A program made the translations under genes and the position numbers. Positions 1 to 64,000 of a stretch of DNA of 64,000 nucleotides are shown in pieces. Every line of letters begins with the position of its first letter. Position 1 is the first letter of the stretch. The notes beneath the pieces are model-generated. The model had not been told where the DNA came from, made no database searches, and was given only the letters and a program-made list of their open reading frames with translations. This DNA comes from Octopus sinensis (taxonomy: Eukaryota): NCBI RefSeq assembly GCF_006345805.1, contig NC_043006.1, forward strand, positions 54,126,001 to 54,190,000, given 5' to 3'.

Positions 1-791
1 ATTTATGGGTACGTGATTGTGTATGTGTGTATGTGTGTGTATTTATGGGTACGTGGTTGTGTTTTTGTGTGTTAATATTCAGTAGAAAAAGCAAAAAAAG
101 ATAAAACGGTAAGGCAGAAAATACAAAATTAGATCAACAACAAACAAACATCCTGAAATTAATATGGCGGTGGTGAGAGGTAAATGAATTAAGTGACAAC
201 AATAAGTAAACATAATTTGAGCCGGATAATTGTTGTTGTTGCTATTGTTGTTATTGTTACTGCTGCTGCTGCTGCTGCTGTTGATGCTGCTGATACTGCT
301 GTAGTGTGTCGACAGTATTTTCAGTTTGTTTGATGTCTTCATTTCCAAGATAACAAAGACAATTGTTAAAAAATAAACTACGATATCTTCACAGACAATG
401 GCGGAATAAACATCTCCAACTTGACAAGCACCTCGACTGATCTACGAGAGTGGCAAGATTGAGAAATATTTTTCGTCATCATCATTGCCGCCGTCGTCGT
501 CGTTGTCATCATCGTCATCGTCATGATGATGATGATGATGCAATCTTCCTGATCTAAGAAGACATTACTCTAGGATCAATCGAGGAAACCCACAAATATA
601 GAATCATTCTGAACGCTAATATCAAGTGCCCACTCCAGCTGTCTTTATGTGCGCATGTATATGTCTATGTAAGTTTGCTCTTTAAGCAAGTGTGTATATT
701 TGTATCTATGCATGTTTGCACGTGAATAATTACGGCATCAACAGCATCACATGGCTTGTTACGGTTTAGGAATCATGAAAAATAAAGAAGA

Positions 792-945
792 GATCTTTTC
801 GGTTTGAACAGCAGTTTTTTAAAATAATTTCCACGTAACTCAACACTTGTAAACTTAGTATACTGGTAGAATGTGTTTATAAAACATCTTTTTTTCTTGG
901 TTTTATTGAGAAAATTCTATAATTTGTAAGATATTTGTTGTTTTA
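792..945 (+). mobile_element. Truncated left arm of the MITE found complete at 3120-3547
   Basis: About 150 bp closely matching 3121-3272 (gatcttttcggtttga...gatatttgttgtttt). Confidence 0.85.
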
Positions 946-1173
946 TTATGTTTGTTTCTGCACACACAATGTAACACAACTCCGGAATGATTCTATGGTC
1001 TTGCGTATTCATAAATATTTGCAAATCCATGCTCGTTGCTCCAGCCCACATACCATTTTATCTTTTATGCACCAACGTTTACAATCTGCTTATATTGATG
1101 AAGATGATGTTGATAATGATGATGATGGCAATAAAAGTATGATGGGTGAAAATGATAGTATTGGTTTCAAAAT

Positions 1174-1800
1174 TTGATACAAGGCCGGCAATTTTGGAGG
1201 AGAGGGTAAGTCAATTTCAAATGGAACTTATTTAGTCGACCCGAGAAGATGAAAGGCAAGTCGACCTCGTCGGAATTTGAACTCCGGACACGAAAACTGA
1301 CGAAATGCCGCTAAGCACATTTTACCTGGCGTACTAACGGTTCTGCCAGCTCGCCGTCATATGTGATAATACTATTAACATTAATAATTCTATCTGCTAT
1401 AACCACAAGGCCTGAAATTTGGGGAGGGGTAAGTCAGTTACATCAGCCCAGTACTCAACTGGTACTTATCTTATTGACCCCGAAAGGATGAAAGGCAAAG
1501 TCGACCTCGGCAGAATTTGACATAGCGGCAGACGAAATACCGCTAAGCATTTCGCCTGGCGTGCTAACGGTTCTGCCAGCTCGCCGTCATATGTGATAAC
1601 AATAGTATTGATCACGTCTTACATACTTACAAGGCCAGAAATTTCGTGGGAAAGGAACATGTCGATTGTAATTCTCCACAATAGTTGACTAGTTAGTACT
1701 TTATTTTATCGACCCACCAAGACAAGATTAAAGACAAAGCTGCCCTTGGTAGAATTTGAATTCAGAACGTGAATAGTCGAAGATGTATGTGATGATAAGG
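1174..1800 (-). mobile_element. Three copies of tRNA-headed SINE family B; the first two are tandemly duplicated with their flank
   Basis: Repeated body gaaaggatgaaaggcaaagtcgacctcggcggaatttgaactc and head ctgccagctcgccg. The flank catatgtgataa follows both copy 1 and copy 2. Confidence 0.85.
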
Positions 1801-2434
1801 CATTTCATATGATGCTGTAACGATCCAGCCAATCACCCATCCTATCTACGTCGACGACGACGACAGTAATGGTGATGATGATGGTTATGATGATGATGAT
1901 GATGATGATGAACAGTCGATATGGTAGTTCTCGTAAGATCAAAAGAAGAGTTTGAGATGATAATAGAAAGATAAAAGGCGTGTGGCGGACGTGAGGGTGT
2001 GAGAGAGAGTTATAGAAACTACAAGACAAACAAACACCAACGACACAAAACTAAAAATAAGATCTTTGTTTTATTTCATCATAACATAATCTGATTAGGA
2101 ATAAATAAACTTGATAATTATGACCTAGACATATTTCTCTTAGATAATGATATTTAGTAACGGGGGGTTCATTAAAAACTTCTGGTTATAATACCCGAAA
2201 TCTACTTGCATAAATCATGCAGATACCTCGATGGCTGTCCAAGGAGTAACTAACAAACAACAAAATTAGTCACCTCTGTCTCTGTCTCTGTCTCTGTCTC
2301 TCTCTTTCTTTCTCTCTGTCCTTCTCTCTCTCTCTCTCTGTATTTTTGTCTTTCTCTTATGCTTTGTTTATTCTTTTTTTTTTCTTTTATCTTTTCAAGA
2401 TTGACAATAGAATACACAAACAAAATACAGTATT

Positions 2435-2482
<48 letters not shown>

Positions 2483-3119
2483 TATATTTTCATCAGAAAT
2501 TAGAGGCGTAAGTATGCATATATGGATACACACATACATATACATCTCTGTATGTAAAAGATCTTGTATATGAATTTATATAGACGTATAGATGTATGTG
2601 TTAGTTAGTTAGTTAGTTAATTTGGCTCAAAAGCAAATAGCAAGGCCATGTGTGTGTATATATATATATATGTGTGTGTATGTGTGTTTGTGTGAGTGTG
2701 TGCGTGCGTGTGTGTACGTATATATAAGTATATATGTGCATGTATACCAGTAGGCGCAGGAGTAGCTGTATGGTAAGTAGTTTGCTTACCAAGGTTCCGG
2801 GTTCAGTCTCACTAAACCTGGGACCATTATTATGAATTATTTCAAACATTATGTAAAAACTGAAGAAAGATCTAATAACAGAAACTGATTTATTCCTTCA
2901 TTTTAAAAATGTCCCGCCGAAGCCTTTTTCTACATATTAATAAAAAGCAACTGATATTTCTGAATCTTAAAATTCAAATTTCAAACGGAGCAGAAGCGGT
3001 ATTTGCAGATCTAACGATACTTCATTTCAGTTATCGTATTATTTATACAGAAAAGAAAAGATTATGAAGAAAACAAAGAGTCCTTGATGCGTAAAAAACG
3101 TAAAAAAGGAAGAAATTAT

Positions 3120-3547
3120 GGATCTTTTCGGTTTGACCGACAGTTTTTAAAATAATTTCCACGTAACTAAACACTTTTAAACTTCGTAAACTGGTAGAAT
3201 GTGTTTATAAAACATCTTTTTCTCTTCGCTTTATTGAGAAAATTCTATGACTTGTAAGATATTTGTTGTTTTTTTTCTTCTTCAATTTCTGCAATTTCAA
3301 CGTCTATTAAGGTGAAAACATTCTGTGCCGTATGAGTATGTCCCTTGTTTAAGAAACAGATTGGGTTTATTTACATTTCTGAAGAAAAAAAGATACCCCC
3401 CCCCCCCAACCCTAACCCTAACCCTAACCTAACTAACTCTAACTAACCCTAACCCTAACCTAAAACAGATGATACTAGGGTCATAATTATGGGTGACAAT
3501 TTCATATGACACCGCTAGAAAAAACTGCCGTTCAAACCGAGAAGTCC
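3120..3547. mobile_element. MITE with ~27-bp imperfect TIRs, 8-9 bp TSD and an internal (CCCTAA)n tract
   Basis: Left end ggatcttttcggtttgaccgacagtttt pairs with right end aaaactgccgttcaaaccgagaagtcc. GAAATTATG lies at 3112-3120 and 3548-3556. Telomere-like repeats at ~3406-3461. Confidence 0.85.
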
Positions 3548-3659
3548 GAAATTATGACTTTGAAAGTAAGTCAAAGACGAACGGCGAGGCTGCATTAAGG
3601 GATGAACCCAAAGTGTGTGGGGGTGGAGAAACAAAAGAACCAGACATTTATACTTTCTT

Positions 3660-3806
3660 TGCGTGGTAAGAAGTTTGCTTCCAAACCACATAGTTCCGGG
3701 TTCAGTTCCACTGAGTTCCACATCGGCAATATCTTATTCTATAGCCCCGGCCCCACCAAAACCATGTGTGTGGGTCTGGCAGACGAAAATTGAAATAAGT
3801 CCGTCG

Positions 3807-3810
<4 letters not shown>
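3660..3810 (+). mobile_element. SINE family A, 5' half (diverged)
   Basis: tgcgtggtaagaagtttgcttcc...gttccgggttcag...gtccgtcgtata matches the complete copy at 14309. Confidence 0.8.
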
Positions 3811-3848
<38 letters not shown>

Positions 3849-3861
3849 TTAATAATAGTAA

Positions 3862-3897
<36 letters not shown>

Positions 3898-3902
<5 letters not shown>

Positions 3903-4212
3903 CCAATAATTATCGAAGCCCTAGGAACATTGAGTAAAAATCTTGGGAAGTACATGGAACAAATAGGGGCTGCAATAAGGGTGCAGCACTTGCAGAAAAC
4001 AGCACTGCCTCTACCGCTCGAATACTCTTTCTTATGGTTTCTTAAACATTCTCTAGAACAACACTATGTACAAAACCAAATATATGGCACCCTAGGCATA
4101 ATGCCAACATGAACTTCCAACTTGTCTCTTGAGGTCTCTGGGTGAGACTTGGAGCCAACTTGTACAAATGTAAAGCAAAAGTCAAACATAAAATAATAAT
4201 AATAATAATTGA
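3898..4212 (+). mobile_element. 5'-truncated R4/Dong-like (RLE) non-LTR retrotransposon 3' end
   Basis: VPIIIEALGTLSKNLGKYMEQIGAAIRVQHLQKTAL resembles the R4/Dong C-terminus. It is followed by a 3' UTR and a (TAA)n tail at ~4193-4210. Confidence 0.7.
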
Positions 4213-4947
4213 CCAAGAGATCAAACGATAAAAACAGACAACTTGAGAAAAAATATATATGGAGAGATTGTATCAGAAAAATGTAGAGCTTCAACTGTTT
4301 TATTGCTATTTATTTAACATTTCAAAAGTTTCGGTATCAAATCTGTTAGCGAGAATGTAATCACCATTACTTCTATGTGGCCTCGCTTCTCACTTAGTGA
4401 TTGGATTTTTAGAACGAGTCGAATCAACTTACTCTTTCACAGTATAGGAGAGGGTCGCTTGATACCAGTCTGGTGACGTGCTACTCTAATGTAATCATCC
4501 GCAAATATTTTTTAACATGAAATCTTTTATGTGCAATGGCGTTAGAAACGGAATGGTGCCAAAACAATTGTAACTAATAAAAAAGATGTGCTAAATTCAT
4601 TTTTTGTCTCCTTATGTTCAAAAATATTCCATCCATCCAGATATACCATACCACCTTTTATGCAGACAAAATGTACTTAGAACTAAATTATCTAAAAGAT
4701 CCATCTTCCCCCCTCCCATTACTTTTTGACTTGTTTCAATCATTGGGCAGAGGCTATGGTGGGGCACCACCTTGAAGGGCTTAGTCAAACAAATCACAGT
4801 ACTTTTTTTTTAAATGTAGTACTTACTATATTGATTTCATTTGCTGAATTGCTAAGTTACATAAACAAACCAACATTGGTTGACAAGTGGTGATGGGGGA
4901 TAAACACTAATACACACACACATATATATACACATATATACAGATAC

Positions 4948-5013
<66 letters not shown>

Positions 5014-5570
5014 TCAATTCTCTTTTCGCACGGGGGATACGTTCTAGAGACTACAGTGCAAAATAAAACCGTGTAAAAATATATACAGTGTATGTAAGAA
5101 AATTAGAGATAGGTTTCATCCAATATGATAATTTTCATATACAAATAAATTGAATTTTATATATGTATATGTACACACACACACACACACACACACATGA
5201 TTAAGGAGAAAAACAAATTTCAAAGGTCTATATTCATATTCATTCACACCATTTCAAATTGTAGGAATTTGATACATTCACATATGTAAGATATGGTAAA
5301 AATTCATAAAAATTTATAAATATATAAATATACGAAGATTCATAAATATATAAAATCTCATAAATATATAAAAATCTAAGTTTAATTCTAAATATATCAT
5401 TCGCATGAACAGTATGGTCCGACAAAACATTCGTTTGTTAAAAATTCTCAAATCTTTCATGTCCCTTAAAATTTTTACAACTCTTTGCATCTTTTAACTC
5501 TGATGAGAGAAGTATTGATAATTGCTATGGTTGGAGTTAGCTCGCCCATACCAACCTATGTCTTCCCGAC

Positions 5571-5951
5571 GGAGGCGCAATGGCCCAGTGGTTAGGGCAG
5601 CGGACTCGCAGTCGTAGGATCGCGGTTTCGATTCCCAGACCGGGCGTTGTGAGTGTTTATTGAGCGAAAACACCTAAAGCTCCACGAGGCTCCGGCAGGG
5701 ATGGTGGTGATCCCTGCTGTACTCTTTCACCACAACTTTCTCTCACTCTTACTTCCTGTTTCTGTTGTACCTGTATTTCAAAGGGCTGGCCTTGTCACTC
5801 TCTGTGTCACGCTGAATCTCCCTGAGAACTACGTTAAGGGTACACGTGTCTGTGGAGTGCTCAGCCACTTACACATTAATTTCACGAGCAGGCTGTTCCG
5901 TTGATCGGATCAACCGGAACCCCCGTCGTCGTAACCGACGGAGTGCTTCCA
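5571..5951 (+). mobile_element. tRNA-derived SINE family D, full length
   Basis: A-box tggcccagtggttag and B-box ggtttcgattccc, followed by a ~300-bp body. TCTTCCCGA is duplicated at 5561-5569 and 5964-5972. Confidence 0.85.
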
Positions 5952-6111
5952 TCGTTTCCCATATCTTCCCGAAACGGCCGTCAGACTTTGCACTTATTCA
6001 GGATTCCTCTTAAATCATTTTATACTAACTTTCTCATCTACCATCCTCATCGATTCTAATACGGACATTCAGCTTCGCAAGTACTTCTATGTATTTATAT
6101 TTATGTTTATA

Positions 6112-6288
6112 TACTCTTTTACTTGTTTCAGTCATTTGACTGTGGCCATGCTGGAGCACCGCCTTTAGTCGAGTAAATCGACCCCAGGACTTATTCTTTG
6201 TAAGCCTACTACTTATTCTGTCGGTCTTTTTTGCCGAACCGCTAAGTTACGGGGACGTAAACACACCAGCATCGGTTGTCAAACGATG
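6112..6288 (-). mobile_element. SINE family A, 3' half
   Basis: tactcttttacttgtttcagtcatttgactg...cggttgtcaa matches the family 3' half. Confidence 0.85.
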
Positions 6289-6547
6289 AATTTTTACATA
6301 TTTATAAATCTTCATATATTTATATGTTAATAAATTCCTATGAATTCTTACCATATCTTATATATGTGAATGTATCTATGTATATTGTGGAGAATTCCGA
6401 CAATTTGAAATGTATTGAATGGAGATGAATATTGACCTTTGAAATTTGTTTCTCTCTTTCTTAATTTTATATTCCTGAAGCTCTATTAGAGCGCTAGTTA
6501 GTTGTGCTGTATAAAGTGGATAAATATCCCATGTACTTCTTTATTAT

Positions 6548-6776
6548 TACTTTACTTTTACTTGTATTAGTCATTTGACTGCGGCCATGCTGGGGCATCG
6601 CTTTTAGTCGAGCAAATCGACCCCAGGACTTATTCTTTGGAAGCCTAGTACTTATTCTATCGGCGGTCTTTTGCCGAACCGCTAAGTTACGGGGACATAA
6701 ACACACCACCATCGGTTGTCAAGCGATGCTGGGGGACAAACACAGACACAAACATACACACACATACATACATACA

Positions 6777-6810
<34 letters not shown>

Positions 6811-6831
6811 CATACATACATACATATATAC

Positions 6832-6876
<45 letters not shown>

Positions 6877-7036
6877 TACGACGGGCTTCTTTCAGTTTTT
6901 GTCAACCAAATCCACTCACAAGGCTTTGGTCGGCCCGAGGCTATAGTAAAAGACACTTACCCAAGGTGCCATGCAGTGGGAATGAACCCGGAACCATGTG
7001 GTTGGTAAGCAAGCTACTGACCACACGGCTACTCCA
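6548..7036 (-). mobile_element. SINE family A, full length, internal (TACA)n/(TA)n
   Basis: Reverse complement of 14309-14735 with an expanded central microsatellite. Confidence 0.9.
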
Positions 7037-7039
7037 GTA

Positions 7040-8986
7040 CTAGACAGTAAACGTGCCTGCTTTCTGTTGTTCTTCGGTGATGCAAAATCACTCTCGTCAA
7101 TGGAAATATTTAATGGCAATATATCTTCATATGTATCTTGAATAAAATTAACATCTTGTGTTTCTTTTGTTTCACTGGTTTTGAATACGAATTCAGTTAA
7201 CAGATACTGTGATTTTATTTTTGTTTGTTCTTTATATGATTCTTCATAACGTCCCATAATCATTTTCAAATCACATTGGAACTGTACAGCTCGTTCAATA
7301 TTGTTATCATTTGTAAGAAAATGATTTCCAAGTTTATTGGCTATTTGGAGGCCTTCTAGAATTACATTTGCAGATAGTTTATAGTAGTGATGATGAAGAC
7401 ACATACATTCTCTGAAATACTCTCTACAATTTGTTCTTCATTAGGAGCTTCGTCGATTATTAATTCTGCAATGTCTTCAATTGTTAATTCTTCAAAACCT
7501 TCTCAGTCAATCTGATGTGACAAAGTGATGATATCAGAATGTAATTCATTCGTATTTATATTAGAAACGAGATTTTAGGCTTTACACATTCTGGCCAAAG
7601 TGATCTCCGGCATGCATTTAGGGTGGACGGCTTTAATTTGGATAAAGCCATGGCAGCATATATAATACCATTAATTGTAGTAAATTTTTTCCATGCTTGA
7701 ATAATTGAAAATGTACCATCTTTTTCTACTTCATCTATAATATATTCAAATGTTCGCTGGATATAATATGATTTGAATTTTGAAATTATACCCTGATCAA
7801 GCGGTTGAATTAGCGATGTTGTATTAGGTGACTTTTGCATTCAGGTGTTCCAAATCAAGATGACTGGGTGCATTGTGTATAAGTAATAGGACTTTAAACT
7901 CAAGACCTTTATCTTCCATATATCTTCTTACTTTCGGAACGAAGCAGTTGTTAATCCATTCAGTAAATATTTCTGCTGTCATCCATGATATTTTATTGGC
8001 TCTCAAATGAACAGGTATTTTACTTAAGTCTACGCCTTTCATTGCATGCGGACGAACTGATCGATTAATTAATAATGGTTTTAACAAACAATCTCCTGAA
8101 GCGCTGCTACATAACAAGAAAGTTACACAGTCTTTAGCTGCCTTAAAACCATTGGCACTTTTTTCTGATTTTGCTGTATACGTTCTATTTGGCATTTTCC
8201 CCCAAAAGAGACCAGTTTCATCTGCGTTCAAAATTAAGTCTGAAATGTAACCGCCTTCTTTAATTATTTTGACTAGTTCTGCAAGAAATTTTTCAGCAGC
8301 AGTCCTTTCTGCCGATGAAATTTCACCTCTCATTTTTATATTATGTAGTGCGTGTCTTTCGAGGAATTTTGTAAGCCATCTCGTTCTTGCAGCAAATTCA
8401 TTCTCCTTTTTATCACTAGACAGATGTAATGCACTTGATGACGTAAAATCTTCACGTAAAATCGTAATGTCATCTGTTTTATGGTTTTACCATATACAGG
8501 TATCCTTTTTTTTTTTTGATTTCTTCTATCCATATTATTAAAGTTTTCTCCATTTTTTCTTGAATTATGTCTCTTGTATATGACGACGACTTCGCAGATA
8601 AGTTTGTTCCAGAAGCTACAGATCTTCTAATGGCAGCATCACTCTTTTTGATCGTTCATTGTAGCTTCGATCAGACAGAAAGCTCTACCCAAGGACGCTG
8701 CACTTTCATCCTTACGAAGACGATCCAAAATATTGATCTTGGTCTCCAAAGAAATTGATGCTCTTTTATTTTTCTTAGATGTATCAGTCGACATTTTGGG
8801 GTAGGTTATCACTATCATGATCGCAAATAAAAAAATACAGCAGAGAATGAAACACGCGACATGTCTTTCGTATTAGACCCGATGCTAACGACTGCCACCG
8901 CGTGGCGTCTGATCGAGCGGTTACATGCAACCAGAGGTATGTACAGTGAATAGGTCCCGCCCTAACCGCAAAGTGTAGGATCACTA
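7040..8986 (-). mobile_element. Decayed pogo/Tigger (CENP-B-like, DDE_1) DNA transposon
   Basis: Frameshifted fragments: MEKTLIIWIEE-like HTH region (~8340-8560), NADETGLFW...LLIHNAPSH (7824-8333), QPLDQGIISKFKSYY (7556-7840) and an acidic C-terminus. A TIR-like 5' end (TA|TAGTGATCC...) lies at 8986; the 3' TIR was not seen. Confidence 0.9.
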
Positions 8987-9313
8987 TATGGAAAAAAAAT
9001 AGATTGGATCGTATTTTACTTCGCTAAATTGTTACTTAATCATGTTATATAGAGTTTCGGCGTTTTGTAAATTAAAATTGGTTGATGTAACTTAACCATT
9101 TACTTGCCACTTGCAATAAATTCAGTGGTCACACAAGGACAGATGTTTAAACTGAGTTAAAAAAAAATAGTACAAAAAAAATAATCGGTTCTTTTTGTTG
9201 GACTGTGCTATTTCAAAACCGTGCAAAAAGAGAATTGAGTGTGTATGTATACACACACACACATACGTAAATGTCGAACAATGCGAATGAGTGCTCAACA
9301 TCGCATTGGAGGA

Positions 9314-9708
9314 TACTCTTTTACTTGTTTGAGTCATTTGACTGCGGCCATACTGGAGCACCGTCTTTAGTTGAGCAAATCGACCCCAGGACTTATTCTT
9401 CGTAAGCCTAGTACTTATTCTATCGGTCTCTTTTGCCAAACTGCTAAGTTACGGGGACGTAAACACACCAGCATCGGTTGTCAAGTGGTGTTGGGGGAAC
9501 AAACACAGACACACAAATACACACACACACACATATATATACATATACATATATACGACTGGCTTCTTTCAGTTTCCGTCTACCAAATCCACTCACAAGG
9601 CTTTGGTCGGCCCAAAGCTATAGTAGAAGACACTTGCCCAAGGTGCTACGCAGTGGGACTGAACCCGGAACCATGTAGTTGGTGAGCAAGCTACTTATCA
9701 CACAGCCT
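9314..9708 (-). mobile_element. SINE family A, full length
   Basis: Matches the family, with an internal (CA)/(TA) tract. Confidence 0.9.
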
Positions 9709-9727
9709 TTCCTAAAGATTTTTTATA

Positions 9728-9740
9728 CCTACATGCATAC

Positions 9741-9771
<31 letters not shown>

Positions 9772-9892
9772 TGTATGCGTGCATGCATGCATGTATGCCT
9801 GCATGTATGCATGTATATGTATGTATGTATGATGTATGTATGTATGTATATATATATATATATATATATATTATAGAGAGAGAGAGAGAGAG

Positions 9893-9986
<94 letters not shown>

Positions 9987-9996
9987 GTAGGTAGGC

Positions 9997-10045
<49 letters not shown>
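9728..10045. repeat. Compound microsatellite (TATG)n-(TA)n-(GA)n-(GATA)n
   Basis: Direct reading. Confidence 0.98.
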
Positions 10046-10046
<1 letters not shown>

Positions 10047-11184
10047 CTTTTTTTTATTAGCCACACAGGGCTGAATACAGAGGGGACAAATACAAATGCA
10101 GAGCTTTTCATTTTCGAGGGTGGAAAAAAATAAAAAATGTAAGATTGCGATCAAAAGGGATCGAGAGGAGGAAAAAAAGGAAAAAAAGGAAATCGTGTAT
10201 CACAGAAATAATGATGTAAACATTGATATAACAAGATTGGGTTCATCCGTGGGAAGAAAAGCCTACAGAAAAGACCACGGGAACCCCAGTCAGGGAGGAA
10301 ATAACCACATGAGATCGAAAATGCTCTCTTTCTTTTTTACGATCTACAGGATCATGCTCAAAATGGTTTCGTTACTAGCACGCACCATCTTTGCAACATT
10401 CACCCATCTTTTTTTGAATCTTTCGCGAGACAAAACTTCCCTCTCCATTCTCACCTTCCTTTTCAAGTGGTACTTGAAAAAGTTGATGAGCAATGGCCAG
10501 AGAGGTAAGTGTTTGTCTCTAATCCTTTCGCTCGAGTCCACCACACACATTCTTTCACCATGGCCACCAGTACGATGAAAACTGCCTTGCCTTCCCGGTT
10601 GAGGGAAGGGGGCGGAGCAATTCTCACGATAGACTCGGCCGATAGGCGGATTCGTCCCACACGTGACAGCAGCCGTTCGGCATAAGCCCACAGGTCGGAA
10701 ATGGTTGGACATTGCACGAGTGCGTGCAAAACGGTTTCGTCGCTCTGACCGCATCTCGGGCAAGTCGGTCCAGTATGTCTGGAACCGTGTCTGTAGAGCT
10801 TATCCCGAACAGGTAATGCTTCTCGATAGCACTGCCAGGCCAGGGATCTTGGTGATTGTTCATAGGTCCCGGCCCGAAAGTTGTCCTGAACAGGCGGGTC
10901 AGGTGTTCCTCGTCGACGCCCAGACTCTGCCCGAGTTCGTCGTCGCACCTCCCCTCCACTAATCCTCTATAGAATGCCTTTGTTGTGATGGAGTCGCACA
11001 AGTTCGATTCCGGACGGCAGAGTTGCTTGAGAGCAACGCGACACTCGCGGTGCCATTCGCCTAGCCTCGGTCTCTGCTCTCTTTCTTTCTTTTTTACGAT
11101 CTACAGGATCATGCTCAAAATGGTTTCGTTACTAGCACGTCCATCTTTGCAACATTCACCCATCTTTTTTTGAATCTTTCGAGA
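10046..11184 (-). mobile_element. 5'-truncated Tx1/L1-clade LINE (ORF2 zinc-finger C-terminus, 3' UTR, poly-A)
   Basis: CPRCGQSDETVLHALVQC (zf-RVT-like C-x2-C...H-x4-C) followed by KECVWWTR. A frameshift leads to RERFKKRW; there is an A8 tail at 10048-10055. GC-rich relative to the flanks. Confidence 0.85.
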
Positions 11185-11222
11185 CAGACAGACAGACAGA
11201 CGGACGGACGGACGGACGGACG

Positions 11223-11284
<62 letters not shown>

Positions 11285-11310
11285 TAGATAGATAGATAGA
11301 TAGATAGATA
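11183..11310. repeat. (GACA)n(GACG)n(GACA)n(GATA)n microsatellite
   Basis: Direct reading. Confidence 0.98.
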
Positions 11311-11475
11311 TGGAGGAGTGTGTATGCTCTTAAGGTTTATCATAAGAATTTCTCACCGACGGAGAAAGAACCAATTTCTACTTCAGAAGCGAGATTCTTA
11401 CATTGACATTTCGGTAACACCAATTAGGTAAACACGTGGGTACGTATCTGCATACGCATATATATATATTATATA

Positions 11476-11528
<53 letters not shown>

Positions 11529-12385
11529 TGTGCATGCGTGTATGTTATCATATATGCAGATGTATATTCTTATACCTATTACCTGTACGTATATACATGG
11601 TGGTATGTAAATACGTGGTATAAGTATTAGTACTTACTACAAGTTACTAATACTTACTACAGGTTACTAATACTTACTACAGGTTAAATGTCTAAAACGT
11701 TACACATATTTTTATAGTTTCATTTTCCTCTGATTTTATTTTTAAACATTTCTCGCCGGTTTTCAAGAATGTCGTTTCATTAGAATTTACTCATCAACTA
11801 GTTATTCGTGTAGGTGTGCATGCCAGCATGTCGCTGCAAGAGTGAATCTCCATATTATAACTTGGCAGTATGCACATATACACATATATACATGTGTATG
11901 TGTTTCTATATGTAGGTATATGTATTTATTGCAGGTTTCACTTCCGGTATGTTTTACATATTTTATATTTTTACAGTTGCTTCCTCTTATGTTCAATAAT
12001 TGTCGTTTGATGGCGTAATTTTTTGTCGTGAAATAATTTAGTTCTGATGAAGTTCGTTCCGACTATATTTTCATTTTATTAAATGTAGCTTACATAACGG
12101 GTTCTTTTAGTTCTTTATTTTTTATTATCTTAATAGGAATTACATAAGGCATTTTTTCAGTTATGCCCTCACTTCTCTGACCACTAGAGAATTACAGGAA
12201 ATAGGTATATTTAAATCAAACACAAACTTAGCTTTATTAAATAGGCTAATTTGTATACCATACGTTTGTTGGTGGCATTATTAATGAAGGCGGCGAGCTG
12301 GCAGAAATAGTACGTCGGGCATATATATATATATTCAGGTATACACCTCGTAATATGCCGCGTAAGGTTCGTTCGCAGTATTCGG

Positions 12386-12431
12386 CTACCTCATGTCATC
12401 GGCGCACGATGGGTCGAAACGATCGTAGTGG
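12386..12431 (+). ncRNA. Degenerate minimal type-I hammerhead motif (Penelope/retrozyme type)
   Basis: ctac-CTCATGT-catcg(gcgca)cgatg-ggtc-GAAAC-GATC-GTA-gtgg. The 3' half and palindromic loop are intact; the CUGANGA core is mutated. Confidence 0.5.
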
Positions 12432-12528
12432 ATAATAAAGAATCTCTTGAATTCCATTTTCATATATTCTCACTGTCTCTCTATATATATGTATGCATGT
12501 ATGTATGTATGTATGATGTATATATGTA

Positions 12529-12563
<35 letters not shown>

Positions 12564-12596
12564 ATATATATATATATATCTATATATATATATATA

Positions 12597-12693
12597 TATA
12601 ACCAAAATAAGCAACAAGTATATCCGAGGTAGATTAGTATGAAACAATTGTACTACTCTACCTCGGATATACTTGTTGCTTATTTTGATTATA
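12597..12693. repeat. Near-perfect palindrome (~44-bp arms, ~10-nt loop) between (TA)n tracts
   Basis: tataaccaaaataagcaacaagtatatccgaggtagattagta pairs with tactactctacctcggatatacttgttgcttattttgattata, with 2 mismatches. Confidence 0.95.
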
Positions 12694-12771
12694 ATCACCC
12701 CATTTGATTTATATGGATAATACCATACAAAATTCTGATGCCTTTGACTTAAGTACCATATTCATCTGAAT

Positions 12772-12870
<99 letters not shown>

Positions 12871-13297
12871 TTGTGTATATATATATATATTATATATATA
12901 TATATCACACTGTATGAATTTTTGAAATAAAAAGATATTATTTTACACCAATTAGTTCAGTCTAAAGTCCTCATCAGGGGTTTTATTTCTGTAACAACCA
13001 AGACAGGGTTACTAGTCCGATTATATTAGTGTATAACAAAGAGGGTGTGCATGCGTGCGTGCACTCAATCGCTCACACACACACATACAGACGCACACGC
13101 ACACACACATGCACACACACGTGCGCGCGCACACACACACACACACACACGTTTAAAACAGATATGTTATTGTCCAAGACAACGCTTTTATCCTGCTGAG
13201 TCGGCGCCGATCAGAACTTCTGCCGTTTCATATTAGATAGAGATATTAATAAATGATATTGAAGTAAAGATATATCTTTGATGCCATGTAAATAAAG

Positions 13298-13342
<45 letters not shown>

Positions 13343-13600
13343 ACAGCAGTGGTGGTGATGGTGATGGTGGTGGTAGTAGTAGTTGTAGTAGTTGTAGTAG
13401 TAGTAGTAGTAGTAGTGGGTGTGGCGGTAGTGGTGGTGGTAGTAGTAGTAGTGGCTGTGGCGGTAGTGGTGGTGGTGGTAGTAGTAGTAGTGGCTGTGGC
13501 GGTAGTGGTGGTGGTGGTAGTAGTAGTAGTAGTGTAGTAGTAGTAGTAGTGGCGGTGGTGGTGATAGTGTTAATGGTGTTGGTGTTTGTGGTGGTGATGG
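13298..13600. repeat. (GTA)n/(GTG)n compound trinucleotide repeat
   Basis: Direct reading. Confidence 0.97.
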
Positions 13601-13807
13601 AGGTCAGGATGGTGGCAGGCCTGCATGTGATGGTAGTAGTTGTGATGGTAACAGTGGTTGTATTGGTGGTTGTGTAGTGGTAACTGTGTTAGTAGTGGTT
13701 ATTGTGATGATATGGGAGATGTTGGTGGTGGCAGAGTTTTTTTTAATTTTATTTTTAGCTGTTTAGACAGTTGTTTTAGAGAGGTTGATAAGGACAAAAC
13801 TACTCAC

Positions 13808-13870
13808 CTTGTATTAGAAGCACCTAAAAATGGCAAATGGGAAAATCCAACGGTTTTAAACATATTTTGC
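13808..13870 (-). CDS. Candidate 63-nt internal exon of the same minus-strand gene
   Basis: Strong acceptor gttctttgttttatag| and donor AAG|GTGAGT. Only one frame is open (QNMFKTVGFSHLPFLGASNT), and it is the phase-2 frame required by the 18756 exon. Confidence 0.5.
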
Positions 13871-14308
13871 CTATAAAACAAAGAACATACAGAATAATCA
13901 ACCATCGTTCATTGATGAGTTCGAATAGTCATTACTTTTGCAATGAAAACACATATTAGACGTTGTCCAGGAGTGTCGCGTTGGAATGAAAAATAAGTCA
14001 TTTTGTTTTCATTTTTATATGATGGGCCAGCATAAAAAAACAAAAAACAAACTAGGATGTGTTTATTGTCACTTGAACCATCTGAGATGATGGAACTTTT
14101 AATTATGACTAGGTAACCGTTTTAGGCTTTAGTCCCAGGATTTTGTTAATCGTCACTTCAGCATTTGAATTACACGTTGCTTCAGGATTGATGATAAATG
14201 ATTTCATTATTCCATCAACTTTTATTTGCTGTTTTGGTAATATGCATACATAAAATCATACACAAAAACTTACGGAGAAATTGAAAAAAAAAAAAAAAAT
14301 ATGAGCTG

Positions 14309-14735
14309 TAGGCGCAGGAGTGGCTGTGTGGTAAGTAGCTTCCTAACCAACCACATGGTTCCGGGTTCAGTCCCACTGCGTGGCATCTTGGGCAAGTGTC
14401 TTCTGCTATAGCCTCGGGACGACCAATGCCTTTTGAGTGGATTTGGTAGACGGAAACTGAAAGAAGCCCGTCGTATATATGTATATATATATATTATAAG
14501 TGTGTGTGTATATGTTTGTGTGTCTGTGTTTGTCCCCCTAGCATTGCTTGACAACCGATGCTGGTGTGTTTACGTCCCCGTCACTTAGCGGTTCGGCAAA
14601 AGAGAGACCGATAGAATAAGTACTGGGCTTACAAAGAATAAGTCCTGGGGTCGATTTGCTCGACTAAAGGCGGTGCTCCAGCATGGCCGCAGTCAAATGA
14701 CTGAAACAAGTAAAAGAGTAAAAGAGTAAAGAGTA
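14309..14735 (+). mobile_element. SINE family A, full-length reference copy
   Basis: tRNA-like head (taggcgcaggagtggctgtgtggtaag...gggttcagtccc), a cttgggcaagt core, a central (TA)/(TG) tract and a (AAAGAGT)n tail. Confidence 0.92.
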
Positions 14736-15093
14736 TATTTCGTTTTTGGCTTTGGTTTACGAGATTCTTTATGTGAGTTCGTGTTTTGAAGCATATTCTG
14801 TTGTGTCTGTATGGGCTATACGTATTTTGAAATGAACATTGGTGAAAGACTGCTTACAATTTTATGCATACTTAGAGATATATCTATATATGCATACACA
14901 CGCGCGAGCGCACGTATAGTAGTGAAGCTGGCAGGTAGGGTGGTCCCTCCCGGGCGACGCTTTTATGGGATCAGTAGTTTTGAGTCTGCTGTATAAGGTG
15001 TGGCGGCAAATTAAAGGGCTAATTAGAAGCTGACAAGTACAAGCTATCAATGGAACTGTCAGAATATGTAAAACTTTCCAAAAGTTTAACATA

Positions 15094-15285
15094 TAGGCGT
15101 AGGAGGGACTGTGTGCTAAGTAGCTTGCTTACCAAACACATCGTTCCGGGTTCAGTCCCACTGCGTGGCACCTTGGGCAAGTGTCTTCTACTATAGCATC
15201 GGGCCGACCAAAGCCTTGTGAGTGAATTTGGTAGACGGAAACTATATATGTATATGTATATGTATATATGTATGTGTATATGTAT

Positions 15286-15335
<50 letters not shown>

Positions 15336-15541
15336 AGTTTGTGTGTCTGTGCTTGTCCCCTCAACATCGCTTGACAACCGATGCTGGTGTGTTTACGTCC
15401 CCGTAACTTAGCGGTCCGGCAAAAGTGACCGATAGAATAAGTACTAGGCTTACAAAGAATAAGTCCTGGGGTCGATTTGCTCGACTATAGGCGGTGCCCA
15501 AGCATGGCCGCAGTCAAATGCCCGAAACAAGTAAAAGAGTA
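15094..15541 (+). mobile_element. SINE family A, full length
   Basis: Matches 14309-14735 apart from a short internal deletion and a longer (TG)n. Confidence 0.9.
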
Positions 15542-15591
15542 TATAAGAACACATGTCTACAGATGCAACTATATGTATATCTTCTATCTCA

Positions 15592-15794
15592 TACTTGTTT
15601 CAGTCATTTGACTGCGGCCATGCTGGTGCACTGCCTTGAAGAATTTATAGTCGAATGACTCGAACCCAGTATTTTTTTAAAGATTGGAACTTATTCGGTC
15701 AGTTTTACCGAACCGCTAAGTCACTGGACGTAAACACATCAACGTCAGTTGTTAAGCGGTGGCGAAAGACACACACACACACACACACACACAT

Positions 15795-15833
<39 letters not shown>

Positions 15834-16042
15834 CACACACACACACACATGCACACACACACAAACACACACACACAAACACACACACGCATACGACGGG
15901 CTTTTTCCAGTTTCCGTCAACCAAAATCGCTCACAAGGATTTGGTCGACCCGAGGCTATAATTGAAGACACTTGCCCAAAGTGTCAGCCAGAACCATGTG
16001 GTTGGGAAGCAAGCGACTTACTACACGGCCATGCCTGCGCCC
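15592..16042 (-). mobile_element. SINE family A (variant), full length, long (CA)n
   Basis: Reverse-complement match. It lies tail-to-tail with the 15094 copy. Confidence 0.85.
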
Positions 16043-16126
16043 AAACATACATAAAAACAAAATATACAGATCTGACTTCAATTACTTACACATATACACA
16101 CACGCGCACAAATACACTGCTGATGT

Positions 16127-16356
16127 AGGCGAGCTGGCAGAAACGTTAGCACGACGGGCGAAATGCTTAGCGGTATTTCGTCTGTCGCTACGTTCTGAGT
16201 TCAAATTCCGCCGAGATCGACGTTGCCTTTCATCATTTCGAGGTCGATAAATTAAGCACCAGTAACGCACTGGGGTCGATGTAATTGACTTAATCCCTTT
16301 GTCTGTCCTTGTTTGTCCCCTCTATGTTAAGCCCCTTGTGGACAATAAAGAAATAT
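16127..16356 (+). mobile_element. SINE family B, full length, with 18-bp TSD
   Basis: CAAATACACTGCTGATGT at 16109-16126 and 16357-16374. A-box tggcagaaacgttag, B-box gagttcaaattcc, tail aataaagaaata. Confidence 0.93.
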
Positions 16357-16449
16357 CAAATACACTGCTGATGTTGAAATGAAGGGGCTTTGAGTCTAGG
16401 TTTGAAACCGGCTCTTTCTTCATTGGCATCAAAACTAGAAATTATAACA

Positions 16450-17236
16450 CTCAATAATCCTTTCTACTGTAGGCACACGACTTGAAATGTTGTGAAGAGG
16501 GGGAGGGGCTAATCGATTATATTGACCCCAGAGTTTGACTGGTACTAAATTCACCGACCACGACTGGCGAAGTCGACATTGGTGGAATTTGAACTCAGAT
16601 GTATGAAATGCTATTTCTTTACTACCCACAAGGGGCTAAACACAGAAGGGATAAACAAGGACAGACAAACGAATTAAGTCGATTACATCGACGCCAGTGC
16701 GTAACTGGTTCTTAATTTATCGACCCCGAAAGGATGAAAGGCAAAGTCGACCTCGGCAGAATTTGAACTCAGAACGTATCGGCAGACGAAACGCCGCTAA
16801 GCATTTGGCTTGGAGTGCTAACGTTTCTTATTCCTTTATTGCCCAGAAGGGGCTAAACAAAGAGGGGTCAAACAAGGACAGACAAAGGGATTAAGTCGAT
16901 TACATCGACCCCAGTGCGTAACTGGTACTTAATTTATCGACCCCGAAAAGATGAAAGGCAAAGTCGACCTCGGCGGAATTTGAACTCACAACGTAACGGC
17001 AGACGAAATACCTATTTCTTCACTACCCACAAGGGGCTAAGGACAGAGAGGACAAACAAGGACAGACAAACGGATTAAGTTGACTATATCGACCCCAGTG
17101 CGTAACTGGTACTTATTTAATCGACTCCGAAAGGATGAAAGGTAAAGTCGACCTCGGCGGAATTTGAACTCAGAACGTAACGGCAGACGAAATACCACTA
17201 AGCATTTGGCCCGGAGTGCTAACGTTTCTGCCAGCC
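16450..17236 (-). mobile_element. Head-to-tail concatemer of SINE family B (about 4 units)
   Basis: Repeated units joined at gaaatac|ctatttct (~17010), gctaacgtttct|tatt (~16828) and gaaatg|ctatttct (~16611). Confidence 0.9.
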
Positions 17237-17264
17237 TTTTAGAATTAGATAATAGCACGCACGT

Positions 17265-17307
<43 letters not shown>

Positions 17308-17850
17308 CGCGCGCGCACGCACACACACACACACATACACACACACACACATTCTTTTATTAGCTTCGGTGAATGGCCTGCTACGAAGTGCGGGGGGGGG
17401 ACAATCTTCAAGATGTTACATCTGTTTATTTTGTTTTGATATGTTTTTTTTCTATTTAAAGCCTGGTACTTATTTTATCGAATCCTGTTTGTAGAACATC
17501 CGCGCGCGCGCGCATAAGTATATCCTGAGATATTAACACCAAGATTGTGCCATCGAAAAATAAACAGGCCAAGGCTCGTACACTTAGTAATACGATTTAC
17601 CGACTAGATAAAAAGTTATCAAGAAAGGAAAATCTATTTGTGTGCACGCCCGTACATATGTAGGCGCGTGCACATGTAAGTACGCACGTACGTAGTACGT
17701 ACATATGCACGTATGCATGTTTTCTTGGCTTTATTTTTTGGGATTTCTTGTCTGTTTGAGAAAAAGTGGTTTCAAGCCTCGGGAACAGGTGTCTTCCGTT
17801 GGTTTTAGACAACATCGACGTAGTAGTTATGTACACACACACACACACAC

Positions 17851-17895
<45 letters not shown>

Positions 17896-17940
17896 ACACA
17901 CACACGCGCACGCACCTATATATATACTTTCTCTTTTAAT

Positions 17941-18139
17941 CTTTTACTTGTTTCAGTCATTTGACTGTGACCATGCTGGAGTACCGCCTTTAGTCGAGCA
18001 AATCGACCCCAGGACTTATTCTTTGTAAGCCTAGTACTTATTCTATCGGTCTCTTTTGCCGAACCGCTAAGATACGGGGACGTAAACACACCACCATTGG
18101 TTGTCAAGCGATGCTGGGGGTACAAACACAGACACACAA

Positions 18140-18172
<33 letters not shown>

Positions 18173-18328
18173 CGACGGGCTTCTTTCAGTTTCCGTCTAC
18201 TAAATCCACTCACAATGTTTTGGTCGGTCCGAGGCTATACTAGAAGATACTTGCCCAAGTTGCCACGCAGTGGGAATGAACCCGGAACCATGTGGTTGGT
18301 AAGCAACCTAATTACCACACAGCCACTC
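17941..18328 (-). mobile_element. SINE family A, full length
   Basis: Reverse-complement match to the family. Confidence 0.9.
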
Positions 18329-18755
18329 AGGGTATAGTGAATAAACTGTCGTCTAGATTACGCAAAAATGAAATTAACACTGACATCTCATTTTAACAGA
18401 TATATTTAGCAATATCACATAAAAATGTCTTGAAATACTAAATATATATATATATATATATGCATGTAAAACCCTACGAAGGTAGACTTGCCAGTTATTA
18501 TTGTGCAGTCTGCAGGTCGAAAAGCAAAAGCTGACAAAGTCTTTGTTTAGCCATCTCTCTATGAAAAAGAACTCTGACATAACACCTGCGACTTTGTTTG
18601 CTTCTAATGATATAGACTACACTTTTGTTTTGGACTAATGCATACATCGTTCTGGGAGTTGGATTGGCCTTGAGCAAGGACCTTTAAAAAGCTGCAAGCA
18701 CAATTTTCGCTTAATTTGTTGATATCTCTATAATGAGCAGCATGCTATGGCTTAC

Positions 18756-19009
18756 CGCAGCCATGATTCATACACAAGAAAAGAAAAGTCCATGATGGAT
18801 TGAAGGCGGGTCAACATAGGTAGTGACTCTCTGAACACTTGCTGCAAGAGGCGCCCGTCGTTGTTATACCTGTTCAAAAGAGTGTACGTCCCAAACAGAT
18901 CTAGAAAGCTACATCTGCATTGCTCATGTTTAAGAGAACAATCAAGCAATGGCGTGGCTCGAAGTTGAGTCTGTCCGCCTGTACGTATGTAAGTCGTGGA
19001 CAACCCGCT
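18756..19009 (-). CDS. Candidate internal exon of an unidentified minus-strand gene
   Basis: Non-repetitive, relatively GC-rich open frame (SGLSTTYIRTGGQTQLRATPLLDCSLKHEQCRCSFLDLF...DFSFLVYESWL+CG) ending at GCG|GTAAGC (phase 2). The acceptor is weak (ttaacag at 19010); an alternative acceptor lies at 18979. I do not recognise the family. Confidence 0.5.
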
Positions 19010-19203
19010 CTGTTAATTCTCACCGCAAAGCCAAACCATCACATATATGTGTGTACACACAAGTAAGCCCATAGGTGCAAAACAAGGTGGGAAAATAGTA
19101 CCCGATTACCAAAGGTGGAGTAAAATACTGTTCTTTTAAAGTCAGTATATATGTATATATATGGATGCATATGTATGTATATGTATGTATGTATGTATGT
19201 ATG

Positions 19204-19380
19204 TAGGCGCAGGAGTGGCTGTGTAGTAAGTAGCTTGCTTACTAACCACATGGTTCCGGATTCAGTCCCACTGTGTGGCACCTTGGGCAAGTGTCTTCTA
19301 CTATAGCCTCTGGCCAACCAAAGCCTTGTGAGTGAATTTGATAGACGGAAACTGAAAGACGCCCGTCGTATATATGTATA
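19204..19380 (+). mobile_element. SINE family A, 5' half
   Basis: taggcgcaggagtggctg...gcccgtcgtatat. Confidence 0.88.
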
Positions 19381-19384
19381 TAAG

Positions 19385-19780
19385 TCTGATTCTTCTACAC
19401 CTTCTTTACAGAATTTTTTAATGTGACCCAGTTGGCCACACTCGAAACATCGGGGCTTTTGCCCCTCAGCATAAGTTTTTAGAACTTCCTCCCCTACTTC
19501 CACGATTTCTGGGAGCTGTGCTAAACTTTTTGGTCAGCCTGTAATATGATGTTAAGCGTCTGACCTGTCCAGTAAGTATTTTCTGTGACGGTAGCCTGCA
19601 GGAGGTTAATACTATCTTCCCTGTTTGCCAGGACCGTCGCCATCAAGCACATAGGGTTCGAAAGAAAACTATACTATAACTTTTTCAACAATAAGTCCAA
19701 CAATAGGCACAACAAGAAATATAACAATTAATAGAAACTCACGAACACACTCCAACAAGAAATCTTCAGTAACAGACGCC
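19385..19780 (-). mobile_element. LINE ORF1 fragment with CCHC zinc knuckle (Tx1/L1-like) plus possible 5' UTR
   Basis: LAQLPEIVEVGEEVLKTYAEGQKPRCFECGQLGHIKKFC contains C-x2-C-x4-H-x4-C. Confidence 0.7.
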
Positions 19781-19784
19781 CGGC

Positions 19785-20032
19785 GTGCTAACGTTTCTTA
19801 TTTCTTTACTGCCCACAAGGGGCTACACACAGAAGGGACAAACAAGGACAGACAAACGGATTGAGTCGATTATATCAACCCCAGTGAGTAACTGGTACTT
19901 ATTTAATCGACCCCGAAAGGATGAAAGGCAAAGTCGACCTCGGCGGAATTTGAACTCGGAACGTAGCGGCAGACGAAATACCGCTAAGCATTTCACCCGG
20001 CGTGCTAACGATTCTGCCAGCTCGCCGCCTTA
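19785..20032 (-). mobile_element. SINE family B, full unit plus fused partial unit
   Basis: Complete head at ~20030. Junction gctaacgtttct|tatttct at ~19798. Confidence 0.9.
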
Positions 20033-20426
20033 CGCACCATTAACTTATTAATCAAACATGATACCAAGAATTTGCTTTAATATGCGAATCGTTCTATCTA
20101 ATTTACACAAGTTCTTAGTAATAATAGGTTTGTAAGCAGTGTTTCTCTGTGGATAGTTAAGACAGCACCTTTCTGATGATGTCCCTGTACAAACTTGAAA
20201 TTCTTCTGTTCATAAAGTTATTGTCTACATAGATGAAATGCTTCTATACGTACAGTGTTGGCTGAAACATTGATATACAAAATAGCATACGTATGTGTGC
20301 GCACAACTATAAATAGTTATACAATGCCAATATGTTAAAATTAGATGTATATTTTAAACAGATATTATAAACTTACTTTGAGATATAAATACATGGTGAG
20401 CAGTGATCCAATAAAGGAACTATGTG

Positions 20427-20592
20427 GGTGCAGGCATGGCTATGTGATAAAGAAGCTCGTTTTGCAGCCACGTGATTTCGGGTTCAGTCCCACTGCACAG
20501 CACCTTAGGTAAGTTTCTTCTGATATAGCTCTTTGGGTCGATCAATACCTTGTGAGTGGATTTAGTCCACGGAAAGTATGTGAAAGTCCATC

Positions 20593-20631
<39 letters not shown>

Positions 20632-20810
20632 TGTCTGTCTACCCACACTGCTTGACAACCGGTTTTGTCTTGTTGACGTCCTCGTAAAATTACGGTTCGG
20701 CAAAAGGAAGAATATGCAAATGCCAGGCTTAAGTTCTGGGGTCAATTTGTTCGACTTAACCTTTCAAGGCACTGTCTCAGCTTGACCGCAATCCAATGAC
20801 AGAAATAGAA
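20427..20810 (+). mobile_element. SINE family A, older diverged copy
   Basis: Head gggtgcaggcatggct...gggttcagtcccactgc, (TG)n centre and diverged 3' half. Confidence 0.8.
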
Positions 20811-20915
20811 GGTAAAAAATTTTTTTAAAGATAAAAAGAAATTTCAAAACAGACTTCGTTTTGACCATTTTTTTTGAGAATTAGACTGCGTCCAAATTTA
20901 GGTTTTAGCCCTCAC

Positions 20916-21470
20916 GTTGGAAACCACAGGATTAGAGAATGTTGTTCTTGTGAGATGGTCGTGACTGGAATGTCTTTCATCATCTTATTTCTTTATTACC
21001 CACAAGTGGCTAAACAAGAACAGACAAAAGGAGTAAGTCGATTACATCGACCCAGTGCGTAACTGGTACTTAATTTATCGACCCCAGAAAGGATGAAAGG
21101 CAAAGTCGACCTCGGCGGAATTTGAACTCAGAACGTAACGGCAGACGAAATACCTATTTCTATTTCTTTACTACACACAAGGGGCGAAACACAGAGAGGA
21201 CTAACAAGGACAGACAAACGGATTAAGTCGATTATATCGACCCCAGTGCGTTACTGGTACTTAATTTATCGACCCTGAAAGGATGAAAAGCAAAGTCGAC
21301 CTCGGCGGAATTTGAACTCAGAACGTAACGGCAGACGAAATACGGCAACGCATTTCGCCCGACGTGCTAATGTTTCTGCCAGCTCGCCGCCTTTCATCAT
21401 CTTGGTTCTGCACGATCAGATTTAACCACGGGGTTCTAAGCAACAACAGCGACAACAAAGTACATAGCAT
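20916..21470 (-). other. Putative first coding exon of the minus-strand gene, interrupted by a SINE concatemer
   Basis: Removing 20987-21390 plus one TSD copy restores MLCTLLSLLLLRTPWLNLIVQNQDDERHSSHDHLTRTTFSNPVVSN, ending at AAC|GTGAGG (phase 0). This is compatible with the acceptor at 19010. Confidence 0.3.
20987..21390 (-). mobile_element. SINE family B concatemer with 13-bp TSD
   Basis: CTTTCATCATCTT at 20974-20986 and 21391-21403. Internal junction gaaatac|ctatttct at ~21152. Confidence 0.93.
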
Positions 21471-22422
21471 AGTGGGGAATTGGTATTGATAGTAAGAGGA
21501 ATTAAGATAAGGGGAATTAAAGATAAAATCAACAACAAACACAAAAGCTAAATGTTCAGAACAAGCTTCTCTTCCTCTTTCTTTCTTTTTCCTCCCCCTC
21601 TCTCTCTCTCACACACACACACAGAGTCATACACACACCACAGACACATGCCTACATGAACACACAGACTCATACGGAAAGGGTAAGTGAAAGGAATACA
21701 TTCCAAGACCTGCATACCAAATATCTACTCAACCTTCAAGCCAGCAGTTTCCTGTCCAAGAATGCCGCCCACTAGGCATTGCTAAAAAAATGACCTTATA
21801 TCAAAAAGGTATTTTAAAAGACATTAAAGCATGTCAATAAGTAAAGAAATAAGGAATTAAATTATTTTCTTAAAGGGGACAGAAAAAAAAAAGAGAACAA
21901 ATAAATAAATCTGTCTTCACTCTCAAGTAAAGTCATTCGCCACGTCAAAGTGGCTGTTCCATGTTACTACTTGTTTAACCCCAGACAGATCCTCCGCCAG
22001 ATGGTTTTCGGTGCGTCGCCGCACCCTTTATATACAATATATATTGCTAGCAGGTAGTGCGAACTCCTACCATCCTCTAGAAGACAACAGGATCGTGAGA
22101 CTGACTCAGTTTCGAGCTACTTGGCTCGTCGTCAGTCGCGAGTACCTGGCCCCTAGAGCGTCCTCACTTTGTTTTATAAGAACTGTAGTTAAGTTAGAGT
22201 TAACATATTTGTTTCAAATTTTGGCACAAGGTCAGTTATTTTATTACATTGACTCCAGTACTTAACTAAGTACTTTATTTTATCTATCCCGAAAGGATGG
22301 AAGGCAAAGTTAACCTCTGCATGATTTGAATTGAGAACGTAGTGATCTCTAAGAAATACCGCCAAGCATATTTACTGTCCAATGCGTGACGATTTTGCCA
22401 GCTTACCGCCTTAGTGTTAACA

Positions 22423-22746
22423 CACTGGCGAAAATAAATTTAAGACCGATGATAAAAGTTCTATTTCTTACAAAATATTTTGTTACTAACACCATACAAA
22501 TTATTTCTATCTTTTACACCTTATGCAGAATTTATTTCTCTTTCGAATGATGCAGACAATAACTATATTAATTTTGCATTAGAATTCTTCAAGTTCTATA
22601 AAAATAGTTATTGTCTGCATCATTCGAAAGAGAAATAAATTCTGCATATGTTGTAAAAGATAAAAATAATTTGTATAGTGTTAGTAACAAAATATTTTGT
22701 AAGAAATAGAACTTTTATCATCGGTCTTAAATTTATTTTCACCAGT
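22423..22746. mobile_element. Foldback MITE (Tc1/mariner-like ends), ~144-bp inverted arms
   Basis: 22423-22566 is the near-exact reverse complement of 22604-22746. Termini CACTGG...CCAGTG, flanks CA/TA. Confidence 0.92.
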
Positions 22747-23099
22747 GTATATCCAATGCAAGCAGCAAAATCTAACTAAAAATAATTTTTTATACTCTAG
22801 GCACAAGGCCCAAATTTTTTAGGGAGGTAGGCCAGTCGATTAGATCGACCCAGTACGCAGCTAGTACTTAATTTATCGACCCCGAAAGGATGAACGACAA
22901 AGTCGACCTCGGCGGAATTTGAACTCAGAATGTAGCGGCGGACGAAATATTAACTAAAAATAATTATGCAACAAGGGAAACCAATTGGCGGAGTTTGGCA
23001 AATCTACTCATGTGTGCCCCTTCCCCCACGATTCTGTTTCCTCATAACTTTCAGTAAAATAGATATTTTTTAATGAAATTTTCTACAAATATGCTTCAC

Positions 23100-23895
23100 A
23101 TGGTGTAGCCAGTAATGACAGCCTCTGAGAAAGAGGGAACATCTTCCTTGTCGAAACAAAACTCCGGAAGAAAGCCGAAACTTTCAGATAGAGACCATCG
23201 GACTCTTACGCAAATTGTTAGAAAGGATCACAAAAGTACAGCTCCCAAAATTACTGCAGAGCTTAATGACCACATCGAGAACCCAGTTTCCACAAAAACT
23301 GTTCGCCGGGAGCGGCACAAAACCGGATTTCAGGGGAGGTTGCAATCAGAAATCTACTGCTTTCAAAAACAAACGTTGCAAACCGTTTAGAGTGCAGTAA
23401 AAACCTACAGAATTGATCCCTAGAGCAGTGGAAGAATGCTATATTCTCAGACGAGTCATCATTTACCTTATTTCCGACCACCGGCCGAGTATACGTGGCG
23501 AGACAGCCAAAAGAAGCATTTGACCCAGACTACCTTTTTCCAACTGTTAAACATGGAGGAGGATCAGTGATGATCTGGAGCGGGGGAGGGGCGCGGCTAT
23601 ATCTTGGAAATCCGCCAGACTAATGGTTTCCCTTCATGGTAGAATTAATAGTCAAGACTATTTAAGCATTTTATCTGATCAAATTCATCCTATAGATGCG
23701 GAACTGTTTCCGGAGGGAAATGCAATCTTTCAGGATGATAATGCACCAATTCACATAGCTAAATTTGTTACTGAGTGGTACACGGAACATTCTAGTGAAG
23801 TTGAACATCTTATCTGGTCACCACAGTCCCCAGACCTCAATATTATGGAACATTTATGGTGCATTTTAGAAAAACGAGTAATGAGTCGATATCCT
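23100..23895 (+). mobile_element. Truncated, frameshifted Tc1-like (DD34E) transposase
   Basis: NSGRKPKLSDRD, FSDESSF, FQDDNAPIH and SPDLNIMEHLW motifs. Same family as 55886-57134. It is cut at the 3' end by a SINE B fragment. Confidence 0.92.
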
Positions 23896-24189
23896 ATTTC
23901 TTTACTACCCACAAAGGGCTAAACACAAAGGAGACAAACAAGGACAGACAAATGGATTAAGAATTTCGCCCAACGTCTCTGCCAGCTCGCCGCCTAGTAT
24001 TAAATTAGATATCTGTTAATCAAATGCTGTCATTTGTGAAACCCATCTTAAAATACAAATAAATATTACTCTCAGTAAACCACAATTCCCCCACCCACCC
24101 ACCCAAATAAATTCTAGTGGCCTATAACCTGAGATGAATTAAAATTTTTGCCAAGTAGAGAATGCCGTACTTTTCGAGTATACTACACC

Positions 24190-25310
24190 ATTACCTAGGC
24201 TTTCCTTTCAATATTTGAGTAACTCGTTCAAGTAGTGGTTCATGCTCGTGGCAATTATAGTAGAGGATGGCTTCCTTGCGAAAATATTCCTGATCATAGC
24301 ATTTTCAATTGCATCAGTTAAAGTAACTCCTTTCGTAGCATCATATATGCTTACCACTGACTTTGGCATTAACATCAGTTTTATATGCCCAAACTTTGTT
24401 GTTGGACTTCTCATGAAAATAGAAACATCATGTTTACGAAGTGATGCAAGCGGCGATAATTTGTTAATCTTTCGTAGAAATTAACAAGTCCGAGAAATGA
24501 ATCTAATCGTTTCTTCGTTGATGATCCATAATACTCTTTACTAAATGGTGATCCGGTGATATTTATTCTCCATTACCAGTCTATATCCCACTACAACTGT
24601 TTCTAACAGATTTGGTTCAATAAAATCACAATGTCTATTAATTCCATCATTTTTTTAAATGATCTTACCTACCTTGATATACAGATTTATAACAATTTTA
24701 ACACTATTACATGCAACACTTTCATAAACAATAATATTATCAATGGCATTTCTCATAATGATTGCTTTCTGAAACTTGGCATTGAATGTTTTAATACTTG
24801 CCTGTTTTATAGTATCCATTCATGTATTTACTTGAGTAGTTTCTCTTGCTTCGGAATACATCTCTGCCTGATACGTCTATTCACAGTCTCCACATATTTA
24901 GAGATATCCACCCACCTATCTGTTGCACAATAACTATTCTGACTTTTACGGTGTGCTCCATTCATGTACTTCTGAGCTCATTTTGAATTCCCCTTGTAGT
25001 TTTTATAATACATTCGCGATTAGGATCACTGTTGACAGAACCTTGCTGACCTTCTAGAAGTGCGAGCCCTTAAGCTATACGAGACATTAGATCTAGTGTG
25101 CAAGAAAGAAAACGCCACCTAAATGGAATAGGAGTAGCTGCTATATCCTTTTCTTGCCGATGCTACTGGTCTTGTTCCAACAACATCAAATCTTTAATAG
25201 ACAAACATCATCCATAACGTTGAACTTTTTCTAGAAGTCTCTATCTGTAGGTTTAGTTGTTTCATCAATTGCTTTTATGTTCTTTTAAAAGTTCTTCAAC
25301 GGTAATAGGT
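24190..25310 (-). mobile_element. Highly decayed Ty3/Gypsy LTR-retrotransposon pol (RT-RNase H)
   Basis: Minus-strand fragments FQKAI...IDNIIVY (YxDD region), DSFLGLVNFY (RT thumb) and SIYDATKGVTLTDA (RNase H start). Many stops; no LTR identified. Confidence 0.75.
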
Positions 25311-25644
25311 TTTGAAGTTAGCTATTACCTTGATCAACTGGCTGGATTCTCTCAGGCCCCGTACAAACCACAACGGCCAGCCCATCTTTGTCAAAACACC
25401 TGAGACCCCCTCTTCGGTCACGACACAGACCATGGGATTGCTCCTTGTTGTTATTGTTAAGCAACAAGACTGGTAAGGGTGATTAGGTGATGGTCTGGGG
25501 CTTAGGGGCGGGAGACCACAGACCTTGGAAAAAAAAAAACTTTGGTCGTCTTGCTGTAGTCGAGGGCTCTTCGTTGACGCCCGACACCACTGGGAGGTGG
25601 CCCTCGAAGTTGCTGGAAATGGAGATCTCCAGGTCCAAATTCTT

Positions 25645-25946
25645 GAACGGCTGGGATTGCACCTAGAAAGTTACCCTCCCAGGCACAAGTCCGGGCAAGG
25701 TTGTTTATGGAAGACCAGCAGTCGCCCATGCATACCGGCCTCTCCTCTCCACGCCACCAGTGTTATCCAAGGGAAAGGCAACCACCGATACAGTTTGGCA
25801 CCTGTGACGTTGCAACTCATTTCTACAGCTGAGTGAACTGGAGCAACGTGAAATAAAGCGTCTTGCTCAAGAACACAACACGCAGCTCGGTCAGGGATTC
25901 GAGCTCACATCCTCGACGCTCTAACCACTGAGCCACGCGCCTTCAC
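25645..25946 (-). mobile_element. tRNA-derived SINE family C
   Basis: Head gtgaaggcgcgtggctcagtggttag and body gttgtgttcttgagcaagac...gttgctccagttcactcagctg. Matches 31240 and 62012. Confidence 0.85.
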
Positions 25947-25994
25947 AAACACCAACTCTCTGGAATTTCCTGCATAGTTATTTCTTGCAACAGT

Positions 25995-26220
25995 TTCAGT
26001 GGAATATTCGTTTCAAATTTTGGCACAAGGCCAGCAAGTTCTGGGCGAGGGCTAAGTCGATTACATCAACTCCAGTACTCATCTGGTACTTATTTTATGA
26101 ACTACGAAAGGATGAAAGGCAAAACCGACCTCAGCAGAATTTGAACTCAGAACGTAAAGACAGACGAAATGCCGGTAAGCATTTCGACCGGCGTGCTAGC
26201 GATTCTGTCAGCTCGCCGTT
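25995..26220 (-). mobile_element. SINE family B copy ~250 bp upstream of the TRIT1 start codon
   Basis: Family body and head (tcagctcgccg) present. Confidence 0.85.
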
Positions 26221-26471
26221 TTGTTTCAGTGGAATATTAATGGCATTTGTCTCAGAGAACCTGTAAAGACCATGGGCACTGCCCCGCCCTACAGGCTTAG
26301 CAAATATTTGTGTATGTGTGTAGATGACGCATAGAAGACAAAATTACTAAATATTAAAAAGAAAAACAAAAATACAGCATCAAAAAAATGCAAGAAACCT
26401 GAATTATAGGAAACTCTTTAGGCAAAGTAATTTTATTACAGCATTTGTCTCCCATAGTTACATGCAAAAAC

Positions 26472-26600
26472 ATGGCTGCACTACGTAGTCGGTTTCCTGT
26501 AGTTGTAGTATTAGGTGCCACTGGAACTGGTAAATCTAAACTCGCAATTGAACTTGCTAAAGTATTTTCTGGCGAAATAATAAATGCTGATTCCATGCAG
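26472..26600 (+). CDS. TRIT1: tRNA dimethylallyltransferase (IPP transferase, MiaA/TRIT1 family), coding exon 1
   Basis: [43 protein letters not shown] contains the P-loop GxTGxGKS and the EIINADSMQ motif of the MiaA family. It ends at CAG|GTAAGT (phase 0). There is no upstream in-frame ATG before the TGA at 26400. Confidence 0.95.
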
Positions 26601-26927
26601 GTAAGTTGTTTCCATTCTAATGACTCTCATGGCCTGTTTTCTTCTATCGATTAGCGAAGCTTTTACTCCACGTGCTACCAAGCATTTTCTATTTTGCTAT
26701 CTTCCTTCGCTCACTTTTTATCAGGACTTTTGTTTTCATTTTAAAGAGTAAGGACCTATTTTCCGTTCTAGAAAATCTTAAAATTTTTATCTTTGTTTAC
26801 GAAAATTTTCTAAATTTCTGTTGTTTTTCTTTTCGTAGAACAGTGTTTAAATTATTAGAAGATTATGTCATTTACATCGATTCTGGTCCACGTTTACCAT
26901 TATCTGTATATGTACCATTATATATAT

Positions 26928-26958
<31 letters not shown>

Positions 26959-28089
26959 CATACATATATATATATATATATTTAATCGAAAGTTAACAAC
27001 AGTGGAAATGAATAGTACATATATGAATGTGTAGGGGGAATTTGAAACATGAACCATTTCTGTAGAAAATATAATGTTGTGTAATGAATGTACTTTACAA
27101 TAGGTAGACACCTTTTTTTCGTCTTGAGAAGGTAAAAAACGGAAGCTGAAAGGTTAATATATAATCGTCTTCGTTTCGTTATTTTTCTTTACTATTAAAA
27201 TGTAATAATAATGTATAATGTTTGAAATTTTCGATGTTTTCCTTATATCTAGTGAAAATTGAAATGTTGAGTGTTGCACATTTTCCCCGTCTTATAGATT
27301 ATGCGTGCAACACATGCATTCATACACATAGCTGTTCTTACACCTGCATATATGTATGTGTATATGTATTATGTATGTGCGTGTATTTTGAATGTGTTTA
27401 TAAATATTTATCATATATAAAGTCTATATTTATGATTGGTTGATTATATATATACACAAACAAATCTACATGTGCGTATAATTTTACAAGTTTAATTTTA
27501 ATGCTTTATCTTTATGAATGAGCATTATGTATGTGCGTCTAATATTCTCTTAGATAAAGCCGAAAGTGCAGTGGAAATCAGTTAAGCAAAAAACAAAACA
27601 TCTAAATGACCTACTATATTTCGCTCACCAAAGTGCAATTGTTGCAGAAAGTGTTTCACACCTGCTGTGAATGCACCTCCCCACCCCGTTAATCACTCGA
27701 CCATTAAGTGGGTGTGGCATTTATTTTCAACCAGGTGAAGCAGTAGAGTAGAATATTGGTGCTTTATCTGAAAGTATTATAAGTAAAGTTATTAACAAGG
27801 CCTAAACTAATGGCCAGTTCTCTTCTTGTTAGTGGTTTAATCCATTCATTTCTGTAACACTTTAAATTGACAGGATGCCCTTCTTATCACTTAACTGTTG
27901 AATTGTGAAAGAAGGAATGAGAACTAATTTTTAGCATCCAAACTACCTGAAACAAGCAGGTATGTGCCACTTTGAGAAATACAAACAAATGGCTTTAACA
28001 ATAATGTTTGAGTAGCCTAATTGATTAGATGAAATGCTGTGTTGCTTTGTGCCAAGGAGAAGCACTATTGCTATCTTTATATTCAGATA

Positions 28090-28775
28090 ACTGCAGGAGA
28101 AGTATTTGGTTAAGAATAAACCATTGTCCTTGGTATTTGTTGACTTGGAGAAAGCCTTTGAGTACTCTACTGTGTGATATGGTGGGCTTTGAGGAAGTTA
28201 GGAGTAGACAAATGGTTTGTGAAAGCTGAACAGGCCATGTTAGTGGAGGAGGATGTATGGAGAATGTATGGAGAATGCAGTTGAATAATAATAGGATGGA
28301 GAAAATTCAGAGATCTTTTACCTCTGTTGGCAACCAAAAGTCTCTCTCCCCAAGTGAAAAGAAGTTTGTATGATGCCTGTGTACAAACTGCAACGCTACA
28401 TGGTAGTAAGACATGGGCTTTGCATGCAAAGAACATACAAAGATGAGAGAAGAATGCAGCTAGCCTGCTCTGCTGAATGTGCAGTGTTAGTGTACACAGG
28501 TGACAGTGTAAGTGTACTGAGAGAAAAGCTAGGCATTAGAGGAATTAAATACAGTGTGCATGAGAGAACATTGTGCTGGTTTGATTGTGATGTGTATGGA
28601 TGTTGACAGTTTCATAAAGAAGTGCCGATCACTTAAAGTGGATGGAAGTTGTGGAAGAAGGAAACCCAGGAAGACATGGGATGAAGTATTGAAGGTTGAT
28701 CTTAGGATGCAGAGCCTTATGAAGGAGATGATGAAGGGCCAAGATATCTGGCACTTTGTGCTGTACTTTAGAAGA
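28090..28775 (+). mobile_element. Decayed RTE-clade LINE, internally deleted RT and C-terminus
   Basis: LQEKYL...FVDLEKAF, LHGSKTW and GRRKPRKTWDEV motifs. Confidence 0.85.
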
Positions 28776-29349
28776 CTCACCCACCAAGGAGGTCATCTTG
28801 GTAATGCTTGTCCATAACGGAGCTCTGCTCCACCCTCACCTCCATTCCCTCTGACCTGTCTACCTTTTCCTTCCACACTTCATCTAACACATACTACATC
28901 CCCCCTGCTTTCTTTGTCCCCCCCCTTCCATTATCTCCTGTCTACACCAATCACCACTTTTCTGTACCTTCTTGCCTCTGTTATTCTCCATTATTAACAA
29001 CATCCTTATTTTCTCTCACCTTCAATGTCATCACATGTCCACCATAACCCCTGCCCATCTCCTATATGCCACTCCACCCACCCTACCCAAGCCTGTGCAT
29101 CACCTCATTTATTCTCACCACCCCCTATGTTCTTTGAGGACTTGTCTTGAGACATTTTCGCCACCATCTCTCTCACTATTGCTCTATTTATCTTATTCTC
29201 TAACTTACTCTCCCTTCTATTCGAACTTGGCTATCCATGTATCTCTTCTACAAGACATCTATCCATATCCTTCTATACCTTTAGTCTCTCAACTGGCACA
29301 AAGCCACCCACTCCTCAATACTACTCCTGCCTTCCCAGCTGAGGTATCA

Positions 29350-30920
29350 AATTGTTAGGCTAGCTTATGAAAGTTACAGAGAAGGTCAAATTTTAACTAA
29401 TTAGGAAGCAAGTTAACCTGGATGAGATGCAGTTGAGTTTTGTGCTAGGTAGGAGCACTACTGATGCTATCTTACTGGTAAGGCAACTGCAGGAGAAGTA
29501 TTTAGCCAAGAATTAACCTCTGTACTTGGCTTTTGTAGATTTAGAGAAAGCCTTCGACAGAGTACCCCGTTCCCTTATCTGGAGGTCAATGCAGAAGCGA
29601 AGGATAGATGAGGTGGTTGATGAGAGCAGTAAAAGCCATGTACAGTGATGCTATCAGTAAGGTGAAGGTCAGGAATTAAATGTGTACGTAGGATTACACC
29701 AAGCATTGGTTCTCAGCCCTCTCTTGTTCATCATAGTCCTCCAAGCCATAACAGAGAAATTTAAGATTGGCTACCCTTGGGATCTTCTCTATGCTGATGA
29801 CCTTGTTCTTATAGCTGAATCACTACCTGAACTTGAGAGGGAATTTCAGGTGTGGAAGCAAGGTCTGAAATCAAAAGGCCTTAGAGTTAATTTAGTTAGG
29901 AAAAAGGACAAATCTCAAATCCCAGCACGGAGATGCCCCTGTTCAATATCTAGGAAAGGTGTTGGTAGAAACCCCATATGGTGTATCCAGTGCAAGTTAT
30001 GGATGCATAAGAGGTGCAACGCTATTGTGCAAAGGTTAATAGAAAAAGTAGACTTTGTGTGTGGCAGATGTGCAGGTACAATAAACACTAAAAATGTATA
30101 GAGAATAGACTTCCTCAAATGTCGGTAGGATGTAGGGGTGCCCTTAGAAATAGTAGATGGCTACCGTTACCTATGTGATGAAGTTAGCAGTGGAGGAGGA
30201 AGTTCTGAAAGCATAGTTGCTAGAATAAGAACAGGCTGGGCAAAGTTCAGAGTGCTACTACCTTTGTTGGTAACAAAGGGCCTTTTCCTAAGAGTGAAAG
30301 GCAGATTGTATGATACCTGTGTATGTACAGCTATGCTACATGGCAGTGAAACATGGGCTGTTATTATAGAGGACATTCATAGGCTTGAAAGAAATGAAAC
30401 TAGCATGCTCTACTGGATGAGTAATGTCCTTGTGTATGTATGGCAGAATGTAAATGATTTAAGCGAAAAATTAGGTTTAAGAGGCGCAAGAGAGAAGATT
30501 GCGCTGGTATGGTCATGTGATGCATATGGATGAGAACAGCTGTGTAAAGAAATGCTGATCTCTAACTGTGGAAGTAACCTGTGGAAGGGATAGACTCCAA
30601 GAAGATATGTGAATGAAGTGGTGAGAGAGGATCTTCAGATGTTGGGCTTCACAGAAGGGATGACAAAGGTCTGAGACTTTTGGTGGTTTGCTGTGCTTAA
30701 GAAGACATGTCAGTTTAAATAAACTGTGGCCATCCATACATACAGGTATGTCCTCTATGTTCCTCTCTCAGCCGAGAGGTTTTTCTCTTGAGGATTTGTG
30801 GGTGCTGGTGTCATGTAAAAAGCACTTGTGCTGGTATCACATAAAAAGCACTCAGTACACTCTGAAGTGGTTCATTTTAGGAAGGGCATCCAACCATAGA
30901 AATCAGGTCACAACAGGTAA
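29350..30920 (+). mobile_element. Decayed RTE-clade LINE (RT domain, C-terminus, 3' UTR)
   Basis: GRSTTDAILLVRQLQEKY, FVDLEKAFDRVPR, LSPLLF, LLYADDL and MLHGSETW motifs, with stops and frameshifts. Confidence 0.92.
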
Positions 30921-31239
30921 TTGGGACCTATATAAACACTTAATTCTTGGACACCTCTCAAAACCAAAACTGACACCAGTTAGTATCACTTTAATTACCA
31001 AATTCTCCTTAAATTCCACCCTACCATTTTAAATAGAGGACATATTAAATGATGTATTTCCTTGATACCCCTTAAAAGACAGAGTGGTCACAGCTGGAAT
31101 GCCATTGCTCATAAGTTTGCTCAAGTGGGGCTAACTAAGTGCTAAACAATGTTAACTAACATTATCATTAGCTTTTGATATAGATATTAATAATAATGAA
31201 CATCAATATCTTAGACACTTTGTATTTCTACTAAAAGGT

Positions 31240-31565
31240 AAAGATCCCCTTTGGTCAGGAATGACCATCAGATTGCACCTTGAAAATTCCCCTCTGAGGC
31301 ACATCTCAGCAAGGTTGTTTGTGGAAGACCAGCAGTCGCTGATGCATACCAGCCTCCCCTTTCCGCGTCACTGATGCTATCCAAGAGAAAGGCAAAGGCA
31401 AATACAGTTTGGCACCAGTGATGTTGTAACTCCTTTCTACACCTGAGTGGACTGGAGCAATGTGAAAATAAAGTGTCTTGCTCAAGAACACAACACACAG
31501 CCTGGTCCAGGAATCGTACTCACTACCTCATGATGGTGAGCCTGATACACGAACTACTGAACCAT
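31240..31565 (-). mobile_element. SINE family C, diverged
   Basis: Matches 25645-25946. Confidence 0.8.
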
Positions 31566-31693
31566 TTGGATTACCTAATTACTCTGTTTTAATAAAATTC
31601 TTAGAAACTATGTTCTTAATAAATACAATAATCTACATGCTGTCTGCATAGTCCATGATATCATTGTTATATAGTGTTACATGTTTGCATATA

Positions 31694-31870
31694 CAAAGGG
31701 GTGCTGCAAAGTTCCTGGTTTTAAGAGTACCACAAAAGGCCTGGTTGGAGGCCTAACCTTCCAAGTTCTTTTACAGGGCTTAGAAAAACTGAAGGACCGC
31801 TGCAATAAGAGTATGAATCTGAGAGGGGAATATGTTGAATAAAATCATAATTAACTGATCCTCTTTGTAT
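31694..31870 (+). mobile_element. Mariner-derived MITE (left TIR plus transposase C-terminal remnant)
   Basis: TA|CAAAGGGGTGCTGCAAAGTTCCTGG TIR and an LRGEYVE* remnant. The complementary TIR is seen in the 43790-44261 copy. Confidence 0.8.
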
Positions 31871-32439
31871 TTTCTTTTAGTACATCCTCATAGTTAGGAC
31901 TATTTAACGTGATTACAAGTTCAATTTAAGAGACAATTTTTATGGTGTGCCATTTGGACAACATTGATGAATCATGATAACCTGTTATAAAAAGATGTTT
32001 GAAGGTTTGAACTTAGTATTGTACACTTACATAGTTATTGTAAATACAGCACTAGACACTCATATTTCTTCTCATCGACATGCTGTGGCTAGACTGAGTT
32101 TTTTCTGTTATGTCAATTGTTGCCAATGCTAGGAAAAGCTTCTTTCAGTGGTTTTTTTATGTTTTTCCTCAGTCTAATTATTAATATATTTAACCTGTGT
32201 CAGTTTCTGTTTATCTAACCAACACTCTTATACAGGTACAAGACTAACTTTCCAGACACTGGTGATAATCCACACCAATTTACAAGCAGGGATCCTGTGG
32301 CTATCAGACAAGTTTCCTGGTACCTTGAACAGAATAGTACCTTGTATATTACATCATCATTGACATCATTGAATGTACCCTATACAGTATTAACTTGTAT
32401 CAATTATACTAATGTGCAGGTGCCTGTATATTATTTAAT

Positions 32440-32720
32440 TCATCATCATTTAACATCTGTTTTCCATGCTGGCATGAGTTGGATGGTTTGACGGGAGCTG
32501 GTAAGACCAAGTGCCACACTAGACTCTTGTCTGCTTTGGCATGGTTTCTGTGGCTGAATGTCCTTCCTAATGCTAACCACTTTACAGAGTGTACTGGGTG
32601 CTTTTTTTACACAGCACCATCACCGGTGCTTTTTACATGGAACCGACACCAATGTTTTTTATGTGACACCAACACTGGTGCTTTTTACATGGTACCAGCA
32701 CCAACAGGATCACCAAGTAA
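32440..32720 (-). mobile_element. RTE LINE 3' UTR fragment with (GAT)n tail
   Basis: catcatcatttaacatctgttttccatgctggcatg matches the 3' end of the RTE at 59210-60125. Confidence 0.8.
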
Positions 32721-32971
32721 AACTTGCAAGACAAAAACTCCTTCAGAATAATTATTTAAGTAAATTTAATATCTAATTTAGAGTGCATTGACCAAGGTGG
32801 CTATCTCTGGTTCAGAAAAATCTTTAATCTGTAAAGGCTTCAGAATCTTTGTTTCCCAAAAAATCAATGTTGTACCAGTATTCTATATTCTATGTCAGTT
32901 TCTAGTTGTTTAACCAACATTTCTTGATATTGTTATTGTATTAACTCTAAATGTTGCTTTTTCTATTGCAG

Positions 32972-33112
32972 GCATACAAAGGATTGGATATTATTACCAA
33001 CAAGGTCACAGCAGAGGAAAGAGCTGAATGTCCACATCATTTGTTGGACTTTGTCAGCCCTTTAAATTTTAAATATACCATAGCTGATTTCCAGTCGGCT
33101 TCTATACCTATT
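32972..33112 (+). CDS. TRIT1: tRNA dimethylallyltransferase, coding exon 2 (141 nt)
   Basis: Acceptor tttttctattgcag|. Translation AYKGLDIITNKVTAEERAECPHHLLDFVSPLNFKYTIADFQSASIPI continues the family motif (YxGLDIITNK...PHHL). Donor is |GTATCCTTT. Confidence 0.95.
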
Positions 33113-34875
33113 GTATCCTTTCAATTAAATATATCAACTATGACATATGTTACACAATCTTAAAGCTACTTTTATCCATTTCATATTAAATTAGTGTGGG
33201 GGATTTAAAATAATCCACAATTGCTGTCAGATCACAGTACGATATGCTTTCCTTAAAATCTAAAATTTTGTTTTCATTCACCTTGTTGCTTTTTCATTTA
33301 TTGGGCTGATCTATGACCCTTCCCCATTGTTTTTGGAGATATAGGATGTCTAGGGTACATTAGCCAATGTATCCTTGCTTTCCCAAGACTGTAGGGTTTG
33401 ATCTGTGTGCTATTTGGCTACTATTTCTAGCTGATCATATAGAAGCTCCCTTGTTTGATCAAGTCCAAGGACATTATTTGTGATATTGGACAGCATTATT
33501 TGTAGCCTTGCATAAAGATTTGTTACACGGATGCCATTACCAGTCAGTATGATTGCTCTGGAAAGGATTTTAAACACTGGGTCCACCTATTACCACATAC
33601 AAATGTGGTAATAGGTGTCTAATATGCTCATGCGTCTTTTATGCCATTGAATGCAGTAGTCTGTTGTGGATAACTTTCCTAGAAAAGCCTATTACCTATT
33701 TTCCACAGTTAGATGTAATAAACCTTTGTACAGTCGTTTTGGCCTAATGACTCCAACTCACAAATGTTATTATGTTAGAGGACTATGTACTGAATCCTAT
33801 AGGAAGAAACAATCTTATTACTTTAAAAGTCTCTTTGTCAGTCTCTTTGAGGACTTAAAGAAACCAATGCTGTTGTCAAGTGGTGGTGGGGACAAACACA
33901 AAGACACACATACACTTATATAATCTACCTTGCGGAGAGAGAGAGTTCTTATGTAGACACCTGTCAACATGCTAAGTATTCTAAACATCTGTATGTGATA
34001 GTAGATGGTTTCTTAGGTCCTAGGGTAAGAAATTAGGTCATTGCTTAGTCTTAGTTTCATGGACTTAAGTGAGTATCAAATAGATATCCTCCTAGGATAG
34101 GAACCATAACAGCATATTGCAATAAACATTTTCACACGGAATATGGTTGGTCTCGATTCTGTACTGAGGCTATGGAGAATTAAAGTGTTCTGATTAGAAT
34201 CATAACAAAATGCTATGTCCAATAAACAGGTAACCTAGTGCCTTATTCATTCAATTATCTTACCTCTAAATTAAGAATTAACTGTAGAATCTGGCAAATT
34301 CCCCTGTGCATCTCTATTATTTTGTGTTCAGAATAAACTTGGATCTTGGATGCCTGTCCAACCCATGTCAACATGGAAAAGCTGATGTACAATGATGATT
34401 GCGACCATCTTCCCCAGCAGCTAGAGAATCAACCCAGTTCTTTCTTGACCACATCTTTCTTAAGCAGTGTTCAAGTTTAACATTAACTACATTGATATTG
34501 ATCTTACTTGTCTAAGAAAGCTAACGAGACTAATTACAAAAATAAATATACTAATTCAGAGCTTTGAGGACACGTGCTCAATGTTCTACACAGTGGGACT
34601 GAACCTGCAACCATGTAACTGGGAAGCAAGCATCTTGCCACACAGCTGCACCTAGCATGGCATTGATTTCACTTGTCTAAGAAAGCTAACGAGACTAATT
34701 ACAAAAATAAATTTACTTATTCAGAGCTTTGAACCAAAATTTTAATTCAAAAAAAGTAGTGAGTAAGAATCTGTCTAGTTGTAACTTGTTGATAGTTTGA
34801 TCACAAATGCCAGACAAAACTAGTCAATTCAGAAATAGTTTGGAATTAATAGCTAGTTTGATTTAGCCTCTTTGT

Positions 34876-34945
34876 AGCTGATGAAATATTACAGAAGCTG
34901 ATGAAATATTACAGAAGCTGATGAAATATTTTAGGGGCTGATGAA
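34876..34945. repeat. 20-bp minisatellite (GCTGATGAAATATTACAGAA) x ~3.5
   Basis: Direct reading. Confidence 0.9.
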
Positions 34946-35244
34946 ATAAATACTACATAGTAAATATACTGTGAGAAATAATCAAAACTTGATTAGCTTG
35001 TTGACCAGTTTAAAAAAATTTCATATCGTTTTCACTTCATATATGCAAGTATGGCTCTATGGTTGGGAAACCTGCTTTCTCTTTATATAGTCTTCAGATC
35101 AGTTCAACTATGTAGAACTTTGGGCAAGTCCTAGGCTGCCCAAAGTCTTGCGAGTGAATCCTATTGAACAATCCAGTCCATGCCAGCAGGGAAAATTGAT
35201 TTTAAATTATGAAGATGTTGATGATGATGATGATGATGCCATGC

Positions 35245-35645
35245 TAGGTGCTGCTGTGTGGTAAGATGTTTGCTTCCAAGTTACATGGTTGCAGGTTCAG
35301 TCCCACTGTGTAGAACCTTGAGCAAGTTTCTTCTGTAGTATTGGGCCTACTAAAGCCTTGTGAGCTTATAAGTAAATTTGGTGGGTGGAAATTGAAAGAA
35401 GCCCATTGCGTGTATGTATGTGTGTGTGCACACATGCATGTCTGTGTTTGTTCCTCACCACTGCTTGACAACCGGTGTTGGTGTGTTTACATCCCTGTAA
35501 ATTAGTGGCCCAGCAAAAGAGATTGATAAAATAAGTACGAGGCTTAAAATTTAATAAGCTTCAGAGTCAATTTATTTGATTACAACTTCTTCAAGGTGGG
35601 GGTACCAGCATGGCTGCTGTCTAATGATTGAAACAAGTAAAAGAA
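35245..35645 (+). mobile_element. SINE family A, older diverged full-length copy
   Basis: Head, core and 3' half are all recognisable. Confidence 0.82.
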
Positions 35646-37881
35646 GAGACAAAATAATTTTCTGTACTGATCCACTGTTTTGCCGAATCTTTGATCAGGT
35701 ACTTAATTCTTCATACTTCAGTTTACCTACTCAGTAATTAGTTCTGGGAAACTTAAATTTAAGTTAATTAACCACTTACTCTTGGATGAATTTCTCTGCT
35801 ACTTAATGTTGCAATAGCTGGAATTATAAAGTTTTAAAAACATTTCACTTAGTTTTGTATTATTTTCTCATCTTTGTTTAGTTGAGCATATAATGGTCTC
35901 TGCTTCTAAGAAATTGTTTGACTCCTACTCTGACCAACATTCCCTCTCATAGTCATGTATTTAGACTTAGTGTACTAACCAAGTTTTTTTTTCTTGGTCT
36001 CATAACTGCATCCTTTAGACTTCCCCCTCTCCAGTTTTCTGGGTTTTTTTTCACTCTACCCACACTTCACTTCATTCCCTTTACCTGTCCACCCAGCCAT
36101 CCTAGATTTTATGACCCCTTCTATTTTGTTTCTCTATCCACCTTTTTGTACCTTAAGTATTATGCCCTGATACTTTATTTCCACCATCCTTTCTCCCTTT
36201 CCTGCTGGGGTGCCCATGTATCACATCTACATCAAGATATCTGCTTCTGTCCCTCTATCATGCTTTATCCCTTCAACACCTGGAAACAATGCCATTTCCT
36301 CAGTACTACATCCCCATTCTGTGAAGGGGTTTTGTAAGTTATTTGGTATCCTCACTAGTGTTGGTGCTATAAAATAAGCAGCCAGTACATTTTGTAAAGT
36401 GGTTGGCATTAGAAAGGGCACTCAGCATAGACCCTACCATTGGAACTTGGCACATTCTTTGGCTTGTTGGCTCTTGTTGAACTGTCCAGCCCATGCCAGT
36501 ATGGAAGATGGACATTAAATGATGATGATATTCAGTTGTCATCATCATCATCATCATTTGTATATCTATTCTTTCCTCCCATGTTTGTAAGGATTAGATG
36601 AGTCACACTATATCATGTTTTTTCCCCTCTTTTTTTGCCATATAGATTAAGAGGAAAACTGCTAGACCTTGTGTTTTGGCAAGTATTTTTATAGCTGGAT
36701 GTCCTATCACCAATCATTTTACAGCATAGATTGGAGTGACTTTATTATTCTACTGGCACTGAGAGTCTGTGGCAAGACTAAAGAGTCTCTTCTGCCTCAT
36801 GCAAGGTTTTATCTATATATATAAAACAGAGTTTGTGTGTGGTACATATGTTCCTTATGAATTCAAAAACTGAATTGCCAATTTTGACAATATGAGGTAT
36901 CAAAAGATTCAGTAATCTTTCAGCTATCAAATGAAGTATGTTTTCTGCACAACAGCTCTTTTTTACTACAAAAAATAAGCATGAAAACAAGGTTGGGTTG
37001 CACAATTTTGAGGTCATTCTTGGGCAATATTTGGGTTTGCTTCTAATGTTTTTCATGTCAAAAAATGCAGCAATGTACAAGGAATGTTACGAGTGTATTA
37101 GTGATGCACAAAATCCTATTTGTCAATGGAAAATGACCAAAAAACATGCTTTTTTTGGAACAATTATTGGCATGTTTTCTGTCAGTAATGGCCTTTGTAC
37201 CACATCTAAACTGCTAATGCGAACATCTCCAGTATTCCATAATCAAACAATGTCTTTGAAGTATTGTGATACCATTTCTTTGCACAAAGCCCCATTTTTC
37301 AATGGAAAATTGACTAATGAACTGTATCTGACATAATTGTGATTGCTTCTGGCATTACTATCGCAAACAATTTGTCAATGTAGATTTTCTTGGTAGCAAA
37401 CGACTCGGGTTTAAATTCAATAAAATTACCTCAAGAATTAAGCACAGTAAGATCCTATATTCGTTTAAGAGCGGTAAAGATGTGAAACAGTGACTGAAAC
37501 CTTTCAAGCTTTTTGCCTTTAACACTTTTCTTTTTATTCAAACCAATTTATGCAAAGTTGCTTATCGTTATTAATATATATTCATGCCTATTATTCATTC
37601 CATAAGCTCCAAAGTTTGTTAGGATTTTGCTACAATCTCTCTATTCTTCATAGTGGTTGAGCATGTACTATAACATGAGTGGTGCAATGGAAAACAAATG
37701 TTTGTCCTGATAACCTCAGTGAAGACAAGAACAACGCGTATCTATGTGAGGACAAAGTAAGGTCACATACGCATATGAGTCCACCCACAGTGCGTGTCCC
37801 TTCATTGGTCGGGATGCAATGCTGGAGTGCATTGTGTGTGGTGTGTACTTTCCGCTTGGACTAAAATTTGAGTGTGTGTGT

Positions 37882-38180
37882 GGAGGTGCAATGGCCCAAT
37901 GGTTAGGGCAGCGGACTCACAGTCGGAGGATCGCGGTTTCGATTCCCAGACCGGGCATTGTGTGTGTTTATTGAGCAAAAACACCTAAAACTCCATGAGG
38001 CTCCAGCAGGGGGTGGTGACAACTCATGTTGTACTATTTCGCCCAACTTTCTCTCACTCTTTCTTCCTGTTTCTTGAGTAATGCTGTGATGGACTGCCGT
38101 CCTGTCCAGCTGGGGGGAACACATATGCCACAGAAACCGGGCCCATGAGCCTGGCTAAGCTTGAAAATGGTGCATAAATA
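37882..38180 (+). mobile_element. SINE sharing head and body with family D but with a different 3' tail
   Basis: The first ~190 bp match 5571 onward. The tail gccacagaaaccgggcccatgagcctggct...ataaataaa is unrelated to the 5571 tail. Confidence 0.82.
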
Positions 38181-38188
38181 AATATATA

Positions 38189-38227
<39 letters not shown>

Positions 38228-38524
38228 CAATGTGGCTGTAGGTCACAACACCTGGGCAACGCTAGGGTGCATTGCTAGTATAGAGTTATTGCTTACTTTG
38301 ACATATTGTACTTGCTTCAGCTTACTGAGTACACATCTCTCTCATGAAGTTAAAGCAGAATCCGTTTTATATATATTAATTTCAAAATTTGGTACAAGGC
38401 CAGCAATTTCAGGGGAAGGGGTTAAATTGGTTGCATTGACCCCAGTACTCAACGGGTATTTATTTTATCAACTCTCAAGGACCTTATGGCTGAGAGAGAG
38501 TGGGGTTTGCTTCTAATGTTTGGG

Positions 38525-38673
38525 TTTACTTTACAATCAAGTAAGGATCAACTGGTGTAGTACTGTTTGGGGCCATCCATACATACAGGCATGTCCTTTA
38601 TGGACATGTCTGTATGTATGGATGGCCCCAAACAGTACTACACCAGTTGATCCTTACTTGATTGTAAAGTAAA
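38525..38673. repeat. Near-perfect palindrome, 72-bp arms, 5-nt loop
   Basis: 38525-38596 pairs with 38602-38673; the single difference is a G-U-compatible pair. Confidence 0.97.
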
Positions 38674-41299
38674 GCCAAAGTGAAGATTTTTTTATAACAT
38701 ACTCATGTTTGGTAGAGTAAGTTTGTTTGGAATTTTTTGCAGTGCACTGGTTTGGAATTTTAATTCATAAGTGCTGATATTGTTTACTGCCAAATTATCA
38801 CTGTAGAATATGTTTACTACTGGATATTATTAGAACTTCAATTATGGTTATATTTCTTTGAATTACATTTCTACGAGAATTACTTTTATCTGTTTGGAAA
38901 CTATAAATTATCAACAATTGTATTGTTTTTTTTTAGTATAATGCTATCAATTGGACAAACAGAAACTGTAAAGAGATTGAGATAGAGATCAAATTTGGTA
39001 TTGATAATTATGTATTTCAACCCCTAGTGCTGGTGCCTTGTAAAGTGCACTCAGTACTCCCTTTAAAGCAGGAAGGGCATCCAGCCATAGAAACTAAACC
39101 AAAACAGACTTTGGAGTTTGGCACAGTCATCTGGCTTGCCAACAGTTCTCAGACCTTCCAATCCATGCCAGCATAGAAAACGGATGTTAAATGATGATGG
39201 TGATGACTAAAATTTTAAAAAAATATTTGCTTGAACCCAATTAGAGCATTATATCATGACATTTTAAGTGTTAAAGGCAACACTGGATTAAAAAGAAAGA
39301 AAATAATGGTGTGGTGGGTGGAAAGAATATATACATATTAAGATGGAGTGTTGGGATAGGAAAATGTAACCAAGTCTCTTTGAAATTACAATTAACTAAA
39401 TAGTGTAAGTTTTAATATTTAGGATAAAATATCAGTGTAGCTTCTCTGTTGAACTTCCTTTTAGTCATAAATACTTTCATTCTAATAGCCTCTTTTCTCA
39501 AACTGCTGATCTCCAAAACATCTTGTTTTCCTTCGCTCTATGATATTCAGTCTTTTAAGCTTTCTGTTGAATTTGTAGGCTCCTTCTTTTCCTTCTTTAT
39601 AGTCTTTTATACTATAATGGCTCCGACACTTGTTTGGAACAGAATCTAGTAAAAAAAAATCCCAGTTTAGAATTGTCATAAGTTGTGACTAAAAGGTTTA
39701 GCATCAGAAAGAGCATCTGATTGTAAATTGCTGCCTCAGAAAGAGGCTCTGTGATGAGTATGGTTATATAGGATATAGTGCACTGCAAAACATCCCATGG
39801 TACTCCTTGCTAGAACTTGAGATTTGTGAACCGAACCGAAGTTGATTTACAATGGTCCGGTGCCTGATGTTTCTTGTTTCTGAAAGTGATTGATTGAAAG
39901 GAGAGATGGAAATGAATGTAGAAGGATATAGAGGAAGACTAAAAGACCTGGTTCAAGGTGATGGAAGAGGAAAATAAGGGCAAAGGGAGATGTAGAAGAC
40001 AGGACAAAATATAGAAGACTGTCATGGGGCCCTTCAAGAATAACTCTTGTTTTAGCCGGGGGAAGAATTGGCCTTAAAATGCTTATTGTTAATGTTTTCG
40101 AAAATATAAATCTGATTTCCATGTTGGAACGAGATTCTTGTGAATAAGAAGAAGAAGCAGTAATGATTTCTAACATAAGCACAAAAGCACATGTTTGTGG
40201 AAAAGAACAAGGGACTATATTAGTTTTGGTGCTGCGTTGGTCTTTCATTTTATTGGACCCAGTAGTAGAAAAGACAAACTCAACTTAGGAACTATTTGAA
40301 CTCAGAATGTAAAGTGGTAAAACTTACTGTAAAGTAATTTTGTTAGTTGCTTTACTGATTTTTGGATATGACTTGAAACTGTATTTGGTGGTGAGGCTTG
40401 AATTTGAGAGTTCAGGAGCTTGGGGGAATATGGAATTACCCCCTTATTCACCACTACTTCCAGGTTTGCTCTGACCTGGTGTTACAGTACCTGTTAAGAG
40501 CCCCAGTTATGTGTCAATATCAGATGGTGCTGTGGTTAAAGCATACTGGAATGGAGGGGGGCTGGCCTCTGCACATGTCATACAGGACTACCAGTTTGTG
40601 AACATACCCTGATGTCATGTGACCCAGTCCCCTTGTCTTAGGGTTAAATAGTCCTTGTACCTCAAGGGTAAACTTGAGAGTGCAAGAAATTAGTAGGGTA
40701 AACTTTAGGAAACCAATGCTGTATTCTTCCTAACAAAAATCATAATGCTTTAGACTTTACATAATATACACAACATATAGGATGTTGGACAGGAAGGTAT
40801 GGAGGTCCATGGTTGTTGATGTCTGTCAGTGTGTCATGTAACAAGAGGGAATAAGATGCAGACAAACTTGTATTAATATTTTCTTAGAGTTGTCCATCTT
40901 TACGTTCTGAGTTCAAATTTTGCTGATGTCACCTTTGCCGTTCATCCTTTCGGGTTGATAATACAAGTACCAGTTGAACACTGGGGTCAATATAATCAAC
41001 ATATTCCCTCCCCCAAAACTGCTGGCCTTGTGCCAAAATTTCAAATCAATGCTTTCTAAGTGTTCCATTACTCTTGATCAAGTTCATACTGATTAAATTT
41101 GTAGTTGTGCTGGTAGTAATCCTTCTTTACTATTACTGCTCCCTACTTACTAAGTTAACACCGTAGTAATATGTTAATGACGATGAAATTACAAATGCAG
41201 CAGTTAGCATATTCACAAATTGATTTGTCAGTTGTCTTGCATCCACTCATCAGTTGAAAATGTATTCAAGCTTGTTATTTTTCATCACCATTGTTTTAA

Positions 41300-41521
41300 C
41301 CCTTAAGCATTTAAACCAGCAAATATCTGGCCAAAATATTCTATCCATTTTATGTTCAAACTGGTCAGATCTGGTCTCTCACACTTACCCTACATTGTCA
41401 TTCTAAAGAGTTAACTGTTGCCTCATCAAAATCTCAAAGCTACGAGATGATGCATGATTAATGCAAAACAATGTGAGTCAATAAGCATTACATTTGAAAG
41501 AATAAGTTGAATGCTAAAGGG
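41300..41521. mobile_element. piggyBac-type MITE (TTAA TSD)
   Basis: TTAA|CCCTTAAGCATT...AATGCTAAAGGG|TTAA. Related copies at 46431-46649 and ~62365-62500. Confidence 0.9.
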
Positions 41522-41729
41522 TTAATGAAGGATGTGTATCACTGCTGTTATACCCAGATTTCAACTGCTGCCCTTACCTGGAAATAGTACCAGTTTACAA
41601 TCTTACCCTTATTTAGAAGTGCAGTAGACTATCAAGGGTCAACTGTTGCTCTTATTTAGAGGGTTAGTGACTGTATTTAACTAGGGAACAGTACACTGGA
41701 TCTACCAATATTTTTACCCTTGCCCTTAA

Positions 41730-41951
41730 CCCTTTTAATACCAACTCGGCTGAAACCGGCTCTCGCTCTGTAGTACAAATGTCTTCTTTTCATAAGTTTT
41801 GAATTAAAATCTTCCACCAAACCTTAGTCACAGTTTATGTTCTCAACACCAGCTAAATGATAACTAATTTATTTTACTAAATTCTTTATTATATCTAAAA
41901 TTAATTGAAAGAAACACAGAACATCTCAAAATATATGTGGTAACAAAAGGG
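41730..41951. mobile_element. Second piggyBac-type MITE family (TTAA TSD)
   Basis: TTAA|CCCTTTT...AAAAGGG|TTAA. A partial inverted relative lies at ~51110-51245. Confidence 0.88.
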
Positions 41952-42892
41952 TTAATATCAGTAGTCTGACATCATACCCTGCAGTTATCATGTCTCTTCA
42001 CTATTCACTAGACATGACAACAGAATCTCGAACATTAAGGACATTTATTACAAATGAAAATTTTACAATCAATATGCAGAAAATTTTTACTTATTTTGTC
42101 TTATCATCTTTATTGTTTGATCTTTCATTCAGATATTCTTCAGTTTCAATTTCTCTGGGACACTTTCATTAACTTTAAAAGATTCCCATAGAAATATCTA
42201 TATCTCTCATCACTGGACTCACCCATTCCTTCTCTGTACTTTGTTCTCTTTCTCTCTCTCTCAGCACACTGTATGTAGTTATCTGAATTATTCTCAGTCA
42301 TTTATTGATGTGCCATGCTCAGGTGCCACTCCTATTTCAGCTGATACATCACACTGTGTCTGGGTGCTACTGTCTCCCCTTTTGACATTTGAATGGGTGG
42401 GGCATCCAACTATTTAAATTTGTTTTATATATCTTTTATCTCCACCTCCTTGAACCTTTCCCTGCCTCTTATCCAACCACTTCTGTATTAATCATATCAA
42501 TATTTAATTTCTACTTAATCTTGGGAGAGATAGAGAGAGGGTGTGAGAAAGTGAGGTCAGATCCATATAGATCTGAAACTCCTGCTTACAATTGAGGGAA
42601 AACATTTGTCCTCAGACAATCCTGTTCTATCAGAGATATTTTTTTTCCAAGAGATTTCACTTGCTTTCCTCTTTTTCATATTTGGTGAAGGTTTTCACTT
42701 AGCTGTCCTTCACACAAGCTGTAGCCACTTGAAATGCCTGACAGCTTTTAATGATGTTTGCTTGGTTAGTTGGAAGCTGTTTCTTCAACTTCTAGGAGAA
42801 AGTCTCAAGATTTTTGTAATTCTTAGCACACTTTGGCAAAATTCTTATCTGAAGATACCCCCTTCCCGTCTTTATCTTTCTGTCTCACTCAC

Positions 42893-42951
<59 letters not shown>

Positions 42952-43735
42952 AAAACACAAATGGAGAAGATATTGGACAACTAGTTTGTGAGCCAGGAGT
43001 TCCAATCTACCCAAATACCTTACTACTGTCTCTGGGCTTAGCACTTTAATTCTATGCCATAATTTATTTAGCTATTAGCATTAGGTAACTGCTAACCTAT
43101 GAACAGAATAGGGTTGGATTCTTTCAAGAGAAAGTTTCAGGTTGTCACAAGTAGTAGTAGTAGTAGTAGTAGTAGTGGTTGTAGTGGTGTTAGTACTACT
43201 TTAGTGCAAAGTGCTGATTTCATGATAGTTTGTTTACATGTGAAAACATTATTATTATTATTATTTTGATGTACAGGCTTTATGACACCACTTATTTAAT
43301 TCTATTGGGATTTGAGGTCTGTAACACACTATTGTGTCGCAAAATGAAATTGAACAAGGTGGTAGGAAATATAAATAGTATGGCTGAAAAATAACTTGAT
43401 CTATTTAGAAATGTGTGACAACTTAGAGAAATTGTATACAGCAACTTGTTTCACAGGAACATTTCCCTACAGACTTTCGGACAATTTTCTGTTGTTATAA
43501 CATCCAAACTTAATAAAATTTCTGATGCAACAAGCTTTTCTTCAATAACGCCCTTTGACATATATATATGTGCAACTATAAATCCAGACATATTTTTTTC
43601 TCTCTCTGTCTATTTTCTGTCCTCATTTCATTCTGCAGAAGAGCATAGACTCAAAATGTCAAAGACTCAAACTAATACTCCTTGTTTGTTGTTCCTTTAC
43701 CTGTCTCTCTCTCTTGGTTTTTGTACGATTTTGAA

Positions 43736-43782
<47 letters not shown>

Positions 43783-43789
43783 TATATGG

Positions 43790-44261
43790 TTTTAAGGGTA
43801 TCATGGAAGGCCTGGTTGGAGGCCCAACCTTCCAAGTTCTTTTACAGAAAAACTGAAGGACTGCTGCAATAAGTGTGAATCTGAGAGGGGAATATCATCA
43901 TCATCATCATTTTACGTCTGTTGTCCATGCTGGCATGGGTCAGACAGTTTGACTGGGCTGGCATGCTGGAAGGCTGTGCCAGACTCCAGTCTGATTTGGC
44001 ATGGTTTTCTGCACCTGGATGCCCTTCCTAACACCAACCACTCTGAAAGTGTAATGGGTGCTTTTATGTGCCACCAGCATAGGTGCCATTTGTGTGACAC
44101 TGGGGTGTGTTTATGTGCCAATATGTGTGATGCCAGTATTTGCAACAACTGTGATTTTGCTTGGCTTGATGAATCTTCTTCTCAGGATAAAATCATAATT
44201 AACTGATCCTCCTTCTGTATTTTCTTTTACCCAAAGCCAGGAACTTTTCAGCACCCCTTTG
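43790..44261 (+). mobile_element. Mariner-derived MITE with nested RTE 3' UTR fragment (~43895-44185)
   Basis: Matches 31694-31870 on both sides of the insert. Right TIR ...cagcacccctttg|TA. Confidence 0.82.
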
Positions 44262-46430
44262 TATATATAATTTCTACTATAGCACAAGGCCTGGAATTGT
44301 GGAGGAAGAAGTTAGTCAATTATATTGACCCCAGTGCTCAACTGGACTTATTTTATTGATGCTAAAATGATGAAAAATAAAGTCAAGCTCTATCAGATGT
44401 CCCAAGTCTGCTAAATTGCTACATTACACACACACACACACACACACACAATTACTTCCAACATCATCAATGTAGACATCAAAATAGTTATCATTACCAC
44501 TATAATTACTACTTTCACCAATACCACAATGATTGCCATCATCATCATCATCATCATAAGATTTAGATCTTATTTTTCCAAGTGATTAAGGTTAAAATTT
44601 TAGGGGTATTTTTCATTGGGGTTTTGGATTTTGGGCCAGTGCTTAAGAACATTGGTAGTCTTTAGTTAAAAAACAATGTTGTAAATTCAGGCTATTCTAA
44701 AGAATGTGCATTTTGCATGTGTTTTCCCATGTTAGCATGGGTTAGATGCATAGATATGATTGAGGCATTGTTCTACAGCTAGATGCCTTTCCTGTCACTA
44801 ACCTTTTACCTTTTTTTTTAATTAAGGGATTTCTTATTCCTCATTTTTGAAAGTGCAAGAGGATTTGTTGGGAGGTAAATGACTAAATTTCATTTCTTGT
44901 AGCTTATGCTTTTTCATGTGGCAGATGCACACACAAATACATGCACATGTGTCAGCAACCCACCACATACACATGGTGAGCTTTGTGCACTGTCCATCAA
45001 CCAAATTCACTGACAAGTTATTAACCAAGCTGGGGCTTGCGACTGAACCCCAAACCATGTGGTTGACTAAAAATACTGAATACTAAGCTCAACAAAGAAA
45101 TTTTCTCGTGTAGGAACACCACTCTAGTTTCAAGATGGCACCCAAAAGTAAATAAATAAATGAATAAATAATAGTGGATTGTTTGAATTAGTACTGGAAA
45201 TCACAGGAATTGATATGATTAGTAGTTGTGATGGTTGTTTGTCCCTTTATTATTGTAATAAGGGCACAATTGAAGCTCCAGATAGTCATGTGGGGATTCA
45301 CTGAAATGGCACCTCGTTCTTTTTTCTGGGACTAAATTTGAACATATCAACAGAACTTAATGAACAGAAAATCTCTAGATGGTTTCTTGGCCAGCTAGAA
45401 ACAGCAGCTGAATCTCTCTCAAATCATGACCTATTAATTTAAATAATAGCTTGTACACTTTAAGAACACAATGCCACTGAACCTATTATTAGAAATAACA
45501 GTCAAATATCAGATCACGTTCTACAAGAATGAAGGACACATTGGATAATGTGGTCCTTGATACAATCTGCCTGGGAAAAGTAAAGAAATGATGCAATGAT
45601 CCTAGTTTAAATGCCTTTGACCAATAAGTTTGTTTGGCCATTTCTAACCCTAGGCTAAACCACAATAACTTGTTCTTGTATACTACAGATACTGATTTTT
45701 ATGTTTTTCCATGTGTAGGTTTTGTCTTTTATGTCCTTAGTTGGAATTCTCTATAATGCAATTAATTCAGGAATGTAAATCCTTGAAAAGCTTCCACCAG
45801 TCATAGTAAAGTAAGTAGACATAGAATGGTAGATGTGGTTTATCTTAATATAGTGGAATATTTATTGATTTTCAGATCATAGATCCATATCTTTATTTCA
45901 GTATGTTGCTCTTAGTGTATTAATTAGTCTGGTTGAAAATAGAGTTATTCTTGTTACCGTTGTTGTCTTCCACTACCACCACCACCACAACCGTATGTCT
46001 ATAGAGAAACTTTTGAGTGACAGCCATAAAAACACTAAATGACAACTTGTATACAGATATTCAAATTTGCTTAAACTATTCTACCTATGCTGTCATCATT
46101 ATTGTCGTCATCCTCATCATCCATCAGTTTATTTTATCATCTAATGTTTAATACTGTGAAAGAGTTTCACAGGTCTGCATTACAACACATTGTTACTCTT
46201 ATTCCTTTGTCATATCATCTGTAAGGTCCTTGATTCCTGTGAGTTCATGTTAGCACTTTTTCCCACTTCTTCCTATGATGGAAGTCCTTTTTACTGTCGA
46301 TAAATATGAATCAGCAAAAAAGGACTCCCTGTGCTTGCTGGAACTGCTTGAAATAAGAGCCAAACTGTCTTCAAACTAAACCCTAGAATTTTGAAAAGAA
46401 CATATTGAATAACGTAGAGCAAGGTTCTAA

Positions 46431-46649
46431 CCCTTTAGCATTTAAACTGTCCATATCTAGCCCAAATATTTTACTTGTTTTCTGTTAAAACTGACCAGAT
46501 CCAACCTCTCACACCTACTGACAATGTCATTTAAAAAATATACAGATACACCATTGAAATCTCCAAGCTACAAGATAATGCGTGATTAATTCAAAACAAT
46601 GTGAATAAATAAGCAATACATTTGACAAAGAAATCTGAAAGCTAAATGG
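46431..46649. mobile_element. piggyBac-type MITE, diverged copy of 41300-41521
   Basis: ctaa|ccctttagcatt...gctaaatgg|ttaa, with internal similarity to the 41300 copy. Confidence 0.8.
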
Positions 46650-48599
46650 TTAAAGAACAAAAATCATGAATTAGTCTCATAGTTGGAAGGTCTTTGACCA
46701 TAGATCTACACAATTTAGGTTGCCAGGGTGTGTGTGTTTGTGTGGCTAAAGAACAACGACCAGCATCAGTAAAGACATTTATTGACTTTGAGCTGCTTAT
46801 CCATTTATGTAACATGCCTAGTTCAGTGGAGTTGGAGTTGTCTTTCTCACATACTCTTCTGTTATTTTAAAAAATAGTTCTGTAAAGTATTTTCACTATC
46901 ATGCTCTGTTGAACTTGTACCCAGCACTGTCTGTAAGTTCCCGAACTGTCTATAATTTATTCTCTTTCTTGTCTGTTAACTTCCATTATAATACTAAAGC
47001 TAAGCATCAGACTTTAACAGTTCCTTGTTCCCACTAGAAATTATTTACATGACATTTTCCCTATCATCACAAATACACAATTTGAACTGAACATTAGTCA
47101 TACAAGTTTCTTGCTGTTATTCTTAGCATCCACTCAAATCTTAGTAAGACTATGGACCGTTGTTTTCTTATTATTAGACTAAGGAATAATTTCAAAAGAG
47201 AAAAGGCAAGGTGGGGGCAGTTCTAAGAGAAAGAAAATCTTTCCTCATCATCAAAGGTAATTGCTTCCTAAAACATCAACCAACTATTTTGAACTCTAGG
47301 CACCATGCTCTACTGATCTCTTACCCTCTATACTAATGAGGTCACCTTATCTATTTACTTCCGGTAGACAAGCAACAGTAGTCTATGTAATTCTTTCTCT
47401 GTGGGAAGTTCATTCTTGTCAGTCACACTAGTTAGTGCATTTGGTAATATTGATAAGGTTGAAGAGATTTGAACATAGTGGTGTTGTCATCATCCACATC
47501 GTTATTACTGTTGCTGTCATTCTTGTTGCAGGCTCATGTAATCACTTTTCCATGCCAGTACATATGATAAAAATGGGTGGTGCCTCTACTAATCTACAAA
47601 GTGGATATTATAGTGATGGTAATGGTGATGATGATGTTCAGTATCAGTTGTTTTTTGTTTTTTTCACAAGTCAACATGGGTTGTATAGTTCTGCAAATAT
47701 TCTGTGTGATTAGTTTTTAATTTTCCATGTGGGGTCGGTTATGGACAGGATTGGTAGTGGATTAAATGTCTTGTAGTATTTAGTTGCATCCCTTCACATT
47801 CTAAGTTCAAATCCTGCTGAGATCAATGGACTTCATTTTTCATCTTTCCAGGGTTTTCAGATTTGTACCAGTCATGTATGGGTAAGTGGGGGGGGGTCGA
47901 TTTAATCAATTAAACACTTTCTATGACCTTATGTCTGTGTTAGAAATTGCTATTTTACTGGGAGGTGAGCATCAGACAGGCTAACAACACATGAGATGAA
48001 ATGCCTTGAAGTATTTAGATATTGAGGGCAGTTTCAGTGACTATATCCTTAAAATTTGTGGTCTTGTGGTATGGTTCTGTGTGGTTAAGAAGTTTATTTG
48101 ACAAACATGTGGTTAACAGTTTGACAGTATTGCAAAGTTTTAGACAAATTGAATTTCAATTCAATCCAAAATTTCTGAATGGATTTGCATAGGGAGAAAA
48201 TTGAAGAAGCCAGTCAGCTTCTTTAATACCACCACTTAACCTTTATTTTTTTTTAGCAGCTTATGTTTTGTAATCATTCAGAGATCTGTTCCATCCTGCC
48301 ACGAACCAAAACTTGTGATTCTTGCTACTTTATCTTTGTTACTCATAGAATACCTCTATAAGTTTCTGGTACTGCCCTTCCTCCTCTCGCTAAGCCATAA
48401 ATCAAATTTTAGAATCAATTATTACTCAGAAGTCATTTTTATTGTGTGCTTCCACTGCATTATTGAAATCAACTGTGATATGGTGTTTTGTTTTGGTTTA
48501 ATATTTTTTACTGTATTGGTATGTTATACATATTTATATACATCATATGACTATACCAGCATAGTCTTCTCTCTTGCTCACTATATCTGATGCCTCTTA

Positions 48600-49290
48600 T
48601 GCTTAATTTTCCTCTTAAATCATTTACTCTCTTTTGTACATGCACACTGATGTAACCCAGCTAGCATTTCTTTCAAGCCTTTGCATGTCCCCTGTAGTCA
48701 GCCCGTATTTCATACACAGGCATCATACAATCTGCCTTTCACTCTGAGGGAGAGGCTCTTTGTGCCCAACAAAGGTAGTAGCTCTCTGAACTTTGCCCAG
48801 CTCATTCTAACAACTAAGTTTTCAGAACTTCCTCCTCCTCTGCTATCTTGATCATCGAGGTAACAGAAGCTATCTGCTATTTCTAAGTGCCCTCCCCCAC
48901 CTCAGAATATTTGAGGAAGTCTTTTTTTCTCTGCATTCTTAGTGTTTATTGTATCTGCACATCTGCCACATGCCAAAGTTACTTTCTGTTAATCTTCCTG
49001 TGATACTGCTGCACCTCTTTCTTATATGTTCATAGCTTGCACTGGGTACATCGTATGGAATTTCTACCTATCAAGCAGGGCCATCTGCCTGAAGAGATTA
49101 GTAATTTGTCTTGTTTTCCTACTGACTAGGACTTTGGTTGCAACTAAATTTACTTACAGGATTTTTGATTCCAGACCTTGCTTCCATACCTGAAATTTCT
49201 TCTAGTTCTTGTAGCGATTCAGCTATAAGACCAATGAAAACTGAACTGATGTCTATGTAGAAGTTTTTCTTACTTTTCCTTCATATAGTC
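48600..49290 (-). mobile_element. Decayed RTE LINE RT/C-terminal fragment
   Basis: Reverse-complement similarity to ~29760-30420 (agagcctctccctcagagtgaaaggcagattgtatgatgcctgtg). Confidence 0.75.
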
Positions 49291-49324
49291 TACTAGTTCA
49301 CTGATCTCATTTTAATAATAATAA

Positions 49325-49735
49325 TAATCCTTTCCACTATAGGCACAAAGCCTGAAATTTTGTGGGAGGGCGATAGTCGATTACATTGACCCCCAGTGTC
49401 CAGCTGGTACTTATTTTATTGACCCTGAAAGGATGAAAGGCAAAAATCGACCTCAGTGGATTTTGAACTCAGAATGTAAAGTTGGACAAAATGCCACTAA
49501 GCATTTTGCCCGGTGTACTAATGATTCTGCCAGCTTGCCTTCTCCTTTCGGTTATAGACACAAGGCCTGAAATTTTAGGGGATGGTGACACTTGATTATA
49601 TTGACCCCAGTGTTCAACTGATACTTTTTCGTTATCCCCCCCCCCCCACCTCATCCCTCACAAAAGGATGAACGGCAAAGTCGACCTTGGCAGATTTTGA
49701 GCTCAATACGTAGTGACAGGCAAAATACCCCTAAG
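49325..49735 (-). mobile_element. Cluster of older SINE family B copies
   Basis: Two family bodies (gaaaggatgaaaggc.../cgaccttggcagatttga). Confidence 0.8.
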
Positions 49736-50169
49736 CATTTTGTTCAGCATGTTGATTCTGCGAGCTCAACAACTTTCTTGATAATAATAGTAATTTCTAT
49801 GAGGAACCACTGCCCATCCTATGAAGTTTCCTGTCTTATCCTATCCTGTTTCAACCCTTGCAAGAATGAAAAGCCAATTTGGGATTCCAAATCAGGACAT
49901 AAAAGAGATGTAGCTAAAAGCAAATTTTCAATGCTCATCTGATTCAGATAATCCATGGTTTCAATTTCCTATTACTACTACTAATACTACTAGTAATACC
50001 AATACTATTACTAATAATGAAACTAATTCTACTAATAATAATTATCATGGTGCGCCCATGTCCATTTATTAAATTTCATGTCTCTCTAATATCAACAGAA
50101 TCTTATTTTTATGATGATGGGAATACTGATGAAAATGATGATGTGTATGTTCCTTGACTGAGCTTTCAG

Positions 50170-50268
50170 ATTGAAAATTTGTTATCCAATCAAAAGCTTC
50201 CAGTAATCGTTGGTGGAACAAATTACTATATTGAATCTCTTCTCTGGAAGTTTCTAATTGAAAAAGAG
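50170..50268 (+). CDS. TRIT1: tRNA dimethylallyltransferase, coding exon 3 (99 nt)
   Basis: [33 protein letters not shown] contains the family motif PIxVGGTxYY. Acceptor ttccttgactgagctttcag|, donor GAG|GTAGGT. Phase 0 matches exon 2. Confidence 0.95.
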
Positions 50269-50280
50269 GTAGGTGTGATA

Positions 50281-50344
<64 letters not shown>

Positions 50345-51326
50345 ATATATATACTGAGTTATGATAAATACTAACATTAAACTGAAGGACTGACTACTCA
50401 ATACTATTTTGGGAGTGCATATTTATACATTTACAAGATTAGTTGTGATAGTGACTTTGAAGTATCCAAAGATGGCTAGCAGGCCAAAAGTTCAAAGTCA
50501 CTATCACCACCATTCTTATAAATGTACATGAATGTATGTGTATGTATACATACACACACACACATTCATTTTTTTTTTCTAGTTTCAGCTAGTGCTCTGT
50601 GTGAATATGTGTTCTGTTGTGTGTGTATGATTAAATGTGTTTGTATATAATGTTTACATGTATGTAATATACCTGTGTATGTCTGTTTCTCTGTTGCGAA
50701 GCCTTTCTTATGCTCAAATACACATACCGATGTGTGAAATAAAAACATTAAGTGATGCTTGAGTTTATTGTGTGTATACTGTGGATATATCCTTACAGTT
50801 AAATGTGGTGAGAACCAATATTAGCTACATGATAGGATATCAAAAACATAACAGAATAGCATGACAGACAATATGTCTCTGTTGCTAGCTTAAGTTTAAC
50901 TGTCTTGACAGATGGGTAGGCAAAGATAGGTAGACATTTAGTCAAATAGATAGAGAGATAGAAAGATAAACCTAGCCAGCAACAAAACTCATATTGTATC
51001 TTATAACTACCCTGATATTTTTTTGTTGACATCTTGTCATTTTGTTAATTTTTGTTTTCTCACATTGCTTTAATGTAGATTTAACTGCAAAGACAAGCAT
51101 ATCCCAAATTTACCCCTTTTGTTACCATATTTCTATTGAAATATATTGCTTTTGTTTCAATAAATTTTGAAAATAGTGAAGAATTTAGTAAAATATCTTT
51201 GTCATTATTAAGGTGGTGTTTAGAAAATAAACTAACACAAAGTTTTGATGGAGGTTTTAGCGTGTGTCATTGACCCAGGGGCAGTCTCATGTAAATTGGT
51301 ATCAAAAACGCTAATCATGTTGTTTT

Positions 51327-51396
<70 letters not shown>

Positions 51397-51404
51397 ATAT
51401 ATAT

Positions 51405-51680
51405 ATAAACGGCAGTGCATCAGCATGGCCACAGCTCTGAGCGGAAATTACAGAAAAGAGAATATATATATTACGGAGATGTACTTGCATAGCAAGTAAC
51501 TTGATCTGAGATCGTGTGCTGAAACGAAAACAATTGCAGCGTGGAAGGTGTTTATAAGCCATTTAAGAAACACACAAAAGCCGTTCGATTCACTTCAACA
51601 TTTAAGTTTAATTTGTCAAAATATTTTCGCGCTAAAATCCGCGACCTGTTCACTGACAAAAATCCGTGCTGCATCTCATA
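51405..51680 (-). mobile_element. (TA)n-embedded repeat carrying a hammerhead-like fold (probable Penelope-type terminal repeat)
   Basis: Flanked by (TA)n on both sides. Contains the hammerhead-like motif at 51612-51660. Confidence 0.45.
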
Positions 51681-51754
51681 TATATATATATATGAATGAT
51701 CATCAGGAAGGCCGTTATTTAATATATTTAAAAATGTAGCTTATCTCTCTCTAT

Positions 51755-52200
51755 CATCATCATCATCGTTTAATGTTCGCTTTCCATGCTGGCATGGGTT
51801 GGATGGTTTGACTGAGGACTGGTGAGCCAGTGGCTGCACCAGGCTCAATCTGATCTAGCAAAGTTTCTACAGCTGGATGCCTTTCCTAACGCCAACCACT
51901 CTAAGAGTGTAGTGGGTGCTTTTATGTCCCACCCACATGAGGGCCAGTCATGCTGAAAAGGTGTTTTTATGTGCTACTTGCATGGGAGCCAGTCCGGCGG
52001 CACTGGCATCAACCATGCTTAAATGTTGTTTTTCACGTAAGGCGACGCTGGCAACGATCACGCTTGAATGGTGCTTTTCATGTGTCACCGGCACAGGAGC
52101 CAATCTGTGGCCCTGGCACCAATCGCACTCGGATGTGCTTTTAATGTTCCACTGGCACGAATGCCAATCAGGCAGTACTGTCATCGGTTATGTCGGCAAT
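51755..52200 (-). mobile_element. RTE LINE 3' UTR fragment
   Basis: catcatcatcgtttaatgttcgctttccatgctggcatggg, followed by the ggtgctttt repeat units. Confidence 0.85.
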
Positions 52201-52211
52201 TTTAATTTTGA

Positions 52212-52270
<59 letters not shown>

Positions 52271-52275
<5 letters not shown>

Positions 52276-53572
52276 GGGGCAGAGAGGACAGACATTCACA
52301 AAATCATTAATTTGAGCTGCAAACAAATTTTGACATTAATGTGTTCATATTGAATTAGCATTTGTCAGAATTAAGTGTGGAAAGCAATGTCCATCATGTG
52401 GTGTCTGTTTTCATTGATGCATTTCTGAAGGTGTTCTTGGAAATTGACCTCCACTCTCTCCAGAATTGCTCTGTTGATTTGGGTGACTTCCATGTAAATA
52501 GTTTCCTTCAAATCATCCAATGTATGGGGCTTCTGCACATACACATGTGCCTTGTCGTTTCCCCACAAGAAATAATCACACATGGACAAATCAGGGACCA
52601 AAGGGGCTGAGGAATGTCAGCACACCAAGAAATGAGGCAGTCACCAAGGAGAGGGTGAAGAACATCCATTGATGCTCTGGCTGTGCGGACCATCGCCCCA
52701 TCCTACTGAAACTACATGCATCAAATAGGCATATGTTTTTGTTATAATTCAGGTACAAAGAAGTTGGTTATCACCTTGATGTAACGCTCGGAGTTCACAG
52801 TAACAGCATTTTCATTATTATCTTCAAAAAAGTAAGGATCAATGATGGCACCTTTTCCAACAGCACACCAGACTGTCAATTTTGGGCTGTGCAGTTCTCT
52901 TGGATTTTCAAGAGCCCAACAATGTTCTGTTGATTCACCATGCCATTGAGGTGAAAATGAGCTTCACTACTCATTAACAGAATGTTGTCATTTGCCTCAG
53001 AAATTGCTTCCATCTGACATGCAAAGTTAAGCTGCTGTACATAGTCCCATTGGTTTCAAATGTTGCCCAATGACTAATTTTTATGGGTAGAAATGCAGGT
53101 TTTCATGCAAAATATACCTTATCGTTCAATTACTGATGCCAAGTTCAGTGGAATACCTCTGAGCATAGTGATTCAGATTCCATATCAAAGCTTGTCTGAT
53201 GCGTTCAACATTTTCTGGGGTTTGTACCATTTGTGGCACCCCCACCAGTCTTCTATTCATTAGTGTACCTCGTGTATGAAGTGCATTCACCCAATGTAAG
53301 ATTGTGTTATGGGTGGGAGCAGCCTGATTTTGGTGAATGTTGAAGTGGCACCAAAACTCATGCTGAACTGCTGTGCCAGACTCATTATACTTCACGTAAC
53401 TGTTGTAGGCAAACATGATGCTCTATCATCCACAGCACCATGACTTCACCTGAAAAGGAAAAAAAAATGCTAAGACCCCACAGACTGATTGATACCTGTC
53501 AGACATATATCTCACCCCTTCGGGCTGAGTAATAGCCATTTCAAAAACATCTGTCCTTTCTGCCCCACCTTG
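52271..53572 (-). mobile_element. Near full-length decayed Tc1/mariner of rosa/DD41D-like type
   Basis: TIRs agggtggggcagagaggacaga and tctgtcctttctgccccaccttg|TA. N-terminal HTH (53126-53416) and C-terminal PDLSMCDYFLWG...QKCINEN. The DD41D assignment rests on motif resemblance; I did not count the spacing. Confidence 0.85.
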
Positions 53573-53813
53573 TATATATTTATTGCATGTTTATATGCAA
53601 ACATCTGAGTGCATATAAGGGAAAAAAGAGTTCTCAATATCAAATTTTAGAGCATCATATTACAGTTCCTGAAGCTGATATTTCATATTCTTTAATTTAA
53701 AGTTTCACATCTCCAATCTGGCAGTTGTCCTTGGACATTTGTCTTCCAGCCAATCACACAGCCTTGTTAGTGACTTTGGTGGGTAGATACTGAAAAAAAG
53801 CCTGTTTTGTGTA

Positions 53814-53848
<35 letters not shown>

Positions 53849-54427
53849 ACACAGCTCCTTAAAACAACTTGTGTGAATTATAAGAAAACTTCTCTGAAAT
53901 GTATAGTAACGTTTGCAGTTGTCCATGAAAATCTTGTCTGGATTAAGGGGAAACTATTATCTTGCTAAGAAACAAGTGAGGGTTGAAGGCTGGAAGAGCA
54001 TCCAGTCATGGAAATTCTGCTTCATTATCTCAGAAGTGTGTCCTTAAGATGGCAGGACATGTTTTGAGGATATTTTTCTGTGCCACGTAAAAAGCTCTTA
54101 TACTGGTGTAGCACAAAGAGTACCTGAGCTGGCACTTGTGTTGGTGCCAAACAAAAAGCTCCTGTGCTGGTGTGGCACAAAAAGTACTTTGTGTTGGTTT
54201 CAAGTAAAAGGTATCCCATACTCTGTAAAGCAGTTGGTATTAGGAAGTGCATCCAGCTGTAGAAATCCTGTCAAAACAGACAAATGAATCCTGGTGTAGC
54301 TCTCTTGCATGCCAGCTCCTGTTGAGCCATCCAACTCATGCCAGCATGGAAAACGAACATCTGTAGCAGATGAAACGACCTTACTGGGGCGCCTTCAGCA
54401 GCTGGTGTTGGTTGCATTAATTTATAC

Positions 54428-54700
54428 CAGTGTTTCCCAAAGTGGGCACTATTAACCCCCCTGGGGACAGTGGAAAGTTCCAAGGGGGTGTTGAAGAAGA
54501 GTGGGGCAATAATGGGGTAGCAATTCATGTAAAAACAAAATAATGGGTTCATTAGGTTAAGTTTTATTTGTGAAATACAGTTGCTTTGAATTTGCTTCAG
54601 AAAGAGGTCTATGTTTGTGATGGTTAGTTGGGGTGGGGGTGCTAGGAATGTGGCCTGGGTGTCAAGGGGGCAGTAGGCCCAAAATGTTTGGGAACCACTG
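54428..54700. mobile_element. hAT (Charlie-like) MITE with 8-bp TSD
   Basis: TIRs CAGTGTTTCCCAAA and TTTGGGAACCACTG. ATTTATAC (54420-54427) versus ATTTACAC (54701-54708). Confidence 0.9.
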
Positions 54701-55885
54701 ATTTACACTATAGAATTTTCCCACGTTATTTTATCCTGTATTATTTCAATAGTGAGACCCAACATTTTACTATTTGACCTCAATGACTTACTCCCATCCA
54801 CCTTACCTTGTGGTCAACATTCTCTAAGCAACTCGAAGGACAATTTATATCCAACCTGTATCATCTTTTCACTTTACAAGATCTTCTATATCAGTCATTG
54901 GCAAACTTTGGTCTGCAGGACTTACTGCATGACATGTCTAACAGAAAATTACCTTGAATATTTTTTAGTAGTGTGGCCCACATGATGTTTCATGTGAACC
55001 ATTTCTTAAAAAAGGTTGCCCATGTCTGCTCTGTATCGGTGATTAAGAATTCTAGAGGGATACATTTCTAGGTAAAGAAGATTAGGATGAGACAGTATTA
55101 AAATGGAAGGTGGAGAGACAAATGTCGTGTGGAATCATGTGTAGGTGGTGGTATAATGTCAGAAAATTATATAGGTGTAGAGGCTGTTTTATGAGACTTT
55201 GAAAAAGAAAGTATATAAGACAATGGATCAAAGCCTATAGTATTGGTGAGTAAAAGAGCATCTACATCATAGGTAAGTGTTTGTGAGGTAGCTAATGCTT
55301 TTGTTGCTGTGATCTAGGGAGTGTTTTTTGTGTGGGTCCTGTGAACAGTATTCAAATGAACTATTTACTATTCATACTTTGTTAAAGCTATAACATCTGT
55401 TCAGGATTGAACTATTTCCTAGTGCTGTAGAGGAAACCCAGCCTTTATGATACTATCTTGGTTGTGTGAAAGCAATGGGGTTGCCATGAAAGTTTTATCA
55501 GGGATTGTGAAGCATGGTATTCATAGGGAGTGTGTTTTGGCCGTTGGGTGCTGCTATCTGAGTTTTTGCTGCTGTTGAATGAGATCTTAACACTCTGCTG
55601 CAAGAAGTTATTGTGGGCTTTGTTTATGGAGGATGTGCAAATCTGATGATACAAACAACAGCAACAATGAAAAAGACTTTCCTTTAGATAAAAGCTCTGG
55701 TGCAAATGTTACCACACCCTCTTACACTATGATATCAGAATCAACATATTATTTCCAGTTCTCTGTAAAATATATGTAAAATAGTGCCTAATTTAGCCTA
55801 TAGCAGAAAGGACAGACCCCATGACATTAAGTAATGATAATGATGTTGCGGATGTCTCATCTCACACACATCATGTACATATGTA

Positions 55886-57134
55886 CAGGGGTTGGACAAA
55901 ATAATGGAAACGCCTTAAAATTTCAAACAAAGTTATTTTAATATTAGGTAGGATCACCTTTGGCTGTAATTACAGCTTGAATTCTATGAGGTATGAATTC
56001 ATACAAAGTTTGAATTGTTTCCAAACGAATTTTTGTCCATTCTTCAGCTAAAACAGTCTCCAGTTCTTGTGTTGATGGTGGAAGATATTGACTCCTTACT
56101 TGTTTTTCTAAAATGCCCCATAAATGTTCAATGATATGGAGATCTGGGGACTGTGCTGGCCAGATAAGATATTTAACTTCACTAGAATGTTCCTTGTGCC
56201 ATTCAGTAACAACTTTAGCTGTGTGAATTGATGCATTATAATCCTGAAAGATTGCATTTCCCTCCAGAAACAGTTCTGCAACCATAGGATGAATTTGATC
56301 AGATAAAATGCTTAAATAGCCTTGACTATTAATTCTACCATGAAGGGAAACCATTGGGCTGGCAGATTTCCAAGATATAGTCCCCCCAGATTGTCACACA
56401 TCTTACTTCATGTTTAACAGTTGGAAGAAAGTAGTCTGGGTCAAATGCTTCTTTTGGCTGTCTTCACACATATACTTGGCTGGTGGTTGGAAATAGGGTA
56501 AAGGATGACTCGTCTGAGAATATAGCATTCTTCCACTCTTCTAGGGACCAATTCTGTAGGTTTTTACTGCACTCTAAACGGTTTGCAATGTTTGTCTTTG
56601 AAAGCAGTGGTTTTCTGATTGCAGCCCTCCCATGAAATCTGGCTTTGTGCCACTCCTGGCGAACAGTTTTTGTGGAAACTGGGTTTTCGAGGTGGTCATT
56701 AAGCTCTGCTGTACTTTTGTGATCCTTTCTAACAATTCGCATAAGATCTGATGGTCCCTATCTGAGAGTGTTGATTTTGTTCTGGAGTTTTGTTTCGACG
56801 AGGAGGTTTTTCCTTCTTTCTCAAAGGCTGTCATTACTTTCAAGACCGTACTTATTGATACACCAAACATTTTGGCTGTTTTCATTATGCTAGCACCTGC
56901 CATATGAGCACCAATAATTTTACCTCTTTGAAAGTCCGATAGATCTGTCATTTTAATGAATTTTAATTACCTTTTTCTGATGATATCTGAAAAAGAACAG
57001 CAATTTTAGCAAAACATATTAAGCAACATTAAAAATAAATCAAAAAACATAAAAATAAACAAGCTTTTGACGGTTTTATAAATATTTCAAACTTATGATG
57101 CTAGGTGTTTCCATTATTTTCTCTAACCCCTTTG
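55886..57134 (-). mobile_element. Full-length but frameshifted Tc1-like (DD34E) transposon
   Basis: TIR TA|CAGGGGTTGGACAAAATAATGGAAAC with its imperfect complement at ~57103-57134. Fragments MTDLSDFQRGKIIG, FSDESSF, FQDYNASIH and SPDLHIIEHLW. Confidence 0.93.
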
Positions 57135-57137
57135 TGT

Positions 57138-57172
<35 letters not shown>

Positions 57173-57381
57173 CAATGAGCCCACGATACTTTGAAATCAT
57201 ATAGTGCTAAATCAAGCTATTATTAATATATATATATATATCATCATCACCATCGTTTAACGTCCGTTCTCCATGCTAGCATGGGTTGGATGGTTCGGCC
57301 AGGGATCTGGGAAGCCAGAAGGCTGCACCAGGCTCCAGTCTGATCTGGCAGTGTTTCTACAGCTGGATGCCCTTCCTAACG

Positions 57382-57429
<48 letters not shown>

Positions 57430-57432
<3 letters not shown>

Positions 57433-57820
57433 TCTTTTACTGGTTTCAGTCATTTGACTGTGGCCATGCTGGAGCACCGTCTTTAGTTGAGCAAATCGAC
57501 CCCAGGACTTATTCTTTGTAAGCCTAGTACTTATTCTATCGGTCTCTCTTGCTGAACCGCTAAGTGACGGGGACATAAACACACCAGCATCGGTTGTCAA
57601 GCGATGTTGGGGAGACAAATGCAGAAACACAAACATATGCACACACACATACATATATACGACGGGCTTCTTTCAGTTTCCGTCTACCAAATCCACTCAC
57701 AAGGCTTTTGTCGGCCCGAGGCTATAGTAGAAGACACTTGCCCAAGGTGCCACGTGGTGAGACTGAACCTGGAACCATGTGGTTCATAAGCAAGCTACTT
57801 ACCACACAGCCACTCCTACA
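57430..57820 (-). mobile_element. SINE family A, full length
   Basis: Reverse-complement match to the family. Confidence 0.9.
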
Positions 57821-57979
57821 CCTATATATATATCATCATCATCATTTAGCATCTACTTTCCATGCTGTACTAAGTGCCAAATGAGACTGGAACTTGGTGC
57901 AGCTCTCCAATTTACCAGTTATAGTCAAACTGTCTAACTCATGCCAGCATGGAAAGCAGACGCTAAATGATGATGATTT

Positions 57980-58014
<35 letters not shown>

Positions 58015-58187
58015 TAAGAGTTTGATTCAGTTCCATATGATTTAAAAGTTTTGTGGGCTCATAGGATGAACCTACCTCATCAGATAAGTCAAACTGTTAT
58101 TTAAAAAAAAATGTATCTCCTATCAAATGTTCTGAGTGCCACTTTGTTTTGTTTGTTCACTCGCTTCTATGTATATGTATGTATATA

Positions 58188-58495
58188 TCTTTTACTTGTT
58201 TCATTCATTAGTCTGTGGCCATGCTGTGGCACTGCCTTGAAGAATATTAGTTGAATGATTTGACTCCAGTACTTACCTTTCATCAAGCTTGCTACATATT
58301 CAATCGGTCTTTTTTGCCAAACTACTAATTTACAGGGACATAAACACACTAACACCAATTGTTGAGCAGTAGTGTAGGACAAGCACACATAATGGGCTTC
58401 TTTTAGTTTCCATCTACCAAATCCAATCAAGGCTTTGTTTGGTTGGCCTGAAGCTGTAGTAGATGACACTTGCTCAAGGTGCCATGCAGTGGAAC
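58188..58495 (-). mobile_element. SINE family A, older diverged copy
   Basis: Diverged 3' half and core; the head is truncated. Confidence 0.78.
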
Positions 58496-59118
58496 TACAT
58501 ACATACATATATACTTAAACACACACACTCATTCATTCATTCATACAGTCAAATGCATAGCATATATCCTTTCCTTTCAATTGTCTTATATTCCTGGCTG
58601 TGACATATTATCATAGTGTTAAGTTATATTCAGTTTTTCAACATCTCATTGATAGCTAATATCATTAACACACACATACACACAAGGTGTCATTTCTTGC
58701 TTGGGATTTTGGTAAATAACTTGTACCCAGGATGAAATCTCAGATGGAAGAGATTTCCATTTGATGTAATAAAGAGTAAAAAGAAAAAGAAAAAAGGAAA
58801 AAAAAAAATGTGCAAACAAATAAAGAAAAATGAATAAACTTAAGTGAAATAAGCTAAAACCTCTCATGTCTGGCTGGTGTGTGAATTATATCATCAGCAA
58901 ATATTTTAATTTACTGTTTCTAGGTTATTTGAGAGGAAAGCTCTCTTTAGAATGGGTGGTCGATCTACATTTCTACATAGTTTGTCGTGCCTCCTTATTC
59001 TCACACATCTATATATACATGCAGCGTATACATCATATGTGTGTGTGTTTATGTATATATGTATATACACATATTCATACACATACATACACACATGTAT
59101 GTATGTGTATATATATAT

Positions 59119-59176
<58 letters not shown>

Positions 59177-59209
59177 TGTGTGTGCGTGTGCATGTATGTA
59201 TTTATCATC

Positions 59210-60125
59210 TTCAGCATTGATTGAAGTCCATTTTCTATGCTGGCATGGGTTAGATGGTTTGACTGAGGTCTGGAGAGTCAGCGGCTGCACCAGGCACCAA
59301 CTTGATCCGGCAAAGTTTCTACAGCTGGATGCCTTTCCTAACGCCAACCACTCCGAGAGTGTAGTGGGTGCTTTTTACGTGCCACCGGCACAAGAGCCAG
59401 TCAGGTGGGCCTGACAACAATCACATTCAGATGGTGCTTTTTACATGCAATCAGCACAGGAACCAGTCGGTGGGTACTGGCATCAGTCATGATCGGTTGG
59501 TGTTTTTTACATGCCACCAGCACAGGAACCAGTCAGGTGGACTTGGCATTGACCACGTTCAGATTGTGCTTTTTATGTGCCACTGGCACAGGAGCCAATC
59601 GGGTCACCAGCCCCAGCTACAATATTGGTTTTACTTGACTCAACAGGTCCTCTCAAGCATATATCATCTGATGCTTCAGGGGTATTCTTAACAGGGCCAG
59701 GCATGCATAGCTGCAGTCTCACGTTAGTTGCCAGGTCTTCTCAATCACAGCATATCTCCAAAGGTCCCAGTCTCCTTTCATTGCCTCTGTGAGGCCCACA
59801 GTTTGAAGGTCATGCTTCACCACCTCATCACATGTCTTCCTGAGTCTACCTCTTCCACAGGTTCCTTCTACAGTTAGGGAGTGGCACTTCCTCACACAGC
59901 TGTCTTCATTCATATGCAACATATGGCCATACCAGCGCAGTCACCTCTCTTGCACACCACATTTGATTCTTCGTATGCCCAACTTTTCTGTCAGGGTGCT
60001 TACACACCGTTGTTAGACATCCAGCGGATCATACTAGCTTCATTTCTTTCAAGCCTACGCATATCTTCAGCATTCATGGCCCATGTTTCACTGCCATCTA
60101 GCATGGCAGTTTGCACACATGAGCA
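59210..60125 (-). mobile_element. RTE LINE 3' portion: ORF C-terminus plus 3' UTR containing ~66-bp tandem units
   Basis: AMLDGSETWAMNAEDMRRLERNE and GRGRLRKTCDEVV. Four ggtgcttttt-initiated units at ~59367-59600 and a (GAT)-type tail. Confidence 0.92.
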
Positions 60126-60220
60126 GCTCGCACACATGCTCACGTATTTATATGTATACATATGTATAGATGCATGAATATATATGTATATAAGTAAAGA
60201 TGTATGTGTATAAATACATG

Positions 60221-60265
<45 letters not shown>

Positions 60266-60405
60266 ATATATATTGATCAGACTGGAGCCTGGTGCAGCCT
60301 CCTGGCTTCCCAGACCCCGGGCGAACCGTCCAACCCATGCTAGCATGGAAAACGGACGTTAAACGATGCTGATGATGATATATATATATATATATATATA
60401 TATAG

Positions 60406-60436
<31 letters not shown>

Positions 60437-60439
60437 AGT

Positions 60440-60482
60440 CCACCTGAAGATTGTCGATCAAGACAAGAAACGATTGTAGTGG
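60440..60482 (+). ncRNA. Minimal type-I hammerhead ribozyme motif, core intact
   Basis: Stem I ccac/gtgg; CTGAAGA (60444-60450); stem II ttgtc-gatcaa-gacaa; GAAA; C-gatt-G; cleavage triplet GTA (predicted cut after 60478). Confidence 0.75.
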
Positions 60483-60569
60483 CGGTTTTTTTGACTATTT
60501 ATTAAAATTTTATGTATTGATTAAGTCTTTCCTTGTTTGTTTTGCAAAATAGTGGTTTTGTCTCTAATA

Positions 60570-60584
60570 ATATTTTATATATAG

Positions 60585-60616
<32 letters not shown>

Positions 60617-60634
60617 GATATATATAATATATAT

Positions 60635-60676
<42 letters not shown>

Positions 60677-60707
60677 TATATATATTATATTATATATATA
60701 ATATATA

Positions 60708-60767
<60 letters not shown>

Positions 60768-60795
60768 TATATATAATATATATATATATATAATG
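60570..60795. repeat. Long interrupted (TA)n tract
   Basis: Direct reading. Confidence 0.97.
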
Positions 60796-62011
60796 TGTGT
60801 GTGTGTGTATTATACACATGGATATTTATACACACTAGGACACACTCATACAATATGACTGGGGTAGTGGAGGATACCTTGAAGAAAGAGGGTTTTCATG
60901 CTCAATACACGCATAGTAGAGACTCATATAGCAGTGAGTCCAAAATCTTCAGTCAACCCAGCAATGATTAAACAAAAACTCCCTCCAGTGTTTGAAAGTG
61001 TAACCAATATGAAGTATATATGAATGTATTGGAAAATGGATGTAATATAATGATGTGTGTGTGTGTATACATGCATACATCCACACACACAGACTGTTGC
61101 TCAAACAGCTTGCTACCTCCTGCTGTCTATCCGGTTGACTCCAAGAATCTGTGTGTTTTTGTGCTTAACATATGCATATACATTTATATAAATATATATA
61201 TATATATATCATCATCATCGTTTAACGTCCGTTAAACGATGATGATGATGATATATATATATAATACAGTACAGGGATATAGTGAGAAATTATAAATTTA
61301 ACAACCTGTTGAGTTGTGATGTTTATATGGTAGAATTGCTAGAAAATGTATTTTATTTTGTTATCAGTTGGATATGGAGAGATCTATCCTCTCGGGCTGG
61401 TTAGGATTAATGTGGTTTGGAATTCTGTTGAGAATTTGGGTCCAAACAATGATTTATTAAAGGCCTCATCACCTGAAGAAGCATAATTTAGAAAACTGTT
61501 TTGTGTGTATACATATTGAGACAAAATTTGTGTTTGTGCATGTTTGATTGATTTACATTTGTTTTACCATACTGATGCTCTTCCTGTTGCTAACCTCTTA
61601 CAACATACATGGACATGATGTTCCCATTCTACATCTGGGTCCTATATACAGTAATGTACATGCACAAACACACATGTGCATGCATGCATACACACACACT
61701 CACTAACTTTGATGAATAATTTTCCACAACTAAAGGTAACTTGATTTGTACAAAAGTGTTAAATTTAGTCTTTATACAGTACTCAAGGTTCAGGGATTAT
61801 TTGAATTTCATTAAGTTACCTGTGGCTTGTACTCAAAGAGAGAGAATTTTGATTGTGCCAACATTCATCAGCATCAGGCTGAAAATCTGATGACTGTTCA
61901 GGCATCCATCAGTTGTACTTTCTCTGAGTACAATCAGCATACAACTGACTACATAAAATTTGAGTAGCACTCCTGTATTCTCAGTATTGTATAAAGATAT
62001 GTGTGTGTGTG

Positions 62012-62345
62012 TGAAGGCACATGGCTCAGTGGTTTGAGCATTGGACTCACAATCATGAGGTAGTGAGTTTGATTCCCGGGTAATGCTATATGTTGTGTTC
62101 TTCAGTAAGACACTTTATTTCATGTTGCTCCAGTTCACTCAGATGTAGAAATGGGTTGTGATGTCACTGGTTCCAAACTGTATTGGCCTTTGCCTTTCTC
62201 TTGGATAACATCAGTGGTGTGGAGAGGGGAGGCTAGTATGCATGGGCAACTGCTAGTCTTTAGTCTTCCATAAACAACCTTGCTTGGACTTGTGCCTCAG
62301 AGAGGAACTTTCTAAGTGTAATCCCATGGTCATTCATGACTGAAG
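62012..62345 (+). mobile_element. SINE family C, full length, diverged
   Basis: gtgaaggcacatggctcagtgg head; the body matches the reverse complement of 25645-25946. Confidence 0.85.
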
Positions 62346-63029
62346 TGGGTGATATATATATATATTCTAAAACTGACCAGATCAGGCCTCTCACAGATAT
62401 CCAGCAATGTTGTATCTTCAAAATATCAAAGCTACAAGATAATATAGGATTAATTTTATAAAATCTGCATAAATAAGTATTACATTTGACTGAATACTAA
62501 AGGGGTGAAAGACGCTTATAAGGCATTAATAGCCCCAAAAACCCTAGTTAACTAATACCTTAGTGAATTTAGCTGTTTGTCCCAATCAACTGAAACTTCA
62601 ATACACATATACAAGCACACCATCATCATCATCACTTAATGTTCACTTTTCTGTACCTGATGGAATGTGTTGAGACAGATTTTTCTGCAACAGGTATCCT
62701 TCTGTCTCGACTACCCTCACCTGTTTCCAAGTAAGGTAATATTTCCTCATTGCCAGATGTGTTTTCATGGAAGGTTGGATGCAAAGGAGACTGCTTGTAT
62801 GACAGTGATGCTCGTTTACAACTATCATATGGCATCAGGACCAGGAAACAGTTACAGGTACACACACACTTTCTGTCTACTAACTTGACTCATGAGGCCT
62901 TGACACTTAGTAGATGACACTTGCCTAAGGTATTAGTGGGACTAACCCTGAAACCATGCATGCAGCATGCATACACACTCAGGTTTATATATACATATGT
63001 GTGTGTGTGTGTGTGTAACATGTAAAAAA

Positions 63030-63268
63030 GCACCTGTGCCAGTGACACATAATGCACCCCCATGCTGGTGACATGCAAAAAGGCCCCATGCCAGTGACAT
63101 AAAAGGGCAACCAGTACACTCTGTAAAATGGTTGGTGTTAGGAAGGGCATCCAGCCATAGAAACCAAACCAATGCAGACACTGGAGCCTGGTGCAGCTCT
63201 GGCTTACCAGCTCTTGTCAAACCATCTAACCCATGCCAGCATGGAAAACAGACGTTAAATGATGATGA
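63030..63268 (+). mobile_element. RTE LINE 3' UTR fragment
   Basis: Ends ccatgccagcatggaaaacagacgttaaatgatgatgat. Confidence 0.85.
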
Positions 63269-63844
63269 TAGAGATATATGTACACACACCCAGTCACATC
63301 CATGTAAACATACGTACATATGTATACATGCACACAAAATCAGGATTTTATTAAAGTGATGATATGTTTGAAACATGATACTGATAGTGTCTCTGATTAT
63401 TTCTGTGATTTCTTTGTTTTAACTATGTTAATTTAAAAAAAAAACGTACATAAGTATAATATTGTAATATTTACTTAGTGATTGTTTTATCACCACCTAA
63501 ACAAGTAGAGTGAAATTTAATTCTTTGATGAAGAGGTGTAATAAGATTGAAACATGCCTAGTGTTGATTCCAGTACATACCAAAACGATTACTGATTGTG
63601 TTTCATTTTTCTCAGCATACAAATATTTTTAATGATACTTTTTATGTTCATTACCCTAAATATGATAACGCTAATTTGTCCTATCCACTATCTTGTTTGT
63701 TGATAATTAGGCAACTTTTATTCACAGAAATCAGAAAGTGGTTTTATCCAAGAACTGTTGTAGCAAGTGTGTCTGTGTGTGATAAAGAGTCAACAGTGAT
63801 GTAGTTCCCATTTTTCCTCTCTGATTCCTTCTGTCTTTCTATTT

Positions 63845-63854
63845 ATTATCTCTC

Positions 63855-63925
<71 letters not shown>
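63845..63925. repeat. (TCTG)n(TC)n microsatellite
   Basis: Direct reading. Confidence 0.97.
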
Positions 63926-63927
<2 letters not shown>

Positions 63928-64000
63928 TGAATGAGGTGGTGGGGAAAATTCTGTTATATCCATTAAGCTGCTATGGTAAGAAACCTGTCCTGAATCCGGG

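Follow-up and report, generated by a model that had tools for sequence, protein, structure and literature searches.

The predicted minor-spliceosome (U12) intron of the octopus TRIT1 gene raises two questions: whether an interval of 17,057 nt is really a single U12-type intron, and whether its length, transposons and hairpins have any meaning for expression of the gene. We addressed both by computational analysis of the window, that is, the whole 64,000-nt stretch of Octopus sinensis DNA in which the interval lies at 33113-50169.

Protein search identified the octopus gene as TRIT1 (tRNA isopentenyltransferase / tRNA dimethylallyltransferase, IPPT family), with the tRNA dimethylallyltransferases of Aplysia and Octopus bimaculoides as the top named matches. 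Features of the IPPT family were present, namely an N-terminal P-loop (GATGTGKS) in exon 1 and a conserved 13-residue motif. All parts of the gene lie on the forward strand. Exon 1 (26472-26600; 43 codons), placed by tblastn and by reading of the sequence, holds the start codon and the P-loop and is 98% identical in nucleotides to exon 1 of O. bimaculoides. It is followed by intron 1 (26601-32971; 6,371 nt), a U2-type intron with the ends cag/GTAAGT ... ttgctttttctattgCAG and a LINE reverse-transcriptase fragment at 29682-30533 (RVT_1 match), and by exon 2 (32972-33112; 47 codons), which reads AYKGLDIITNKV...FQSASIPI. Intron 2 (33113-50169; phase 0) separates this exon from exon 3 (50170-50268; 33 codons). 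Intron 3 opens with the U2-type donor gag/GTAGGT, and only its beginning (50269-64000) is contained in the window. Exon 4 was not found in 50269-64000 by tblastn with an approximate human query or by tblastx against the Aplysia, carp, dragonfly and L005 loci, and intron 3 is therefore longer than 13.7 kb.

The signals of intron 2 were scored by matching to the U12 consensus sequences, /RTATCCTTT for the donor and TTCCTTRAC for the branch site. The 5' splice site GTATCCTTT (33113-33121), directly after ...CCT ATT, matched the U12 consensus at 9 of 9 positions and the U2 consensus MAG/GTRAGT at 3 of 9, while the donors of introns 1 (GTAAGT) and 3 (GTAGGT) matched the U2 consensus at 9 and 8 positions, respectively. 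Its position coincides exactly with the exon end defined independently by protein homology. The branch-point sequence TTCCTTGAC (50150-50158) was likewise a 9/9 match, and this consensus occurs only once on both strands of the window (128 kb), at the acceptor. The branch A at 50157 lies 12 nt before the terminal intron base 50169, where a distance of ~8-21 nt, with an optimum of ~10-15 nt, is expected for U12 introns. No extended polypyrimidine tract was seen; just 9 nt (TGAGCTTTC) separate the branch site from the AG at 50168-50169, no run of pyrimidines outside the branch site exceeds 5 nt, and purines predominate upstream. Exons 2 and 3 join in frame as ...FQSASIPI/IENL..., the protein alignment is gap-free across the junction, and the joined peptide matched Pfam IPPT (PF01715) with E=4e-24. 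The original prediction had named this donor, branch site and branch A, the missing polypyrimidine tract and the SIPI/IENL junction, and all of them were recovered.

By chance, 0.73 copies of the donor 9-mer and 1.27 of the branch-site 9-mer are expected per window on both strands, and the joint chance of the observed arrangement is near 1e-9 (donor ~6e-6 per position, branch site ~1.4e-4 per 14-nt window). The remaining GTATCCTT or ATATCCTT sites (8500, 33369, 62694 and others) occur at chance expectation and away from coding boundaries. One of them, the donor-like GTATCCTTG at 33369-33377 on the forward strand, is 256 nt inside intron 2 and could suggest a different exon-intron structure, with this second site as the donor or with an unrecognised exon somewhere within the 17 kb. 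The second GTATCCTT is also conserved in O. bimaculoides, but its surroundings are no less conserved than the site itself, and its use would bring an in-frame stop (33161-33163) into the retained sequence. Moreover, no gap appears at IPI/IENLL when the octopus protein is aligned with those of Aplysia, carp, dragonfly and the intron-less L005. No Pfam family matched the stop-to-stop frames of at least 50 aa in the six frames of intron 2, some low-complexity frames being omitted, so that neither a nested gene nor an intact transposon protein was detected there. A structure other than the one described above is thus very improbable.

The comparison of orthologues that had been proposed as a check placed U12-type introns at the same position in other animals. 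Intron 2 of Aplysia californica (L002 14898-15300), a mollusc orthologue, is a U12 GT-AG intron in phase 0 at the same codon position, with a donor identical to octopus GTATCCTTT and the branch site TCCTTAAT 10 nt from the AG. It differs from the octopus intron in length (403 nt vs 17,057 nt) and at the end of the branch site (A-A-T, octopus G-A-C). AT-AC intron ends suggest removal by the minor spliceosome, and the carp locus (L003) has an intron of this kind at the matching position and phase (ATATCCTTT...TTCCTTAAT...AC; ...ALSL/IEDM... vs ...SIPI/IENL...). The carp intron shares the U12 donor core TATCCTTT with octopus and has its branch site TTCCTTAAT (octopus TTCCTTGAC) near the 3' end, but it is AT-AC and 2,930 nt, whereas the octopus intron is GT-AG. 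Further donor-like sites at the carp locus do not fall at exon ends. The fish-like contig L010 is also of the AT-AC type with donor ATATCCTTT, L009 is of the GT-AG type with donor GTATCCTTT at the orthologous site, and L007 and L008 are of the GT-AG type with the identical TTCCTTGAC 11 nt from the AG. In the orthologues the branch point lies 8-11 nt from the 3' splice site. The donor 9-mer GTATCCTTT is intact and identical in O. bimaculoides.

Two departures from this pattern were observed. In the dragonfly Ladona fulva, the intron at the same TRIT1 codon position has U2-type signals (AAG/GTTAGC ... TTGCAG), unlike the U12 signals of octopus, which indicates minor-to-major conversion. In L005 and L006, the gene and codon position are shared with octopus but exons 2 and 3 are fused and the intron is absent, a state that indicates intron loss.

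The dragonfly case also bears on whether the major (U2) spliceosome could remove the same GT...AG junction in octopus, the U12-like motifs being leftovers or coincidence. Conversion of this kind has taken place at this very position, the octopus termini are GT-AG, and TTGAC fits the loose U2 branch consensus yUnAy as well. However, the octopus donor departs from the U2 consensus at -1 G, +4 A, +5 G and +6 T, and the pyrimidine tract is missing. Converted introns lose their U12 motifs, as Ladona did, but both octopus 9-mers are perfect, and U12 motifs are kept in O. bimaculoides (donor), Aplysia and L007-L009. We therefore regard removal by the major spliceosome as extremely unlikely.

Human TRIT1 is listed among minor-intron genes (PMC7507305), and the U12 intron of mouse Trit1 has been assayed (PMC4601534). 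From the carp and fish-like loci we infer that the catalogued human minor intron probably occupies this same position. The U12-type intron at one position in Aplysia, carp and other genomes, together with the human and mouse listing, therefore points to an ancestral minor intron. Taken together, these comparisons indicate that 33113-50169 is, with high probability, TRIT1 intron 2, a U12-type GT-AG intron that is bilaterian-ancestral and orthologous to the minor intron of vertebrate TRIT1. Known outcomes for an ancestral minor intron are thus displayed at a single site: GT-AG in molluscs, AT-AC in fish, U2-type in the dragonfly and loss in another lineage.

U12-type introns are recognised by the U11/U12 di-snRNP, and U6atac later replaces U11 at the donor. 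For octopus intron 2, the di-snRNP would bind the donor GTATCCTTT through U11, then U6atac, and the branch site TTCCTTGAC through U12. The G of the branch site could form a G-U wobble, with A50157 bulged as the branch nucleophile, and the AG 12 nt downstream would be selected by distance without a polypyrimidine tract. The strong U2-type sites on the outer sides of exons 2 and 3 probably aid recognition across 17 kb through exon-definition contacts.

The second question concerns the contents of the intron, which had been described as packed with transposons and hairpins. This description did not hold: 22-25% of intron 2 has another copy in the window, compared with 31-37% of the window as a whole, so that repeats are less dense in it than in the neighbouring introns, and an exceptionally transposon-rich intron was rejected. 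Its recognisable interspersed repeats are tRNA-like SINEs and one LINE relic. SINE family A is represented by a forward copy of ~400 nt with a tRNA-like head at 35245-35657, and family B by a forward copy at 40880-41050, which shows a tRNA-like head when the family is read in its own orientation, and by further copies at 38373-38481, 44271-44390 and 49313-49792 (two adjacent). In the window these families have ~10 and at least 15 dispersed copies, respectively, at 70-82% identity. Motifs resembling A and B boxes were seen by eye in the SINE consensus, e.g. GGTTCAGTCCC and GAGTTCAAATTCC, and ARAGORN and Rfam gave no tRNA there. Across the whole window, Rfam at gathering thresholds and ARAGORN returned no matches, and no intronic snoRNA, snRNA or tRNA was detectable. 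A third interspersed family, C, has ~10 copies in the window, among them one at 43892-44118 on the forward strand and a second intron 2 copy in the opposite orientation at 39027-39206. On the reverse strand, 48536-49234 is a degenerate 3'-end relic of a LINE (non-LTR retrotransposon), with 70% DNA identity to the intron 1 copy that carries the reverse transcriptase; in one 63-aa frame of the relic, identity to the ORF at 30138-30530 in intron 1 is 67%.

Long hairpins in intron 2 number two, all other inverted repeats being (AT)n microsatellites. The first is an inverted repeat of 98 nt with 92% identity. Its left arm is an inverted SINE-head copy (34566-34663, reverse strand) bordered on both sides by a direct duplication of 71 nt (34497-34567 = 34662-34732), and its right arm, 570 nt downstream, is the SINE A head at 35236-35333. 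The left arm is absent from O. bimaculoides. The second is a near-perfect palindrome at 38519-38679 with 78-nt arms and a 5-nt loop (-147 kcal/mol, z = -25). It has no other copy in the window, and one arm alone is in place in O. bimaculoides; the palindrome is evidently a lineage-specific inverted duplication. A MITE reading of both large hairpins was rejected, since each is a local inverted duplication that is present in one copy and lacking in O. bimaculoides. Expansion of the intron by SINE, LINE and MITE insertion with its signals retained, as originally predicted, thus stands in part: the intron is far longer than in Aplysia and carp with perfect signals, and it contains SINEs and a LINE relic, but no MITEs.

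Nor is the length peculiar to the minor intron. Since the neighbouring introns are also large (intron 1, 6.4 kb; intron 3, >13.7 kb), the size of intron 2 is unremarkable. Intron 2 of O. bimaculoides carries an additional SINE-A together with a LINE piece, ~2.5 kb more within its first 7 kb. Between the two Octopus species the length of the intron differs by kilobases; the extra elements show that transposon insertion does alter the length of this intron. TRIT1 exons are 97-98% identical between the two species and alignable intron ~95%, and within intron 2 the evident constraint is confined to the splice signals. At this single ancestral site, length varies roughly 40-fold with unchanged signals. 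Given that all three introns are large, and that intron 2 contains old SINE copies, a LINE relic, microsatellites and recent local duplications, a neutral origin is the best reading of its 17 kb.

Splicing of some U12 introns is less efficient, and they are retained under stress. Intron 2 might accordingly act as a regulated bottleneck, the control point of the original prediction, in which slow or conditional minor splicing, perhaps through length and hairpins, limits TRIT1 mRNA and hence i6A37. The two very stable hairpins in the pre-mRNA would agree with this, as would the marginal drop in Trit1 transcript seen in mouse when SMN was depleted for a prolonged time (PMC4601534). On the other hand, the sequence holds nothing that sets intron 2 apart from a neutral legacy intron: its hairpins are recent, its length tracks that of its neighbours, and other animals converted the intron to U2-type or lost it without obvious consequence. 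The pan-eukaryotic survey argues for neutral processes as the explanation of most features of minor introns (PMC10639083). We consider a bottleneck unlikely. A more specific version, a cephalopod regulatory node in which slow U12 splicing over 17 kb and the new near-perfect hairpins, as potential ADAR or small-RNA substrates, would tune TRIT1 and i6A37 by tissue or state, appears less likely still. Judged from sequence, no special regulatory role is indicated by the present evidence, and the neutral, ancestral minor intron remains our reading.

The practical value of the result lies in annotation. The TRIT1 model deposited for O. bimaculoides (P0009) continues through the U12 donor and ends after 105 residues, which suggests that gene predictors handle this long minor intron poorly. 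In the protein database search no spliced Octopus TRIT1 was found, only this read-through model, and the octopus TRIT1 gene model needs repair.

The minor intron of TRIT1 is already known in human and mouse, and the octopus case is correct but ordinary. Minor introns are comparatively abundant in molluscs, Octopus sinensis is one of the species covered by the pan-eukaryotic survey, and the lengths of minor and major introns correlate across species (rho = 0.90; PMC10639083). Long minor introns are expected where the genome has long introns. Compared with U12 introns generally (GT-AG; intronIC catalogue, Larue & Roy 2023), octopus intron 2 fits all sequence criteria, and its length, like theirs, scales with the major introns of its genome. 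It is unlike most of them in being phase 0, a minority phase among minor introns (~22%; PMC10639083), and otherwise shows no difference.

On the plus strand of the window lie the first three coding exons of TRIT1 (tRNA dimethylallyltransferase, IPPT family): exon 1 at 26472-26600, which includes the ATG and encodes the P-loop GATGTGKS, exon 2 at 32972-33112 and exon 3 at 50170-50268. Exons 2 and 3 join in frame, as originally predicted. The joined peptide, YKGLDIITNKVTAEERAECPHHLLDFVSPLNFKYTIADFQSASIPI followed across the junction by 33 residues from exon 3, matched Pfam IPPT (PF01715, E=4e-24), and among named proteins the closest were tRNA dimethylallyltransferases, one from Aplysia californica and one from Octopus bimaculoides. 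The O. bimaculoides chromosome CM046609.1 was colinear with the window (88-95% identity over BLAST blocks), with identities of 97-98% in exons and, gaps ignored, about 95% in alignable intron.

Intron 2 (33113-50169, 17,057 nt, phase 0) was correctly identified as U12-type in the original prediction, and its coordinates were exact. It begins with GTATCCTTT and ends in AG; the branch site, TTCCTTGAC, occupies 50150-50158, its branch A lying 12 nt from the final intron base. The claimed lack of a polypyrimidine tract also held, as there is only TGAGCTTTC between branch site and terminal AG, and the upstream stretch is purine-rich. The donor att/GTATCC (slashes mark splice junctions) agrees with the U2 consensus MAG/GTRAGT at 3 of 9 positions and is thus a poor U2 site; the donors of the flanking introns, cag/GTAAGT and gag/GTAGGT, are U2-type. 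In dinucleotide-preserving shuffles the expected number per window (both strands) was 0.73 for the donor 9-mer and 1.27 for the branch-site 9-mer, so these motifs are not rare in themselves. It is their placement, not their presence, that is improbable: the donor starts at the exact base where protein homology closes exon 2, and TTCCTTRAC occurs once in 128 kb (both strands), in the narrow stretch preceding the base where homology restarts. The joint chance, estimated from the shuffle expectations, was about 1e-9.

Further motifs were seen around these signals. The sole other exact GTATCCTTT in the window (8500-8508), upstream of TRIT1 and near an opposite-strand transposase relic, is consistent with chance at 0.73 expected per window. 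A U12 donor-like GTATCCTTG at 33369-33377, 256 nt into intron 2, might serve as a decoy or cryptic donor; O. bimaculoides has it too, but its flanks are equally conserved there, so no constraint can be deduced. GAT and GAA dominate the 40 nt preceding the branch site, and 110-180 nt upstream of that site comes a CTAATA-like hexamer repeat (49969-50040). An (AT)35 microsatellite (50284-50353) begins 15 nt into intron 3, directly past the exon 3 donor.

The orthologous codon position was also inspected at genomic loci from other animals. In O. bimaculoides, compared on the donor side, the donor 9-mer was unchanged though neighbouring bases differ. Aplysia has a 403-nt U12 GT-AG intron, CCTATC/GTATCCTTTT ... 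TGTCCTTAATGGAGTTCAG/ATAGAG, whose branch A is 10 nt from its end. A Logan contig, read at the donor, showed CCTATT/GTATCCTTTC, and another genome (loci L007 and L008) carries TTCCTTGAC, the G variant seen in octopus, 11 nt ahead of CAG/ATTGAT. In several database ORFs that read past the end of exon 2 the donor shows up in translation as ...VSF or ...ISF, encoded by GTATCCTT and ATATCCTT. Carp has a 2,930-nt U12 AT-AC intron (3178-6107 of its locus), TCTCTC/ATATCCTTTC ... TTCCTTAATTTCATAC/ATCGAG, and among the U12-like sites of that locus no other lay at an exon end; a fish-like contig, read at the donor (4266), had the AT-AC U12 donor ATATCCTTT. The dragonfly Ladona fulva has a U2-type intron, AAG/GTTAGC ... 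TTGCAG/GTG (about 5139-7746 of its locus). At two loci (L005, 2521-2760, GCA_013332595.1, and L006) exons 2 and 3 are fused and the exon 1-2 intron is kept. The simplest reading of these sequences is that TRIT1 intron 2 is an ancestral bilaterian U12 intron, differing in subtype between molluscs (GT-AG) and fish (AT-AC), which became U2-type in at least one insect and was lost from at least one lineage.

The signals, their spacing and conservation and the U2-type flanking introns were observed directly; the proposed mechanism is drawn from established knowledge of the minor spliceosome. The U11/U12 di-snRNP would recognize donor and branch site co-operatively, the TTCCTTGAC variant would be tolerated through G-U wobble, and the 3' splice site would be picked by distance, probably aided by exon-definition contacts with the adjacent U2-type sites. 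The proposal that intron 2 is a control point for i6A37 tRNA modification found no specific support.

The intron had also been described as packed with transposons and hairpins. Both are present, but only 24.5% of intron 2 has a second copy in the window (22% after low-complexity masking), against 37% (31% masked) for the whole window and 38-41% for intron 1; these self-BLAST fractions are lower bounds, measured within the window rather than against a genome-wide repeat library. Intron 2 is therefore not unusually repeat-dense. It contains a SINE of about 400 nt with a tRNA-like head (family A, 35245-35657), several copies of a tRNA-like SINE (family B, 38373-38481, 40880-41050, 44271-44390 and 49313-49792), family C (39027-39206 and 43892-44118), two copies of family D (41293-41529 and 46424-46657), microsatellites and, on the minus strand at 48536-49234, a degenerate 700-nt LINE 3' end with a frame 67% identical to an ORF adjoining the RVT_1-bearing fragment of intron 1. 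No intron 2 frame of at least 50 aa matched Pfam, and no RNA families or tRNAs were detected in the intron. The length of the intron is dynamic: over its first 7 kb O. bimaculoides is about 2.5 kb longer, and the surplus includes LINE-related sequence and one more family-A SINE. All three TRIT1 introns in the window are long, at 6.4 kb, 17 kb and >13.7 kb, and the length and transposon load of intron 2 are as the Octopus genomic background predicts.

Elsewhere in the window, the intron 1 LINE fragment (29682-30533, plus strand) has two ORFs, the first with an RVT_1 match just below the gathering score (E=1e-6) and a weak match to a PHD-like finger, the second corresponding to the conserved stretch that follows the reverse transcriptase. 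Fragments of a DDE_1 (pogo/Tigger-like) transposase (7824-8333), zf-RVT (10463-10948) and, within intron 3, a DDE_3 (Tc1/mariner-like) transposase (55944-56354) lie on the minus strand. At 16612-17196 about 3 units from the 3' portion of SINE family B form a short tandem array (period 184-217 nt) with 90% identity, with additional dispersed copies at 19864-20026 and 21036-21388.

Only two inverted repeats other than (AT)n occur in intron 2. One is a near-perfect palindrome at 38519-38679 (78-nt arms, 5-nt loop; -147 kcal/mol as RNA, z = -25), a 78-nt arm copied head-to-head. In the other, 34566-34663 pairs with the SINE head at 35236-35333 over 98 nt at 92% complementarity, and the 800-nt fold has z = -19. 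At the first site O. bimaculoides has the flank and then one arm only, and at the second the SINE alone; both hairpins therefore arose by recent, local inverted duplication in this lineage, and a MITE origin for them was rejected on the same comparison. The inverted SINE-head copy derives from the head 570 nt downstream and is bordered by a 71-nt direct duplication (within 34497-34732), a pattern suggestive of template switching.

The most useful by-product of the analysis concerns a deposited protein model, the 105-aa O. bimaculoides 'tRNA dimethylallyltransferase-like' (P0009), whose region (10001-16392 of the CM046609.1 locus) corresponds to window 26472-33163. Its translation continues past the U12 donor with intron sequence (…SIPIVSFYLNISTMTYIIQS) as far as the first in-frame stop, which leaves the deposited TRIT1 model cut short at the minor intron.

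The minor intron of TRIT1 had been catalogued before, and octopus intron 2 is an orthologue of it. Human TRIT1 is listed among the genes with minor introns (PMC7507305). To judge from the carp and fish-like loci, the human TRIT1 minor intron probably lies at the same position, and the mouse Trit1 U12 intron was assayed following SMN depletion (PMC4601534). A pan-eukaryotic intronIC survey took in Octopus sinensis, reported a relative enrichment of minor introns in molluscs and found that the median lengths of minor and of major introns correlate across species (rho = 0.90); subtype difference, conversion to U2-type and deletion are all described fates of minor introns (PMC10639083).
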